Source: an uncultured Verrucomicrobiales bacterium (GTDB lineage: Bacteria > Verrucomicrobiota > Verrucomicrobiia > JADLBR01 > JAIBCM01). From it: a DNA stretch of 64,000 nt. The stretch lies in contig CAYSZK010000005.1 in assembly GCA_964435495.1 (NCBI GenBank), positions 9,434 through 73,433 on the forward strand, given 5' to 3'. Made by a program: the position numbers and the translations under genes. Of the stretch, positions 1 to 64,000 are shown in pieces; within the stretch, counting starts at the first letter, position 1; the number at the start of each line of letters is the position of its first letter. Below the pieces are notes generated by a model. That model ran no database searches. It saw nothing but the letters and a program-made list of their open reading frames with translations, and was not told where the DNA came from.

Positions 1-340
1 CGCTTGGGCCGCCCCACTAGTCCCTCGCACTCCAGCGCCGTCGCCTTTCGCAACGGACGCAGCCCGTGCCACAATCTTCCCGGACATTCCCAACCTTCCC
101 CACGTGCGCCGCACTTTTACGGCGGCGAGGGCGCCGCCGCTCCAGGTTGTGGGGTGCATGGGCTTGCGCGCCATTCGCCGCTTGGGCCGCCCCACTTGTC
201 CGTCGCTCTCCGGCGCCGTCCCCTTTCGCAACGGACGCAGCCCGTGCCGTGATCTTCCCGAACATTCCCAACCTTCCCCTCGCGCACCGCACTTTTACGG
301 CGGCGGGGGCGCCGCCGCTCCAGGGGCGCCACCTGACGGC
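1..340. repeat. Two tandem ~177-bp copies of a REP-like element with a GC hairpin core (ACGGCGGCGAGGGCGCCGCCGCTCCA; 8-bp stem CGGCGGCG/CGCCGCCG, loop AGGG)
   Basis: Direct comparison of 1-177 with 178-330 shows near-identical units. The core hairpin recurs at 8535-8950. Confidence 0.8.
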
Positions 341-1311
341 GTTTGGTCGTCGCCCTTCACCGGCCCGATGGCGACGGGCGCCGCGTCAGGCTGGTCGGCG
401 GGCGCCACACTTGCGGCGCCATCCTTGAGATCGAGCACTTTGTAGGTTGCGCCTTTCATCTCGAATGTGCCCCCTTTGAACACGTCGATCTGCCGGTTCT
501 CCACCAGGAACAGCAGTTTGCCCGTGTGCCTGGGCGCGTCCGAAAGGACGCCCTTCACCAGCGTGATCTGGTCGCCCGAGATTTCGTTGGCGAGGTCCAG
601 TTCCGACTCGTCGTAGGTCTGCATGATGCCGGTCTTGTCGTTGAGCTTCTCGTACACCTTCTGGCGAAAGGCGACGGCCTTCCAACCCTCCACCACGCCA
701 CCGATCTTCACGAGCTGGCGTTGTTTCCTCCGGTCGGGCAGCCCGGGCATCCGAATCTGGAAAACGTTCTCCCCGGAAACCATCTCGTAGGACCCGAGCA
801 TCATTTTAAACGGCACCGGCTCGTAGGACGCCACGCGGAGTTTGTCGGTGTAGGGCGCGTGGCTGGCCGGGTCCCGGGGGTCGGTGCCTTTCTGGAATTC
901 CTCACCATTGACAAACCCGTCCCCGTCCTCGTCCTGCGCTTCGACTCTCAGGACGTCGGTTGGGAACCGGTGCTTCTTCAGCCATTCGTCGGTGATCCCG
1001 TAGCGCCCGCGCCCCTTGGTTTCGTCATAGACCGCCAGCTTCCCTTCCGCCGGCAGCCACTCGATCCGGCGCGAAATGAAGAGCCTGTGGCCCGACTCCG
1101 GCGGGCGCCAGTTGGGAGCCTTCCCCAATTCGGCGTCCAGACCGGCGTAGGCCTCAAGATCGGAATCCACCTGCTTGGCGGCACGAGCGGAACCCTCCGG
1201 CGGCGGCACCGCCATGTCCAGGCCCAGCGCCGCGAGCAATCCCACCACAGCCGCCACCAGCAGCACCGCCAACAAAACGGCGTGTTCGATGTTCCCGCGC
1301 AACCAGTTCAT
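295..1311 (-). CDS. Pilus-assembly associated membrane protein (N-terminal TM helix, acidic DEDGDGFVNGEEF Ca-binding-like loop); last gene of the pilMN cluster, PilP/Amuc_1099-position
   Basis: ATG at 1311 overlaps the upstream stop (ATGA). It has one N-terminal TM segment. The C-terminal ~12 codons run into the repeat at 178-330. Confidence 0.5.
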   Translation of the reverse strand: MNWLRGNIEHAVLLAVLLVAAVVGLLAALGLDMAVPPPEGSARAAKQVDSDLEAYAGLDAELGKAPNWRPPESGHRLFISRRIEWLPAEGKLAVYDETKGRGRYGITDEWLKKHRFPTDVLRVEAQDEDGDGFVNGEEFQKGTDPRDPASHAPYTDKLRVASYEPVPFKMMLGSYEMVSGENVFQIRMPGLPDRRKQRQLVKIGGVVEGWKAVAFRQKVYEKLNDKTGIMQTYDESELDLANEISGDQITLVKGVLSDAPRHTGKLLFLVENRQIDVFKGGTFEMKGATYKVLDLKDGAASVAPADQPDAAPVAIGPVKGDDQTPSGGAPGAAAPPPP

Positions 1312-2309
1312 GGCCGGTTCCCCCTGGGTTTGGCCTCCGCCCGCGGCGCCTCCGGCCCGCGCAATTCCACGTAATCCACGCGCATCTCCACATCGATGGA
1401 CTCCTCGCCGAAGATCATGATCGCCTTGCCCGTGGTCATGCTGTCCACCATCTGCTGGCGCTCGGCCTCGGACCGGAACGCCGTGTTCGCCTGAAGCTTC
1501 GCCGGGTCCTTCAAATCCCGCACCGTGGGCGGCTGCGCCTTCTGGTTGTTAACCCGCACTGACCGGATCACGTAACGCGGCGGGGTCTGTTCCGCTCCGG
1601 CCAGCCGGTTCACAAACGCCCGCAGCTCCGCGTCCTTGGACGTGAACCGGACCACGAACGGCATCGAGGTGTAGGCCAGGTCCGGACGGTTGATGTGGAT
1701 GCCCGGCAGCAAATCCGCGCCATCCCCCGCGCCGCCCTGCGGGCGCCTTTCCTGGGCATCCGCGCCGCGCCCCCCCATTTCCTCGACGGGCATGCGCTGG
1801 ATGGCGGACAGCTTTCGCACCCGGGCGTCCACAAGGAATTTCACGAGTTCCTGGACGATCGCGAGCTGCTTGGTCAGCATCCCGGTCGCCTCGCGCGTGG
1901 GCATGGCGTTCTCGTACCTCGAGAAGCCGAACGCGAAATTGGGCGGGATTTCCACCAGATCCTTGCATTCCGCGGTGAGTTGGTCGCGCACCTGCCGAAG
2001 CCGGGTCTGGAAATCGATGGGGTTCATCACCTCGCCGGCGGCCTCCGCTTCGCCCAGGCGCTTGACGGCCGGCGCCAGGAACCCTTCCAGCGCCGCGTTG
2101 TTCTTGTTCAGCTTCTCGACGTTTTCCGGGCTCGGAAAAATCGCCCGCGCCTTCAACTGGATGATCTCCGCCCCGGCGTTGGACAGCTCCTGCTCCAGCG
2201 CCGCCGTCCGCGCGCGGGCGCCGGACCACACAAATGCGCCCGCACCCAGGACCACCGCCAGCAGCACGCCCAGCGTCACAAGGCTCACGTTGTTGCGAAT
2301 CCAGTCCAT
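1308..2309 (-). CDS. Amuc_1100-like / PilO-like type IV pilus associated protein
   Basis: N-terminus MMDWIRNN, a single TM, a coiled coil, and segments (FQTRLRQVRDQLTAECKDL..., RYVIRSVRVNNQKAQPP..., IFGEESIDVEMRVDYVEL) that align to the Akkermansia Amuc_1100 family as I recall it. The start overlaps the pilMN stop (GTGATG). Confidence 0.6.
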   Translation of the reverse strand: MDWIRNNVSLVTLGVLLAVVLGAGAFVWSGARARTAALEQELSNAGAEIIQLKARAIFPSPENVEKLNKNNAALEGFLAPAVKRLGEAEAAGEVMNPIDFQTRLRQVRDQLTAECKDLVEIPPNFAFGFSRYENAMPTREATGMLTKQLAIVQELVKFLVDARVRKLSAIQRMPVEEMGGRGADAQERRPQGGAGDGADLLPGIHINRPDLAYTSMPFVVRFTSKDAELRAFVNRLAGAEQTPPRYVIRSVRVNNQKAQPPTVRDLKDPAKLQANTAFRSEAERQQMVDSMTTGKAIMIFGEESIDVEMRVDYVELRGPEAPRAEAKPRGNRP

Positions 2310-4108
2310 CACGGCACCAGCGATATCGGGTTTTTAAGTTTTGCGCGCACCCGGAAATCAAGCGCCAGCTTGTCCTCCTGCGCCGCCACCAGCTCGACCT
2401 TCACAAATTGCGGATCCTCAATCGCCGCGCGGTTCATGGCAAACCACTCCGACTTGGTCAGGTTGTTCAGGAAACGCTTGATCGTCTGTTCCCCCGTTTC
2501 CTGCATCTTCTCCGGATCGCGCAACGCCTCCTTGTCGTAGGCCTCGTAAAAACCTTCCAGGATCAGTTCGTCAACCGCCGTCCCGCCTTCCTGGCGCCTG
2601 GCCGCGGCCGCGCCCATGCTCCGCGGGCCACCCTGCTGCGGCGGCGCCGCAGGCCGCACAAGGGCCGGCAGGACCGACCCGTTGGCCGCGCCCTCCAGCG
2701 ACGTGATCCACACGCCTGTCGGCGTGATCCGGTTCAACTCTTCCAGCAGCCCCACCCAGAACATCCGGTCCCGCGCGAGCTGCAACAACTGGTCCGCCCG
2801 CGTCCGGTTGGCCGCGAACGAGCCCTCCTCCTTCTTGAGTTTGGCCTCCTCGGCCCGAAGCCGCCGCAGCTCCGCGTTGCGGCTTTCCAGCTCCTCCGCC
2901 ATCACCGCCGCGCGCCGCGATTCCGCGAACCACAACGCCCCAAACATCAACGCCAGGGCCGCCGCCGCCGCAAAAATCATCGAACGCCGCTCCCGGGCCA
3001 CGCGCCGCGCCCGGGTCGCCGCGGGGATCAGGTCCACCTCCAGCGGGCACTCGGCCACGTCCCGCAACGCGAGCCCGACCACCTCGCCCATCAAATGGGC
3101 GGACCGGCCCAGCGCCTGGGGATCGATTCCCCGGCCCACCGCGACGTTGCGCAGCGGATTGAAGGGCTCCACCGGCACGCCAAGCTTCTCGGAAAAGAAC
3201 AAATCCATGTAGGGCATCATGCTGCCCCCGCCCGTCAGCAGGATCCGCGACGGCGCCGCGCCCCCCTGCTGGCTCCGGTAAAAACCGATGGACCGCGCAA
3301 CCTCCGCGTGCAACCGCGTCAACACCCCGCGCACCACCTTCGACGCGCGCGCCGCGACCGGATCGGCCGGGTCCTCATAGGCGCCGCCCAGGCCGACAAA
3401 CGCCTTGTCGTGTTTCACCGCCTCCGCCTCCGCAAAGCTCCCGCCCAAATCCGACTCGATGGCGTGGGTGATCTGGTTGCCCGCAATCGGCACGCCCCGG
3501 ATGAACACCCGGCCGGCCTCCACAAACAGCAACTGGGTGGTCTTCGCCCCTATGTCCAGCACCAGGGTGCAACCGGGATAATCGGCGTAATTGAAGCGCA
3601 CCGCGTTGTAGAGCGCCAGCGGCGCCACGTCCACGCGCTTGGGCAGGCACCCCGCCGCCAACACCGCGCCGTCGATCCGGTCAAGAATGTCAGCCTTGAT
3701 CGCCACGATCACCGCCTCCAATTCCGTTCCCGCGCCTCCCGCCATCAGTTGGTAGTCCCAAACCACTTCCTCCATCGGAAACGGAACGTTCGACCCGGCC
3801 TCGAAGCGGACGATCCGCTCCACGTTCTCTGGCGCCGAGGGCGGCAACTTCACAAACCGCGTGAACACCGATTGCCCCGACACGCTGTAGGACACCGGCG
3901 CGTTGCGGACCCGGCGCCCGCCCAGCGCCGTCCGCAGCGCCCCCGTAACCGCCGCCGCCCGGTGCTCGTCTTCCGCCGCGTGGTCCACCCCAAGCACCGT
4001 GGACGAGAACCCCAACACCGCCAACCCGCGCCCGGAAGGCTGGAACACGCCCACCTTGATGCTGAAGGCACCGAGGTCAACGGTAATGATCGAGGAAGCT
4101 GACGCCAT
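2309..4108 (-). CDS. pilM: Type IV pilus assembly PilM (actin-like ATPase fold) fused to PilN (TM + coiled coil + periplasmic domain)
   Basis: 599 aa. N-terminal ~370 aa show the FtsA/PilM-like pattern (ITVDLGAFSIKVGVF ... LLTGGGS). Then a TM helix (MIFAAAAALALMFGALWFA), a coiled coil and a PilN-like C-terminus. ATG at 4108. Confidence 0.75.
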   Translation of the reverse strand: MASASSIITVDLGAFSIKVGVFQPSGRGLAVLGFSSTVLGVDHAAEDEHRAAAVTGALRTALGGRRVRNAPVSYSVSGQSVFTRFVKLPPSAPENVERIVRFEAGSNVPFPMEEVVWDYQLMAGGAGTELEAVIVAIKADILDRIDGAVLAAGCLPKRVDVAPLALYNAVRFNYADYPGCTLVLDIGAKTTQLLFVEAGRVFIRGVPIAGNQITHAIESDLGGSFAEAEAVKHDKAFVGLGGAYEDPADPVAARASKVVRGVLTRLHAEVARSIGFYRSQQGGAAPSRILLTGGGSMMPYMDLFFSEKLGVPVEPFNPLRNVAVGRGIDPQALGRSAHLMGEVVGLALRDVAECPLEVDLIPAATRARRVARERRSMIFAAAAALALMFGALWFAESRRAAVMAEELESRNAELRRLRAEEAKLKKEEGSFAANRTRADQLLQLARDRMFWVGLLEELNRITPTGVWITSLEGAANGSVLPALVRPAAPPQQGGPRSMGAAAARRQEGGTAVDELILEGFYEAYDKEALRDPEKMQETGEQTIKRFLNNLTKSEWFAMNRAAIEDPQFVKVELVAAQEDKLALDFRVRAKLKNPISLVP

Positions 4109-4136
4109 GGCCCAAAATGCCGGTTCTCCCCCGCCG

Positions 4137-4769
4137 CTACCTGCCCGCCTCCATCAACGGCGGATACCGGTCCCAATAATCCATCGCCCACGGCGTCTTG
4201 GTGACCGGCACCAGCACCCCGGTCTTGCCCCCGCGCGTATACCATCCCTCCTCGCCCGCCTTCTTCCCCTTCTCCAAAAGCTCCATCTCCCCCTGCACCC
4301 GCCCCTTGAAAAAAATCTCCACCGCCACGTTGGCCTTGGTTTTCATCACCGAATCCCCGCCAAACCTGCCCACCACCGCCGGCGGCAGATACGCCACCGC
4401 ATACACCTCCCGCGACTTCCGCAACGGCCCGTACACCAGGTCCACCGAATAAATTTCCCGCTGCCCCGTCTCCTCGTCCTCCGGCGCCAGCACATGAATC
4501 TTCACCTGGACCTGGTCCAAAAACTTCCCCGGCACATCCCGGTCATCGGGATTCGCCTCAAACTGCGCCTCGATCTCCATCCACTTCTCGTCCTCCAGCG
4601 CCTTCTTCTTGCTCCCCTGCGCGTTCACACCCTTCCTTGGGGTCTCGGGAAAATCCACCTTGATCTCCGTCACCTTGAAACCCGGCGCCTGCTGCGCCAC
4701 CAGCGAATCCGCTCCCAACGCCCAGCACCCCCCCGCCAACGCCGCCGCCAACATCCGGCTTTTCATCAT
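4137..4769 (-). CDS. Secreted hypothetical protein (signal peptide, Lys/Glu-rich)
   Basis: N-terminal signal-like MMKSRMLAAALAGGCWALGA; no recognisable domain. Confidence 0.5.
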   Translation of the reverse strand: MMKSRMLAAALAGGCWALGADSLVAQQAPGFKVTEIKVDFPETPRKGVNAQGSKKKALEDEKWMEIEAQFEANPDDRDVPGKFLDQVQVKIHVLAPEDEETGQREIYSVDLVYGPLRKSREVYAVAYLPPAVVGRFGGDSVMKTKANVAVEIFFKGRVQGEMELLEKGKKAGEEGWYTRGGKTGVLVPVTKTPWAMDYWDRYPPLMEAGR

Positions 4770-4879
4770 GCACTCTCGTTAACGCCCCGCGCCGTTCGGG
4801 TCAATCCCTTAATTTCAACGCCGCGTGCCCGCGAATCCCCGCGGCCACCGCCTCCCCCGGACCGCAAGGATTCACCCGC

Positions 4880-5935
4880 TTACACGACCAGCATCGCGTC
4901 CCCAAAGCTGTAAAACCGGTACCGCTCCCGCACCGCCTCCGCGTACGCCTCCTTCAAAAACGCCAGCCCGTCCCCAGGCCGCGCCGCCCCGCCCCCGTTC
5001 TCCAAAAACGCCGCCACCAACATCAACAACGTGGACCGCGGCAAATGAAAGTTCGTCACCAGCGCGTCCACATGCCGGAACCGGTGCGGCGGACGCACAA
5101 ACAACGTCGTCCGGCCCCCGTGCCCGCGCAGCTCGTTCACCGACTCCAGCACCCGCGCCGCCGTTGTCCCCACCGCCACGCGCCGGGACGCCGCCCGCGC
5201 CCGCCGCGCCGTCTCTTCCGGCAGCCAATAACGTTCGCTCTGCATGACGTGGCCCTCCACGTCCGCGGTCTTCACCGGACGGAACGTCCCCGGCCCCACG
5301 TGCAACGTCACGAACGCCGCGGGCAACGCCGCCATCATCTCCGGCGTGAAATGCAGCCCCGCCGTCGGCGCCGCCACCGAACCCGCCTCCCGCGCGTACG
5401 CCGTCTGATACCGTTCCCGGTCCCCCGGACGCTCCCGCGCCGCCCCGTCCGCGTCCCCGCCCGCCTCCAGTTTGCGCCGCGCCAATATGTACGGCGGCAA
5501 CGGCGTCAGCCCGAACGCCTCCGGCTCAAACGCCCCGTGAAACCGCACCACGCGCTCCCCACGCTCCAGGGTCTTCAGCACCTCCGCCCCCACCGTCCCC
5601 CCGCCGTCCCGCCGCGCAAACGTGAACCGCGCCCCGGCCCGTGTCCGCTTCGCCGGCGTCGCCAGGCAGACCCAGTGCCCTGGACCCGTCTCCTCGACCA
5701 GCAACAACTCCACCACCCCGTCCTCCGCGATCAACCGCGCCGGCAACACCCGCGAATCGTTGAACACCCACACGTCTCCCGCCCTTGCCAGGGACGGCAA
5801 ATCCGCCACGCTCCGGTGTTCCCAACTCCGCCGCCCCCGGTCCACCACCATCAACCGCGCCCCGTCCCGCCGCGCCGCCGGTTCGGTCGCGATCAGATCA
5901 GCCGGCAGATCAAAATCAAAATCCGACGTCTTCAT
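4880..5935 (-). CDS. queA: S-adenosylmethionine:tRNA ribosyltransferase-isomerase
   Basis: MKTSDFDFDLPADLIATEP start and overall QueA-like sequence; 351 aa. Confidence 0.9.
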   Translation of the reverse strand: MKTSDFDFDLPADLIATEPAARRDGARLMVVDRGRRSWEHRSVADLPSLARAGDVWVFNDSRVLPARLIAEDGVVELLLVEETGPGHWVCLATPAKRTRAGARFTFARRDGGGTVGAEVLKTLERGERVVRFHGAFEPEAFGLTPLPPYILARRKLEAGGDADGAARERPGDRERYQTAYAREAGSVAAPTAGLHFTPEMMAALPAAFVTLHVGPGTFRPVKTADVEGHVMQSERYWLPEETARRARAASRRVAVGTTAARVLESVNELRGHGGRTTLFVRPPHRFRHVDALVTNFHLPRSTLLMLVAAFLENGGGAARPGDGLAFLKEAYAEAVRERYRFYSFGDAMLVV

Positions 5936-5968
5936 TTTTCCGCGCGCCTCGCGGCCGGCGGCCCCGCT

Positions 5969-8029
5969 TCACAACTCCGCCGCCCGTCCCACCGCCTCCG
6001 CCACAATCCCCGGCGTCAGCAGCTCCGGCAACACCGCCGGCGCCGCCCCCGCCCGGCCCGGATACACCAAGTACAACGGCACCCCCGCCCGCCCGTGCGC
6101 TTCGAGCGCGCGCTTGATCTCCGGATCAAACCGCGTCCAATCCCCCTTCAACGCCGCCACATTCCGAGCCCGGAACAGCTCCACCGTCGCCGGTATCTCC
6201 AGCGACGACGCTTCGTTCGCCTTGCACGACAAACACCACGCCGCGGTGAAATCCACAAATACCGGCCGCCCCTCCGCCTGCAACGCCGCCACGCGCTCCG
6301 CCGACCACGCTTCCCACGCGATCCCCCGCTTCTCCCCCGCCTCCGCCACCGCCGGGCCCCCACCCCAAACCCAGCCCGCCCCCGCGCACACCGCCGCCGC
6401 CGCCCAGGCCAGGGCTCGGGACCGCCCCTTCGCCACCGGCCCGGCAAACGAGCCCACCAGCCACACCCCCAGCGCCAGCGCCACCAGAAACACCCCCAGC
6501 CCCGCCGCCGCGTCCACCCCCCGCGCCGACGCAAACACCCACACCAACCAAAGCAACGTCGCCAGCATCGGGAATCCGCAGAACTGCTTGAACCGCTCCA
6601 TCCACGCCCCCGGCTTCGGCAAGAACCGCAGCAGCCGCGGGTCCGCCGTCAACAGCACATACGGCGCCGCCATCCCAACCCCAAGCGCCGCGAAAACCGC
6701 CAGGGTCACCACCGGCGGCTCCGCCAGCGCGAATCCCACCGCGGCCCCCATGAACGGCGCCGTGCAGGGCGTCGCCAGGGTCGTCGCCAAAACCCCGCTG
6801 AAAAACGAGCCCGCGAACCCTTCCTTCGCCGCCAGCCCGCTTCCCACGCCCATCATCGAGGTCCCAATCTCAAACACCCCGAACAACGACATCGTGATCA
6901 GCAACACCAGCACGCACAAAAACAACAGAAACCCCGGCGCTTGGAACTGGAACCCCCACCCCAGCTCCTGCCCCGCCGCCCGCAGCCCGATCAACAATCC
7001 CGCCAACGCCAAAAACGACAGCACCACGCCCGCCGCAAACACCAGCCCGTGCCCCAGCGCACCCCCGTGCGCCTCCCCCTGCCGCACAAATCCCAGCACC
7101 TTCAATGAAATCACCGGCAGCACGCACGGCATCACATTCAAAATCAGCCCGCCCAAAAACGCGCCCCACAAAATCCCGCCCAATCCCCCGCCAACCCCAG
7201 CCCCATCCACCGGCACATCCACCTCCGCCGCGCCCACGACTTTCCCGCTCCCATCCCGCACCACCGCAACCCCCGTCAACCGCGCCACCCTCCCCTTCGC
7301 CAACGCCGAATACGGCAGATCCACCCCCAGCCCACCGCCCGCCGCCAGCGTCCGCTGCTCCGCGTCATGCCGCACCTGCTCCGGCGTGTCCGGAAAAAAT
7401 TCCAGCACCGCCCCCGCCGGAAACGCCGCCTTCGGCGCCACCTGCACCCGTACAGCCGCGCCGCCCAGGTCCGCCGCCGCCACCCGCCAGCCCAAAGCCT
7501 CCGGCGCCTTGGGTATCGCCCCCTCCGCCGCCGCAAAAAGCCCCGCCACGCCCGAATCCGCCGCGCCGTCCCCTTGCGGCAGCTCCAACGCCAGCTTCGC
7601 CTCCCCAGGCACGCAAATCTCCCGGCACATCAGCCAGCCCACCTCCGCCCCAACCTTCACGGGTCCCGGCGGAAGCGCGGCAGGCGGCGTGACATCAAAC
7701 AGCAGCCACGCCTCCCCATGCCACGCATACGACACCACCCCGCCCACCACCACCCGTTCCGGCGCCGGCCACCGCGGACCAGCCACCTCGAACCCCTCCG
7801 GCAGCGTCCACGCCACCTTCGTCGGAAATCCCGAGTCCGCCGGGTTCTTCCAATAAACATGCCACTTCTCGTCCATCCGCAGCCGCACCGCCACGGCAAA
7901 CGGCTTCCCCGGCGCCACCGACGCCACCGCCGGAATCAGCGACACCTCCACCCGCTCCACCCGCGCCGTGCCCGCCCCAGGCGCGCTTGATGCCCCCGCC
8001 ACAAAAAGGCCGCACGCGGCGCCGCGCAT
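5969..8029 (-). CDS. dsbD: Thiol:disulfide interchange protein DsbD (N-terminal periplasmic domain, CcdA-like TM core, C-terminal thioredoxin WCLSC)
   Basis: The TM core carries NVMPCVLPV. The C-terminal thioredoxin domain reads FVDFTAAWCLSCKANE. The ORF runs up to 8266, but the likely start is the Met before the signal-like MRGAACGLFVAGASS (8029). Confidence 0.8.
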   Translation of the reverse strand: MRGAACGLFVAGASSAPGAGTARVERVEVSLIPAVASVAPGKPFAVAVRLRMDEKWHVYWKNPADSGFPTKVAWTLPEGFEVAGPRWPAPERVVVGGVVSYAWHGEAWLLFDVTPPAALPPGPVKVGAEVGWLMCREICVPGEAKLALELPQGDGAADSGVAGLFAAAEGAIPKAPEALGWRVAAADLGGAAVRVQVAPKAAFPAGAVLEFFPDTPEQVRHDAEQRTLAAGGGLGVDLPYSALAKGRVARLTGVAVVRDGSGKVVGAAEVDVPVDGAGVGGGLGGILWGAFLGGLILNVMPCVLPVISLKVLGFVRQGEAHGGALGHGLVFAAGVVLSFLALAGLLIGLRAAGQELGWGFQFQAPGFLLFLCVLVLLITMSLFGVFEIGTSMMGVGSGLAAKEGFAGSFFSGVLATTLATPCTAPFMGAAVGFALAEPPVVTLAVFAALGVGMAAPYVLLTADPRLLRFLPKPGAWMERFKQFCGFPMLATLLWLVWVFASARGVDAAAGLGVFLVALALGVWLVGSFAGPVAKGRSRALAWAAAAVCAGAGWVWGGGPAVAEAGEKRGIAWEAWSAERVAALQAEGRPVFVDFTAAWCLSCKANEASSLEIPATVELFRARNVAALKGDWTRFDPEIKRALEAHGRAGVPLYLVYPGRAGAAPAVLPELLTPGIVAEAVGRAAEL

Positions 8030-8127
8030 CAAGCCGCGCCCGCGGCCCAACAGCCCGGCACGCCCGGCTTTGCGCCCTTCGCCTCGCATGCCGCCATTCT
8101 CGGGGATGCGCGCGGCCCCGGTCGAGC

Positions 8128-8490
8128 TTATTTCCTCACCTGGATCAACGGGCTCATCCCCGCCCCCGCGGCCTGCGCCGCGTGCTCCTCGTCCGAGCAA
8201 GCGGAATTGGTCGGCGCCCCGGCCGGCCGCGCGTCCGGCGCCACCACGCCCTCGCGCACCAGCCACGCCTCCAACTCGTCGCCGGACACATCGGCCACAA
8301 TTCGGCCCCCAACGTCCAGCGTCGGTTGAAGCGCCTGGCCGCTCTTTTCCACCATCTCGCGGAAGTTGGCGGCGTTGTTGATGATGTCCCGGTCCTCGAA
8401 CGGCAGGCCGTATTTGCGCAACACCGCGCGCACCCCGTTGCTCCAGCCGCAGGACGGTTTCAAGTAGGCTATGATCTTGGGTTTTTGCAT
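8128..8490 (-). CDS. Glutaredoxin-like small redox protein
   Basis: MQKPKIIAYLKPSCGWSNGVRAVLRKYGLPFEDRDI matches the Grx/NrdH-like fold pattern. ATG at 8490. The upstream in-frame extension is translated repeat DNA. Confidence 0.6.
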   Translation of the reverse strand: MQKPKIIAYLKPSCGWSNGVRAVLRKYGLPFEDRDIINNAANFREMVEKSGQALQPTLDVGGRIVADVSGDELEAWLVREGVVAPDARPAGAPTNSACSDEEHAAQAAGAGMSPLIQVRK

Positions 8491-8534
8491 GGCAGGGAAA
8501 CTAATCGCCAACGCCCAGCCCGCAACCCGTTTTT

Positions 8535-8950
8535 TGCCTGGGCGGCGAGGGCCCTTGGGGCGGCGGCGCCCTCGCCGCCGTTTGTGTGCGGGGGACGAGG
8601 GGGAACGCCCGAGTGACGGCGCGTGCACGGGTCCAGGCACAACACTTTCCCAAGCCACGCCCTTGTTACGGCGGCGAGGGCGCCGCCGCTCCATGTGGGG
8701 ACGAGGGGGAACGCCCAAGTGGCGGAGCGCGCACGGGTCCAGGCACAACACTTTCCCCAGGCACACCCTTGATACGGCGGCGAGGGCGCCGCCGCTCCAG
8801 CGCGCGTGGGTCCAGGCTCGGCACTTTCTCCGGGGCACACCCTTGATACGGCGGCGAGGGCGCCGCCGCTCCAACGCGCCCGAGGCCAGGCTCAGCACTT
8901 TCTCCGAGGCACGCCCTCGATACAGCGGCGGAGGCGCCGACGCTCCGCTT
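8535..8950. repeat. Tandem array (~5 units, ~75-85 bp period) of the same GC-hairpin REP-like core seen at 1-340
   Basis: Repeated ...CACTTTCC..GCAC.CCCTTGATACGGCGGCGAGGGCGCCGCCGCTCCA units fill the gap between the araC 3' end and the grx-like 5' end. Confidence 0.8.
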
Positions 8951-8951
8951 T

Positions 8952-9791
8952 TCAGCCCGCGGCGGCGCTGGCATGCTGGCGGCGCCACACTCCCGGCGCG
9001 GCGCCGAGGCCGCGGCGGCAGAGGGCGTAAAAGTGGCCGAGGTTCTCAAGGCCGCAATCCATGGCTATCTCAATGATCGGCATATCGGTTTCCGCAAGCA
9101 ACTGCGCCGCGTGCCGAAGCCGCGCTTCATTGACAAGGTCCGACGGACGCTTGCCCAGGAACCGGCGGCAGGACCGCGCGACGTGCTCGGGACTTCGCCC
9201 CGCCAGCCGCGCCAGCGCGCCAGGCCCGGCGCAGAAGTTCGGATGTTCCGCAAGCCGTTCCCCGGCGCGGCGGAGCCAGTCGGGGACGGGCACCCCCGCG
9301 GGGGCCATCGGCCGGGGCGCCAGCATGGAAAGAACGCCCAAAAGAAAACTTTCGACCGCCAACCGGTCCCAATGCCCGGCCCGCAGATCGGCGGATAGCA
9401 TGTCGAGCCGCGCGATGCGTTCGGGCGCCAGCCGATGGCCGAGCGGCACATCCGCAGGCGCGGAAAAAAGGACGCGCCTGCCGCGAAAATGCGCGGCGCG
9501 GACACGGTCCCAGACCGGCGCCCGCAGGGTGACATTGACGAATTCAAGCGCCTCGCCCGGCGCCGCGGCGAACCCGTGCGCGTCGGGCGCCCGGACAAGG
9601 AAAAGGTCCCCGGGCTTGAGCGGAAGCGCGGCGCCATTGAGGAAATGGATGCCGGCGCCGCGCTCGACCCAGAACAGCTCGTGAAAATCGTGCCGGTGCG
9701 GTTCGGGCCGGTGCGTGGACCGGTAGCGCCAGCGCATGTACGTTCCGGCGTGCTCCCGCGGCCACGCCGCGGCGGACAGGGTTCGCATCAA
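8952..9791 (-). CDS. AraC family transcriptional regulator (cupin sensor + HTH)
   Basis: The C-terminal HTH region (...IIEIAMDCGLENLGHFYALCRRGLGAAP) and N-terminal cupin-like region are typical AraC/XylS. Confidence 0.7.
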   Translation of the reverse strand: MMRTLSAAAWPREHAGTYMRWRYRSTHRPEPHRHDFHELFWVERGAGIHFLNGAALPLKPGDLFLVRAPDAHGFAAAPGEALEFVNVTLRAPVWDRVRAAHFRGRRVLFSAPADVPLGHRLAPERIARLDMLSADLRAGHWDRLAVESFLLGVLSMLAPRPMAPAGVPVPDWLRRAGERLAEHPNFCAGPGALARLAGRSPEHVARSCRRFLGKRPSDLVNEARLRHAAQLLAETDMPIIEIAMDCGLENLGHFYALCRRGLGAAPGVWRRQHASAAAG

Positions 9792-9846
9792 AATACCGTA
9801 ATCCGCGCGCCGGGGAAGGCAAGCGCCGCGGGGCCGCGGGCCCGCC

Positions 9847-10941
<1,095 letters not shown>

Positions 10942-11029
10942 GGCCCCGCAGGGTAGCAGCGCGGGCGGGAACGCAAAACCGGAAAAATCGCGTTCGACGC
11001 CGCGGGGCGAAGGCGGGTAGGGTCTGGGC

Positions 11030-12703
11030 ATGTCCCTTTTGGAGCAACTCGCGGGCGGGAACGCCGTGGCCCACGCCGTCCTGGTGCTGTCGATCATTTC
11101 GTTCGCCGGGCTCGCCTTGGCGGCGGTCAAATTCCGCGGGGTGGGGCTGGGCATCACAGGCGTGCTGTTCGCGGGGATTTTCTTCGGGCACATCGGCTGG
11201 CACATCGAGGAGGAGGTGCTCCATTTCGTCCGGGAGTTCGGGCTGATCCTGTTTGTGTTCACCATCGGCCTGCAAATCGGGCCGGGCTTTTTCGCGTCGC
11301 TGCGGCGGCAGGGGCTGCCCGCCAATCTCTGCGCCGCCGGCATTGTCGTGGGCGGCGCGCTCCTGACGGCCGGCCTGGCCGCCCTGCTGGGGATCAACCC
11401 GTTCGCGGCCGCGGGGCTTTTCTCCGGCGCCACCACAAACACGCCCTCCCTGGGCGCCGCCCAGGAGGCGATGGCCACCCTGCCCGGGCTCGACGCCGTG
11501 TCCCGCGGTTTCCCGGCGCTGGCCTACGCGGTCGCGTATCCGGGCGGCGTGCTCGGAATCATCGCCTGCATCCTGCTGCTTCGCGTGATCTTCCGGATCG
11601 ACCCGGCCAAGGAACTGGCCGCGTTTGACGAGGAGCGCCGCAGCCACGCGCCGCCGCTGAAACGCCGCAATCTCCACGTCACCAATCCGAACCTGGACGG
11701 CCTGCCCGTCTCGAAGCTTCCGGGCTTGCGCGGAACCGGGATTATCGTGTCGCGGCTGTTGGAGGCGGCGACGGGCGAGGCCCATGTCGCGGCGCCCGAC
11801 ACGGTGGTGCGGCGGGGAGACACGATCCTGGCGGTGGGCACGGAGGAGGCGCTGGACGAGTTCCAGCGGATCGTGGGCGCGGTGTCGGATGTGGATGTGA
11901 TGGAGGTTTCGGCGCACATCCTGCATCGGCGGGTCGTGGTGACGCGCAAGGCGGCCCTGGGCAAATCGCTGCGGCAACTGGCCATTCACACCGCCTACGG
12001 TGTGGTGGCCACGCGCATCCAGCGCGGCGAACTGGAGCTGGCGGCGGACCCGGATACGCGGCTGCAATTTGGCGACACGCTGCAAGTGGTGGGGGATGCG
12101 GAGGGCCTGGACCAGGTGGCGGCGCTCATGGGCAACTCGCCGCGCGACCTTGGCCACACCAACTTTCTCCCGGTGTTTGTGGGCATCGCCCTGGGCGTCG
12201 CCGCGGGACTCGTGCCGGTGGCGCTGCCCGGACTGCCCGCGCCCGTGCGCCTGGGTCTGGCAGGCGGGCCGCTGGTGTGCGCGATTCTGCTTTCCCGCCT
12301 CGGCCACCTGGGGCCGGTGGTCTGGTTCATGCCGGCCGGGGCGAATCTCGCCCTGCGCGAGTTGGGCATCGTCTTGTTCCTGGCCTGCGTGGGCCTGAAG
12401 GCCGGGGCGCGGTTTGTGCCGACGTTGCTGAGCCCGGACGGCGCGGTGTGGCTCGCGGCGGGGTTTGCAATCACGCTGGCGCCAATCCTCGTGGCCGGCG
12501 CGGTTGCGCGGAAATTCCTGAAGATGAATTTCGTGGCCATCACGGGCATGATCGCCGGGAGCATGACCGATCCCCCCGCCCTCGCGTTCGCCAACGCGCT
12601 GGTGCGCAGCGACGCGCCGTCGATCTCCTACGCGGCGGTCTATCCGTTGACGATGCTGTTGCGCATTCTGTGCGCGCAGGTGCTCGTTCTGGTCCTCGCC
12701 TGA
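11030..12703 (+). CDS. YidE/YbjL family putative transporter (AAE family) with two central TrkA-C/RCK_C domains
   Basis: 557 aa with two membrane halves flanking cytoplasmic RCK_C-like repeats (VSKLPGLRGTGIIVSRL...); the architecture is typical of this family. Confidence 0.75.
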   Translation: MSLLEQLAGGNAVAHAVLVLSIISFAGLALAAVKFRGVGLGITGVLFAGIFFGHIGWHIEEEVLHFVREFGLILFVFTIGLQIGPGFFASLRRQGLPANLCAAGIVVGGALLTAGLAALLGINPFAAAGLFSGATTNTPSLGAAQEAMATLPGLDAVSRGFPALAYAVAYPGGVLGIIACILLLRVIFRIDPAKELAAFDEERRSHAPPLKRRNLHVTNPNLDGLPVSKLPGLRGTGIIVSRLLEAATGEAHVAAPDTVVRRGDTILAVGTEEALDEFQRIVGAVSDVDVMEVSAHILHRRVVVTRKAALGKSLRQLAIHTAYGVVATRIQRGELELAADPDTRLQFGDTLQVVGDAEGLDQVAALMGNSPRDLGHTNFLPVFVGIALGVAAGLVPVALPGLPAPVRLGLAGGPLVCAILLSRLGHLGPVVWFMPAGANLALRELGIVLFLACVGLKAGARFVPTLLSPDGAVWLAAGFAITLAPILVAGAVARKFLKMNFVAITGMIAGSMTDPPALAFANALVRSDAPSISYAAVYPLTMLLRILCAQVLVLVLA

Positions 12704-12735
12704 CGCCCCGCGCCGCGCAATAGCGCTTGGGCGCG

Positions 12736-13548
12736 TCAGCCCGCCAGTCCTTCGGGGATGGCCATCTTGCGGGTCTCGCCGGCGTCGCCGCGGGCGGGGC
12801 TTCCGGGGAGCGCGCCGGGCAACCGGCGGGTGACGAGGCGCAGGGCTGTCTCCAGCAATCCGGAGCCGCCGGGAGTCTCCAGCGCCACCCAGGCGTCGTG
12901 GAGAAAATGCGCGGCCACAGCGCCGAAATGAATGAGATCATGCGGGTCCAGAACCGCGTCGCCGGTGCGGATGCCGTTCACGAAGGTGCCGTTCTCGGAA
13001 CCGAGATCGCGGAGGATGACCCCCTCGGGCAACACTTCGAGGATGGCGTGCTCGCGCGAAACGGTGTCGTCCACAACGGTGATCTGGTTGGTCCAGCCGC
13101 GGCCCACGGTCACGATCTGCTGCCGGAGATGGTAGAGGATGGGCGGGCTGCCGGCGCCAATGCGCAACGCCGGCACGGAGCCGGTGGATTCCCCCGGCAC
13201 AAGAGCCGATTCGATGGCTTCGTCCCGATGGCGCACCGCCTGAAGCAGGAGTGCGTCCATCGGAACGGACATCGGCTCGGAATCGACAAGGCAGACGGGC
13301 ATGAACTCGATCCGGGCGCCGCGGAGGTTGACCAGCTCGACAAAAGCGCCCGGACCCGACAGGCCGCCGCATGTGGCGCGGACCGGCACGCCGCCGCGAA
13401 AATGAATTTTGCCGCGTCCCCGGCCGGACTCGAACACCAGGCAGCCGGAGACCTGGGCCATGCCGATGGCCTGGACCAGGTATTCGGTCGGGAGAAACCC
13501 CGACAAATGGAATACGGGCGGGCGCGGTTCGTTTTCAGGCGGGCTCAT
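12736..13548 (-). CDS. DUF4388-like N-terminal domain + C-terminal FHA domain protein
   Basis: C-terminal FHA signature (TVGRGWTNQITVVDDTVSREHAILEV...LRDLGSENGTFVNG). Confidence 0.65.
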   Translation of the reverse strand: MSPPENEPRPPVFHLSGFLPTEYLVQAIGMAQVSGCLVFESGRGRGKIHFRGGVPVRATCGGLSGPGAFVELVNLRGARIEFMPVCLVDSEPMSVPMDALLLQAVRHRDEAIESALVPGESTGSVPALRIGAGSPPILYHLRQQIVTVGRGWTNQITVVDDTVSREHAILEVLPEGVILRDLGSENGTFVNGIRTGDAVLDPHDLIHFGAVAAHFLHDAWVALETPGGSGLLETALRLVTRRLPGALPGSPARGDAGETRKMAIPEGLAG

Positions 13549-13794
13549 CGATCCCTCATCGATTGAAACAGCCTATGAGCTTGGGCTGTTCTAACCAGCA
13601 GGCAAGCCGAATCCCCCGCGCCGAATCCCCCGCGGACGGAACCGGACGTACACGGACGGGGGCTCTTGGGCCTTGCGCCCGGAGGGGACGGGAACGTAAT
13701 CTGCCGCCGTGAAAGCGGCTTGGTTTGCGGGGGGCATGGTGGCGGGAGCGGCGGAGGGCTTGGCCCTTGGAGCGATGTGACAAAAAATGGAAAA

Positions 13795-14427
13795 ATGGCG
13801 CGGCCAGAAGCAGCCCGCCACGCCATGAGCGGGCGTGCCTCCCGGCCCCGGCGCTGCCCATGGTGCCCCGCCGATGACCCGCTCTACACGGCCTACCACG
13901 ACCGGGAATGGGGTGTTCCCGTCCGGGACGGGCGGCGCCTGTTCGAGATGCTCAACCTGGAGGGCGCCCAGGCGGGGCTGAGCTGGCGGACGATTTTGCA
14001 TCGGCGCGAGGGGTACCGCCGGGTATTCGAGGGGTTTGACGCGGCCAGGCTGGCGCGCTGGAGCGAGACGAAGATCGCGCGGGCGCTGCGGGACGAGGGC
14101 ATCGTGCGGAACCGCCTCAAGGTGCGCGGCGTGGTCCGGAACGCGCGGGCGTTTCTCGAAGCGTTCGGGGGGGACTACAAGGCGTTCGCGAAGTTCCTCT
14201 GGTCGTTCACGGGCGGGCGGCCCGCGGCGAACCGCTTCCGTGCGATGCGCGAGGTGCCGTCCCGGGCGGAGCCAAGCGACCGGATGAGCCGCGAGTTGAA
14301 GGCGCTGGGGTTCACGTTTGTGGGTTCGACAATTTGTTATGCTTTCATGCAGGCGGTTGGCATGGCCAACGATCATCTGGTCTCCTGCTTCCGGCACGAG
14401 GCCTGCCGCCGCGCCCGCGCCGATTGA
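13795..14427 (+). CDS. tag: DNA-3-methyladenine glycosylase I
   Basis: RCPWCPADDPLYTAYHDREWGVP ... EGAQAGLSW matches Tag. The start is either of two Mets at 13795 or 13825. Confidence 0.8.
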   Translation: MARPEAARHAMSGRASRPRRCPWCPADDPLYTAYHDREWGVPVRDGRRLFEMLNLEGAQAGLSWRTILHRREGYRRVFEGFDAARLARWSETKIARALRDEGIVRNRLKVRGVVRNARAFLEAFGGDYKAFAKFLWSFTGGRPAANRFRAMREVPSRAEPSDRMSRELKALGFTFVGSTICYAFMQAVGMANDHLVSCFRHEACRRARAD

Positions 14428-14623
14428 TTGGCCCGCGATTCCGCGGGTCCCCAGCCCGGCCTTCCTGGGAAGAACCGGGGAATCCTCTTCCCTCCTCCCC
14501 ATCGCGGGAATCGAGTGGCCAGGCTTCGGGACCGTTCTGTCCCCACCCATCCAACCAAGGAACCGGACAGGGACAGACCTGAATGGCGCTTGCGCGTGTT
14601 GGAATGCAGTCCAACATCGCGTT

Positions 14624-15265
14624 GTGTCCGCCCGGCTGCTGGTTCCCGAACTCCTGGACGCGCTGCCGTCCGGCGCCCCTGCGGCGCGGCGGGGACGGCG
14701 CGACCTGCGGTTGATCAACGCGCTGATGGGCAACTTCGGATGGTTCGTCCAAACGCTCCGGCGCCGCGCGGTCCCGCCCGGCCGGTGGGTGGAGTTGGGC
14801 GCGGGAGACGGGCGCTTGCTGGCGGCGTTGCAAAGGCGTTTCCCAGACGCGCGATTGACGGGCGTGGACCGCGCGCCGGAGCCGGAGAAGCTGGCGCAAG
14901 GCGTAGATTGGGAGCGGGCGGACCTGTTCGCGTCCCGGGCGGCGGGGGCGGGCGCGGTGATCCTTGCGAACCTTGTGTTGCACCATTTCGAGGACGGGGA
15001 ATTGCGGCGGCTTGCGGCGGGCTGGCGCGGGGCGCGCATGATCCTGGCGTGCGAACCGTTGCGGGCGCCGGGCGCGCACGCTTGGGGCCGCCTTTTGGAG
15101 CCTGTCTTGCATCCGGTGACGCGGCACGACATGCACGCGAGCATCGACGCGGGGTTTCGGCCCGGGGAACTGGCGGCGGCGCTGGGGCTGGACCCGCGCG
15201 TGTGGGCGGTGGCGGAGAGGCGGGGAAGGTTTGGGTCGGTGCGGCTGGAGGCGTGGCGCCCATGA
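14624..15265 (+). CDS. Class I SAM-dependent methyltransferase (first gene of MT-FMO-PKS operon)
   Basis: Motif I WVELGAGDGRLL, acidic post-I GVDR and motif III VILANLVLHHF. The start is uncertain: the ORF is open from 14318, the GTG at 14624 is proposed, and the first in-frame ATG is at 14726. The stop overlaps the next start (ATGA at 15262-15265). Confidence 0.55.
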   Translation: MSARLLVPELLDALPSGAPAARRGRRDLRLINALMGNFGWFVQTLRRRAVPPGRWVELGAGDGRLLAALQRRFPDARLTGVDRAPEPEKLAQGVDWERADLFASRAAGAGAVILANLVLHHFEDGELRRLAAGWRGARMILACEPLRAPGAHAWGRLLEPVLHPVTRHDMHASIDAGFRPGELAAALGLDPRVWAVAERRGRFGSVRLEAWRP

Positions 15266-16281
15266 ACACCATCACGATTGCCGGCGGCGGCCTCGCGGGA
15301 CTGGGCCTCGGTCTGGCGCTTGCGCGGCGGGGCGTCCCGGTGGAGTTGCACGAGGCCGGCGCCTATCCGCGGCACCGGGTGTGCGGCGAGTTCTTGTGCG
15401 GGTTGGACCGGGGTGTCGCGGAGGACCTCGGCGTGGCGCCCTTCCTGGAGGACGCGGAACGGCTGCGGACGTGCGTCTGGTTTGCCGGCGGACGGCCATT
15501 CCTGCGCCGGGCGTTGCCGGAGGTGGCGCTGGGGATGTCGCGTTACCGGTTGGACGCGCGCCTCGCCGCGGCCGCGGCCGGGGCCGGCGTGGCGCTGCGC
15601 GCGGGGTCGGCATGCGAACCGGGCGCAGCCGAGGGGCGGGTGTGGGCGGCGGGCAAATCGGCGCGGGCCGGCGGGCGCTGGGTGGGTATGAAGTGCCACG
15701 TGGCCGGGTTCGACGCCGAGGCCGATCTGGAAATGCACGTGGGCAACGGCGGGTATGTGGGCCTGTCCCGCGTCGAGGACGGGCGCGCCAATGTTTGCGG
15801 ATTGTTCCGGCGCGGCGCGGGTTCCGCGGGCGGTCCGGGGCTGGCGGGAATGCGGCGTTGGATGGAGGGAACGGGTCTGGAGGCGCTGGCGTCGCGGTTG
15901 GGACGCGGCGCGGAGGTGGCGGGCAGCCACGCGGCGGTGGCGGGGTTCCGGTTCGGGCGCGTGCGGGGCGGCCGGGAGGAGTTGCGGATCGGGGACGCGC
16001 ACGCGCTGATTCCGCCGTTCACCGGCAACGGGATGTCAATGGCGCTGGAATCGGCGTGGGAGGCGTTGGGGCCATTGGAGGCGTATGCGCGCGGGCGCAT
16101 GGCGTGGGGGGAGTGCCGCGTGCGAATCCACAGGGCGCTGCGGCGCCGGTTCCGGCGGCGGCTGGCGTGGGCGGCGGCGCTGCATCCGCTGGCCTTGAAC
16201 CTGGCGGCGGCGGGCGGGCTGGCGAAGTGGGAGCGTTGGGTGCCGTTCGCGTTTTTCTTTTGGAGGCTCAGAAGCGCGTGA
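15262..16281 (+). CDS. FAD-dependent monooxygenase / hydroxylase (group A flavoprotein)
   Basis: N-terminal dinucleotide fold ITIAGGGLAGLGLGLALARRG and the GDAxH..P..G.G motif RIGDAHALIPPFTGNGMSMALESA. 340 aa. Confidence 0.7.
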   Translation: MNTITIAGGGLAGLGLGLALARRGVPVELHEAGAYPRHRVCGEFLCGLDRGVAEDLGVAPFLEDAERLRTCVWFAGGRPFLRRALPEVALGMSRYRLDARLAAAAAGAGVALRAGSACEPGAAEGRVWAAGKSARAGGRWVGMKCHVAGFDAEADLEMHVGNGGYVGLSRVEDGRANVCGLFRRGAGSAGGPGLAGMRRWMEGTGLEALASRLGRGAEVAGSHAAVAGFRFGRVRGGREELRIGDAHALIPPFTGNGMSMALESAWEALGPLEAYARGRMAWGECRVRIHRALRRRFRRRLAWAAALHPLALNLAAAGGLAKWERWVPFAFFFWRLRSA

Positions 16282-16283
16282 GC

Positions 16284-17309
16284 ATGCGGCTGCGCGGACT
16301 GGCGCCGGCGTTTCCGCCCTTTGTGTACACGCAGCGGGCGCTGTGGGAGGCGCTGGAGGCGCCGTTCGGGAAACGGCTGCGCCCCGCTTCGATGGAACTC
16401 CTGGGCCAGTTGTTCCACGGCAACAGCGGGATCGAGACGCGGCGGTTTTTCGTGGAGGAGCCCGCGGCCGTGTTCGCGCTGGGCGCGCAGGAGTTGAACG
16501 CGCGGTTCGAGGCGCAGGCGCCCGCGCTGGCGGTGGACGCGGTGCGCCGGGCGCTGGTCCATGCGGGGGAGGAGGCGGCAAGGTTGGACGCGCTCTTTGT
16601 CGCAACCTGCACCGGGTATCTGTGTCCCGGCGTATCCAGCCACGCCGCGGAGGCGCTCGGGTTGCGGGATTCGGCCTGCCTCCACGATCTGGCGGGGTAT
16701 GGCTGCGCGGCGGCCATCCCGATGCTTCGGGCGGCGTCGGATTTTCTGGCGGCAAACCCCGGAGCGCTGGTGGCGACGGTGGCGGTCGAGGTTTGCTCGG
16801 CGGCGTTTTACGTGGATGACGATCCCGGCGTGCTGGTGAGCCTCTGCCTTTTTGGCGACGGCGCGGCGGCGGGCGTCTGGGACCGCGCGCCCGGCGAACC
16901 GGGCTGGCACGCGGGCGGCTTCCTAAGCTTGCACCGTCCGGAGCACCGGGAGCGCATCCGGTTCGTCAACGCCGGCGGGAAACTCAAGAACCAGCTTCAT
17001 CGTTCCGTGCCGGTGCTGGCGGCGCGGGCGGTGGAAGAGTTGTGGCGGCGGGACGGAGGGGCGCACGATGGCGTGGTGGCGCACACGGGCGGGCGCGAAG
17101 TGCTTGACGCGGTTGAGAAGCTTCTCCCCGGCGTGGCGCTGCCGGAATCGCGCGCGGTGCTGCGGGAGTACGGGAACCTGAGCAGCCCGAGCGTGCTGGT
17201 GGCGCTGGAGAAACGGCTCACGGCACGCCCCGGCGAGCGGTCGCTATGGTTGACGGCGTTCGGGGCGGGCTTCTCCGCCCACGCCTGCCGGCTGGTACGG
17301 ACGGGGTGA
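16284..17309 (+). CDS. Type III polyketide synthase (chalcone/stilbene synthase superfamily)
   Basis: Active-site Cys context LHDLAGYGCAAAIPMLRAASD and FGDGAAA. His motif VAHTGGREVLDAVEK (CHS-type HPGGPAILD rather than FabH HQAN). Asn motif EYGNLSSPSVLVALE. C-terminal AFGAGFS. The start is 3 bp after the upstream stop. Confidence 0.75.
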   Translation: MRLRGLAPAFPPFVYTQRALWEALEAPFGKRLRPASMELLGQLFHGNSGIETRRFFVEEPAAVFALGAQELNARFEAQAPALAVDAVRRALVHAGEEAARLDALFVATCTGYLCPGVSSHAAEALGLRDSACLHDLAGYGCAAAIPMLRAASDFLAANPGALVATVAVEVCSAAFYVDDDPGVLVSLCLFGDGAAAGVWDRAPGEPGWHAGGFLSLHRPEHRERIRFVNAGGKLKNQLHRSVPVLAARAVEELWRRDGGAHDGVVAHTGGREVLDAVEKLLPGVALPESRAVLREYGNLSSPSVLVALEKRLTARPGERSLWLTAFGAGFSAHACRLVRTG

Positions 17310-17356
17310 GAGGGATGGGCCCTGTTCGGCGCCCTTTCCTTCTCCCGACCCCTTTT

Positions 17357-17926
17357 TCAGGGGGACAGCCGGGCGAGGAGGGGCGCGCGGCAGGCGGGCA
17401 GCCGCCCGAAGTTCTGGCCGAAGACATTGGCGAAATGGCGCAGGGCGCCGCGTTCCGGCGGCGGGCCCAGTCCGAGCAGCAGCAACAGCCGGCGCTCAAA
17501 CCGGCGCACGACTTCGAGGGAGGCGGGTTTCGCGTTGAGGTATTCGAGCCCGCGCACGACGAGATCGAACACCTCGGGCGCCGGGTGCGCTTCGGGCAGC
17601 GCGAGCCGTCCCAGTTCCGCAAAGTAACAGGCGGCCTCCAGCCGGGCCAGGTCGGAGGCCAGCCCCGGGAAGTGGCGGCCGGGGGTGGCTTCGCGCACCC
17701 AGGCGCGCGGGGCGCGTCCCCCGGCGGCGCGACCCAGCCCGAGCACGACCTCCGGCACACGCAGCAGGGAGAGGGATGCGGCCATGGGCGAGCCGGCTTT
17801 GCGGAGCGCGCCCCTGGCGGTGGCCCGGAACCAGCCGTGGCCGCGGGTGAGCAGGACAAGGTCCAGAGAGGTTTCCCCCGAACGCGCCCGGCTCAGGACG
17901 ATGGCGCTGTCACGGAGCGGAATCAT
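17357..17926 (-). CDS. recO: DNA repair protein RecO
   Basis: N-terminal OB-fold pattern (AIVLSRARSGETSLDLVLLTRGHG); position downstream of ybeY with ATGA overlap. Confidence 0.7.
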   Translation of the reverse strand: MIPLRDSAIVLSRARSGETSLDLVLLTRGHGWFRATARGALRKAGSPMAASLSLLRVPEVVLGLGRAAGGRAPRAWVREATPGRHFPGLASDLARLEAACYFAELGRLALPEAHPAPEVFDLVVRGLEYLNAKPASLEVVRRFERRLLLLLGLGPPPERGALRHFANVFGQNFGRLPACRAPLLARLSP

Positions 17927-18357
17927 CGGCGGCGGCGGTTCCTGGGCGTTCCGGCGGGCCAGAGTTTTCGGACCAACGCCTCCTGGCGGGCCGCCATGCG
18001 CCGGGCCGGGCCGGCGGCGGCGTCATCCCAGCCGCGAAGGTGAAGCCAGCCGTGGACGGCGTAGAGGAGCAGCTCGCGGCCGGGCGGGAGGCGCCGGGCG
18101 CGGGCTTCGGCGAGGGCGACGGCGGCGCAGACGACGATTTCGCCGTGTTGGAAGGTGATGACATCCGTGGGGGCCGGTTCGCCGAGGAAGGCAGCGTGCA
18201 ACCGGGCCATGAGCCGGGCGCCGACGAGGACGACATTGACCTCGGGAAGCGGGAGCGGCTCCAGGACGGCGAGCCGCTCAAGCCGCGCGCGGAGCGCGGC
18301 CGGGTTGAGCGGAATCGCCTTTTGCCGGTTGATCAGGTTGATCCGGGTCGGTTTCAT
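17923..18357 (-). CDS. ybeY: Endoribonuclease YbeY (rRNA maturation)
   Basis: PTDVITFQHGEIVV and the zinc-site HGWLHLRGWDD (H..LHL.G.DH) motif. Confidence 0.8.
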   Translation of the reverse strand: MKPTRINLINRQKAIPLNPAALRARLERLAVLEPLPLPEVNVVLVGARLMARLHAAFLGEPAPTDVITFQHGEIVVCAAVALAEARARRLPPGRELLLYAVHGWLHLRGWDDAAAGPARRMAARQEALVRKLWPAGTPRNRRRR

Positions 18358-19897
18358 CGGGGGCGCCCGCCTTGGGGAGCCGCGGGTAGGAGACGCGGGC
18401 GTGCAGGGCGGACTGAAGGGTGAACGCGATGCGGGCCTCGACGGTCTTCAATTCCCGGAAGGAAATGGGACATTCGTCGAATTGGCCGTCGTCGATTCGT
18501 TGGCGGATGACGGAAGCGGCCAGTTCCTCGATGCGCTGCGGGGTGGGTTTTTCGAGCGAGCGCGAGGCGCTTTCGCAGGCGTCGGCGATCATCAGGATCG
18601 CGGTTTCCCGGCTTTGCGGTTTTGGGCCGGAGTACCGGAAGACCTCTTCGGAGACCTGGGGCACGTCGCCTGGGGGGAGGTTCATGATCTTGGTGCCTTC
18701 GACGGCGTCGTCGCGGTCGCGGACGGCGCGGGCGTGGAAATAGCCCACCAGGCAGGTGCCGTGATGTTCGCGGATGGCGTCGAGGACTTCCGCGACCAGC
18801 CGGTGTTCGAGGGCGAGATTCACGCCTTCCTTGACGTGGGCGACGACAATCAGGGCGCTCATGGTCGGGTTGAGCGCGTCGTGCGGGTTGCCGCCATGGG
18901 ATTGGTTCTCGCAGTAGTATTCGGGTTTGACGAGTTTGCCGACGTCATGGAAATAGGCGCCGACGCGGCATTGGAGGCCGTTGGCGCCGATGGCGAGGGC
19001 GGCGGACTCGGCGAGGTTGGCGACGACCAGGCTGTGGTGGAACGTGCCCGGGGCTTCCAGCGAGAGGCGTTGCAGGAGGGGATGATTCAAGTCCGCCATT
19101 TCCAGCCAGGAAACGCCCGTGGTGACGCGGAAGACCGACTCGAAGACCGGCAGCACGGCGTTGACGGCGATGCCGGTGCCGACGCCAGTGGCCCCAGCCA
19201 GGGCCGTCCGGTGGAGCAGCGTCTCGAACGGGACGCCGCCGGAGGCGAGGGCCAGCCCCGCCGCGAAAATCATGGACGCCCCGCCCACCACACAGCCCGC
19301 CCGGATCAACTGGCCGCGCTTGCGCAGGTTCTCGGTGAAGACAACCGCGAGCACCCCCACGAGGATGCCGTGGACCGCATGGGACGCGAACATGCCCGGC
19401 GCCAGCAGCGCCGCGCCGAGGCCGTTGGCCATGGCCATCAACGCGCCCGCGCCGCCGCCCAGCAGGATGGACGCCAGCATGGGCGCAAACGCCGCCGGCG
19501 CCAGGCAGATCGTCACCGGCGGCACGGCATCCTCCGGGGGACCGCCCAAGCCGAGGACCATGAGCTTGAAAAGGAGCAGGTTGAGGGCGAGCAGAAGCAC
19601 AAAGAGCAGCAGCCGGGAGTTGGAGGCCAGGGCGGGAACCTGGCGCGGGACGACGATGAGCGCCATCGCGTACACCAGTTCGACCAGCAGCGCCGTCGAA
19701 GCCGTTCCCGCGCCGGCGGGCGCGCCCCACCAGGCCAGGAAGCCAAGACCCGCGCCACCCAGGGCGACGATCCCGAGCCGGACCCCGCGGTTTTCCTCAA
19801 GGAGGCGGCCGTGCGACTCCTCATCCAGCGTGCGCCGCTGTTTGCCGCAGGCCAGGCCCTGGCGGACGAGTCTCTTGCGATGAAAGAAATCGAGCAT
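18278..19897 (-). CDS. 7TM receptor with intracellular HD hydrolase domain (7TMR-HD, PgpH/YqfF-like)
   Basis: Multiple TM helices followed by the HD domain (HHSLVVANLAESAALAIGANGLQCRVGAYFHDVGK). Sits between phoH and ybeY, as in many bacteria. Confidence 0.75.
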   Translation of the reverse strand: MLDFFHRKRLVRQGLACGKQRRTLDEESHGRLLEENRGVRLGIVALGGAGLGFLAWWGAPAGAGTASTALLVELVYAMALIVVPRQVPALASNSRLLLFVLLLALNLLLFKLMVLGLGGPPEDAVPPVTICLAPAAFAPMLASILLGGGAGALMAMANGLGAALLAPGMFASHAVHGILVGVLAVVFTENLRKRGQLIRAGCVVGGASMIFAAGLALASGGVPFETLLHRTALAGATGVGTGIAVNAVLPVFESVFRVTTGVSWLEMADLNHPLLQRLSLEAPGTFHHSLVVANLAESAALAIGANGLQCRVGAYFHDVGKLVKPEYYCENQSHGGNPHDALNPTMSALIVVAHVKEGVNLALEHRLVAEVLDAIREHHGTCLVGYFHARAVRDRDDAVEGTKIMNLPPGDVPQVSEEVFRYSGPKPQSRETAILMIADACESASRSLEKPTPQRIEELAASVIRQRIDDGQFDECPISFRELKTVEARIAFTLQSALHARVSYPRLPKAGAPDETDPDQPDQPAKGDSAQPGRAPRAA

Positions 19898-19934
19898 CGG
19901 CTTGTTTTGGGCGCGGTCCCTGGATTGGACGGGC

Positions 19935-20945
19935 TCAGAGCGTCATGGAAGTCTGTTTGATCCCCCTGTGGTTGCGGTAGGCCGCGATGATCCGCGCGAC
20001 GATCTCGTGCCGCACCACATCCCCCTCTTCAAAACGGTGGATGCCGATGCCCGGCACGCCGAGCAGCGCCTGCAACGCCTCAATGAGCCCGGACTTGCGG
20101 GTGTGCGGCAGGTCGATCTGGGTCGGGTCCCCCGTCACCACGCACTTGGAGTCCGCCCCCATGCGCGTCAGGAACATGAACATCTGTTCGGTCGTCGCGT
20201 TCTGGGCCTCGTCCAGGATCACGAACGCGCTGGTCAGCGTCCGCCCGCGCATGTAGGCCAGCGGCGCGATCTCAATGATCCCCCGGTCCATCAGCCGCTG
20301 CACCTCCTCCGTCTCGATCATGTCGTGCAACGCGTCATACAAGGGCCGGAGGTACGGCAGCAGTTTTTCCTGAAGGTCCCCGGGAAGAAAGCCCAGCGAC
20401 TCCCCGGCCTCGACCGCCGGGCGGGTGAGGATGATCCGGTCCACCTGGTTGGCCTTCAGGGACTGCACCGCCATCGCCATCGCCAGATACGTCTTGCCCG
20501 TTCCCGCCGGACCCACGCCGAAGGTGAGGTCCGATTCCCGGATCATTCCCAGATAATCGCGCTGGCCCAGCGTCCGCGGCGTGATCGGGGCGCGTTTGGG
20601 CGAAATCTGAATCCGGGCCGCGTAGAGCGACTGCAAGTCCGCGCCATCCCCGTTGCTGATCAGGTCCAGCGCGTAACGGAAATCGTAGCCGCGCAGGTTC
20701 ACCCCTTTTTCCCGCGCCAGGTGGAGCTGCTGGAACAGCTTCCGCGCCCGCTCCACGTTCGCGGCTTTGCCGTTGAGCTTCACCCATCCCTCGCGGGTCG
20801 CCACTTTCACCCCCAGCCGCTCCTCCAGCAACGGGAGATTCTTCGCGTCGTTGCCGTACAAACTTTGCACCGCCCGCGCGTTCTCGAACTGAAGCGTCAC
20901 CTCAGCCACGGCTTGTCCAGCCTCCAGCCTGAAACGGCCGGCCAC
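19935..20945 (-). CDS. phoH: PhoH-like ATPase (YbeZ)
   Basis: Walker A GPAGTGKTYLAM and VVTGDPTQIDLP motifs; GTG start. Confidence 0.85.
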   Translation of the reverse strand: MAGRFRLEAGQAVAEVTLQFENARAVQSLYGNDAKNLPLLEERLGVKVATREGWVKLNGKAANVERARKLFQQLHLAREKGVNLRGYDFRYALDLISNGDGADLQSLYAARIQISPKRAPITPRTLGQRDYLGMIRESDLTFGVGPAGTGKTYLAMAMAVQSLKANQVDRIILTRPAVEAGESLGFLPGDLQEKLLPYLRPLYDALHDMIETEEVQRLMDRGIIEIAPLAYMRGRTLTSAFVILDEAQNATTEQMFMFLTRMGADSKCVVTGDPTQIDLPHTRKSGLIEALQALLGVPGIGIHRFEEGDVVRHEIVARIIAAYRNHRGIKQTSMTL

Positions 20946-21014
20946 ACGCGGCCTTCAAGGTTTTCACCTGCGGATTGCGAGTCACAATGGAGTTCATCCC
21001 CGGTTGGCGGGACG

Positions 21015-21944
21015 TTAGGCCGGGTGCGCCCTTGCGGCAACCTCTTTCCCCGGTTCCCCCGCCCCAGCCCATCCGGACACTTTCCCTTCCGCGGCCTCCA
21101 CTCGCGCGGCCAGAAGCCGCAATTCGCTCGCAACCCTCTTGAAATCAATAAGTTGCTCTTTTGCCGCCAGCCCCTCCAGACGGGCTTCCTCGGTTTCCTG
21201 GGCGATCTCTTGCAGGGCGTTGACCACGACGCCAATGAGCAAATTCAGCAGGATCATGGTCCCGAACAGGATGAAAGAGATGAAATAGACCACCGCCACG
21301 ACGGGCTGGCCGTGGGACGCCGCGGCCGCGGGCGCGCCCTCTCCCGGCGCGTGCGCGGAGCCCAGCATCTGGGTTTTGAGGATGTCCACCCACCCCTCCA
21401 GGGTCACCACCTGGAAAAGTGTGAGCATCGACTGGTGCATCGACCCGAAGTTCGCGGGGTCGTTCCGTCCGAAGAAGGAGGTTCCCACCACCGCGTAGAT
21501 GTAAAAGTGCAGGCTCAACAACAGCACCACGTAGCCCATCGACGGCACGCTTTTGAACAGCGCCCCCACCAGCATTTGCAGCCGCGGCAGCGCCGACACC
21601 AACCGCAGCACCCGCAGCACGCGGACCAGCCGCAGCACCGCCGCGAACTCCGCGTGGATCGGCAGGAAACAAACCGCCACCACCACAAAATCGAACACGT
21701 TCCAGCCATCCCCAAAAAAACGCCACGGCCGCGCCCCGTGCGCCCCGATCCGGACCACCAGCTCCGCCGTGAACAGCCCCAGAATCAGGAGGTCCAGGGC
21801 GCGCAGCAACGGCCCGTGGCGTTCGACCGCCGACGGATAGGTCTCCACCCCGACCAGAAGCGCCGCGAGACAGATCACGGCCAGCACGGCGTTCTGGAAG
21901 CGGCGGTGCGCGGCCAGGCGCGCCAGCTTCTCGCTCAATCTCAT
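21015..21944 (-). CDS. Voltage-gated cation channel, single-domain BacNav/NaChBac family (6TM, S4 RLVRVLRVLRLV, pore FQVVTLEGW, C-terminal coiled coil)
   Basis: The S4 has a positive charge at every third residue. The selectivity-filter-like TLEGW resembles NaChBac TLESW. Likely start is MRLSEK at 21944. Confidence 0.75.
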   Translation of the reverse strand: MRLSEKLARLAAHRRFQNAVLAVICLAALLVGVETYPSAVERHGPLLRALDLLILGLFTAELVVRIGAHGARPWRFFGDGWNVFDFVVVAVCFLPIHAEFAAVLRLVRVLRVLRLVSALPRLQMLVGALFKSVPSMGYVVLLLSLHFYIYAVVGTSFFGRNDPANFGSMHQSMLTLFQVVTLEGWVDILKTQMLGSAHAPGEGAPAAAASHGQPVVAVVYFISFILFGTMILLNLLIGVVVNALQEIAQETEEARLEGLAAKEQLIDFKRVASELRLLAARVEAAEGKVSGWAGAGEPGKEVAARAHPA

Positions 21945-22111
21945 CCGTGCTTCAAAGCACAGGTCCGCGCCGCGCGCAAGGCCCGTCGCGCCGGAAGGGC
22001 CAGGAGCAGGCCGCCACTCCCGCCGCTCGTGCGCCGCCTGGGACGGGCGCCAGTGCGCGGAGGGCAACACCAGACTTGACGCCGCGGAAAAGCCGGGGGA
22101 GTTTCCTTCCC

Positions 22112-22606
22112 ATGCGCTTCCTTTTCCTTCCGGCCCTTGTGCTGGCCACCGTCATGGTTGAACCCCCGGCCCCCGCCCAGAACGCGTCCGGCGGCGGCGC
22201 GCGCAAGGCCGTTGCGCCAAAGGCGCCCGTGATTGAGGACACCGACAAGGACGGGCTGATTTCCCGGGACGAGTTCGTTCGGGGCGCGGAATCCCTCGTA
22301 TTCAACCGCGCCGACACCAACCGGGACGGCGTCGTCTCGGGCGACGAAGCCCGGATGGCCCAGGCCGGGGGCCTAACCACCGTGATCCACCCGAAGACGG
22401 GCGTGCGCACCCGGGTGGACATCGCCGCCGCCGACCGCAACCGGGACGGCGCCACCAGCCGCGACGAGTTCCGCCGGGCGCTGGCCGGGGAAAAGCGCTC
22501 CGGCTTCATCATGGAAGACCGCCTCGTCGGCACCACGCCCGACCCCCAGCGCCGGCATGAACAGGCCGACTCCGCGACCGATGTCGGTTTCCGCATCAAG
22601 TTTTGA
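22112..22606 (+). CDS. Secreted EF-hand calcium-binding protein (3 EF loops)
   Basis: Signal peptide MRFLFLPALVLATVMV; loops DTDKDGLISRDEF, DTNRDGVVSGDE, DRNRDGATSRDEF. Confidence 0.65.
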   Translation: MRFLFLPALVLATVMVEPPAPAQNASGGGARKAVAPKAPVIEDTDKDGLISRDEFVRGAESLVFNRADTNRDGVVSGDEARMAQAGGLTTVIHPKTGVRTRVDIAAADRNRDGATSRDEFRRALAGEKRSGFIMEDRLVGTTPDPQRRHEQADSATDVGFRIKF

Positions 22607-24101
22607 ACGCCCCGACCTTGCCTCCAAGGTCAGCGCCCTGCCCCACCGCCCCGGCGTCTATCTGTTCCGGGACCGGCTCAACCGCGTCATTTATGTCGGC
22701 AAGGCCCGGGACCTTCAACGGCGCGTCTCCCAATATTTTCATCCGTCGCGCCGGGCCACGGCCGACCTCAAGACCCGCGCGTTGATCGACAGCATCTGGG
22801 ACGTCGAAACCCACGCCGTCAAGTCCGAGCCCGAATCCCTCCTGCTCGAAGGCCGTCTGATCAAGGAGTTCCGCCCCAGGTACAACGTCAGCTTCCGCGA
22901 CGACAAACGCTTTCTCCTGGTCAAGGTCAATCTCCAGGACCCCTACCCCCGCTTCCAGCTCACGCGGATGCGCAAGGACGACGCGTGCCGGTATTTCGGG
23001 CCGTTCGCCCATTCCGGCGCCTTGCGCGCCACGCTCAACCTCCTCAAGAAAAAGTTCCACATCCGCTCCTGCCATCCGCTCCTGCCCGGGGAACGCGACT
23101 TCAAGCATTGCCTCGACCACATCATCCGCAACTGCTCCGCCCCCTGCGTCGGCCGCGTTTCCCACGCCCAATACCTCAGCCAGGTCAAGCTTGCCTGCGA
23201 ATTCCTTGATGGCCATTCCAGGGAGATGCTCGAAGAACTCCGCGCCGACATGCGCAAAGCCGCCGAAAACCTCGACTTCGAAAAGGCCGCCATGCTCCGC
23301 AATCTCCTCGACGACCTGCGCAAGACCGCACGGCCCATGCGCCGGTTCACGCGCGAAATCCCCGCCACCGTACTGCCCGCCGCGGACATGCGCGCCCTCG
23401 GCGAGGCCCTCGGCCTGCCCGCCCCTCCGCTGCACATCGAATGTTTCGACATCTCCAACATCTCCACCACCCACAAGGTCGCGTCCATGGTCGTCTTCCG
23501 CAACGGACGGCCCGACCGCTACCACTACCGCCGCTACCGCATCCGCTCCGTCGAGGGCCAGGACGACTTCGCCAGCATTGAGGAGGCTGTCCGCCGCCGC
23601 TACACGCGCGTCCTCGGCCTCGGCCCGAACTCAGCCAGGCCTTCCCAGGAAGCCATCGAAGGCCGCCTGCCCGACTTGATCATGGTCGATGGCGGGCGCG
23701 GCCAGGTCTCCGCCGCCGTCAAGGCGCTGGCGTCGCTTCGCGCCTGGCCGGCCCCGTTGATCGGCCTCGCCAAGGAAAACGAGGAGGTTTTCCGCCCTGG
23801 CATCCCCGATCCCCTGGTCCTCCCCCGCGATTCCGGCGCGCTGCGGCTCCTCCAGCGCATCCGCGACGAAGCCCACCGCGTCGCCAACGAGTATCACCAG
23901 CTCCTGCTCGCGCGCAGGGTCTCGGAGAGCCTGCTCGACGATTGCCCCGGCGTGAGCGAAACCCGGAAGGCCGCCCTGCTGCGCGAATTCGGCAGCGTCA
24001 AACGGCTCCGCGCCGCCACCGTCGAAGCCATCGCCGCCGTGCCCGGAATCGGCCCGCGCCTGGCGGGCGACATCATCGCCTTCCTGGCCCGAACCCTGTA
24101 G
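22581..24101 (+). CDS. uvrC: Excinuclease ABC subunit C
   Basis: GIY-YIG (PGVYLFRD...VIYVGKA...Y), UVR domain (LDFEKAAMLRNLLDDL) and C-terminal HhH (VPGIGPRLAGDIIAFL). The likely start, MSVSASSFERPDL, overlaps the end of the EF-hand gene. Confidence 0.8.
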   Translation: MSVSASSFERPDLASKVSALPHRPGVYLFRDRLNRVIYVGKARDLQRRVSQYFHPSRRATADLKTRALIDSIWDVETHAVKSEPESLLLEGRLIKEFRPRYNVSFRDDKRFLLVKVNLQDPYPRFQLTRMRKDDACRYFGPFAHSGALRATLNLLKKKFHIRSCHPLLPGERDFKHCLDHIIRNCSAPCVGRVSHAQYLSQVKLACEFLDGHSREMLEELRADMRKAAENLDFEKAAMLRNLLDDLRKTARPMRRFTREIPATVLPAADMRALGEALGLPAPPLHIECFDISNISTTHKVASMVVFRNGRPDRYHYRRYRIRSVEGQDDFASIEEAVRRRYTRVLGLGPNSARPSQEAIEGRLPDLIMVDGGRGQVSAAVKALASLRAWPAPLIGLAKENEEVFRPGIPDPLVLPRDSGALRLLQRIRDEAHRVANEYHQLLLARRVSESLLDDCPGVSETRKAALLREFGSVKRLRAATVEAIAAVPGIGPRLAGDIIAFLARTL

Positions 24102-24284
24102 CGCCGCTTCGCAACCGCCGCCAGGCCTGGCGAAGAGCCGGCCCCCCGCCCAGCACGGCGTTGCGCCCTCGGGCAGGCTTGCGTTCCCGCGGCCGCCGGG
24201 CACCATTGCCGGGCATGCCACACGATCCGGACCGGGATCCCGCCGCAGCCCCCCCCCAAGGACACGTCGCTTGACCAGGCGGGC

Positions 24285-26387
24285 ATGGAGCAGCCGGCGC
24301 GGGGGCAAATCGAAGCAAACATGGGCGGCGAAGCGCTGGACGCGGTCGCACCACCCAGGCCCGCGGAGCCCGAGGAGGAGAAGGACGCGGGCCGCGGAGA
24401 GATCATGCTCTACGCGTTCGGGAACATCGAAGGCGCGATTGCGGGCAAGTTCTTCGAGGTGCTGCAGACGGTGATGATTGTCGCGATGCAGATCAATCCG
24501 TTGCTGATCGGGCTGATGCTGGGAATCAAGACGTTTTGGGACGCGGTGACCGACCCGATCATGGCGTTCATCACCGACAATACGAAAAGCCGGTGGGGCC
24601 GGCGGATTCCCTATATTCTGGCGGGCGGAGTCTCCCGGATCGCGATGCTCGTGGTGGTGATCGCGTTCTTCCCGCGGCCGCCCTCGCTCGCGTCGAATCT
24701 CATCCTCGAAGGCAACAAGAAGGCTGACGAAGCCCTCGCCGCCGCCCGCGGCGCCGGCGAGGAGGTGGCCAAGGCTCTCACGGCCGCGGCCGCCGGCAAA
24801 CCGGGCGCCGGCAAGCAACTGGCCAAGGCCGCCGCCGAAGCGGAGAAGGCAATGTCCATCCGTGATGCTATCGCGCGCTACCGGCCCGCGATGGAGGCGC
24901 ATGCCGCCGAAAAACGCCAGCGGGCCGCCGCGCGCCGGGCGGAACTCGGCCGGGCGGAGGCCGGCCTTGCCGCGGAGGACAGGGGCCGGCGCGAAAGCGC
25001 GATCCAGACCGATCTGCGGGTGGCGGCCGAGACCGAGGGGAAAATCCTTTTGTTCGGGTTCGCCGAAGAACGGCTTCCGCTCAACAGCGCCTTGTCCGCC
25101 CTGGCCCGCGAGGTGGCGGCCGGCGCCCGAAACGCGGCCGAGGCGCTTCGGGAAGCGGAGGAACGCCTCGACGCGCAAAGCGCGGCGGAGAAGGCCGGGA
25201 TGGCGGGCCTGGCGCAGGGCGCTCCCGCGGCCGCGACGGGGAAGCGGGGCGCGTTCAGCGGCCTGGTCGAAGGGTGGCGCGCATTTTGGGACCCGGAGAA
25301 CACGGAGCAACGCGGCGTGATCGTCTATGTGCTGATGGTGCTTCTGCTTTTTACGACCCTGACGACGGTCCAGTCGGTTCCGTATTTCGCGCTTGGGATC
25401 GAGCTGGCGCCCTCGTACGACGGGCGGACGCGGGTGGTGACCTACCGGTCGGTCATGGACAAGATCGCGGGCCTGGCGGCGCCGTGGGTGCCGGTCTTCT
25501 GTTTCCTGCCCATGTTCGGCGACGCGCTGGACGGCTTGTTCTGGGTGGCGGTCGCCGCGTGCGTGGTGGGCATCCCCTCCACCGTGTTGATGGCGATGTT
25601 TGTCAGGGAACGCCTCTACAAGGCGGCGGCGGGCGCGAAACGGCGGATGGGGCTGCTCACCTCCATGTGGCACACGGCGAAAAACCGGGTCTTTCTCCGC
25701 ATCTTCGCGCTTTACCTCATTGTCGGCCTGAGCATGGGGCTGTTCGGGATGATCGGCGGCATGCTCAACATCTACTGGGTGATGGGGTCCGCCCTTGCCG
25801 GCGCCAAGATCGGCGCGGCGGTAAGCATGGTCGCCTGGGTGCTTGGCCTGTTCACCCTCCCGGCGATCAACTGGGGCTGCAAACGTTTCCAGAAGCATGT
25901 GGTCCTGCGCGTGGCCCTGGTCCTGATGTCGGCCGGCACCGTCCTGAAATGGTGGTGCTACCAACCGGGCCATCCCGAGTACCAGTTCATTCTCCCGTTC
26001 TTTTTCTCCGTCGGAATCGGCAGTTACTACGCGGTGCTGTCCACGCTCATGGCGGATGTCACTGATTACGATGAACTCCTCACCGGCACGCGGCGGGAGG
26101 GGATGTTCGGCGCGACGATGGCATTCCTCACCAAGCTGGTCGGCACCTTCACGCCAATCCTCGCTGGCGCGATTCTCGTGCTTTCGGGTTTTGACCCGGT
26201 GCTGGAGTATCATCAGTCCGAGCGCACCATCCTCAACATGCGGCTCATGTTCAGCATTGTCCCCGGAACCATGCTCCTCACCGGCTTGGTGATCCTGGCA
26301 AACTACCCCCTGACCCGGCAGCGCATGGAGGAAATCAAGGCCGAACTGAAAGTCCGGCGGGCCCAAGCCGCCGCGGCGGCCTCCTGA
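24285..26387 (+). CDS. GPH-family (MelB/LacS-like) MFS cation:sugar symporter with ~200-aa Ala-rich helical insertion
   Basis: GPH signature DAVTDPIMAFITDNTKSRWGRRIPYIL. The hydrophilic Ala/Glu/Arg-rich segment (~aa 135-335) lies between TM blocks. The alternative start MLYAFGN is at 24405. Confidence 0.7.
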   Translation: MEQPARGQIEANMGGEALDAVAPPRPAEPEEEKDAGRGEIMLYAFGNIEGAIAGKFFEVLQTVMIVAMQINPLLIGLMLGIKTFWDAVTDPIMAFITDNTKSRWGRRIPYILAGGVSRIAMLVVVIAFFPRPPSLASNLILEGNKKADEALAAARGAGEEVAKALTAAAAGKPGAGKQLAKAAAEAEKAMSIRDAIARYRPAMEAHAAEKRQRAAARRAELGRAEAGLAAEDRGRRESAIQTDLRVAAETEGKILLFGFAEERLPLNSALSALAREVAAGARNAAEALREAEERLDAQSAAEKAGMAGLAQGAPAAATGKRGAFSGLVEGWRAFWDPENTEQRGVIVYVLMVLLLFTTLTTVQSVPYFALGIELAPSYDGRTRVVTYRSVMDKIAGLAAPWVPVFCFLPMFGDALDGLFWVAVAACVVGIPSTVLMAMFVRERLYKAAAGAKRRMGLLTSMWHTAKNRVFLRIFALYLIVGLSMGLFGMIGGMLNIYWVMGSALAGAKIGAAVSMVAWVLGLFTLPAINWGCKRFQKHVVLRVALVLMSAGTVLKWWCYQPGHPEYQFILPFFFSVGIGSYYAVLSTLMADVTDYDELLTGTRREGMFGATMAFLTKLVGTFTPILAGAILVLSGFDPVLEYHQSERTILNMRLMFSIVPGTMLLTGLVILANYPLTRQRMEEIKAELKVRRAQAAAAAS

Positions 26388-26388
26388 C

Positions 26389-29115
26389 TTGCGCAGGGTC
26401 TCATCCGGGAACAAGGATATCGCCGCCTTCCTGGACCTGTGCCAGGAAATGGGCCTGCCGGTGATCGCCCGGATCGGCCCGTACAACTGCGCCGAGCGGG
26501 ACTCCGGTGGCCTGCCCATCTGGCTCCGATTCATCCCGGGAATGGTCATCCGCGACGCGGACCCCGTTTATCTCGGGCATGTGGACGCCTATTACAAAGC
26601 GGTGCTGGAGCGGATCGCGCCGCGCCAGTTCCACAAGGGCGGCCCTGTCCTTTCGCTGCAGCTCGAGAACGAGCACAACCGCGGCTGGGGCTCGGACGCG
26701 GAAGAGCTGCGCAAGGACCCGTTGTTCGGGCGCCTGGAGAACCAGGCGCGCGCCCGCGGGATCGAGGTGCCGCTCTTCTTCAGCCAGCAGAACCATGGCG
26801 GGGACCCGGTGGCGCGGGGGTCGGGAAACAAACCTTGGTCCACCAAGACGCGGCAAAGCCCCTGGTACACGACCGAGTTCTGGGCCGGCTGGTACAACAA
26901 ATACGGCGAGCTGGACGGGTCCTCGCTCGCGTTCACCACCCAGGCCCTTTGGAAGATGGCCGCCTACGGCGCGGCGGGCTTCGGCGTGTACGTGTTCCAT
27001 GGGGGCTCCAACTTCGGCTACACAGGCGACGAGAAGGCCGGCGCCAGTTACGATTACGCCGCCGCCGCCGGAGAAGCCGGGGACCTGCGCCCCCTCTTCT
27101 TCCGCTTCAAGCAGGCCGCCTGTTTCGCCCGTTCGTTCGAGTCCATCCTGGCCGACGCCGATCTCGCCGACGGCGAGTTCAGGGATTTCGCGTCGGGCGC
27201 CGGCGTCGCGGTGCACGCGCGCAAGGGACCCGCCGACGCGGCGGTTTTTGTCCACTACCCGATGCCCGACCCCAAATCGAAACGGACCGGCGCGCCCGCC
27301 GCCGTGACGTTTCAGGATGGAACCCAGGCCACGCTGGAACCCGGCGAAGTCCGCGCCTACGCCGCGGACCATCCGCTCGCCGGCGGGATCGTACTCACGC
27401 GGGCTTTCGCACAGGTCCTCTGGATCGAGCGCGCCGCCGGCGAGATTCTCGTGTTCACCCGCGGGCGGGAGCGGGAGAAGGCCGCACTCGATTTCGCCGG
27501 GCCGGGCCTTTCCGTTGTTTCCGCGCCTCCGGCCATCCAATGCGGGCCGGTCGAAGGCGGCATCCGGCTCGAGTGGACCGTCGCCGGCGCGCCCGCCGAG
27601 TCCGTCCTCCAGGCTGGCAACACCCGTGTGCGCGTGCTGGCCTTGCATGACGCCCTCGCCGATCTGACCTGGCGCGTCGAGACCGGCCACAAACCCCGTT
27701 TTCTCATCGGGACCGGAATGCCGTTGCCGCCGGATGGCGGCAGGCTTGTCACCGAGGAACGGACGGACGCCGCCAGCGCGCCACGCTGGACGGTGGCGGC
27801 GGGCGAGCCGCTCGCCGCCTTGCCGGCGCCCCGGATGCCCGCGGGGCTTGTGCCCGCGCCGCGAGTCGGCGACTGGGTCCACGCCTCCGCGGCAGGCCCG
27901 GCCGCGCCCGAACACGACGACAAGGCGTGGCTGGCCTCGGAGGACCCCATGCCGATGGGGGCGGACGGCGGCGTCTCCGCCCACGCGTGGTACCGGGCCA
28001 AGGTCACGCCCCCTTCTCCCGGCACATGGATTCTGCGGTTCCCCGCGGTCCGTGACACGGCCCAGTTGTTCCTGGACGGCAAGCCGGCAGGGCGCGTCCA
28101 CCACGGCACGCGGAGCGGCGCGGGTTCCTGGGACGCGCCCGTCGAACTGGGCGCAGGCGCGCACACCGTGGCGGTGTTCACATCCCACCTGGGGCGGCCC
28201 AAGGTGCTCAGTTATATCGGCGGTTTCGATGGCTTGGACCGGAAGGGCCTGTTCGCACCTGTGGAACTGGTCAACCCGCGGGCGCCGGCGCCCGCCCAGG
28301 CAAAGATCGAGTGGTGCTGGCGCCTCGGCGCAGGGGAACCCCCGGATTCGGCGGACGTGTCCGCACCCGATTTCGACGACAGCTCCTGGACGCGCGGGGA
28401 TATCCCGGAAAAGGCGGACGCGGTCCGCCTCACCGACGAACTGGCCGATCTGGTCCGAAAGAACAAAAAATGGGACTGGGCGGTGCAACGCGCGTTGTTG
28501 CCCGCGCTGGACGGGGCGGGCCATTTGCGGTTTGCCGGCGCACGCGGCCGCGCGGTGTTCCACCTCAACGGCACGGAGATCGGTCGGCACATGGGCGGGT
28601 CCATCTCGTTCACGCTTGCCCTGGGAACGGCGTGGCGCCCGGACGGGCCCAATATCCTCACGGTAGTCTCCCGCACGGATTTCCGCGAGGACGCCGGCGT
28701 GCGCGGCGCGGCATTCCTGGTCGCCGGAGCCCCGCCTCTCCGGGTCACGGGCTGGCGCCTGCGGGGGGGGACGGAAACGGAACTGCCGGGCGCCGCCTGG
28801 GCGCGCACGGCCGGGCCGGACGGCGCGCCCGTGTTTCACAAGGCCACCTTTGAGTGGACGCCGCCGCCGGATCAAACGCCGGTGCTGCGATTGGCCTGGA
28901 AAGGGTTGTCGCGCGGGTTCGCGTGGCTCAACGGCGTGAATCTTGGCCGGTTCCCCGATGTCATTCCCGCCCCGGGCCTTTACCTTCCCGAACCCTTCCT
29001 GAAACCGGGCGCCAACGAGATCATCCTGTTGGACGAGGAAGGCCACGCGCCGGACGAGACCGCCATCGAGATCGAAGCCAAGGCCAGCCGGCTGCTGGCC
29101 GAACAACCGCTGTGA
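26389..29115 (+). CDS. Glycoside hydrolase family 35 beta-galactosidase, apparently 5'-truncated (first ~90 aa of the TIM barrel absent)
   Basis: GH35 motifs VIARIGPYNCAERDSGGLPIWL, acid/base region QLENEH and nucleophile region TTEFWAGW. The ORF starts with TTG one base after the transporter stop, with no upstream frame encoding the N-terminal HYFR/WN.HEP region. Confidence 0.65.
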   Translation: MRRVSSGNKDIAAFLDLCQEMGLPVIARIGPYNCAERDSGGLPIWLRFIPGMVIRDADPVYLGHVDAYYKAVLERIAPRQFHKGGPVLSLQLENEHNRGWGSDAEELRKDPLFGRLENQARARGIEVPLFFSQQNHGGDPVARGSGNKPWSTKTRQSPWYTTEFWAGWYNKYGELDGSSLAFTTQALWKMAAYGAAGFGVYVFHGGSNFGYTGDEKAGASYDYAAAAGEAGDLRPLFFRFKQAACFARSFESILADADLADGEFRDFASGAGVAVHARKGPADAAVFVHYPMPDPKSKRTGAPAAVTFQDGTQATLEPGEVRAYAADHPLAGGIVLTRAFAQVLWIERAAGEILVFTRGREREKAALDFAGPGLSVVSAPPAIQCGPVEGGIRLEWTVAGAPAESVLQAGNTRVRVLALHDALADLTWRVETGHKPRFLIGTGMPLPPDGGRLVTEERTDAASAPRWTVAAGEPLAALPAPRMPAGLVPAPRVGDWVHASAAGPAAPEHDDKAWLASEDPMPMGADGGVSAHAWYRAKVTPPSPGTWILRFPAVRDTAQLFLDGKPAGRVHHGTRSGAGSWDAPVELGAGAHTVAVFTSHLGRPKVLSYIGGFDGLDRKGLFAPVELVNPRAPAPAQAKIEWCWRLGAGEPPDSADVSAPDFDDSSWTRGDIPEKADAVRLTDELADLVRKNKKWDWAVQRALLPALDGAGHLRFAGARGRAVFHLNGTEIGRHMGGSISFTLALGTAWRPDGPNILTVVSRTDFREDAGVRGAAFLVAGAPPLRVTGWRLRGGTETELPGAAWARTAGPDGAPVFHKATFEWTPPPDQTPVLRLAWKGLSRGFAWLNGVNLGRFPDVIPAPGLYLPEPFLKPGANEIILLDEEGHAPDETAIEIEAKASRLLAEQPL

Positions 29116-29523
29116 AAACGAGACCGCCCTTCGCGATCTCCTGTTCCCCCCGCAACCAGCGGTATAGGAGTCAGGATGGGGGGGCGCCAGCTATGACTGC
29201 GAAACCTCTCTGGACCGCATCCACCTCAATCCGGCTCGGGCCGGCCTTTTGCACGGGCGGAAAGGAGAGCCCTTGGGGGTCATGAGTTTCCCGTGGAGCA
29301 GCGTCGCGGGGGGATACGCATTGGCGCCCGCAAAACGCCCCGGTTGGCTGGCTGCGAATGATGGGTTGGCCGCGTTTGGATTGGCCGACACGGCGGCTGG
29401 CAGGCAAAACGAGGGGGGCTTTGAAGAGCGCCGCCTGGCCGGCTTGCTGGCCAAGAAAGGTCGGGGCCGGCGCCCGCGGCGGCGTACTTGCACTTGCGGG
29501 GCGAAGGCTATAAAGGTCGGCGC

Positions 29524-30825
29524 ATGGTCGTGGACAAGGGACTTCGGGTATCACTGACGGCGCATCCGACCCTCGGGGTCATCATGGGGGGGGGGGCGGG
29601 GACGCGGCTGTTTCCGTTGACGCAGGACCGGGCCAAGCCGGCGGTTCCGCTGGGGGGCAAGTACCGGCTGGTCGATATCCCGATCAGCAACTGCCTGAAC
29701 GCGGGGATCCGGAAGATTTTCATCCTCACCCAGTTCAACAGCTCCTCGCTGCACCGCCACGTGCAGCGTTCGTACAAGTTCGAGGATTTTTCGCGGGGCT
29801 TCGTGGAGATTCTTGCGGCCCGGCAGACGGCGGACAAGCACACGGGCTGGTACCAGGGGACGGCGGACGCGGTGCGTCACAACCTGGTGCATTTCAATTC
29901 GGAGGATCACCAGCTTGTGTTGATCCTGTCCGGGGACCAGTTGTACCGGATGGATTTCCGGGACGTGATCTCGCAGCACCTGCAATTGGGGTCGGAGATC
30001 ACGGTGGCGGCGATCCCGGTGGACCGCACGGCGGCGAGCGACCTGGGAATCCTGCACATCGACCAGGACCGGCGGATCACGCGGTTTGTCGAGAAGCCGA
30101 AGGAGGAGGCGCTGCTGAACTCGCTGCGGCTGGACGCGGAGACGCGGGCGGGCATCGGCGCGGGCGGGGACAAGGACCTGTACCTGGCGTCGATGGGGAT
30201 TTACGTGTTCAATCGGAAGACGCTGCAGGAGGCGCTGGACAACGAGAAGGTGGACTTTGGGAAGCACGTGATCCCGGACGCGATCTCGAAGCACCGCGTG
30301 CACGCGTACGTGTTCCAAGGCTACTGGGAGGACATTGGGACGATCAAGGCGTTTTACCACGCGAACCTGGACCTGTGCTCGGCGCAGCCGCAGTTTGACT
30401 TCTATAACCAGCAGGTGCCGGTGTTCACGAGGCCGCGGTACCTGCCGGCGACGAAGGTTGAGAAATCGGTGCTGGAACGGGTGGTGATCGCGGACGGGAG
30501 CCTGATTCATGAGGCGCGGTTGACCCACACGCTGGTGGGTTTGCGGGCGGTGATCGGCAAGGGGTCGGTGGTGGAGGATTCGGTGATCATGGGGGCGGAC
30601 TACTACGAGCAGGAGCATCCGCGGCCCGGGGCGCCCCCGCTCGGGATTGGCGAAGGTTCCGTGGTGCGGCGGGCGATCGTGGACAAGAACGTCCGGATCG
30701 GCCGCAATTGCCGGGTTTCCCCGGAGGGCAAGCCCGCCCACGCCGACCACGCCCTGTACCACATCCGCGATGGCATCATCGTCGTGCCCAAGAACACCGT
30801 GATCCCGGACGGGACGATTTTGTAA
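29524..30825 (+). CDS. glgC: Glucose-1-phosphate adenylyltransferase
   Basis: [13 protein letters not shown]...[21 protein letters not shown] and the C-terminal left-handed beta-helix region. Contains a G11 homopolymer at 29586-29596. Confidence 0.85.
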
Positions 30826-30873
30826 GGCAATTCCGGGCTCGCGCCGCGCCGCGTTCCCGGCATATTCCGCTCC

Positions 30874-31335
30874 ATGCGCATCGGCATCGTTTGTTCGGAG
30901 TATCACGCCGAATACACCAACGCCCTCCTCGACGGCGCCCTCGGCGGCCTCGCCGGGCACGAACCCGCCGTCGTCCGCGTCCCGGGCGCCTTCGAGATTC
31001 CCCTCGCCCTCCAGCGCATGGCGGAGAGCGGACGCTTCGGCGCGCTAATCGCCCTGGGCCTGATCTGGCAAGGGGAAACGGACCACGCCGATCTCATCGC
31101 GCGTGAGACGGCGCGCGCCTGCATGGACATCTGCCTGGACCACGACATCCCGGTCGTCTTCGAAGTCCTCACGGTCCGCACCGCGGCCCAGGCCCGCGCC
31201 CGGTGCATGGGCAAACGCCTCAACCGCGGCGCCGAAGCCGCCGCCACCGCCTTGCGCATGGCCGCACTGGACGTGAACCAGGCCGCGGGACCGTCCACGC
31301 CGCCCCCGCGCCGCGCCCGGAGGCTTCGCGCATGA
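30874..31335 (+). CDS. ribH: 6,7-dimethyl-8-ribityllumazine synthase
   Basis: VPGAFEIPLA ... ALGLIWQGETDHADLI ... PVVFEVLT match RibH. Confidence 0.85.
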   Translation: MRIGIVCSEYHAEYTNALLDGALGGLAGHEPAVVRVPGAFEIPLALQRMAESGRFGALIALGLIWQGETDHADLIARETARACMDICLDHDIPVVFEVLTVRTAAQARARCMGKRLNRGAEAAATALRMAALDVNQAAGPSTPPPRRARRLRA

Positions 31336-31802
31336 GCACGGGCGCCAAACCGCGGGAGTCCAAGGGTTCCCGGCGCGAGAGCCGCCAGTTCGCGCTCCAA
31401 TTTTTGTACGGGCAGGACGTGAACCCGTCCGAAGATATCGCCGCCGCGCTCGAACGGTTCTGGATTTCGCAGGAACGGGATCCGCCCTGCGAAGTGCGCG
31501 CCTTTGCGGAACTGCTCGCTCTCGGCGCCCTCGAAAAGCGCCTCGAAATCGACGCGGTCCTCACCGGCTACCTGAAAAATTGGACCCTCGACCGCCTCGG
31601 CGTTGTCGAGCGCAACATCCTCCGGCTCGCCCTCTACGAGATGCGCCACCGGGAGGACATTCCGCCAGTCGTTTCCATCAACGAAGCCATCGAGCTCGCC
31701 AAACGCTACGGCGCGGACGACGCCGGCGGATTCGTCAACGGCATCCTGGACCGCGCCCGCGAAGACATCCTGCGCCCGGCGCGTTCGGCGGCGGGAGGGT
31801 GA
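31332..31802 (+). CDS. nusB: Transcription antitermination factor NusB
   Basis: RRESRQFALQFLYGQD ... LDRLGVVERNILRLALYEM match NusB. The start overlaps the ribH stop (ATGA). Confidence 0.85.
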   Translation: MSTGAKPRESKGSRRESRQFALQFLYGQDVNPSEDIAAALERFWISQERDPPCEVRAFAELLALGALEKRLEIDAVLTGYLKNWTLDRLGVVERNILRLALYEMRHREDIPPVVSINEAIELAKRYGADDAGGFVNGILDRAREDILRPARSAAGG

Positions 31803-31844
31803 CGTGGGTCCGGAATCGCGCCCCGCGCCGCCCCTCGGAGCCGC

Positions 31845-32693
31845 ATGATTGGCCTTCTCAAAAAGATCGGCGCCCGGCTCGCTGGGGGCGCGCCCGACTG
31901 GGACGGCCTTGAGGAGGACATGATCCGGGCCGACTTGGGCGCGCGGTTCGCCGCCGAATTCGTCGATGCCCTGCGCAAGGACCAGGGCGCCCTCGCCGCC
32001 GGGCACGCGGCCAACGCGGCCAAGGCGCGCATCCGCCGTCTCTTTGGCAACCCGGCCCCGCCGGCGCTTGCCGAACCGTTGCACGTGATCTTGATGGCCG
32101 GCGTGAACGGCGTGGGCAAGACCACCACCTGCGCCAAGCTCGCCCGCCGGTACGCCGCCCAAGGCCATCGCGTCCGGCTCGCGGCGGCCGACACCTTTCG
32201 CGCCGCGGCCGTTGAGCAGCTTCGCCAGTGGGGCGGGCGCCTGGACATTCCCGTGACGCATGGCGCCGAAGGCGCCGACTCCGCCGCGGTCGCCTTCCGG
32301 GCGGCCGAGGAGGCGCGGGCCGCGGGGGAACGCGTCCTGATTGTGGACACCGCCGGGCGGCAGCACACGCGCGGAAACCTCATGCAGGAACTCGCCAAGG
32401 TCGCGCGCGTCGTGGGCAAGGCTTGTCCCGGCGCGCCGCACGAGGCGCTGCTGGTGATCGACGCCGCAACGGGCGCCAACGCGGTGGCCCAGGCCCGCGA
32501 ATTCGGAAAAGCCGTCCCGCTCACCGGAATCGCCGCGGCCAAGCTCGACGGCTCGGGCACCGGCGGCGCGCTGGTCGCCATCCAGGCCGAGTGCGGTCTG
32601 CCGCCGCTCTGGGCGGGCACGGGCGAAGGTCCGGACGACCTGGCCCCTTTCGATGTCGAACGCTATCTCCATGGACTCTTCGCCGGCGGATGA
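31845..32693 (+). CDS. ftsY: Signal recognition particle receptor FtsY (NG domain only)
   Basis: GVNGVGKTTT, DTAGRQ and LTGIAAAKLDGSGTGG motifs. Confidence 0.85.
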   Translation: MIGLLKKIGARLAGGAPDWDGLEEDMIRADLGARFAAEFVDALRKDQGALAAGHAANAAKARIRRLFGNPAPPALAEPLHVILMAGVNGVGKTTTCAKLARRYAAQGHRVRLAAADTFRAAAVEQLRQWGGRLDIPVTHGAEGADSAAVAFRAAEEARAAGERVLIVDTAGRQHTRGNLMQELAKVARVVGKACPGAPHEALLVIDAATGANAVAQAREFGKAVPLTGIAAAKLDGSGTGGALVAIQAECGLPPLWAGTGEGPDDLAPFDVERYLHGLFAGG

Positions 32694-33294
32694 CTCCGCG
32701 TTTGTCCGCGTCACGGATTTGTGCCGCCCGTTGGACTGGCGGGCGATTTTTGGCCGGGACGCCCCCGTGCATATTGACCTCGGGGCGGGCGACGGCGGGT
32801 TTGCGGCCGCGTTTGCGGCGCTGCATCCCGGCGTGAATCTGCTCGCCGTGGAACGGCTCCTTGGCCGGGCGCGAAAGATCGACCGCAAGGCGCGGCGGCT
32901 GGCTCTCGCGAACCTCCGCGTCCTGCGCCTTGAGTCCGCCTACACCGTCGAGTTCCTGGTCCCGCCCGGCTCGCTGGCGGTGATCCACCTGATGCATCCC
33001 GATCCGTGGCCGAAGAAGCGCCACCACAAGAACCGCCTTGTGCATCCGGCGTTCGCCCTGGCCTGTGCCCGCGCGCTGGCGCCTGGGGGCGAATTGCGCG
33101 TGACCCTTGACCATCCCGGCTACTTCCGCTGGATTTATGACGTGCTGGAGGCCTGCCCGCGGTTCCGCGGCGAACCATGGCGCCCGGGCCCGGATTACCC
33201 GCGCTCCGACTTTGAGGCGGACTTCACCGGGCGGGGGAAAGTCGTGTTCCGGCATCGGTGGATCGTGCGGGAGGGAACGCCCGGGGATTCCTGA
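32671..33294 (+). CDS. trmB: tRNA (guanine46-N7)-methyltransferase
   Basis: IDLGAGDGGF and HPDPWPKKRHHKNRLV signature. Confidence 0.8.
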   Translation: MDSSPADDSAFVRVTDLCRPLDWRAIFGRDAPVHIDLGAGDGGFAAAFAALHPGVNLLAVERLLGRARKIDRKARRLALANLRVLRLESAYTVEFLVPPGSLAVIHLMHPDPWPKKRHHKNRLVHPAFALACARALAPGGELRVTLDHPGYFRWIYDVLEACPRFRGEPWRPGPDYPRSDFEADFTGRGKVVFRHRWIVREGTPGDS

Positions 33295-33413
33295 GTTTCG
33301 AATCCCCGGATGGGAACAACGCCTCCCTCCGGGGATTCCCTCTTTTGGAGGGAGAGGGCGCCGCGCCAAAGCGCCATGCCGGTTTTGGGACGGCGGCAAA
33401 ACTGCGTCGAAGC

Positions 33414-34094
33414 TCAAAAAATTCCCACGCACCAGGCCCGCGCGGCGAGGAACGCGAGAAACGGGAACGTGGCGATGTACGCGCTGCCAAGCAGCGCGCC
33501 CGCGAAGCCGCCCAGCACCAGCGCGCCGTCCCGCTCCATCAAGCCCAGGGACAGAAGGACCAGGGCGAAGGCAGGGAAGGTGTTGGACAACGGGATTGGA
33601 AGGGGCAGGAACAGGATGAAACCGCAATAGGCGATGCACAACCCGATCAGACGCCGGGTGACGGGCCATTCCATGAAGCCGAACCGCGGACGAATGAAAC
33701 GCTCCAGGCGTTCCGACCAGCGCACGCCCGCCGACAGGACGCGCCGCAACCGTTTTCCCTCCATGCGATGGTTCACGATAAAGCGCGGCAGCCAGGGACG
33801 CTGGCCGAGCGCAAGGCGGAAGCCCATCAACGCGATCGCCGCGCCAAACGGGGTGGATAAACCAGGGATCGGCACGACGCAAAAGGGCAACGCCATGAAG
33901 GCGATCATCAAGGCGAACCCGCGCCCCGCCAGCGCCCGTTCGACCTGGGCCAGGGTGACCGGTTCGTGGTTCGCGTGCGCGTCCAGAAACGCCCTGAGGT
34001 CGGCGCTCAGTTTTGCGGCCGCGGGTCCCTGCGCCGTTTGCGCCGGCTCTCCGGCGGCGGCCACCGCATCCATCGCCGGGAATGCCATGACCAA
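33414..34094 (-). CDS. ExoD family exopolysaccharide synthesis membrane protein
   Basis: Membrane topology and sequence pattern are consistent with ExoD (~220 aa). Confidence 0.6.
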   Translation of the reverse strand: MVMAFPAMDAVAAAGEPAQTAQGPAAAKLSADLRAFLDAHANHEPVTLAQVERALAGRGFALMIAFMALPFCVVPIPGLSTPFGAAIALMGFRLALGQRPWLPRFIVNHRMEGKRLRRVLSAGVRWSERLERFIRPRFGFMEWPVTRRLIGLCIAYCGFILFLPLPIPLSNTFPAFALVLLSLGLMERDGALVLGGFAGALLGSAYIATFPFLAFLAARAWCVGIF

Positions 34095-34144
34095 CAGGCT
34101 ACACCCGGTATGCGCGCCCCGTCAAACCCCTGCGGGTCGCGGGG

Positions 34145-34480
34145 TTAGCGTCGGCGCAATTGGGCGAGCGCCACGGCGGCGCCGCCCAGGCAGGCTATGG
34201 CCGCCAGCGCGAACCGGATATATTCCATCCCCTCAAGCCCTTCGGAGGCGAGCAGGAACGCCCTTTTCCCGTACATGAACGCCGCGACGCCCGCCACGGC
34301 CAGGGCGACCCAGCGCAGCCACGCCGCGCGGGCCACGCCGAAGGCAAGGGCGATCAGCACCGCACCCATGGCGCCTCCGGCGATCAGGGCGGTCTTTGCT
34401 TCGGGGTTCAGCAGCACGAATACGGCGCCGAAAACCACCAGCAGCAGGCCGTATCCGAAAAGCAAGCGGTCGCATTTCAT
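34145..34480 (-). CDS. Small 4-TM membrane protein (TMEM14/UPF0136-like)
   Basis: 111 aa with four hydrophobic helices. Confidence 0.4.
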   Translation of the reverse strand: MKCDRLLFGYGLLLVVFGAVFVLLNPEAKTALIAGGAMGAVLIALAFGVARAAWLRWVALAVAGVAAFMYGKRAFLLASEGLEGMEYIRFALAAIACLGGAAVALAQLRRR

Positions 34481-34601
34481 GGGGGGAACGCTACCCCGGA
34501 TTCAGGGATGCGCAAGCGGCTCGGAACACGGGCGCCGGCGGCAGGCCCCAAGCGGGCGGGCGGCAAGGCGTGCGCCGCGGAGGCGCGGAGGCTTCGCGGA
34601 A

Positions 34602-34955
34602 TCAGCGCCCGGCCTGGACGGCTTTGAAAATCTCGCCGAAGACCTGGGGGTCGCGGACGGCGATGTCGGCGAGAATCTTCCGGTCGATCTCGATGCCCGA
34701 CTTTTTCAAGGCCTCCATGAACCGGGTGTAGGTGGCGCCCAGCTCGCGGACGGCGGCATTGATGCGGGTGATCCAGAGGCCGCGGAACGTGCGCTTGCGC
34801 TTCTTCCGGTCGCGGTAGGCCCAGTATTTGCCTTTCATCTGGGCGTCCTTGGCGTAGCGGAAGAGCTTGCTGCGGCGCAGGCGGTATCCTTTGGAAGCCT
34901 CCAGCACGCGTTTGCGGCGGCTGCGGGAGGCGGGGGCGTTGGTGGCGCGGGGCAT
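34602..34955 (-). CDS. rplT: 50S ribosomal protein L20
   Basis: [58 protein letters not shown] is a classic L20 sequence. Confidence 0.9.
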
Positions 34956-34985
34956 GGTCGTGTCTCCTGGGTCGTGATTCTTGGA

Positions 34986-35195
34986 TCAATGGAACGGGAT
35001 CGTGTCCATGAGTTTGCCGTGCATGGACGAATGGACGAGAGCCTTCTTGCCAAGGCGCATCTTGCGTTTGGCGTTCTTGCTGCCGGCCAGGTGGCGGCGT
35101 CCCGCGCGGGTGCGCAGGACTTTTCCGGTGCCGGTGACCTTGAACCGTTTGGTGACGGCTTTCTTGGTCTTGCGGCGGGCGATGGATCTGGGCAT
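34986..35195 (-). CDS. rpmI: 50S ribosomal protein L35
   Basis: Basic 69-aa protein with [20 protein letters not shown]. Position between infC and rplT. Confidence 0.8.
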
Positions 35196-35344
35196 GGGAA
35201 ATTCCTGTCTAATCTTTCGGTCTGCTGCTGTTCCTGCTGTTCTGTTGTCCTGCTGTTTCTGTCTGTCTGCGCCCGCGGGCCGGGTGGCCCGGCACGCGCC
35301 GTGTCACCGCGCCGCCAAGCACGCCCGCTTGGGCGGGCGGCCGC

Positions 35345-35980
35345 TTACGCCTGGCCCGCGGCGGGTTCGGCGGCATTCTCGCCGGCCTCGTCGTGGCCTT
35401 CGTCCTCGGCTTCGTCCTCGGGCTCGTGGTCCGCGGCGCTGTATTTCCGCTGGCGCTTGGCTGCCGGCAACGGCGCCACCATCGTTGTGATGGTCCGGCC
35501 CATGAGCTTGGGCTCGACCTCCACGTTTCCGATGTGGGCGAGATCCGAGCAAATGCGCCGGACGACTTGGTAGCCGAGTTCGGCGTGCTGGGCCTCGCGC
35601 CCGCGAAACCACAAACTTATCTTGACCTTCATGCCCTTGTCAAGAAAAGCTTCCGCGTTCCGCAATTTGGTCATGTAGTCGTGCTGCGCGATGTTGGGGC
35701 GCAGTTTGACCTCCTTGACCCGGCCCGCCTGGGTGTGTTTCCGGGATTCCCGCTCCTGCTTGGCCATCTGGTAGCGGTATTTGCCGTAGTCCACGATCTT
35801 GCAGACCGGCGGTTGCACGTTGGGGGCGACCTCGATGAGGTCCAGATGATGCGCCCGCGCCTTGGCGAGGGCTTCCTCAATTCGAAGAATCCCGAGTTTT
35901 TCGCCTTCCGGACCGATCACAAGCACTTCGCGCGCCCGGATGCGGTGGTTGGCCCTGAGTTGGGGGGTGTGGTGTTTCAG
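35345..35980 (-). CDS. infC: Translation initiation factor IF-3 (non-AUG start likely)
   Basis: REVLVIGPEGEKLGIL...HLDLIEVAPNVQPPVCKIVDYGKYRY. The N-terminal homology (RANHRIRAREV) extends upstream of any ATG/GTG to about the thrS stop. This implies a non-canonical start (ATT/ATC/CTG), as known for E. coli infC. Confidence 0.75.
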   Translation of the reverse strand: MKHHTPQLRANHRIRAREVLVIGPEGEKLGILRIEEALAKARAHHLDLIEVAPNVQPPVCKIVDYGKYRYQMAKQERESRKHTQAGRVKEVKLRPNIAQHDYMTKLRNAEAFLDKGMKVKISLWFRGREAQHAELGYQVVRRICSDLAHIGNVEVEPKLMGRTITTMVAPLPAAKRQRKYSAADHEPEDEAEDEGHDEAGENAAEPAAGQA

Positions 35981-37812
35981 TGGCTCCTGCCGTGGATTTG
36001 TTCGCGGACCATGGCCGCCCAGTCCGCGAACGGCTTGACTCCTTCATCTCCTCCGCGCCGGCTGCGGACCGCCACCGCGTCCTGCGCGGCTTCGCGGCCC
36101 CCGACGATGGCCATGTAAAAGACTTTCTCCAACTGCGCTTTCCGGATTTTCGCGCCCAGCTTCTCGTTGCTCGCGTCCACCGAGACTCGCACATCCATCC
36201 GCCGCAGGGCCGCCTCGTATTCCCGCGCCTTGGGCGCCTGGCCGTCGGCCACCGGCAGCAACCGCACCTGTTCGGGGGAAAGCCACAACGGAAAGGCCCC
36301 GGCGAAATGCTCGATCAACACGCCCACAAACCGTTCCATCGATCCGAACGGCGCGCGATGGATCATGACGGGCCGGTGCATCTTGTTGTCCGGCCCCACG
36401 TACCCCAGATCGAACCGCTCCGGCAGGTTGTAGTCCACCTGCACGGTCCCCAACTGCCACTCCCGCCCGATCACGTCCCGGACGACAAAATCGATCTTGG
36501 GCCCGTAGAACGCGGCCTCGCCCGGTTCCTCCTTGAAGTCGAAGCCCATCGCCCGCACCGCCTCGCGGCAGGCCGCCTCCGCCTTGTCCCAGCCCGCCGG
36601 GTCGCCCACGTACTTCGACGAGTCCGGGTCGCGCAGCCCGACGCGCACGCGGAAGCCGGTGATTCCCAAGGTTTCAAACACCAGCTTCACCAGTTGCAGG
36701 CAACCCGCCAATTCCGCCGGCACCTGGTCTTCGGTGCAAAACAAGTGGGCGTCGTCCTGGGTGAACCCACGCACGCGCGTCATGCCGCCGATCTCCCCGG
36801 ACTGCTCCCAGCGATAGACCGTGCCGAATTCCGCCAGCCGCACCGGCAGATCGCGGTAGCTCCGGTGGTCGGAGGCGAAGATGCGGATGTGATGCGGGCA
36901 ATTCATTGGCCTGAGGAGATACCCCTCGATCTCGCCTTCCGCCATCCGGTTGGCCAGGTCGCCGCATGTGCAGCCTTCTTTCGCGAGTTTGCCCAACAAG
37001 TCCGGCTCAAGCAAAGGCGGATACTGCGAGTCGCGGTAGTACGGGAAGTGGCCCGAAGTCCGGTACAAGCCCAGCCGCCCGATGTGCGGCGTGAACACTT
37101 GTTGATAACCCTGGTTCCGAAGCTCGCGCAGGATGAAGTCCTGCAATTCCTGGCGGATGATGGCGCCGGCCGGCGTCCAAAGGACCAGCCCCTGGCCGAC
37201 CGCTTCGTCGATGTGAAACAGCTTCAATTCGCGCCCCAGTTTCCGGTGGTCGCGTTTCTTCGCCTCCTCCAGCATCTCCAGGTGCTTGTCCAGCTCGGCG
37301 CGGGTGGCGAACGCCGTGCCGTAAATCCGCTGGAGCTGCGGGTTGCGCTCGTCCCCCTTGTAATAGGCGCTGGCAACCGAAGTCAGCTTGAACGCCCCGA
37401 TCTTCGCCGTGTCCGCCACGTGCGGCCCGGCGCAAAGGTCGAGGAACCCGCCGTTGCGGTACAACGAGATCGGTTCGCCGTCCGGGATGCCCTCCAGGAT
37501 GTCCACCTTGAACCGGCTCGGCGCCCCGCGCGGCCCCAGCGCCGCAAGCCGCCCCTGGCGCGCGAGAGCCAACGCCTCCGCGCGGGTGACGACGCTCTTT
37601 TCAAAGGGATCGGCCACCTTCACGAATTCCGCCATCGCGCCCTCGATCGCCGCGAAATCCTCCGGGCTGATCCTGTGGGCAAGATCGACGTCGTAATAGA
37701 ATCCGCCCTCCACCGGCGGCCCCGCGGCAAACTGCGCGTCCGGCCAGAGCTTCACAATCGCCGCGGCCATGACGTGGGCGCACGAATGCCGGAGACGTTC
37801 CAAGTCCGACAT
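35977..37812 (-). CDS. thrS: Threonine--tRNA ligase (N2 editing + catalytic + anticodon-binding domains; no TGS/N1 domain)
   Basis: HSCAHV editing motif at residues 9-14; class II motifs and C-terminal anticodon domain. ATG at 37812; the six-frame ORF extends spuriously to 38484. Confidence 0.9.
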   Translation of the reverse strand: MSDLERLRHSCAHVMAAAIVKLWPDAQFAAGPPVEGGFYYDVDLAHRISPEDFAAIEGAMAEFVKVADPFEKSVVTRAEALALARQGRLAALGPRGAPSRFKVDILEGIPDGEPISLYRNGGFLDLCAGPHVADTAKIGAFKLTSVASAYYKGDERNPQLQRIYGTAFATRAELDKHLEMLEEAKKRDHRKLGRELKLFHIDEAVGQGLVLWTPAGAIIRQELQDFILRELRNQGYQQVFTPHIGRLGLYRTSGHFPYYRDSQYPPLLEPDLLGKLAKEGCTCGDLANRMAEGEIEGYLLRPMNCPHHIRIFASDHRSYRDLPVRLAEFGTVYRWEQSGEIGGMTRVRGFTQDDAHLFCTEDQVPAELAGCLQLVKLVFETLGITGFRVRVGLRDPDSSKYVGDPAGWDKAEAACREAVRAMGFDFKEEPGEAAFYGPKIDFVVRDVIGREWQLGTVQVDYNLPERFDLGYVGPDNKMHRPVMIHRAPFGSMERFVGVLIEHFAGAFPLWLSPEQVRLLPVADGQAPKAREYEAALRRMDVRVSVDASNEKLGAKIRKAQLEKVFYMAIVGGREAAQDAVAVRSRRGGDEGVKPFADWAAMVREQIHGRSH

Positions 37813-38224
37813 GGCCTCGCGCTCGGCGAGGCTTTTTCTGTCCCCGCCCGATTTCACTTTGCGGCGGGGGTGGATAGCGCCCGCGCGGACGAAGCCGTCC
37901 GATGGAGGGAGTGCGGGCCGTTCATGCGCGGAAGGAATGGGCGGTTTCGGCGCGCTTGTCCATTCCTTTTTTCGATCCCGCGCCGGCCGGCTCTCGTTTT
38001 GACGGGGAGCGATTCCGGGCCTGGGTCCTTGGAAGAGCCGGGCCGGATGGGGCGGCCAGGGCGGAATCGCCCGGCGGAATCGCCCGGCGGAATCGCCCGG
38101 CCTTGACTCGCCAACCTGTCCATCCCATGCTCCGCCCGTCCATGCACCAGGAAAGAACTTGGGGGCCACTTTATGCAGGCACGGCCCGCGGTTTCGCCTG
38201 GCGCGCCTTCCCCGTGGAGACGCC
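37813..38224 (-). promoter_or_regulatory. Long thrS 5' leader containing 3 tandem copies of CGGAATCGCCCGG (38060-38100)
   Basis: ~400 nt untranslated region upstream of thrS. ThrRS is translationally autoregulated via its leader in E. coli. The repeat is seen directly in sequence. Confidence 0.3.
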
Positions 38225-40270
38225 ATGGCGTTGACCCCGCTGGATTTGTCGATCATTTGCGTCCCGTTCGTGGTCGTCTTCCTCTTTGCGCTCCACCTGA
38301 AGCGGTACATGCGGAGCGTCGCCGATTTTCTGGCGGCCAGCCGCACCGCGGGGCGGTTCCTCATTTGCACCGCCTCGGCGGAGGTCGCCGCCTTGTTTGG
38401 CGTCGCCGGCTGGGAAATGATCGCGCGCTCCGGGTTTTGCCTGAATCTTTGGGGCATGTTCGGCGCCATGGTCACGCTGTTCATGATCCTGGTCGGCTTT
38501 GTCGGCTACCGCTTCCGCGAAACGCGCGTCCTTACTTTCCACCAGTTTTTCGAGGTTCGTTACAGCCGCTCCCTGCGCATCGGCGCGGGCCTGCTCAACT
38601 TCCTCTCCGGGATCATCGGCTTCGGCATCATGCCGGGTGTCATGTCCAGGTTTGTCGTCTATTTCGCCGGCCTGCCCATCGAGACCAGCCTCTTCGGCCA
38701 CGCGGTCCCCACCTATTCCCTGGTGATGCTGGCTTTTCTCGGGTTTGCGCTCTTCTACACCGTCAGCGGCGGCCAGGTCACCGTGATGCTCACCGACGCG
38801 CTGGAGGGTGTCATCTCGGGCGCGCTCTACATTGTGGTCGGCGCGGCGGTGGTCATGATGTTCTCGTGGAAACAGGCCGCCGTCGCGCTCACCAGCGGGC
38901 CGCCGGGCCAATCCTACATCAACCCGTTCGACACCACCGGCCACGCCGATTTCAATGTCTGGTACATCCTCATCGGCATCGTCATCAGCGTGTACAGTTT
39001 CCGGGGGATATCCGCCTTCAGCACCGCCGCCAAGTCCGCCCACGAAGCCAAAATGGCCGGTGTGCTGGGCTGGTGGCGCGGCTTCGTCGGCACCGGCTTC
39101 GGCACGGTCATCGCCGTCGCCGCCTTCACCGTTCTTCACAATCCCGAGTTCGCCGCCCAGGCCGCCAGGGTGCGCGAGGTGCTCGACTCCATCGACGCCC
39201 CGTCGGTCCGCAGCCAGATGGAAATTCCGGTCGCCATCCGCGTCATGCTGCCCGATGGCATCCGCGGCGCGTTCTTCGCCATCGGCCTGTTCGGCGTGAT
39301 CGCCAACTTCGGCGCCGCCCTGCACAATTTCGGCGGCATGTTCGTCCAGGACGTCATTCTCCCCTTTCGCAAGACGCAGCTCGCCCCGAAGGCGCACATC
39401 CTGATGCTCCGCTGCGGCGCCGTGGCCGTGGCGGTGTTCGGGTTCCTCTTCAGCCTCCTTTTCACGACCACCGACGCGCTGCTGCTCTTCGGCACGCTGG
39501 CCGGGGCGATCTACATGGGCGGCGCGGGCGCCGTGGTGATCGGCGGCCTCTACTGGAAAGGCGGCGCCACCCAGGGCGCCTGGGTTTCCATGGCCCTCGG
39601 CGCCGTCCTCGCCCTCGCCGGGCGCGTCCTCCAGGAATCCTGGCACGCCTTCCAGCCGTGGGCCGTGGCGCACCTGGGCCCGGGCGGCCTGCAAAGTTAT
39701 CTCGCCGCGCACCCCGACCGCTGCCCCATCAACAGCCAGTGGATGGCGCTCTACATCCTCCTGCTTTGCTCGGCCTCGTATGTCCTCGTGTCGAAGCTGG
39801 CCCGCCGGGAACCCTTCAACCTCGACCGCATGCTGCACCGCGGCCCGTACGCCATCGAAAAAATCGACGAACCCAACGCCCCTAAACTCGCCCGCAAAAA
39901 GTTCTCGTTCGGGGCGCTCATCGGCATCGACGAACATTACACCCCGGGCGACAAGGCCACCGCCATCGGCATTTTCGTGTGGGAATTTGGGTCCAACGCC
40001 ATCGGACTGGCCATCGTCCTGTGGAACATCTTCATCTGGAAATGGCCCGACTCCTGGTGGCTCGCGTGGTTCGGCATCCGCGGCGTCCTCCTGATCCCGC
40101 TCATCGGCCTTGCCGTTGTCGTGTGGCTCAGCATCGGCGCCGTCCGCGACATGATCCGCCTGCTGGCCGCGCTCAAGACCGTCGCGCGCGACGACGCCGA
40201 CGACGGCACGGTCCGCGGCCACCCCAACGTGGGCGAGCCGCCCCCGCCCGCCCCGGCGGCCAAGCGCTGA
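38225..40270 (+). CDS. Sodium:solute symporter family (SSS) transporter with extended C-terminal region
   Basis: 681 aa with many TM helices and SSF-like N-terminal half. Start at MALTPLD. Confidence 0.75.
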   Translation: MALTPLDLSIICVPFVVVFLFALHLKRYMRSVADFLAASRTAGRFLICTASAEVAALFGVAGWEMIARSGFCLNLWGMFGAMVTLFMILVGFVGYRFRETRVLTFHQFFEVRYSRSLRIGAGLLNFLSGIIGFGIMPGVMSRFVVYFAGLPIETSLFGHAVPTYSLVMLAFLGFALFYTVSGGQVTVMLTDALEGVISGALYIVVGAAVVMMFSWKQAAVALTSGPPGQSYINPFDTTGHADFNVWYILIGIVISVYSFRGISAFSTAAKSAHEAKMAGVLGWWRGFVGTGFGTVIAVAAFTVLHNPEFAAQAARVREVLDSIDAPSVRSQMEIPVAIRVMLPDGIRGAFFAIGLFGVIANFGAALHNFGGMFVQDVILPFRKTQLAPKAHILMLRCGAVAVAVFGFLFSLLFTTTDALLLFGTLAGAIYMGGAGAVVIGGLYWKGGATQGAWVSMALGAVLALAGRVLQESWHAFQPWAVAHLGPGGLQSYLAAHPDRCPINSQWMALYILLLCSASYVLVSKLARREPFNLDRMLHRGPYAIEKIDEPNAPKLARKKFSFGALIGIDEHYTPGDKATAIGIFVWEFGSNAIGLAIVLWNIFIWKWPDSWWLAWFGIRGVLLIPLIGLAVVVWLSIGAVRDMIRLLAALKTVARDDADDGTVRGHPNVGEPPPPAPAAKR

Positions 40271-40945
40271 TCAGCCCCCGGCAACTTCCGGGTTCAGCAA
40301 TTCCATGGTCTCGGCGCCAAATCCAAGAGCGAGCACCCCTTGGGACGTCATGAACGCCAGCACGGACGGGCCAAAAGCGATGCTCGCCACCATGGGGCGC
40401 AGCCGCAACGCCCGATGCTCCGGGTAAAACTCGGCAAACCGCCGCAGAGACTCCAAAAACGCCCGGACCTTCTCCACATCGGCCTTGCTTTTCGCCTCGC
40501 AAATCAAGACGGAGGACTCGCCAACCGCCATGAGGTCCAATTCCATCATTTCCCCAGGAGAAACCGGTGAGCGCCGTTTCAACCGGATGCCCTCAAACAG
40601 CACGGGCCCGCCCTGAAAGACCTCCCCGGCAATCCGCTTCAGATTGGGCCAGACCATGTTCTCGATCATCAACCCTTGTGCATCCGTCATCTCCGCAATG
40701 CGCTTGTTGAAAGCCCTGCGTTCCTTCTCAGCCTCCAGCCGGTCCCGTTCGCGCTTGTTCTCAGCCTCCAGCCGGTCCCGTTCGCGTTCTTTCTCAGCCT
40801 GCTGCCTGTCCTTCTCGGCTTGCTGCCGATCCTGATTGGCCTGAATCTGCAGCTCGAGGATTTGCCGGTCCATCCGCGCATTCCACGCGTGCATCTCGCT
40901 GCTCTCCTGGCGGATAGCCTCAAAAACACGGGCGGACTCGCGCAT
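40271..40945 (-). CDS. Coiled-coil + PD-(D/E)xK nuclease-like domain protein with in-frame 33-bp tandem repeats
   Basis: C-terminal ELDLMAVGESSVLICEAKSK fits a D...E.K core. The N-terminal coiled coil (QQAEKDRQQAEKERERDRLEAENKRERDRLEAEKERR) is encoded by repeats at 40700-40830. Start is at 40945 (ATG) or 40999 (GTG); the upstream ORF extension overlaps the sulfatase remnant. Confidence 0.5.
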   Translation of the reverse strand: MRESARVFEAIRQESSEMHAWNARMDRQILELQIQANQDRQQAEKDRQQAEKERERDRLEAENKRERDRLEAEKERRAFNKRIAEMTDAQGLMIENMVWPNLKRIAGEVFQGGPVLFEGIRLKRRSPVSPGEMMELDLMAVGESSVLICEAKSKADVEKVRAFLESLRRFAEFYPEHRALRLRPMVASIAFGPSVLAFMTSQGVLALGFGAETMELLNPEVAGG

Positions 40946-41039
40946 GAAGTGCGCCAGTGCATCCTCGACTTTGGATACGCGTTCCTCGAGTTCGACCACG
41001 CCCAGAGGATACCCGCTCCGGCCCGCGGCTGCAAGCCGC

Positions 41040-41300
41040 CGGGTACGCAACCGGCCTCTTTGGCAAGTGGCACCTCGGGCCGCCCGAACGCGGTCCGCCG
41101 CGCGATCAGGGCTTCGACGTGTACTTCGATTCCCACGAATCGAATCCCTCCGCCGCGACGGGCCCGTGCAGGCGGACCCCAAGGGCATCTTCAGCCTCAC
41201 GGCCGCCGCGGCGGCGTTCATGGAAACCAACGCGGCCGCCGGCACGCCGTTCTTCGCGGTGGTCTCCCATCACGGCCTTGCCCAAAGCATTCCGGACAAG
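41040..41300 (+). pseudogene. Sulfatase gene remnant (frameshifted internal fragment)
   Basis: One frame encodes [31 protein letters not shown] (the GY.TG.FGKWHLG ... GFD sulfatase block). A second frame encodes [18 protein letters not shown] (PFFLY..HH.PH-like block). The order is as in arylsulfatases, but there is no CxPxR region and no intact ORF. Confidence 0.55.
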
Positions 41301-41497
41301 CGGGACGAACTTCTTGGCGCCCTTCGGGAATGGTCCGGCGCCGTGGGCGCAAAGCTGCCCTCGAAACCGGACGCGAACGCGCCGCGTGGCGCGGGGGATA
41401 AGGGCGACAGAAAGGCCGCGGAAAAGGCCGGCGAAGCGGGGGCCAATTGGTCCCAAAACCGCAAGCCCATCCACCGCGGCCACGGCGCCCGGCCGCG

Positions 41498-42730
41498 CTA
41501 CCGCCCGCCGGAGAACGGCGCCGGGAGCGCGATCCTGCCGCCGGAAAACGCCAAGTCCACCGGTTCCGGAGCGACTTCGCAACGGGGATGCGCGCGTAAT
41601 TCTTCCCCCAAATCCGGCGTCACATAGAGGGTCTCCAGGTGCAGGGTGTTGGGGATGAACATCCAGCGCGTGTCCCCATACCGCTCCCGCAACCGCGCCA
41701 CAAGCTCCTCGTCATCGCGCAGGGTGCACGGAATGGCCATCCGCCGCATATCCCCGGTCGTGAACACGTTGAGGAAGGTCTTTTGCTCGTTGATCGCGTC
41801 CCGCAGCCGTTGGGTGATGAAATCGGCGAGCCCGACTCCGATGGCGTTGCCCTGCGAGGCCGCGGCCAGGTTCAAGGCCGCGATCACCTGGATGAAGGGG
41901 CGGGTGAGGTCCTCCCCGCCCCGCACCCCGCGGAACCCGATCACGTTGGTGTCCATGCCGGTCCCGCTGTAGGTCTTGCCGATCTCGTCCACCACCAGCA
42001 CCTTCAGTTCGTCCACCGGGAGCTGGGGGAAATAATGCCGGTGCCGCTCCAGCAGCGCCCGTTCCTTCTCGATGATTTCCGCGGGGCGCAGCGCGTGCAA
42101 TTCCGCCGTCTGGTCGTTGCCGTCCTCGAGGATCGCGAGCCCGGCGAAAATCCGGCCCGACGCGAGCATGCACCGCCCCATTTCGACCAGCATGTCCTTG
42201 CGCGCTTCCGGCTTGGCCGTGTGAAACGTGGTCGCCGATGGGATTTTGCCCATCCCGATCACCATCATCTTCACCAACCCGCTCTGCAACGGCCCGGAAA
42301 AGCAGGTGTGCAGCTTCACCCGGTTCAGCACCAGCACGCCCGCGGCCTCAAAACAGTTCCGGTCCATCCAGACGTCGCCCGTGGAGACGGTTCCGACTTT
42401 CACCACATCCATGCTCGAGCGGATTTCCATGCCCAGGAACGCTTCGGTCATGCCCAGCGACTCGACCATGGCCCGCTGGCCCTCCGCGGTCCCGCCGTTG
42501 TGCGATCCCATGCACGGCGCCAGAAACGGGCGCGCCCCGCGCTTGCGCAGCCAGTCCCCGGCCGCCTTGGTAATCAACGCAATGTTTGAGATTCCCCGGC
42601 TCCCGCCCGTGATCGCCACGTCCCCCTTCGGCGGGTCCATCCCCGGCGCGTCGAGTTGCCGATGGACCTCCGCCTCAAGGTCAGGGATCGGATGCAACAC
42701 AAGATGCTGGGTGACGCGGTGCAGTTTCAT
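41498..42730 (-). CDS. Hypothetical protein, possibly LarA/DUF2088-like (nickel-pincer-type racemase superfamily); unassigned
   Basis: 410 aa. Loose resemblance to LarA blocks ([43 protein letters not shown]). No lar accessory genes in the window. Confidence 0.35.
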
Positions 42731-42842
42731 GGCTGGCTCCTATGGCTCCTCCTCCATGGTTAGCGGCAAGACGCGCCGCCCGCAAGGCCGCGCCGTTCCC
42801 CCGGCACTTGACCGCCCGGCGCGGCGCTTTTACGCTGTTGCC

Positions 42843-43061
42843 ATGACCAAGGAAAATCTGGACGCGGCACTTGAGCGGGGCACGCCTTTCACGATCCACA
42901 TGGCGGATGGCAAGGAGTACACCGTGCCGCACCGGGATTTCATCTCTTTCTCACAAAGGGGAACATCCGTGATTGTCTCGACCGCCGACGACCGCTTTCA
43001 CGTCCTGCCCCTGCTCACGATGACCGGAATCACCCAGGACTTCCCGGCCGCGTCGCGTTAG
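42843..43061 (+). CDS. Small hypothetical protein (72 aa)
   Basis: ATG-initiated, non-low-complexity sequence in an otherwise empty 340-bp gap; no recognisable domain. Confidence 0.3.
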   Translation: MTKENLDAALERGTPFTIHMADGKEYTVPHRDFISFSQRGTSVIVSTADDRFHVLPLLTMTGITQDFPAASR

Positions 43062-43071
43062 CCGGAACACC

Positions 43072-45015
43072 TCACATTCCCGCGCCCACCAGCAGCGCGC
43101 ACGCGTGCCGCGGAAGCGCCAGTTCCTTGAGCGCCTCGCTCGTGGAATACGTCCGCCCCGACCACACGTCCCGCCACGACGCCACGGGCAGTTGCAGCAA
43201 CTTGGCGTCCGCCGCCGGCGCGCGCTCCTCCCCGGTCCAGTTAAAGAGCCCAAGCAACAGGCCTTCGTCCGATCTCCGCAGCACCACCCGCGGCAGGTCG
43301 CCCTCCCAGCTTTCGACCCGTCCCGGCACGCCGTCCACGAGAGGTGCGATGCTCTTGAGAATCTCCAGGCCCGCGCCGTTGAGGCAGGCGATCCGGTCGG
43401 ACAACACCACCGCCCCGCCGCTCAACACCACCACCGCCGCCCACACCCGCACCTCGTCCAGGGTGAACACCGGCTCCGCCTTCCGGCGCGAGTTGTTCGC
43501 GTCATCGTCGTGCGGCGGGTCCAGGCGGTCCCGGTGCGCCGTCTCCGGCCCGCGCACGACCAGAAAGTCCGGGTCGTTGAGCCAGAGCCGCCCGTGGGTG
43601 AACTGGTTCAGAAACGCGTTGCGCGCGCACTTGACCAGCGAGCTCCACCTCACCGCGATGTCGGCGCTCACCCGCGAAGCGTCCATCAACCCGGCGCCCG
43701 TCGCCCAGATCGACCCGCAGCCCAGCCAGAAACTCTCCTCCCCAATCGCCGCCCGGATCGCCGTCATGCACCGGCGGTGCGCCCGCTGCAGCCCCATCTC
43801 CGGCCGGTGCCACGACAGTTTCCCGAAAAAATCCGGTTCCACGCCGCGCGGCAGCTTCAGCGGGTTCACCAGAAAATCCGTCTTGAAGTACCGGTAGCCC
43901 CAGCCTCGGAACTTCCGCCACATCCGATAGACATGGTCCACGACCTCGTCCCGCGTCGGGTCGAGATAACAGCGATTGCCCCACGGCGGTCCGCAACCGG
44001 TCAGGGCAAACGGCGAATACGGCGCCCCTTCGTGCCGCACGCAGTACTCCGGGTGCGCGTCCATGATCGGCGCCCCCTTTTCGGTAAAGAACGGCGCCGC
44101 CCACAGCCCCGGGATGAACCCCGCTTTGCGGATTTCCCCCGCCAGCCATTCCATTCCCTTCCCAAACCGTGGGTTCGCGTCCCATTTGCCAACGAAATCC
44201 TCCCATCCGTCGTCGATCACCACGTACCGGACCCAGCCGCGCAGCCAGTCGTGCTTCCGCAGTTCTTCGATGTTTTCGAGGACCGCCTCCTGGTCCACCT
44301 CCAGATGGTAGTAATCCCACGAGTTCCATGCCACATGGCAGGGCGTCTCCCGCGCGTCCCGCCGGGTCGTCCGGAAACTGTCCGGCCCCGCCAGCCCGGC
44401 CTCGGCATCGCACTTCAAGTGCAGGGCGAACGGATCGTTCTCCCAAACCTCCCCAGGCCCAATCTCCACGTTCGCGCGGCTCGTCAGGGCCGCCTCCCCG
44501 TCGAACGTAAACCGCTGGAGCCACGCCGCCGGCAGTTTCACGCCCCACGCCATCGCCTCCCGTTCCCCACCCACCGGATGAACCGCCGTCCGCCAATACT
44601 CCGCCGTGTCCTCCGGCGTCGGGGCATCAAACGGCAGAATCGTACACGCCCCCCACACATCATACGGCAGGCTCCGTCGCACCACCGGTTCCCCACCAAG
44701 CCAGCCCGCCGTCCGCCGGCTGCGCCAGACCCATTCCCCGAGCCGCACAGTCCGGCGCTCCCTCGGAATCAACCGCGCCCGCACCACCGCGAACGCGCCC
44801 TCGCCGGCGATCTCGATCACCGCGTCAAAAGCCTCGCCGCGGCACTCGAGCCGCAACCCCGCCCCACGCGTCTCCTCGACCCTGCCCTCCAGCGGATTCC
44901 ATGAAGCGGCCCCGCCGTCCTTCGTCCAACGCACCTCGGGCAGAATCTCCAGTTGCCTGTCCCCGCATCGGAATACCAGGGCGCCTTCGGCCAGATGAAA
45001 ATGGGTTGGGGTCAT
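43072..45015 (-). CDS. GH36-type alpha-galactosidase-like glycoside hydrolase
   Basis: HVAWNSWDYY, VVIDDGWED, nucleophile-like YFKTDFLV and acid/base-like WLNDPDFLVV. Confidence 0.7.
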   Translation of the reverse strand: MTPTHFHLAEGALVFRCGDRQLEILPEVRWTKDGGAASWNPLEGRVEETRGAGLRLECRGEAFDAVIEIAGEGAFAVVRARLIPRERRTVRLGEWVWRSRRTAGWLGGEPVVRRSLPYDVWGACTILPFDAPTPEDTAEYWRTAVHPVGGEREAMAWGVKLPAAWLQRFTFDGEAALTSRANVEIGPGEVWENDPFALHLKCDAEAGLAGPDSFRTTRRDARETPCHVAWNSWDYYHLEVDQEAVLENIEELRKHDWLRGWVRYVVIDDGWEDFVGKWDANPRFGKGMEWLAGEIRKAGFIPGLWAAPFFTEKGAPIMDAHPEYCVRHEGAPYSPFALTGCGPPWGNRCYLDPTRDEVVDHVYRMWRKFRGWGYRYFKTDFLVNPLKLPRGVEPDFFGKLSWHRPEMGLQRAHRRCMTAIRAAIGEESFWLGCGSIWATGAGLMDASRVSADIAVRWSSLVKCARNAFLNQFTHGRLWLNDPDFLVVRGPETAHRDRLDPPHDDDANNSRRKAEPVFTLDEVRVWAAVVVLSGGAVVLSDRIACLNGAGLEILKSIAPLVDGVPGRVESWEGDLPRVVLRRSDEGLLLGLFNWTGEERAPAADAKLLQLPVASWRDVWSGRTYSTSEALKELALPRHACALLVGAGM

Positions 45016-45134
45016 AACCTTCCGGCTCCACTGGGGATCACTGCCGCCCCTGTCAACGCATTCTTCCGCCAGACAGGCCGGCCGGTTCTTCCGATGGCAA
45101 AAGGCAAGGACCGCCTATTTGGCGGACTTGGCGC

Positions 45135-45896
45135 TCACACCGCCGCTTTGCAGATCGCCGCGAATCCGGCGGCTTCCAGGCTGGCCCCGCCCACCAGCGC
45201 GCCATCCACGTCCGGCTGCGAAAGAAGTTCCTTCGCGTTGTCCGCCTTCACGGAGCCGCCATACTGGATGCGGATGCACGATGCCGCGCCGCCTCCGAAC
45301 AGATTGGAAAGTTCCGACCGAATCCACGCGTGCACCTCCTGCGCCTGCGCCGGCGTCGCCACCCGGCCCGTGCCAATCGCCCATACCGGCTCGTAGGCCA
45401 GCACCAGCCGCGCCGTGTCGCCCGCCGACAAACCCGCCAGACCGCCAGCAACCTGCGTGCGCACGAGTTTCTCCGTACCGCCCGCGTCCCGCACGTCAAG
45501 GGTCTCGCCCACGCACAGGATGGGAATCAAGTTCGCCGCCTGGGCCGCCTTCACCTTCTGGTTCACCAGCGCGTCGGTTTCGCCAAAATACTGGCGCCGC
45601 TCCGAGTGCCCCACGATCACGAACCGGCACCCGGCATCGACCAGCATCGCCGCGGAAATCTCGCCCGTGAACGCCCCGCTCTTTTCCTGGTGCAGGTTTT
45701 GCGCGCCGAGCGCCACATGGGCCATGCCGCCCAGCGCGCCTTTCACCGCCGCCAGCGCGGTGAAGGGCGGGCAGAGCACCATGTCGCACCCGTTGAAGGA
45801 CCCGATTTGCTTGAGAAAGTCCGAAGCCAGAACCGCCGCTTCCGCGCCGGTCTTGTTCATTTTCCAGTTGCCCGCGATGATTTTGCGTCGTGCCAT
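45135..45896 (-). CDS. tpiA: Triosephosphate isomerase
   Basis: [27 protein letters not shown] and YGGSV motifs. ATG at 45896; the six-frame ORF extends spuriously to 46220. Confidence 0.9.
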
Positions 45897-46110
45897 AGTG
45901 AACCGCGACATTCCCCGCCTTCGCGCGGAAAGCAATCCCAAAAGCCGGGGCGTTCCACCCTTGGCGCCACCCTGCCCGGACGCGGAAATTCCGCCCCCGA
46001 AAGCGCTGGTTCCATTAGATGGCGGATCAATTATGGACATCTTTCTAATACCATGATCCGCGCGCCATCCCCGCGTTGACAGGGCGCCGGATTGCGTCAC
46101 CCTCGGCGCT

Positions 46111-47349
46111 ATGAAAGCCTTCGGCATCCGGCCCGCGCTCCCTCTGGCCGCCCTTGTGCTCCTGCTCGCGCAGGGCGCCCGCGCCCAGTTCACCAACTTG
46201 TTCACGTTCACCGGAAGCAACGGGGAGAATCCCTACGGCGCGCCATTGATCGCGGACGGCTACCTCTACGGAACCACCAGCGGCCGCGCGACGCTTGGAA
46301 TGGGGACTATTTTCCGGATGGACCTGTCCGGTTCCAACAACACCATCCTCCATTCCTTCCCGAGCAGCTACACCGCCGCGGACGGCGCGCAGCCCCGCGG
46401 CGATCTGTTGCGTGTCGGCGGCACGCTGTACGGCTCGACCTATTACGGCGGCGCCAACTCGCCCTCGACGGGGTTCGGCACCCTTTTCAAGATGGACCTC
46501 AACGGCTCGAACTATTCCCTCCTGCACGTTTTCACCAACCAGCCGGGCAACGGCCAGTTGCCCGGCTATGGCAGCCTGGCGTTTGACGCGGGATACCTGT
46601 ACGGCACCACGACTGGGGGAGGGGCCAGCAACAACGGCGCCGTCTTCCGGATCGGCACCAACGGCGCCGGTTTTACGTTGCTTCACAGTTTCACGGGTGC
46701 CGCAGGCGGGCAATCGCCGGAAAACGAGGTTGTTCTCGTTGGCGGCAGGCTCTATGGCACCACAACCTCCGGCGGTTCCAATAGCGCGGGAACGGTGTTC
46801 AGCATGGCCGCTGACGGCTCCGGTTTCACCGTCATCCATCACTTTCGCGGCGGCACCAATGGCTCGTTGCCGCGCGGTTCGCTGGCATTCAAGAACGGCA
46901 AACTCTACGGCACCACCGAAGGCGGTGGCGCCAGCAGCGACGGTATCCTCTATCGCCTCGACACCAACGGCGCCAACTTCGAGATTCTCCACCCGTTCAC
47001 GGGGAATCCTTCCGACGGCAGTTCGCCCAAGTACGGCGGGTTGCTGGATGGCGGCCAGTATCTCTACGGCATGACCTTTGATGGCGGCACGAACAACCGC
47101 GGCGCCATCTTCCAGCTCGATCCCGATGGCGGATACGCGGTTCTGCACTCCTTCACCGCCAGCCAGGGCCGCTACCCCTACGGCGGCCTGGCACTCGACA
47201 ACAACATCCTCTACGGAATGACCGCCAATGGCGGTTCCGCCGACGATGGCACCCTCTTTGCCTTCAGGATTCCTGAGCCCGCCGCCGCCGTTGCCCTCGC
47301 TCTCGCCGCCGGTGCCACGCTCCTCCGGCGCCGGCGCACGGCGCAATAG
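46111..47349 (+). CDS. PEP-CTERM protein with ~8 GloVer-type (choice-of-anchor tandem) repeats
   Basis: Signal peptide. Repeating units of the form [FL]xxxGSNGxxPxxxLxxxGxxLYGTTxxGGxxxxGT[VI]F. C-terminal [23 protein letters not shown] (PEP motif + TM + basic tail). Confidence 0.75.
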
Positions 47350-47473
47350 GCCGCCCAACCCCCAGGATCCCGCGCGCGAGGGCGGGGATTGGGTTTGGTT
47401 GTCGCTTCTCTTGGCGGGTTCAAAGCTCCGCCATGGCGGCGCAGTTCTAGGCGTTTCGCGCGGTCTCCCCCGC

Positions 47474-50128
47474 TCAGGGGGCTTCGGGCTCTTTGGGCCG
47501 CACCACGGCGGTCACGTGGCCGGGGCGGGCGAAGTATTTCGCCGCGGCGGCGGAGGCGTCCGAAAGGGTCAGGGCCGCGACTTTGGCCTCCTGCTCCTGG
47601 TAGAACCGGGGTCCCAGGCCCATCAACTCATCCAGCGCTACGCGCTGGGCGAAACCGCCCAGGTTCTGCCGCTCCATCTTGAGTGCGCCGAGGAGCTTGG
47701 CTTTGGCGCGTTCGAATTCATCCGGTTCGAGGCCGCTTGCCGCGAGCTTTGCCACCTCGTCGAGCAGTTCCGTGACGACATGATCGGCCTTGGCCGGGTC
47801 GCAGCCGGCGTAAAACACGAAATGGCCCGTGCGCAGTCCCTGGCGCTGCGCGGACCCGACGAAATAGGCCAGGCCCTGCTGCTCGCGGATGCGGAGAAAC
47901 AGGCGCGACGCCATGTCGGACAGGGCGTCCTCGATCAGCTCCAGCGCGAACCGGTCGGGACTGTCCACCGCGGCGCCGGGAAACCCGATCTGGACCACCG
48001 CCTGGGCCTTGTCCGCATTTTGAACCACGCGGACGGGTTCGGCGGGATTGGGCGCGGCGAACGGCGGCAGCGCGGGCGGGTCCGCCGCGGCGAACGCGCC
48101 GAACGCTTTTTCGAGCGCGGGTTTCAGGTCACGTTCGGGAAGGTCGCCAAAGAGGGCAACCACAAGATTCCGGCCCGTGCACAAAACCCGGTGGTGGGCG
48201 GCCAGGGCGGCGGGCGTGAGGGCGGCGAGAGTTTCGCGCGTGCCCAGCGGATTGAGCGCGTAGGGATGGCCGGGACCGAAGAGATTCTCCCGAAGCAGAT
48301 TGCGGCAGAGCGCCATGATCTGGTCCTGCTCCTGCTGGATGGCGGCGAGCTGGAGCGCGCGTTCCTTGTCCACTTCGTCCGCGGGATAGGTGGGATGCAG
48401 CAGCACGTCGGCGAGCAGGCTGAGGCCGCGGTCGAGGTCCTTGGAAAGGACGTCCACGGCGGCCACGGTCGAGTTGAGGCCGGAATCCGTGCCGATGGCG
48501 CCGCCGAGATTCTCGATCTCGGCCGCGATTTCCGCGGCGGACCGGCTTTTCGTGCCCTTGACCAGGCACTGGGCGGCGAGGCGGCTGATCCCGTTGTTGG
48601 CGGCGGTTTCGTGGACCACGCCGGACCGGAACGCGGCGCGCAGGGCGATCATCGGCACCTTGGGATTGCGGTGGAGCAACACGCGCACGCCGTTGGAAAG
48701 GGCCACCGCCTCCACGGGCGCGGCCTGAACGGCCGCGGCGGGCGCGGCCGCGGCGGTTTTCAGGGAGCCCTTGGGGTTGAGGGAAGTGACGGTGAGATTG
48801 GCGGGGTCGAGATAATTGCCGGCGGCCCGGAGCACGGCGTCCGCGGTGACCGTGCGGACGCGCTCCAGGTAGCGCTCGGAGAAGTCCAGGGTGCGGGTGA
48901 GGAACCAACTGGTGCCGAGATCGGCGGCCTGGCCGGACATCGTCTGGCTTTGCCGGTAATGGGACGCGAGAAGCTGGTTGCGCGCCTTTTCCAGTTCCGC
49001 GGGCGCCACGGGTTCGCGGCGGACCCGGCCGGCGATATCGAGGATGGCGGCGGCGGCGGCTTCGCGCTTGTCCGGGTCGCAGACGGCGTCCACCCCGAAG
49101 AGGCCGGCCTCGCCGGGCGTGTAACACCACGCATCGACGGCATGGACGAGCTTGCGTTTCTCGACGAGCTCCTGGTGCAGGCGGGAGCTGCGTCCGTTGC
49201 CGAGGACGACGGCGAGGACGTCGAGGGGATAGACATCGGGATGGGTGATGTCGGGGATGTGCCAGGAAACGGAAAGCCGCGTCAGGGCGGTGGCGAATTC
49301 GCGGTGGGCGTCGCGGCGCGCGAGTTGGGCGGGTTCCCGCGGAACGAAGACGTCGGGCAGCGGTCGGCGCGGGTGCTTTTCGAGCAAGGGCGCGATGCGG
49401 GCGCGGACGTCTTCGAAGGCGACGTCGCCAACGACAAGGAACGTGAGATTGTTGGGCGCGTACCGCTGCTGGTAGTATTCGAACACGTCCTGGCGGGCCA
49501 GCCGGTTATAGACGTCCAGGTGGCCGATCACGGGGTAACGGTAGGGATGCGCCGTGTAGGCGGTGTCAAAGTGGAGGTAATGGCTCTGGCGGTCCGGATC
49601 GTCCAGGCCCATGGCGAATTCGCGGCGGATGACCTCCTGTTCGCGGTCGTACTCCGCCTCGGGCAGCGTGGCGTTGAGGACGACGTCGGCGACAACATCC
49701 AAACAGGCCCCCCAGCCGGTCGAGGGCGCGTCTATATAGTACACCGTGCGGTCAAACGACGTGTAGGCGTTCATGTAGCCGCCCGCCGCCTGGACCGTGC
49801 GCGCGATGTCGGCGACGCCGCGGGTCGTGGTGCCCTTGAAAAGCATGTGCTCCAGAATGTGGGAAATGCCGGAGCCGAGCCATTTGCCCTCGTGGATCGA
49901 GCCGGTCCGGCACCAGGCCTGGACGGAAACAACGGGCGCGGACCGGTCCTCGCGGACGATCAAGGTGGCGCCGTTGGGAAACTCGGTCAGGCGCGCGCCC
50001 GGCGCGGCCGCCGGGGAGGGCGCGGCGGGCGGCGCCGCCGCGGCGGGACGGGAATTAACGGGGCGCATGGCTGCCCAGGCGAGAAGGATCGTGAATGCGG
50101 CGGGGAAAACAAGCCAGAGCCGGTTCAT
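47474..50128 (-). CDS. M16 family zinc peptidase, fused active/inactive halves (pitrilysin-like)
   Basis: Inverted zinc motif HILEHMLFKG...E in the N-terminal half; a second M16-like half follows. Signal peptide present. Confidence 0.8.
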   Translation of the reverse strand: MNRLWLVFPAAFTILLAWAAMRPVNSRPAAAAPPAAPSPAAAPGARLTEFPNGATLIVREDRSAPVVSVQAWCRTGSIHEGKWLGSGISHILEHMLFKGTTTRGVADIARTVQAAGGYMNAYTSFDRTVYYIDAPSTGWGACLDVVADVVLNATLPEAEYDREQEVIRREFAMGLDDPDRQSHYLHFDTAYTAHPYRYPVIGHLDVYNRLARQDVFEYYQQRYAPNNLTFLVVGDVAFEDVRARIAPLLEKHPRRPLPDVFVPREPAQLARRDAHREFATALTRLSVSWHIPDITHPDVYPLDVLAVVLGNGRSSRLHQELVEKRKLVHAVDAWCYTPGEAGLFGVDAVCDPDKREAAAAAILDIAGRVRREPVAPAELEKARNQLLASHYRQSQTMSGQAADLGTSWFLTRTLDFSERYLERVRTVTADAVLRAAGNYLDPANLTVTSLNPKGSLKTAAAAPAAAVQAAPVEAVALSNGVRVLLHRNPKVPMIALRAAFRSGVVHETAANNGISRLAAQCLVKGTKSRSAAEIAAEIENLGGAIGTDSGLNSTVAAVDVLSKDLDRGLSLLADVLLHPTYPADEVDKERALQLAAIQQEQDQIMALCRNLLRENLFGPGHPYALNPLGTRETLAALTPAALAAHHRVLCTGRNLVVALFGDLPERDLKPALEKAFGAFAAADPPALPPFAAPNPAEPVRVVQNADKAQAVVQIGFPGAAVDSPDRFALELIEDALSDMASRLFLRIREQQGLAYFVGSAQRQGLRTGHFVFYAGCDPAKADHVVTELLDEVAKLAASGLEPDEFERAKAKLLGALKMERQNLGGFAQRVALDELMGLGPRFYQEQEAKVAALTLSDASAAAAKYFARPGHVTAVVRPKEPEAP

Positions 50129-50613
50129 GCGTCATGGGGTTTGGTCGAGGGCTTCTTTGTTTTGCGGGGTCCGGCGGCCTTGGCGCCGCGGCGCTTCTTG
50201 GCGGGGGGGGCGGGGGAAACCGCGCGCGCGGGCCGGAACGGTTTGAGGAAAGCGTCGTCGAAATCGTAGCCGTTCTTGAAATCCTCGCGGGAATCGTGGT
50301 CGGTCTTGCCCAGGACGCCGGCGTTGACGAGGTTGAAGACGATCTCGCCGAAATCCTCGCAGCGGCTGATGCGCCAATGCTCGAAGACGGTGTGGGCCAT
50401 GGGGCCGAACTCGTGGAGGGCATGGCGGCGGATGCCTTCCAGGAGTTCCTGGCCGTTCACGTGCTGCGCCTCGGGATGCTTCGGGGCGTGCTTGCGGAAG
50501 GTCTTGATGGTCACATCCAGCGCGTCGCGCACAAACAGGTACGCGTCGCGTGGATACCGGGGGTCGGCGCCGACGATGTCGTCGAGCGCGGCGTCAAAAG
50601 CGATTTTGGGCAT
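50125..50613 (-). CDS. Conserved hypothetical protein (basic C-terminal tail), co-transcribed with the M16 peptidase
   Basis: Stop overlaps the peptidase ATG (ATGA); no recognisable domain. Confidence 0.45.
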   Translation of the reverse strand: MPKIAFDAALDDIVGADPRYPRDAYLFVRDALDVTIKTFRKHAPKHPEAQHVNGQELLEGIRRHALHEFGPMAHTVFEHWRISRCEDFGEIVFNLVNAGVLGKTDHDSREDFKNGYDFDDAFLKPFRPARAVSPAPPAKKRRGAKAAGPRKTKKPSTKPHDA

Positions 50614-50966
50614 GGCTGTCTTGGGAAACGATGGTTGCCGGAACCGCCGGGCGCCGGCTCTCGCGCCACGCGCGAACCAGCGCGCCGGTCACGAACACCG
50701 TCACCACCAACAGGATGACGCCTTGTTCTTGTGCGGTCAATCGCGGCATGAACGGCAAATTGCCGCGCGCCGCGCCGCGTGCAAGCCGGAAGTGGGGAAA
50801 ACGGCGCCGCCCCGGGGGATGCCCTGGGGCGGGGTTGCGTTCCCTCACGGGACGGCAACGCCAACGCGGGCAAAGGCGGGCGCGGTTGCGCCGGGAACGT
50901 GGCACTCGGCCTCTTGGGCCGGGAAAGGCGGTTGCTGTTGGCGGGTTGCAGCGGGAGGCGAAGGGC

Positions 50967-51040
<74 letters not shown>

Positions 51041-51162
51041 GCATGGTCCGGCGATGAACCGGATGCGAGGACGCTATCACGCGCCAACCCGAACGCAAGC
51101 GCGCATTGGGTTTCGCGTTCAATAGAAAATGGCGCGCCCCGGACCGGGCGCGCCACGGGCTT

Positions 51163-52569
51163 TCACCCGTGCAACGGCGACCCGTTGAACGCCGCCCAGG
51201 CCGCCTCCTTGACGGCCTCCGCCATCGTCGGATGGGCGTGCATGGTCCGCGCCAGGTCCTCGGCGCTGCCGCCAAATTCCATGAGCGTCACCGATTGGGC
51301 GATCAGCTCGGACGCGTTCGCGGCGACAATGGACACGCCGAGGACGCGGTCGGTGGCGGCGTCGGTGACAATCTTGACAAAACCGTCGGCCATGTCGTTG
51401 GCCAGCGCACGCCCGTTGGCCATGAAACTGAACTTTCCGGCGCGCACCTCGAAGCCGCGCTCGCGTGCCTGTTCCTCGGTCAACCCGACGCCGGCGGCCT
51501 CCGGCATGGTATAGACGACGTTCGGCACGAGATCATAGTTGACGTGGCCCGGTTTCCCGGCGAGCTGCTCGGCCAGCGCCACGCCTTCCTCCTCCGCCTT
51601 GTGCGCCAGCATCGCCCCGCCCACGACGTCCCCAATCGCGTACACGCCGGCCACGCTGGTCCGGAAATGTTCGTCAATCTTGATGAACCCTTTCTCGGTC
51701 AATTCCACGCCAGCCTCCTCCAGGCCGAGATTCTGGGTCGCGGGCCGCCGCCCGACCGCGACGAGCAGGACTTCGGCCTCGAACGCCCGCGCCGAACCCC
51801 CGACCTCCGCGGTCACGGTGACCCCCGCTTCGGTGACCGTCGCCGCTTCGACACGCGCGCCGAGGAAGAACCGCATGCCCTGCTTTTCGAAGGCGCGCTG
51901 GAGATGGCTGGAAACGTCGGCGTCGAATCCGGCGGCGACGCGGGGCAGGAATTCGAGCACGGTGACTTCGGCCCCGAGCCGGTTCCAGACCGAGCCCAGC
52001 TCCAAGCCGATGGCGCCGGCGCCGATGACCAGCAACGAACGCGGCACGGCGCGGAGGGCGATGGCGTGGTTGCTGTTCACCACACGCGCCCCGTCAAACG
52101 CAAGGAACGGCAGGCTCGCCGGCGCCGAACCGGTCGCGATGACCACATGCGCCGCGCGAACCATGACGGGTTCGCCGTGCGCCGGCGTGGCCTCCACCAC
52201 CCCGGGGGCCACAAGCCGCCCGAGGCCCTCCACACGGTCCACGCCGTTTTTCTTGAAAAGGAAGTCGATGCCCCGGGCCAGGCCGGCGACGACCTTTTCC
52301 TTGCGCCGCATCATGGCGCCAAGGTCCAGGCGCACCTCGTCGGCGAGGATGCCGTGGGTGGCGAAGTGTTTGGCCGCGAACGCGAAATGCTCGCTGGAGG
52401 CAAGCAGCGCCTTGCTGGGGATGCATCCCACGTGGAGGCAGGTGCCGCCCATCGCCGCCCGCTGCTCGACCACGGTGGCTTTCATTCCCAACTGCGCCGC
52501 GCGAAGGGCCGCCACGTAGCCCGCCGGTCCGCCGCCCACGATGCAAACATCCGCCTGTCGTTCCGCCAT
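51163..52569 (-). CDS. lpdA: Dihydrolipoyl dehydrogenase
   Basis: [19 protein letters not shown], redox-active [15 protein letters not shown] and C-terminal HAHPT motifs. Confidence 0.9.
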
Positions 52570-52629
52570 GAATCCAGCCTAGCGGGACTCCGCCACAAGG
52601 AAAGCGGAGGCTTCACGGACCGCCCATTT

Positions 52630-53883
52630 TTATGCCGGGCCCCGGTCCCGCCCCCGGCTCAGGAACCAGCCGGCGAGCATCGGCCCCCAGAGCAGGGCCA
52701 GCTCCCAGCCATGCAAACGCCATGGGCCGCCTTCTGTGTGGACGCGGTGCTGGAGCAGGAAATAGGCGAACACACTGGCCGCGCCGAACCGCCACGCCCA
52801 GTTGCCCGTCGCCACCGCCAACGGCATCGCCCACGTGAAGTACCACGCGTGCACCATCGGCGAAAAAAGATAGACCACCATCAGCGACGCCTCCGCGTAG
52901 CGCGCGACCCGGCGCTCGCGCCACAAGAGCCAAAGATGCCCGGCGGCAAGCGGAATTAGGAAAAGCCAGTTCATCCGCTGGGTGGGCGCCCAGATTTCCT
53001 CGAGAACGCGCGGCGCAAGATCGGCGCTGCGCGCGTGGAGGGCAAACTCGCTCGGGAAGCGCCATTCCCAAGGCGCGGGAAGCAGGGCCAGGCCCGCCAG
53101 AAACGGCAGCGCCGCGAGGGCCGCCCCGGCCAGCGCCGCCTTCCCGCCGCGCTCGCGCCATGTCCGCCACAACATGAAGCCCAGCAGCGGCGCCGTAAGG
53201 AACTTGAGCGCAAACGCCGCGCCGCCCAACAGCAGCGCCGCGGGACGGCCCCGCCCGTCCGGACGGTCCCACGCCAGCCAGGAGGCGGTCATCGCGCACA
53301 CAAACCACGCGTCGTAATGGGCGCCGCCCGTGAAACAGTAGATCACCAGCGGATTCCAGCCGTACACCGCGGCGCGCGCGGGTCCAAACGCCCGCGCGAG
53401 CATCGCCAGCACCAGGAGGTCCGACGCGAACACGGAAATCCTGATGGCCGCGACCGAGGGCGCGGGAAACGCGAGCAGCCGGAAGCCGATCTGCGCCAGG
53501 GGCGGATAAAGGGAGCTGGCGTCTTGGTTGTTGATCCAGGCCCACCACGGCGTGCGGAACGCGGCGAGCGCTTCGGCGCCTGGCGGGTGGGCATACGGAT
53601 TGACGCCCCGCCATTGCAGCATGCCCTCCCACAGGTAGCGCCACACATCGTCCCCCGGATGCATCCAGAACAGCGGCGCACGCGCCGCCACGGCCACGGC
53701 AAACAGCCACGTCCACGACGGCGGCGGCGCCCACAACCCGGCGCCGAATCCCGCCGCCATCAGCCCCGCGCCCAGAAGGAACGGGGGCACGGCGTTCGGA
53801 ACCGTGAAGTCACCCCAAGGCGCCATCACAACCGCGCCGGCCACAAGAAGCGCAGCGGCCAGCAAGGTCGTCCGCGCCGCCAT
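52630..53883 (-). CDS. Polytopic membrane glycosyltransferase-like protein (DUF2029/GT87-like)
   Basis: ~10 predicted TM helices and a Trp/Tyr-rich membrane core. The start is ambiguous (53883 or 53970). Confidence 0.5.
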   Translation of the reverse strand: MAARTTLLAAALLVAGAVVMAPWGDFTVPNAVPPFLLGAGLMAAGFGAGLWAPPPSWTWLFAVAVAARAPLFWMHPGDDVWRYLWEGMLQWRGVNPYAHPPGAEALAAFRTPWWAWINNQDASSLYPPLAQIGFRLLAFPAPSVAAIRISVFASDLLVLAMLARAFGPARAAVYGWNPLVIYCFTGGAHYDAWFVCAMTASWLAWDRPDGRGRPAALLLGGAAFALKFLTAPLLGFMLWRTWRERGGKAALAGAALAALPFLAGLALLPAPWEWRFPSEFALHARSADLAPRVLEEIWAPTQRMNWLFLIPLAAGHLWLLWRERRVARYAEASLMVVYLFSPMVHAWYFTWAMPLAVATGNWAWRFGAASVFAYFLLQHRVHTEGGPWRLHGWELALLWGPMLAGWFLSRGRDRGPA

Positions 53884-53971
53884 CTCTTTCTTCTGGGCGC
53901 CGGAGCCGCGGTTCGCAAGCCGGATTCCCGCGTATCGACGGACTGGCCGTCGTGGACTATAGTCGGTCACA

Positions 53972-54056
53972 GCCCGGGTGGCGAAATGGCAGACGCAAGG
54001 GACTTAAAATCCCTTGGCCCGGAAGGGCCGTGCGGGTTCGAGTCCCGCCCCGGGCA
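53972..54056 (+). tRNA. tRNA-Leu (anticodon TAA)
   Basis: Acceptor GCCCGGG/CCCGGGC, anticodon loop CTTAAAA, long variable arm GGCCCGGAAGGGCC, T-loop TTCGAGT. 85 nt. Confidence 0.85.
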
Positions 54057-54199
54057 GCTTTTCCCCGATCCCGATGCCCCGCGTGGGTCCGGTCCGACGC
54101 CACAATGCCCGCGAAAACCGCCGGAGCGTCGGACGCGACGCCTCCTTACCCGCTTTCCTTCGCGATTGTAAGGCTCCCCCTTTTGCGGCCCCTCATGTT

Positions 54200-54395
54200 C
54201 TTCGCGGTGAAACAACCGCCTCCCCCTCCGTGCGCTCCGCGTCCTCCGTGGTTAAACCGCCCCCTTCGTGGACTTCGTGCGCTTCGTGGTGAAAAACCCC
54301 CGTCCCCCCTCCCCCTCCGTGTACTCCGCGTCCTCCGTGGTTAAACCGCCCCCTTTGTAATCTTCGTGCGCCTCGTGGTGGATGCCCGGTCCTCC
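54200..54395. repeat. ~85-bp direct repeat, 2.3 tandem copies, immediately downstream of tRNA-Leu
   Basis: Units 54200-54281 and 54282-54370 are near-identical (CTTCGyGGTGAAA...CTCCGCGTCCTCCGTGGTTAAACCGCCCCC...), with a partial third unit. Confidence 0.75.
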
Positions 54396-54428
54396 GCGGG
54401 AGCGCCGCGCTTCGCGCTCGCGCGCGGG

Positions 54429-54668
54429 TCAGGCCAGCCGGGCGTGAGCCCCGTCGCAGAACGGTTTGGCGCCGGAATGTTTGCAGCCGCACCAGGCGAC
54501 CGTTCGCGCTTCGGGGATTTCAACCTTCATGGGGGCCATGCCCGTGCCCTTGTGCGACCCGTCACAGAACGGCTGGGCCTTGGAAAGCCCGCAAGCGCAC
54601 CACCACTTTGCGCCCGGCTCTTCCGCCTGCACATACGGCCCCCGCTTGGCTATGGTTGGCTCCGCCAT
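54429..54668 (-). CDS. CDGSH iron-sulfur domain protein (two CDGSH-type motifs)
   Basis: [16 protein letters not shown] and [16 protein letters not shown]. Confidence 0.8.
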
Positions 54669-54694
54669 GGATTCGCCTATTTTGTGGGACTGGT

Positions 54695-55459
54695 TCAGAC
54701 CTTGGTCGTTTCTTCCTTGTCGTCGTCCCCTTCGTCCTCGTCACCCAGGCGGGGTTCGTCGGTGTTGAGCAAGACCGGATTGATCACGTCGTCGGGATGG
54801 TAAATGACGCGGCTGGGGATCGGTATGGCGCTTATGCCGCCGTTGGGGAAGGGCGCTTCGCCCGCCGCGCCCTCCATTCCGCCGCCGCCCTCAAACGGCG
54901 AACCGTCCGGACCCGACATCGGCGCTTCGCCAGGCGCCAAGCCGGAGCCGAGCCCCGTCAGGTTGGTGGGGTCGGTGTCGGGGCTGGGGGGAATTGGCCG
55001 CTGCGTCGGTGAATCCAGGCAGCGCCAATACACCGTCGCCGTCGATTCATCGGTTGCGTCCAAGTAGTAGGCATCGGCCTGGGTTCCCGGCGCCCACCTC
55101 ATTCCAGGCGGAATTGTGCGCTTGTTGACCTTGAGGTTGCCGATCAACCCGGACTCCACCGCCACCAAGTCCGGAATGCCGGCGCCAATTTTCACCGAGA
55201 TGCTCTTGGGGTTGGACGGCGCCGGCGAAAGAACGGCGACCAGCAGCCCGTTGGCGTCCTCGCCGAAGCTCAACAGAAATTCCTGGCCGTCGGCCGACAC
55301 TTGCACGCCCACGCTGCCCACCGGCACCCGCAGCACTTCCTGGCCGGCGTCGGAGGAAACGACGCACTCGGCGCAAGACGGGAGCTTCAATTCCACGCCG
55401 TGGGCCGCCGGGATAAAAGCGATTACAGACAGGAGAACAACTACCGGCCAAGCTTTCAT
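54695..55459 (-). CDS. Secreted hypothetical protein with acidic C-terminal tail
   Basis: Signal peptide [21 protein letters not shown]; no recognisable domain. The ORF extends upstream to 55645. Confidence 0.45.
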
Positions 55460-55565
55460 GACGCTTTCCGTGTAGGCCCGATCTCTCTCCGACGCAAGAC
55501 CTTTTTCTGGACCAGCATTCCCGCGGTCCAGCGGTCCGGCCTGGGAACCGCCGTCGCCGCGGGCA

Positions 55566-56564
55566 TCAACAAATCCGGCCCCGCTTCCCCGCGAGCCCGT
55601 GCCCCGGCGGATTCGGCCCGATCCAGCGCTCGTCCGCGGGCTCATCCGCGGGCTGGTACCGGGTGTCGGTCGAAAGCCGGACCCGGTCGGAATGATTGTC
55701 CAAACTCGCGTGGATCAGGTCCATCCGGAACGTGATGAAATCCCCCACATGCCACTCTTCCGCCGTCAGCCAACGCGCGCCAAACTTCGACGGCAACGAA
55801 TCCGGCCGCCGCGACAGCCAGCCGGGGAACGACCATTTCCCATCCCTCGCCACCTTTTCCACTTCCTCGGGACGGTTCTCGCAGTATCCGTCCACGTCCT
55901 TGCCCAGGTACTCCCGAATCCGGTGCGCCTGCTTGTGGCTTTGTTCCAGCAGGATCAATCCCCCCACCTCCAGCGGGATGTCGCCATACGGAATCCAGCA
56001 GGTCATCAGCCGCCGCGACCCACGGCCCATGTACACCCAGTCGCAATGCGACGGCGTCCCCATCCCCGGTCCCATCAGCCGCAGCCAGATGAAATCAAAA
56101 TGGCGGATCGGCCCGCCAAAGAAGGTCTCGTAAAACCCGCAAATCTCCGGCCCAAACACCACCCGCGCGATTTCCGCGTTGGCCAGCGCCAGGTCCGGGC
56201 GGAACGCCCCGGCCTTCCCCTCCGGATTCCGTTTCCCCGCGCCCGCCTCTTTGAACACCGGCGCCGCATCCAGCTTGAACGCTTCCATCCGGTCCGGATG
56301 CACAATCCCGTCCATCAAATCCCGGTCCGGGTCCAGCTCGCCGGCCTCCGCCAGCCGCTCCATGATCGAACGCCGCCCCGCCAGAATCAGCTCCGGATCG
56401 AAGAACTCCTTCACGTAAAGGTAGCCGTCCTCCTCGACCCTGCGCCGCAGCTCGGCGGGGTCGTCCAGCGCGTCGTTGGCGGGCTCCAGAAACCCGAACG
56501 CGGCGGGTTCCGCGGACAACGGACAGTTGAGCGAGCTGAGGGCGGACAATTCGGAAGTTTTCAT
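55566..56564 (-). CDS. Phytanoyl-CoA dioxygenase (PhyH) family Fe(II)/2-oxoglutarate oxygenase
   Basis: H-x-D ... H facial triad candidates (PSHCDWVYM; DLIHASLDN) and PhyH-like length and pattern. Confidence 0.6.
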   Translation of the reverse strand: MKTSELSALSSLNCPLSAEPAAFGFLEPANDALDDPAELRRRVEEDGYLYVKEFFDPELILAGRRSIMERLAEAGELDPDRDLMDGIVHPDRMEAFKLDAAPVFKEAGAGKRNPEGKAGAFRPDLALANAEIARVVFGPEICGFYETFFGGPIRHFDFIWLRLMGPGMGTPSHCDWVYMGRGSRRLMTCWIPYGDIPLEVGGLILLEQSHKQAHRIREYLGKDVDGYCENRPEEVEKVARDGKWSFPGWLSRRPDSLPSKFGARWLTAEEWHVGDFITFRMDLIHASLDNHSDRVRLSTDTRYQPADEPADERWIGPNPPGHGLAGKRGRIC

Positions 56565-56621
56565 GGCGGCTAATAGCATGAACGCTCCAGCTAATAAAAG
56601 AATGGAGGGTTTGGCCTTAGC

Positions 56622-57485
56622 ATGTATGTTTTGGGAAGCATGGTTCTCCCCGATTCGTTCCGCACCCGCGTCGTGCCGCTCCCCGCCGCCCCAACTCCCC
56701 TCGGCAGGCTCGCCTTAGGCGGCGCCTGCCGCGACACCGCGGGCACGGGGTTCCGCGCCTTCCGCGAGTTCGGTTTGTATGCCCTGGTGCTGCTCCTGGA
56801 AGGCAACGGACACTACCGCGACGCCGCCGGACGCCGCGCCGCCCTCGAACCCGGCAGCCTCATCTGTGTCTTCCCGGAAATCGGCCACCAATACGGCCCC
56901 GATCCCGGCCGCCGCTGGCGCGAAATCTACGTGGCGTTCGAGGGCGGCCCGTTCGACGCCTGGCGCAAGGCCGGCGTCCTCGACCCGGCCCGCCCCGTCC
57001 GCAAGGCCGGCCCCGTCGAATTCTGGTTCCAGCGCCTCTCCGAAATCTGCGACCCACGCGTCCCCGCGCCCGAAACCCTGGCCCGGCTCCATCTTTTCAT
57101 CGCCCAGGCCCTCGCCGGCGAACCCGCGCCCTCGGACCTCGCCTGGCTCGGCCTGGCCCGGCGCCGTCTCGAAACGGTCCAACCCGACGCCGCGGCCGGA
57201 CTCCAGGATATCGCCCGCGAATGCGGCTTGTCCTACGAAAGCTTCCGCAAAAAATTCCGCCGCGCCACCGGCCTGGCGCCCGCCGCCTATCACCGCAAAC
57301 AGGTCATGGACCGCGCCGCCGCGCTCATGCGCCGCGCGGACATCACCAACGCCGAGGCCGCGGAGCAGCTCGGGTTCTGCGACGAATTCCACTTCTCCAA
57401 AGCCTTCCGCCGCGCCTTTGGGAGGAGCCCCTCGGCCTTCCGCAAGGCGCCGCGGAGGAGTTTGGAACGGCGGGAAAAACCCTGA
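56622..57485 (+). CDS. AraC family transcriptional regulator (cupin + HTH), divergent from the PhyH oxygenase
   Basis: C-terminal AraC HTH (IARECGLSYESFRKKFRRATGLAPAAYHRK ... FCDEFHFSKAFRRAFGRSP). Confidence 0.7.
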   Translation: MYVLGSMVLPDSFRTRVVPLPAAPTPLGRLALGGACRDTAGTGFRAFREFGLYALVLLLEGNGHYRDAAGRRAALEPGSLICVFPEIGHQYGPDPGRRWREIYVAFEGGPFDAWRKAGVLDPARPVRKAGPVEFWFQRLSEICDPRVPAPETLARLHLFIAQALAGEPAPSDLAWLGLARRRLETVQPDAAAGLQDIARECGLSYESFRKKFRRATGLAPAAYHRKQVMDRAAALMRRADITNAEAAEQLGFCDEFHFSKAFRRAFGRSPSAFRKAPRRSLERREKP

Positions 57486-58085
57486 TCCCAAAGGGCGGGG
57501 AGGCCGCGGAAAGGGAACGAGTCTCCCACGGAGCGGGGAATCCGGTCTGTGACCCCATCGGCGTGCCTCCCCGGCAACCGCACCCCGGGATTCCAGATTC
57601 CACAACGCTCAAGAGCGGTTCGGGGGGCGTGGCTGGCCGGGGCGGAGGCCATTCATAACCCGTCGCTGGCATGGCGCACGCTGCCGGGGGTTGTCGCCGC
57701 CAACCGGGAAAGCGGGATTCTCACCCCGGCCACCGCGATGATCGTCGTCGAGTCCGACTCGCAATGGAAAATCCTCCAGGAACGCGAAAAGCGAAAGCTT
57801 CGCGGCAAAGCGGGCTTGGAACACCGCGACGCACCCGAGCCGTCGGTCTGGCTGCTCGCCGCCTGCCTTGCCGCCCTGTTTTCCGTGACGGCGATCCGCA
57901 AGCGCCGCTTTGGATCATTTCACGCAAGCCATTGGCCGCAAACAAGAAACGGCCCGGCATGAATCGGAGGGAAACCTTCGCACATCTGCCCTGGCGACGT
58001 TGACACGCGTAACAACGCGGTTTTGGCCGAAATCCGCGCTCAGTTCCGTTGACTTTGCGCCCCGGTTTCCTGTTCTGGCGGAGTT

Positions 58086-61000
58086 ATGAGAAACCATTTT
58101 ATGGCCGCGGTGGTGTGTGCGCTCGTGCCCGCAGCGGGATGGGCGCAAACGAACTGGAACACCAACAGCAGCGGGTTTTGGAACAACAACGCCAACTGGA
58201 CCGCCAACTTCCCCAACGGCAACGGGTCCCAGCCGCGGTTTGGGACCCTCGTCACTGAAGACATCACGGTCACCCTCGGCCAGAACATCACCTTTGGCTC
58301 AGTCGTGTTCGAGAACTTTCGCGGCGGTTACACCCTCGACGGCGGCAACACGAACGGCATGAACCAGCAGCCCTCCGGCGGCACATCCCTGCGCGTCGGC
58401 GCGGGCGCCCTCGGCGGCTACACCATCAAGGGGATGACCAATTTCGCGCCCAACGGCGTGGTCACGTTCGCGAACCAGTCCTCCTTTTCCACCCTGCAGT
58501 TGGAGAACAACTACACCCTCCCGGGAACGCTCTCCGGCGGCGGCGCGGGCGAAGGAACGATTGTCCTGGCGGGAACCAACCTGAGCGCCAGCCAGGCGGT
58601 CACCTTGGGCGCGGGCCGCTACAAGATTCGCGACGTCACGGCACTCGGCGGTACCGGGGAGTTCGCCGTTCAGGGCGGCGCGGTGATCATGGGGATGGAC
58701 GCGCCGCTGGATCTTTCAACCAAGAACTTCACCAGCCAGGGCGGCGAAAATGTCTATTTTGGCGGCGACCAGGCGATCACCATGGGCAACCTGGTCCCCG
58801 GTGCGTCCAGCAGATTCCTTTACTCCTCGAATTCGGAGTTGGTGACCATCGGCGACATCGGGATCAGCTCCGGAAACCAACAAAATTCCCTCCGGTTTTT
58901 CGGCACCGGCGACTTTCTGGTCCGCGGCAGCATTACCAACGGCGGAACCAACACCCGCCTTGTCTTCATCCAGACGATGGGTTCCTCGGTCACGTTCGCC
59001 GGCACCAACAGCGGCATCAACAACGTCGTCCTGGGCTCGGGCGAGCTGATCCTTGATTACTCGAACAACACGGGCAACAAGCTGCCCACCGGCACCAACG
59101 CGCTTTACTTCGGCGGCGGCGAACTCACGGTCCTGGGCAACAACAGCCAGGGGATCACCCAATCGGTCAACGGCATCACCGATGGCAGCATCGACAATGC
59201 CAACCGGCGCGGCGCGTCCCGGTTCACCGTCGTCTCCGGCACCAACCAGGCGGCGGAGCTGGATCTGAACCTCATCTCCCGGAGCAGCTCGACCCTGGAC
59301 TTCCATCTGGTGACCAACGGCGTGTCGGGCGCGCCCACGATCAAGGTCGCCAACGCCAACAACTCGCGGGGCATCCTGGGCGGCTGGGCGACGCTCAACG
59401 GCAACACCTGGGCGGTGCGGGACAACACCACCAGCAACATCGTCGGTTTCACCGGCTACGCCACATCGATCACCGCCGACACCAACGTCACCCTGGCGGC
59501 GGGCGCCACCGCCGGGCCCAACGCAAACACCTCCCTGCACACCCTGCGTTTCGCCGAAGCCGGCGCCGCCAACCTGAACCTCGGGACGGGCAACGTCAAC
59601 ATCGCCACCGGCGTGGGCGGCATCCTGGTCACTTCGAACGTGGGCGCCAACGACGTCACCATCACCCAGACCGGCGTGGGGGTATTGAACTTGAACGCCG
59701 AGACCGTGATCCAGCAGCACAACACCAACGGCGCGCTGGTCTTGGACACCCGCGTGGGCGGCGGCGCCTCGCTGATCAAGGCCGGCGCGGGCACGCTGGT
59801 CCTCCTGCGCAGCAACAGCATGGCCGGCAGCGTCCAGCTTTTCGAGGGCACCATCCAGATCGGCGACGACAACGCCCTTGGCACCGGACAGCTCAATTTC
59901 CGCGATTTCGAAGGCAAGGCCACCTTGGAGGCCATCAACGGCGCCCGGACCATCGCGAATGGTATGGGCGGAGTTCAAACCACCGGCTCCAGCATCAATT
60001 ACGGCGTCCGGTTCGCCGGAACCAACGCGATGACGTTCACGGCCGAGGCCAACTTCGGTTCCGACACCCGGCCGGACATCATTACCATGGACGCCGACGC
60101 CGCGGTCACGTTCAGCAACCGCGTCTATCTCAGCGACAATGCCAACGGGGCGCGGCTCATCCTGCAGGGCGACGGGTCCGGGGATTTGGTCTTTGCGGAC
60201 TCGTTCCGCAACAACGGGCAAACCGCCGGGGGAGTTGTCATCGACCGGACCGAGGGCGCCACCTACTTCAATGCCATCAACCACATCTCCGGTTCAAGCC
60301 AGAGCGTCCGGGTTGAGGAAGGCATTCTGGTGCTTGGCACCACCAGCGTCGTCAACCAAAGCACCTTTACGGCGGTGCTGACGAGCAACAGCGCCGTCAT
60401 CGGCGTCAGCGACGCCTCCGGCCTCGTCGTGGGCCAGCGGCTCGTTGGCACAGGCATCCCAGGCCACGCGTACATCACCGCGATTGACGGCACCAACGTG
60501 ACCCTCCGCGCAGCCGTCAGCACCAACACCACCTCGACCGTCACGGGCGCCGGCGCCAGCGTGGTCGGCTCCAACGCCGCCTTTGTCGCCGCCTCGGGCG
60601 TGCTCGAGCTTGGCGTCAACGGCGTCTTCCAACGCCCCGGCGGCGGGTCGGTTGTGGACGCCAACTCCTCCGGCGCCATCGGCATCGGCGTCACGAACTT
60701 CGATCAGAACCTCGACTTCGCCACGCTCGGCAACAGGGCGATGTGGCTGGGTTCGGGCACGGGCGGGCGGATCGTGGGCGGTACGATTACGCCGGGCACC
60801 AACAACGCCTACCGCTTCGGCGGCGGCGGCAACGAGCTGGTCATCGAACCCGCGGGCTACCTGACCGGCGCCTGCGACGTGATCGTGGGCGAATCCGGCC
60901 TGTTCAAGGGGGACCAGACCAGGATCACCCTGGCGGGCAACCAGGATTTCACGGGCCGGACCTTTATCCGGGCGGGCACGCTCCAACTTGGCGAAGGCGG

Positions 61001-61745
61001 CGCCACAGGAGCCATCGGCACCAACACCGTCTATAACGACGCCACGCTGGTGTTCAACCGGAGCAACACGTACGACTTCGGCAACACGATGCTGGGCACG
61101 GGCCGCGTCATCCAGGCCGGGTCCGGCGTGGCCAATCTCACCGGCGCCAACACCTACTCCGGCGGCACCTACGTCTCCAACGGCACGCTGCTTGCCAACA
61201 ACGCCACCGGCAGCGCGACCGGCACCAACTTCGTTAATGTGTACAGCGGCGGCGCCCTGGGCGGCACCGGAACCATCGCCGGCGCCGTAAGCGTACTGGC
61301 CGGCGGCACAATGCGCCCCGGCAACAGCCCCGGCACACTGGCGATCAGCAACGACCTGGACCTGGCCGCGGGTTCGTTCGCCGAGTTCGAGATCAACGGG
61401 ACCAACGCCGGGCAATTTGACCGGGTCGTCGGCATTCTGGACCTGGATTACGGCGGCACGCTGACGCTCAATATCGGCATGGCCGTGGTGGGGGGCGAGA
61501 GCTGGGACCTTTTCGATTTTGGGTTCCAGACCAACGCGTTCGCCGCGGTCAATCTCACCAACCTCTACTCCGGCGCCTTCAGCCTCGCCGGCGATCTCTG
61601 GACCCTCAACGACGGGAGCTTCGATTGGTCGTTCAACGAGGTGGACGGAATCCTGTCGGTCGCGGTGATCCCGGAGCCTTCCACGGTGGGAATGCTGCTG
61701 ATGGGCGGATTGGCCTTGCTGGCCGGCTGCCGCCGGCGCCGCTGA
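58086..61745 (+). CDS. Giant (1219 aa) PEP-CTERM surface protein with autotransporter-associated beta-strand repeats
   Basis: Signal peptide. Multiple G.GTLVL.G.NTY.G.T.V..GTL-type repeats (AGAGTLVLLRSNSMAGSVQLFEGTIQIG; GSGVANLTGANTYSGGTYVSNGTLLANN). C-terminal VIPEPSTVGMLLMGGLALLAGCRRRR. Confidence 0.8.
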   Translation: MRNHFMAAVVCALVPAAGWAQTNWNTNSSGFWNNNANWTANFPNGNGSQPRFGTLVTEDITVTLGQNITFGSVVFENFRGGYTLDGGNTNGMNQQPSGGTSLRVGAGALGGYTIKGMTNFAPNGVVTFANQSSFSTLQLENNYTLPGTLSGGGAGEGTIVLAGTNLSASQAVTLGAGRYKIRDVTALGGTGEFAVQGGAVIMGMDAPLDLSTKNFTSQGGENVYFGGDQAITMGNLVPGASSRFLYSSNSELVTIGDIGISSGNQQNSLRFFGTGDFLVRGSITNGGTNTRLVFIQTMGSSVTFAGTNSGINNVVLGSGELILDYSNNTGNKLPTGTNALYFGGGELTVLGNNSQGITQSVNGITDGSIDNANRRGASRFTVVSGTNQAAELDLNLISRSSSTLDFHLVTNGVSGAPTIKVANANNSRGILGGWATLNGNTWAVRDNTTSNIVGFTGYATSITADTNVTLAAGATAGPNANTSLHTLRFAEAGAANLNLGTGNVNIATGVGGILVTSNVGANDVTITQTGVGVLNLNAETVIQQHNTNGALVLDTRVGGGASLIKAGAGTLVLLRSNSMAGSVQLFEGTIQIGDDNALGTGQLNFRDFEGKATLEAINGARTIANGMGGVQTTGSSINYGVRFAGTNAMTFTAEANFGSDTRPDIITMDADAAVTFSNRVYLSDNANGARLILQGDGSGDLVFADSFRNNGQTAGGVVIDRTEGATYFNAINHISGSSQSVRVEEGILVLGTTSVVNQSTFTAVLTSNSAVIGVSDASGLVVGQRLVGTGIPGHAYITAIDGTNVTLRAAVSTNTTSTVTGAGASVVGSNAAFVAASGVLELGVNGVFQRPGGGSVVDANSSGAIGIGVTNFDQNLDFATLGNRAMWLGSGTGGRIVGGTITPGTNNAYRFGGGGNELVIEPAGYLTGACDVIVGESGLFKGDQTRITLAGNQDFTGRTFIRAGTLQLGEGGATGAIGTNTVYNDATLVFNRSNTYDFGNTMLGTGRVIQAGSGVANLTGANTYSGGTYVSNGTLLANNATGSATGTNFVNVYSGGALGGTGTIAGAVSVLAGGTMRPGNSPGTLAISNDLDLAAGSFAEFEINGTNAGQFDRVVGILDLDYGGTLTLNIGMAVVGGESWDLFDFGFQTNAFAAVNLTNLYSGAFSLAGDLWTLNDGSFDWSFNEVDGILSVAVIPEPSTVGMLLMGGLALLAGCRRRR

Positions 61746-61892
61746 GGAGGCGGCGCTCTCCCGAGCCCCCCTTTTTAGTCCCTCCCGTGCCTGGCGCCGC
61801 ATGCGGACCGCCGCCGCCGAAGGACGCTGGTGGCCGCGCTAATGTTCGGTCCAGGCCTTGCGGCGCGGCCCCAACTGGACTATTAGTCTGGG

Positions 61893-62096
61893 GTGGCGGG
61901 TAAAAAAAAACTGTTGGCCGCGGCCGAAAAGCTACGGGCCGTCCGCGGATTGGACGAACACGAGCGCCTCTTGTACGCCGCAAGCCTGCTGGCCACGCCC
62001 GAAGAGCGGTGGCGGCGCCATCAAGCCTATCTCCGCTCGGTCGGCTTGTCGCGGGCCTCAAAGAAGGCGGCATTCGCTTCCAAGTGGTCGGGATGA
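61893..62096 (+). CDS. Small helical ORF (GTG start followed by an A9 tract), overlaps the NTase gene out of frame
   Basis: KKKLLAAAEKLRAVRGLDEHERLLYAASLLATPEERW reads protein-like. It overlaps 62009-62096 of the next ORF, so at most one of the two N-terminal models is right. Confidence 0.25.
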   Translation: MAGKKKLLAAAEKLRAVRGLDEHERLLYAASLLATPEERWRRHQAYLRSVGLSRASKKAAFASKWSG

Positions 62097-62464
62097 CCGC
62101 GGCCATCCTCCAAGGCGCCCCCGGAACCACCGTGGACACGGACCTCTGGGTTGACCTGCCCGAACGCGCCTACATGCGCGTCATCAATCTGTGCGCGAGG
62201 CAAGGCGCCGAAATCATCCGGCCCACCGTCGTCGCGCTCCAGGACGGGACTCTGGTAAATTTCTGTTACCGGCTGGACGGAGTGGGGGCGTTCGCGTCGG
62301 AGTGGAAGCGGGCGCGCCGCCTGAAGCTCGCCGGCCAGACGGTCCGTGTCATGCCGCTGAGGTCGATCATCCGCAGCAAGGCCGCCGCGGGGCGCGAGAA
62401 AGACATCGCGCAATTGCCAATCCTCCGCAAGACCGCGGCCTGCGGCCGCGTCTTGCGCCGGTGA
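62009..62464 (+). CDS. Pol-beta-superfamily nucleotidyltransferase domain protein (MNT/AbiEii-like, candidate toxin-antitoxin component)
   Basis: GhhG...G...(x)DxD pattern (VVGMTAAILQGAPGTTVDTDLWVD) and C-terminal KAAAGREKDIAQLPIL. Its last ~12 bp belong to the downstream 324-bp repeat. Confidence 0.45.
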   Translation: MAAPSSLSPLGRLVAGLKEGGIRFQVVGMTAAILQGAPGTTVDTDLWVDLPERAYMRVINLCARQGAEIIRPTVVALQDGTLVNFCYRLDGVGAFASEWKRARRLKLAGQTVRVMPLRSIIRSKAAAGREKDIAQLPILRKTAACGRVLRR

Positions 62465-63113
62465 CGGCGCGCGCGAATCCCCGAAGCGGCATTCCCAATC
62501 GCCGGGCCGAAATTCGGCGCGGAGCCAGTCCGTCCGGCCCAGGCGGTCCATCCCAAAAACAACTGTCACTTTTGGTGATCCGATCGGATCACCAAAAGTG
62601 TCGGTTTGTTTTGCCCTTGGGACACGGAGGCCGGGGCGAAAATGGCCGGCCCACAAGCCCTTCCGAACTTTGTCCGGCAACGCTCCCCTTGCCAGGCGAC
62701 AGGGTGCGCGAAAAATACCGGCGAATCGCGCTCTCAGCCCCGATTCCGAGAGAACCGGTTACGGAGCGGGCGCGGATTGCGCCGGTGACGGCGCGCGCGA
62801 ATCCCCGAAGCGGCATTCCCAATCGCCGGGCCGAAATTCGGGGCGGAGCCAGTCCGTCCGGCGTGCGGCCCAGGCGGTCCATCCCAAAAACAACTGTCAC
62901 TTTTGGTGATCCGATCAGATCATCAAAAGTGTCGGTTAGTTTTGCCCTTGGGACAGGGACCCCGGGGCGAAAATGGCCGGCCCACAAGCCCTTCCGGGCT
63001 TTGTCCGGCAACGCTCCCCTTGCCAGGCGGCGGGGTGCGCGAAAAAAAACCGGCGAATCGCGCTCTCAGCCCCGCCTCCGCGAGAGCCGCGTGCGGCGCG
63101 GGCGCGGATTGCT
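62453..63113. repeat. 324-bp tandem duplication (2 copies + partial junction), each copy carrying a large palindrome
   Basis: 62453-62776 and 62777-63100 align base by base at >90% identity, and the junction motif TTGCGCCGGTGACGGCGCGCGCGAATCC recurs. Confidence 0.85.
62567..62600. other. 34-bp perfect palindrome CACTTTTGGTGATCCGAT|CGGATCACCAAAAGTG flanked by complementary A/T tracts (AAAAACAACTGT ... CGGTTTGTTTT)
   Basis: The arms are exact reverse complements (16+2+16). The second copy at 62898-62931 has 2 mismatches in the right arm. It could act as a bidirectional intrinsic terminator or an operator. Confidence 0.6.
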
Positions 63114-63166
63114 TTGGGGCGCAGCGGCCTTGCATCCTGGCGGGGGCTTGCCAATGTTCCGGCTTC

Positions 63167-64000
63167 GTGCGCATCGAGATGCTCAACACCGGCAGTGAAC
63201 TGCTCCTCGGCCAGGTCCTAAACACCCATGTCCAATCCCTCGGGCGGCGCCTCTTGGAAATGGGGCTTTCCCTCCAACGCCAGGTGACCGTGCCCGACGG
63301 TCCGCCGATCCGGGAGGCGCTGGCCGAAGCGCTGGGGCGCGCCGACGTGGTGCTTGTGACCGGCGGGCTGGGGCCGACGTCGGACGACATCACGCGCAAC
63401 GCCGTGGCGGAGCTGTTGGGCAGGCCCTTGCGCAGGGATGCGGTTGTGGTGGAAGCGATCCGGGCGCGGTTCGGACGGCGCGGGATGGCGATGCCGGACT
63501 CCAACCTGGTCCAGGCAGACGTGCCGGAGGGCGCGGAAGTCTTGCCAAACCCCAACGGCACGGCGCCCGGCCTTTATTTGGAGGACCGTGGACGGCACAT
63601 TTTTTTATTGCCGGGACCGCCGCGGGAGCTGCAACCGATGTTCGAGGAGCAGGTGGCGCCGCGGTTGCGCGCGTGGGGCAAGGGGGCGGTGGTGTGCCGG
63701 ATTCTGCGGACGACGGGCATGGGCGAGTCTTGGATTCAGGAGCAAATAGAGCCGGACCTGCACGCGGCGGCGACCGGGGTGGAGATTGGTTATTGCGCGC
63801 GGCCTGGGGAGGTGGACATCCGGCTGGTCCACGCTTCCGACGCGGCGCGGGTGGAGGCGGCGGCGGCGTGGGTGCGCGACCGTCTGGGGGCGATTGTGTT
63901 TGGGACGGGCCAGGAACCGCTGGAGGCGGTGGTGATCCGGCGGGCGGCGGAGCTGGGCGCGGCTTTGGCGGTGGCGGAGAGCTGCACGGGCGGGCGGGTC
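63167..64000 (+). CDS. cinA: CinA family protein (NMN amidohydrolase/competence-damage protein), partial - runs off the window
   Basis: MLNTGSELLLGQVLNTH ... VLVTGGLGPTSDDITR (MoCF-like domain) and a later CinA C-terminal domain beginning. There is no stop before 64000. Confidence 0.75.
   Translation, partial: MRIEMLNTGSELLLGQVLNTHVQSLGRRLLEMGLSLQRQVTVPDGPPIREALAEALGRADVVLVTGGLGPTSDDITRNAVAELLGRPLRRDAVVVEAIRARFGRRGMAMPDSNLVQADVPEGAEVLPNPNGTAPGLYLEDRGRHIFLLPGPPRELQPMFEEQVAPRLRAWGKGAVVCRILRTTGMGESWIQEQIEPDLHAAATGVEIGYCARPGEVDIRLVHASDAARVEAAAAWVRDRLGAIVFGTGQEPLEAVVIRRAAELGAALAVAESCTGGRV

Follow-up and report, generated by a model that had tools for sequence, protein, structure and literature searches.

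Known operons of the hierridin type

The closest described system is hidABC of Cyanobium sp. LEGE 06113, which gives rise to hierridin B and hierridin C and in which the names HidA, HidB and HidC denote methyltransferase, flavoenzyme and PKS respectively (PMC6836626, PMC8086630); the sequence-only reading of the locus described here had listed HidA among the reference PKSs for a phylogeny, and that assignment is corrected accordingly. In recombinant form HidA accepts 5-pentadecylresorcinol for methylation. Hierridin B requires one ring hydroxylation, for which HidB has been proposed and is the sole candidate within hidABC (PMC6836626).

An operon of the same kind, with the tricistronic order mtr-fdo-t3pks, was reported by Milke et al. 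2024 at 58 of 96 planctomycetal PKS genes (PMC10896814). In C. glutamicum planctomycetal PKSs yielded C15 and C17 alkylresorcinols, and the addition of mtr and fdo resulted in a gain of 14 Da; the alkylresorcinol makers were the PKSs of G. maris and R. baltica, which have the three-gene operon, and of S. maiorica, which has a two-gene variant, and two PKSs tested from outside the operon gave no product (PMC10896814). Cyanobacterial and planctomycetal members are 48-55% identical to each other (PMC10896814).

Organisation of the locus

The window, that is the whole 64-kb stretch of DNA that was analysed, contains a trio of genes encoding a methyltransferase (MT), a FAD flavoenzyme and a type III PKS (Table 1). 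Direct reading of the sequence bears out what had been noted earlier of their layout, namely that the three genes lie on one strand, that the first two are joined by an ATGA stop/start and that a 2-nt gap precedes the PKS gene. The ATGA overlap suggests translational coupling of MT and flavoenzyme, and a promoter belonging to the cassette itself would have room only in the spacer that follows tag. A scan of 14200-17600 for the sigma-70 consensus returned 0 sites, and an Rfam search for a structured RNA family at the spacer returned no matches.

Pfam annotation of the flanks agrees with the earlier placement of the trio between tag and recO: the upstream neighbour, ending at 14427, is tag (Adenine_glyco, 241 bits), and downstream lie the convergent, minus-strand genes recO, ybeY, a 7TM-HD gene and phoH, in that order. 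The GC3 of the trio is 0.86-0.88, equal to that of the neighbouring genes. Among those ORFs of the 64-kb window whose GC3 is host-like, Pfam annotation revealed no FAS, AMP-ligase or ACP gene.

Table 1. Positions of the genes, junctions and protein motifs of the cassette within the window.
Feature	Position	Strand	Details
MT + FAD enzyme + type III PKS trio	14624-17309	+	
tag-cassette spacer	14428-14623	+	196 nt
MT gene	14624-15265	+	213 aa, GTG start
MT SAM-binding motif WVELGAGDGR	14786-14815	+	
MT/flavoenzyme stop/start overlap ATGA	15262-15265	+	MT TGA 15263-15265; direct sequence reading
FAD flavoenzyme gene	15262-16281	+	339 aa, ATG 15262, TGA 16279-16281
Flavoenzyme GxGxxG motif IAGGGLAGL	15277-15303	+	
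Flavoenzyme segment YPRHRVCGEF	15364-15393	+	
Flavoenzyme GD motif IGDAHALIPPFTGNGMSMAL	15988-16047	+	
Flavoenzyme/PKS junction TGA-GC-ATG	16279-16286	+	2-nt gap; direct sequence reading
Type III PKS gene	16284-17309	+	341 aa, ATG 16284, stop 17307-17309
PKS motif GYGCAAA	16695-16715	+	
PKS catalytic Cys141	16704-16706	+	aligned to THNS and 2-PS catalytic residue
PKS LFGDGAAA	16848-16871	+	holds CHS Phe215 equivalent
PKS motif AHTGGREVL	17079-17105	+	
PKS catalytic His267	17082-17084	+	aligned to THNS and 2-PS catalytic residue
PKS motif GNLSSPSV	17172-17195	+	
PKS catalytic Asn298	17175-17177	+	aligned to THNS and 2-PS catalytic residue
PKS motif AFGAGFS	17256-17276	+	

The methyltransferase

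Judged from its sequence, the MT is a class I SAM-dependent methyltransferase resembling HidA and PRK06202. The earlier description of it as class I and short (~215-300 aa) stands, and its ambiguous start can now be set at the GTG because the homologues, which are 202-223 aa long, begin at the same aligned position, x-x-x-R-x-x-x-PE(I/L)LD, and an independent gene call on record has an identical 213-aa product. We take SrsB and BpsB to be membrane ICMT-type methyltransferases, unlike this soluble class I enzyme.

Scores against the Pfam families Methyltransf_23, Methyltransf_25 and Methyltransf_11 lie at or slightly under cut-off. The best NCBIfam model is PRK06202.1, which covers almost the whole protein with a score of 30.5 bits and does not reach its cut-off of 243; it is matched by 10 of 10 verrucomicrobial relatives and is also the best NCBIfam model for the methyltransferase of G. 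maris (152.7 bits). Profile comparison of the MT family with the planctomycetal HidA-like family gave a match with a probability of 99.4% over 190 columns (hhalign, E 5e-21), and the alignment takes in the Rossmann core together with the family-specific segments at the N-terminus (PELLD...DLRLIN...GN..W) and the C-terminus (EP.R...VTRHD..SI.AGF..GE).

The flavoenzyme

The second protein is a HidB-like FAD enzyme with a fold of the PHBH/geranylgeranyl-reductase type. The AF2 model (pLDDT 90.5) has the PHBH-type fold, and its Foldseek neighbours, at TM 0.67-0.79, include PqsL, the halogenases ChlB4 and PltA, 3HB6H, TrlE, HpxO and the geranylgeranyl reductase (GGR) Ta0516. The family matches the planctomycetal flavoenzymes with a probability of 99.5% over 299 columns (hhalign, E 6e-23), and in phmmer the window protein scores 50.9 bits against the Polystyrenella enzyme and 24.3 bits against the best PDB chain.

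Two details of the sequence-only reading do not hold for this protein. The GDAxH motif that it named in fact reads IGDAHALIPPFTGNG, or GDAH, with the GD fingerprint as IGDAHA, and the His is no family motif, since 'AHA' follows GD in just 7 of 120 relatives, the commonest residues there being 'AES'. Its assignment to the PF01494 group A enzymes also fails, at least in canonical form, as no Pfam family, FAD_binding_3 (PF01494) included, is matched at E<=0.01; a precomputed PF01494 match is present in about half of the relatives. The nearest curated models are instead those of the GG-reductase superfamily (GG-red-SF, 38.9 bits) and QhpG (26.6 bits), both under cut-off, and the same two models in the same order are the best for the fdo product of G. 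maris. The PRHRVCGEF segment is invariant. At the DG position the window protein has VWAAGK and its relatives (A/T)(A/T)G(R/K), compared with ADG in two of three hid-type enzymes and ACG in the third.

The PDB sequence matches are halogenases only. A flavin-dependent halogenase was nevertheless rejected, as none of 120 relatives and none of the three hid-type flavoenzymes has the WxWxIP motif.

On another reading, which seems improbable, the flavoenzyme would not hydroxylate the ring but act as a geranylgeranyl-reductase/MenJ-type reductase and saturate a double bond, such as one in an unsaturated alkyl chain. GG-red-SF is the best NCBIfam model and is matched by 36 of 36 relatives, MenJ is matched by 29 of 36, several relatives carry the JGI name 'menaquinone-9 beta-reductase' and a GGR is among the fold neighbours. 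The Cys of PRHRVCGEF presumably sits where GGRs have a conserved Cys, which is a further point for such a reductase. However, the ring monooxygenase QhpG is likewise matched by all 36 relatives and GoxB by 25 of the 36, the fold neighbours are mostly aromatic hydroxylases or halogenases, and HidB is the one candidate in hidABC for the ring hydroxylation of hierridin B (PMC6836626). The role of the G. maris flavoenzyme is putative and unproven even within the characterised operon, and this counts against the hierridin-type reading of the trio.

The type III PKS

On both its sequence and its predicted structure the third protein is, as had been proposed, a true type III PKS and not a FabH. All four motifs that had been named are present, and the Cys141/His267/Asn298 triad is invariant among 15 relatives. 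The DpgA model of NCBIfam, which is also the best model for the G. maris PKS, scores 110.7 bits compared with 52.7 for the best FabH model. The best 60 PDB sequence matches listed are all type III PKSs, headed by THNS (1u0m, 1e-21), as are the best 50 PDB fold matches of the AF2 model (pLDDT 85.1). The chalcone synthase profiles gave a divided answer, in that Chal_sti_synt_N (48.4 bits) exceeds the Pfam cut-off of 27, as does FAE1_CUT1_RppA (40.3 bits), but Chal_sti_synt_C at 25.4 falls narrowly under the same cut-off of 27.

The PKS family matches the planctomycetal PKS family with a probability of 99.8% over nearly its full length (hhalign). The window protein is 28.7-30.3% identical to the PKSs of Polystyrenella and Gimesia, which places it outside the characterised HidC clade, though homologous to it. 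Its bit scores are 80.7 for THNS and 80-88.5 for the planctomycetal PKSs, and since these are about equally close, sequence alone neither assigns the protein to the HidC clade nor predicts a resorcinol.

A rival reading is that the same operon builds another scaffold: lactonisation in place of the aldol closure, another starter or a changed number of extensions would lead to alkylpyrones, to acylphloroglucinols or to some small aromatic polyketide, which the tailoring pair then decorates. The closest fold to the PKS model is M. tuberculosis PKS11 (TM 0.85, 25-26% identity), an alkylpyrone synthase; THNS leads the PDB sequence matches; proven alkylresorcinol synthases share only 28-30% identity with the window PKS; and a single residue can decide cyclisation in type III PKSs, as with ArsB W281 and ArsC G284 (cited in PMC9927152). 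We regard another scaffold as unlikely, if somewhat less so than a reductase role for the flavoenzyme, given that the tailoring pair is homologous to HidA and HidB, the partners of a resorcinol ring, and that among planctomycetal PKSs it is those of the operon (G. maris, R. baltica, S. maiorica) that make alkylresorcinols, the two non-operon PKSs giving no product (PMC10896814).

Conservation and relationship to hidABC

The conservation survey covered 80 genome loci, all of them in Verrucomicrobiota. The co-conservation expected of an operon is seen, with MT, FAD and PKS genes contiguous and in the same order at 63 of the 74 loci that have sufficient upstream DNA, in genomes of Verrucomicrobiales, Chthoniobacterales and Opitutales. 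In the loci of the relatives tag and recO are never conserved beside the trio. The NJ tree of the PKS roughly tracks the taxonomic orders, which together with the host-like GC3 argues for old, largely vertical inheritance. A literature search found no product chemistry for any verrucomicrobial member.

The view that this is an operon of the hierridin type is upheld in that each of the three proteins has its homologue in the planctomycetal trio (hhalign probability 99.4-99.8%). Could the likeness to hidABC nonetheless be convergent, the Verrucomicrobia having independently drawn a methyltransferase of class I, a flavoenzyme with the PHBH fold and a type III PKS out of the same large superfamilies, such that hid function is not transferable? 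Identity is only 24-30%, the window proteins are shorter, and the PKS is equidistant by score from several type III PKS clades. Against this, the gene order and the 4-nt MT/FAD overlap are shared with hid-type loci, the MT alignment extends into family-specific N- and C-terminal segments beyond the Rossmann core, PRK06202.1 is the sole NCBIfam model common to all 10 MT relatives, and the flavoenzyme scores twice as high with HidB-like proteins as with any PDB flavoenzyme. We therefore give convergence little credence. Hid order and three-way homology, yet an identity of 24-30% as opposed to the 48-55% within the characterised group, point to a third, deeply separated branch within an established type of operon, and the trio is probably a hidABC-type operon of a deeply divergent, Verrucomicrobiota-wide lineage that makes a hierridin-like phenolic lipid.

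Proposed pathway

The product of such an operon is probably a methylated, hydroxylated long-chain alkylresorcinol or quinone. Its starter and ring type, the sequence and regiochemistry of the tailoring steps and its physiological role are our inferences. The starter of the PKS, with its Cys141/His267/Asn298 triad, would be a long-chain fatty-acyl thioester that primary lipid metabolism supplies, a source that may be set beside the absence of a dedicated acyl-AMP ligase or ACP nearby. Extension with three malonyl-CoA and aldol condensation of the tetraketide with decarboxylation would give a 5-alkylresorcinol, the ring of which may then be methylated on O or C by the HidA-like SAM methyltransferase and hydroxylated by the HidB-like flavoenzyme. 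The end product would be a methoxy/methyl alkyl-hydroxyquinol, oxidisable to an alkylbenzoquinone, and as such a hierridin-like amphiphilic phenolic lipid.

Comparison with known phenolic-lipid systems

With hidABC and the operon of G. maris and R. baltica the cassette shares the order of MT, FAD oxidoreductase and PKS on one strand with the PKS last, an order that was also read in loci L081-L083, of which the planctomycetal loci L082 and L083 have the same 4-nt MT/FAD overlap (at 5705-5708). In both cases there is no acyl-activating gene and the flanks are not conserved, and the proteins have the same best curated models. The differences are those of a distant branch confined to Verrucomicrobiota: the trio is ~24-30% identical to the characterised clade, no window protein (0 of 3) reaches a curated NCBIfam equivalog cut-off, and the proteins have 213, 339 and 341 aa where hid-type ones have 235, 387-397 and 364-374 aa. 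Furthermore the flavoenzyme lacks ~45 middle-domain residues and has a degenerate DG fingerprint, and the PKS has GYGCAAA and AFGAGFS in place of the hid-type GFMGCHG and GFGPGL.

The sequence-only reading had also likened the architecture to the ars and srs systems, and here the likeness is partial. The arsABCD genes of Azotobacter vinelandii, for cyst alkylresorcinols and alkylpyrones, similarly rely on type III PKSs for the synthesis of long-chain phenolic lipids; ars comprises two type III PKSs and two type I fatty-acid-synthase-like proteins and is not known to include a methyltransferase/flavoenzyme pair. Genes for ArsA/ArsD-like synthases are absent from the 64-kb window (Pfam, ORFs with host-like GC3). 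The alkylpyrone synthases PKS11 and PKS18 of M. tuberculosis are both among the top PDB sequence matches and are primed with long-chain fatty-acyl groups, but they differ in their pyrone products, their genomic context and their low identity to the window PKS.

Streptomyces griseus srsABC and Mycobacterium smegmatis pkqABC are also three-gene operons, in which the alkylresorcinol from the PKS is converted by a methyltransferase and an oxidoreductase/hydroxylase to a methylated quinone, the products being alkylresorcinol-derived alkylbenzoquinones or 'polyketide quinones' (PMC9927152). There the PKS gene comes first with the two tailoring genes downstream (PMC9927152), whereas in the window it comes last. 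Set among these systems the cassette is a fairly ordinary example of an operon type that is already known, in a Verrucomicrobiota branch that is very divergent.

Gene layout and genomic surroundings

The three genes of the cassette, encoding a methyltransferase (MT), a flavoenzyme and a polyketide synthase (PKS), lie consecutively on one strand and are connected by the two junctions that the sequence-only reading had described, with which the sequence agrees. The start of the MT gene, previously left ambiguous, is now settled as the GTG at 14624, since the upstream tag gene ends at 14427, homologues of 202-223 aa share an aligned start and an independent gene call on record has a product identical to the 213-aa MT. 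The GC3 of the three genes is 0.86-0.88, equal to that of neighbouring genes.

On the 5' side the cassette is preceded on the same strand by tag (Adenine_glyco), and on the 3' side it meets a convergent housekeeping run of recO, ybeY, a 7TM-HD protein gene and phoH. Pfam annotation of ORFs with host-like GC3 indicates that the rest of the 64-kb window is made up of ordinary genes, and by the same annotation no acyl-AMP ligase, ACP or fatty-acid synthase is found in the window. A scan of 14200-17600 gave no sigma-70-like promoter and no convincing terminator, with nothing above chance, and an Rfam search found no element in or beside the cassette, only two tRNAs elsewhere in the window.

Several other features of the window are recorded here in their own right. 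A protein with DUF4388 and FHA domains is encoded divergently just upstream of tag, and seven ORFs of 187-680 aa with host-like GC3 have no Pfam match at E<=1e-5. The sole Pfam match of a 1230-aa ORF is one PATR (passenger-associated transport repeat) unit, and it may therefore encode an autotransporter-like surface protein; the several short reverse-strand ORFs of very high GC3 that lie inside it are probably artefacts.

Coordinates of the cassette and of other features in the window and in comparison loci (L-numbers)
Feature	Location	Strand	Size or remark
Methyltransferase (MT)	GTG 14624 to TGA 15265	+	213 aa
Flavoenzyme	ATG 15262 to TGA 16281	+	339 aa
Type III PKS	ATG 16284 to 17309	+	341 aa
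ATGA junction, MT/flavoenzyme	15262-15265	+	sequence
TGA-GC-ATG junction, flavoenzyme/PKS	16279-16286	+	sequence
DUF4388 + FHA domain protein	12736-13548	-
ORFs without Pfam match	1311-2333, 4140-4778, 41501-42739, 43075-45114, 46057-47346, 50128-50688, 52633-54003		seven ORFs
ORF with PATR unit	58053-61742		1230 aa
MT/flavoenzyme insertion, L027	2060-2810
MT/flavoenzyme insertion, L040	6420-6845
MT/flavoenzyme insertion, L052	6495-6926
MT - PKS - flavoenzyme order, L005	6733-9675
MMPL-family gene, L083	7996-10257
bpX-family genes, L083	1-4630

The polyketide synthase

The third gene encodes a type III PKS. Its Pfam matches, Chal_sti_synt_N (48.4 bits) and FAE1_CUT1_RppA (40.3 bits), are both over cut-off, and in NCBIfam the only type III PKS model matched is DpgA at 110.7 bits, the best FabH model reaching 52.7. 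The 60 best matches listed in a PDB sequence search are type III PKSs at ~25-30% identity, and the top 50 PDB fold matches of the AlphaFold model (pLDDT 85.1) are type III PKSs only, the best of them being M. tuberculosis PKS11 (TM 0.85). An identity as FabH/KAS III, the alternative that the sequence-only reading had wanted checked, is ruled out by these profile, sequence and fold matches. The motifs it had picked out (GYGCAAA, HTGGREVL, GNLSSPSV and AFGAGFS) are all found in the sequence, and Cys141, His267 and Asn298 fall on the positions of the catalytic triad and do not vary among relatives.

The only stretch of the model with pLDDT < 50 is a loop at residues 175-189 (window 16806-16850), FYVDDDPGVLVSLC. 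The segment DDDPGVLISLCLFGDG at this loop is nearly invariant in the verrucomicrobial family and is unlike the sequence found there in the hid type, by which we mean hidABC of Cyanobium and the planctomycetal mtr-fdo-t3pks operon.

The methyltransferase and the flavoenzyme

The MT belongs to the class I SAM enzymes. NCBIfam PRK06202.1, its best curated match, aligns over nearly the full protein but scores only 30.5 bits where the cut-off is 243. No Pfam family matches the flavoenzyme at E<=0.01, and its best curated models, those of the geranylgeranyl-reductase superfamily and of the monooxygenase QhpG, both score under their NCBIfam cut-offs. None of the three proteins of the cassette reaches a curated equivalog cut-off in NCBIfam. 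A structural model of the flavoenzyme (pLDDT 90.5) has a PHBH-type fold, with PqsL as the best fold neighbour and ChlB4/PltA halogenases, 3-hydroxybenzoate 6-hydroxylase, TrlE and the geranylgeranyl reductase Ta0516 among the others. The class and motif that the sequence-only reading gave the flavoenzyme have to be corrected: no Pfam family matches at this threshold, and the supposed GDAxH reads GDAH, with a His that varies among relatives. Action as a reductase, to be considered alongside the geranylgeranyl-reductase matches, is less well supported than action as a hydroxylase.

A flavin-dependent halogenase was also considered, because the flavoenzyme matches only halogenases among PDB sequences and the chlorination of hierridin C has no assigned enzyme, and was rejected as WxWxIP was seen in 0 of 120 relatives. 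At residues 126-133 (window 15637-15660), the position of the PHBH 'DG' fingerprint, the verrucomicrobial clade has VWAAG(R/K), without the Asp. The hid-type homologues of Polystyrenella and Gimesia have (V/A)ADG, and that of the third hid-type locus, L081, has ACG, so that ADG is present in two of three; with Asp also missing from L081, loss of the motif is weakened as a clade-specific hallmark.

Distribution across Verrucomicrobiota

Relatives of the PKS number in the thousands; the best 120 share 55-62% identity with it, and those with a named source are from Verrucomicrobiota with the exception of one record. This record (P0115, 57% identity) belongs to the verrucomicrobial PKS clade and carries the NCBI name 'Gloeobacteraceae cyanobacterium' MAG, while nr gives Verrucomicrobia; its contig is probably mis-binned. 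A scan of species-representative genomes gave at least 572 matching stretches, of which the best 80 were analysed and are all from Verrucomicrobiota (Verrucomicrobiales, Chthoniobacterales/Terrimicrobiaceae, Opitutales and one from Limisphaerales).

Seventy-four of these loci have enough upstream DNA for their neighbourhoods to be counted. The co-conservation of the three genes that had been put forward for checking is found in 63 of the 74, with MT, flavoenzyme and PKS in the same order and orientation; five have the flavoenzyme alone near the PKS, in one a longer flavoenzyme gene comes after MT-PKS, and five have a PKS without either partner. Among cultured strains the cassette is present in Luteolibacter flavescens, L. 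pohnpeiensis, Luteolibacter sp. AS25 and Oceaniferula spumae NT6N. Neither tag nor recO was ever seen adjoining the cassette in the other verrucomicrobial loci compared. A rough neighbour-joining tree of the PKSs tracks the orders reasonably well, with a long branch to the planctomycetal PKSs. Given this conserved trio, its unconserved flanks and the order-tracking tree, the cassette behaves as a self-contained, old module of Verrucomicrobiota. Recent horizontal acquisition was rejected, with a GC3 (0.86-0.88) the same as that of the neighbours and a PKS tree that roughly tracks the orders.

Variants of the locus

In a marine Akkermansiaceae/Verrucomicrobiales subclade (L002, L013, L016, L020 and L023) a PKS of 335-339 aa at ~8001-9010 lacks both MT and flavoenzyme. 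Its start lies ~15 nt past two RND efflux genes, one for a HlyD-type membrane-fusion protein (~381 aa) and the other for an AcrB-type pump (~1080 aa; in L013 ACR_tran matches at 531 bits), and a gene for a multi-FKBP protein follows it. The position of a partnerless PKS beside an RND pair suggests that an undecorated product may be exported.

Some Luteolibacter-like genomes have ~0.8 kb of small genes between the MT and flavoenzyme genes. L040 and L052 have there a toxin gene of the PIN-domain (VapC-like) kind (39.6 bits to Pfam PIN in L040), and the insertion in L027 consists of two short reverse-strand ORFs with the appearance of a putative toxin-antitoxin pair. In L005, where the gene order differs, the flavoenzyme is a longer paralogue of ~396-409 aa which does reach Pfam FAD_binding_3 (47.8 bits). 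In the hid-type locus of Gimesia benthica (L083) the PKS gene faces a convergent gene of the MMPL family (RND lipid transporter), their 3' ends overlapping by ~28 nt, and bpX0/bpX1/BpX2/bpX4-family genes lie upstream.

Proposed product and significance

No paper that we found describes what a verrucomicrobial type III PKS makes, and such clusters appear only as 'T3PKS' entries in antiSMASH surveys. The mechanism we infer as most likely is a four-step alkylresorcinol route. The PKS would be primed by a fatty-acyl thioester out of primary metabolism, and three malonyl-CoA extensions with decarboxylative aldol closure would then give a 5-alkylresorcinol. The MT would methylate the ring, either on O as HidA does or on C, the site suggested for G. 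maris. Hydroxylation by the flavoenzyme would then yield a methoxy/methyl alkylphenol resembling hierridin, which oxidation could turn into an alkylbenzoquinone. The PKS scores nearly equally against THNS (80.7 bits) and the planctomycetal PKSs (80-88.5 bits); that it yields a pyrone or other scaffold is less well supported than the alkylresorcinol route.

A more far-reaching idea, which we think unlikely, is that the cassette is no accessory 'secondary metabolite' cluster but an ancient, largely vertical trait of Verrucomicrobiota. Its product would be a methylated alkyl-hydroquinone/quinone with a core membrane function, serving either as an alternative electron carrier, in the manner of polyketide quinones from actinobacteria, or as an envelope or antioxidant lipid. 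The shortened flavoenzyme with its degenerate DG motif would then depart in mechanism from the classical group A hydroxylases that depend on NAD(P)H, for instance by taking flavin reduced outside the enzyme, as PqsL does.

In other phyla, phenolic lipids of the alkylresorcinol type, like their quinone derivatives, have been connected with the envelopes of cysts and spores, with tolerance of beta-lactams and with respiration under hypoxia. Verrucomicrobiota are an abundant phylum of soil, freshwater and marine environments with few cultured members. No new kind of system is revealed here and a specialist would not be surprised; with at least 572 matching stretches, the best 80 all from Verrucomicrobiota, the value lies in offering three defined genes to express heterologously and in pointing lipidomics at cultured strains of Luteolibacter, Haloferula and Oceaniferula.

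Relationship to the hid operon

In Planctomycetota 58 of 96 type III PKS genes close a tricistronic operon after methyltransferase and FAD-oxidoreductase genes (Milke et al. 2024, PMC10896814); adding mtr and fdo of G. maris gave a product with one methyl group more, and the role of the flavoenzyme stayed open in that study (PMC10896814). The hidABC operon of Cyanobium makes hierridin B, HidA methylating 5-pentadecylresorcinol in vitro (PMC6836626) and HidB being a proposed hydroxylase (PMC6836626, PMC8086630). Gene order in both is identical to that of the window cassette, and the 4-nt overlap of MT and flavoenzyme genes recurs in the planctomycetal loci L082 and L083.

The G. maris proteins used here are approximate, having been rebuilt line by line from the machine-read supplement of PMC10896814, and homologues of the rebuilt MT led to clean comparison loci in Polystyrenella longa, Gimesia benthica and a third genome. 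The approximate G. maris proteins and those of the window have their top NCBIfam models in common: PRK06202.1 for the MT (152.7 bits for G. maris; matched by 10 of 10 verrucomicrobial MTs), GG-red-SF then QhpG for the flavoenzyme (both matched by 36 of 36 verrucomicrobial flavoenzymes) and DpgA for the PKS. Family-against-family hhalign comparison of verrucomicrobial with planctomycetal proteins gave probabilities of 99.4% over 190 columns for the MT, including family-specific N- and C-terminal segments, 99.5% over 299 columns for the flavoenzyme and 99.8% over 325 columns for the PKS, and the window flavoenzyme scores 50.9 bits to the Polystyrenella enzyme as against 24.3 bits to the best solved structure. 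Convergent assembly of the operon is less well supported than common descent of the trio.

Pairwise identity between window and planctomycetal proteins is however only 24-30%, whereas cyanobacterial and planctomycetal hid-type proteins share 48-55% (PMC10896814). Each of the three window proteins is shorter than the corresponding hid-type one, and the middle domain of the flavoenzyme has ~45 fewer residues. The hid-type operon, now known from two phyla, gains a third and much deeper branch, which bears on the published idea that horizontal transfer links the operon copies of cyanobacteria and planctomycetes.

The phenolic-lipid operon of the sequence-only reading is supported in its main point by gene order, hhalign and shared models. 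Its use of the hid gene names needs correcting: HidA denotes the methyltransferase, HidB the flavoenzyme and HidC the PKS. Two of the architectural parallels that it drew fit poorly: ars, and srs, in which the PKS comes first rather than last as in the window. Shared homology and order combined with low identity place the cassette, on sequence grounds, in the hid operon type and outside its characterised clade, as a deeply divergent, phylum-wide member.
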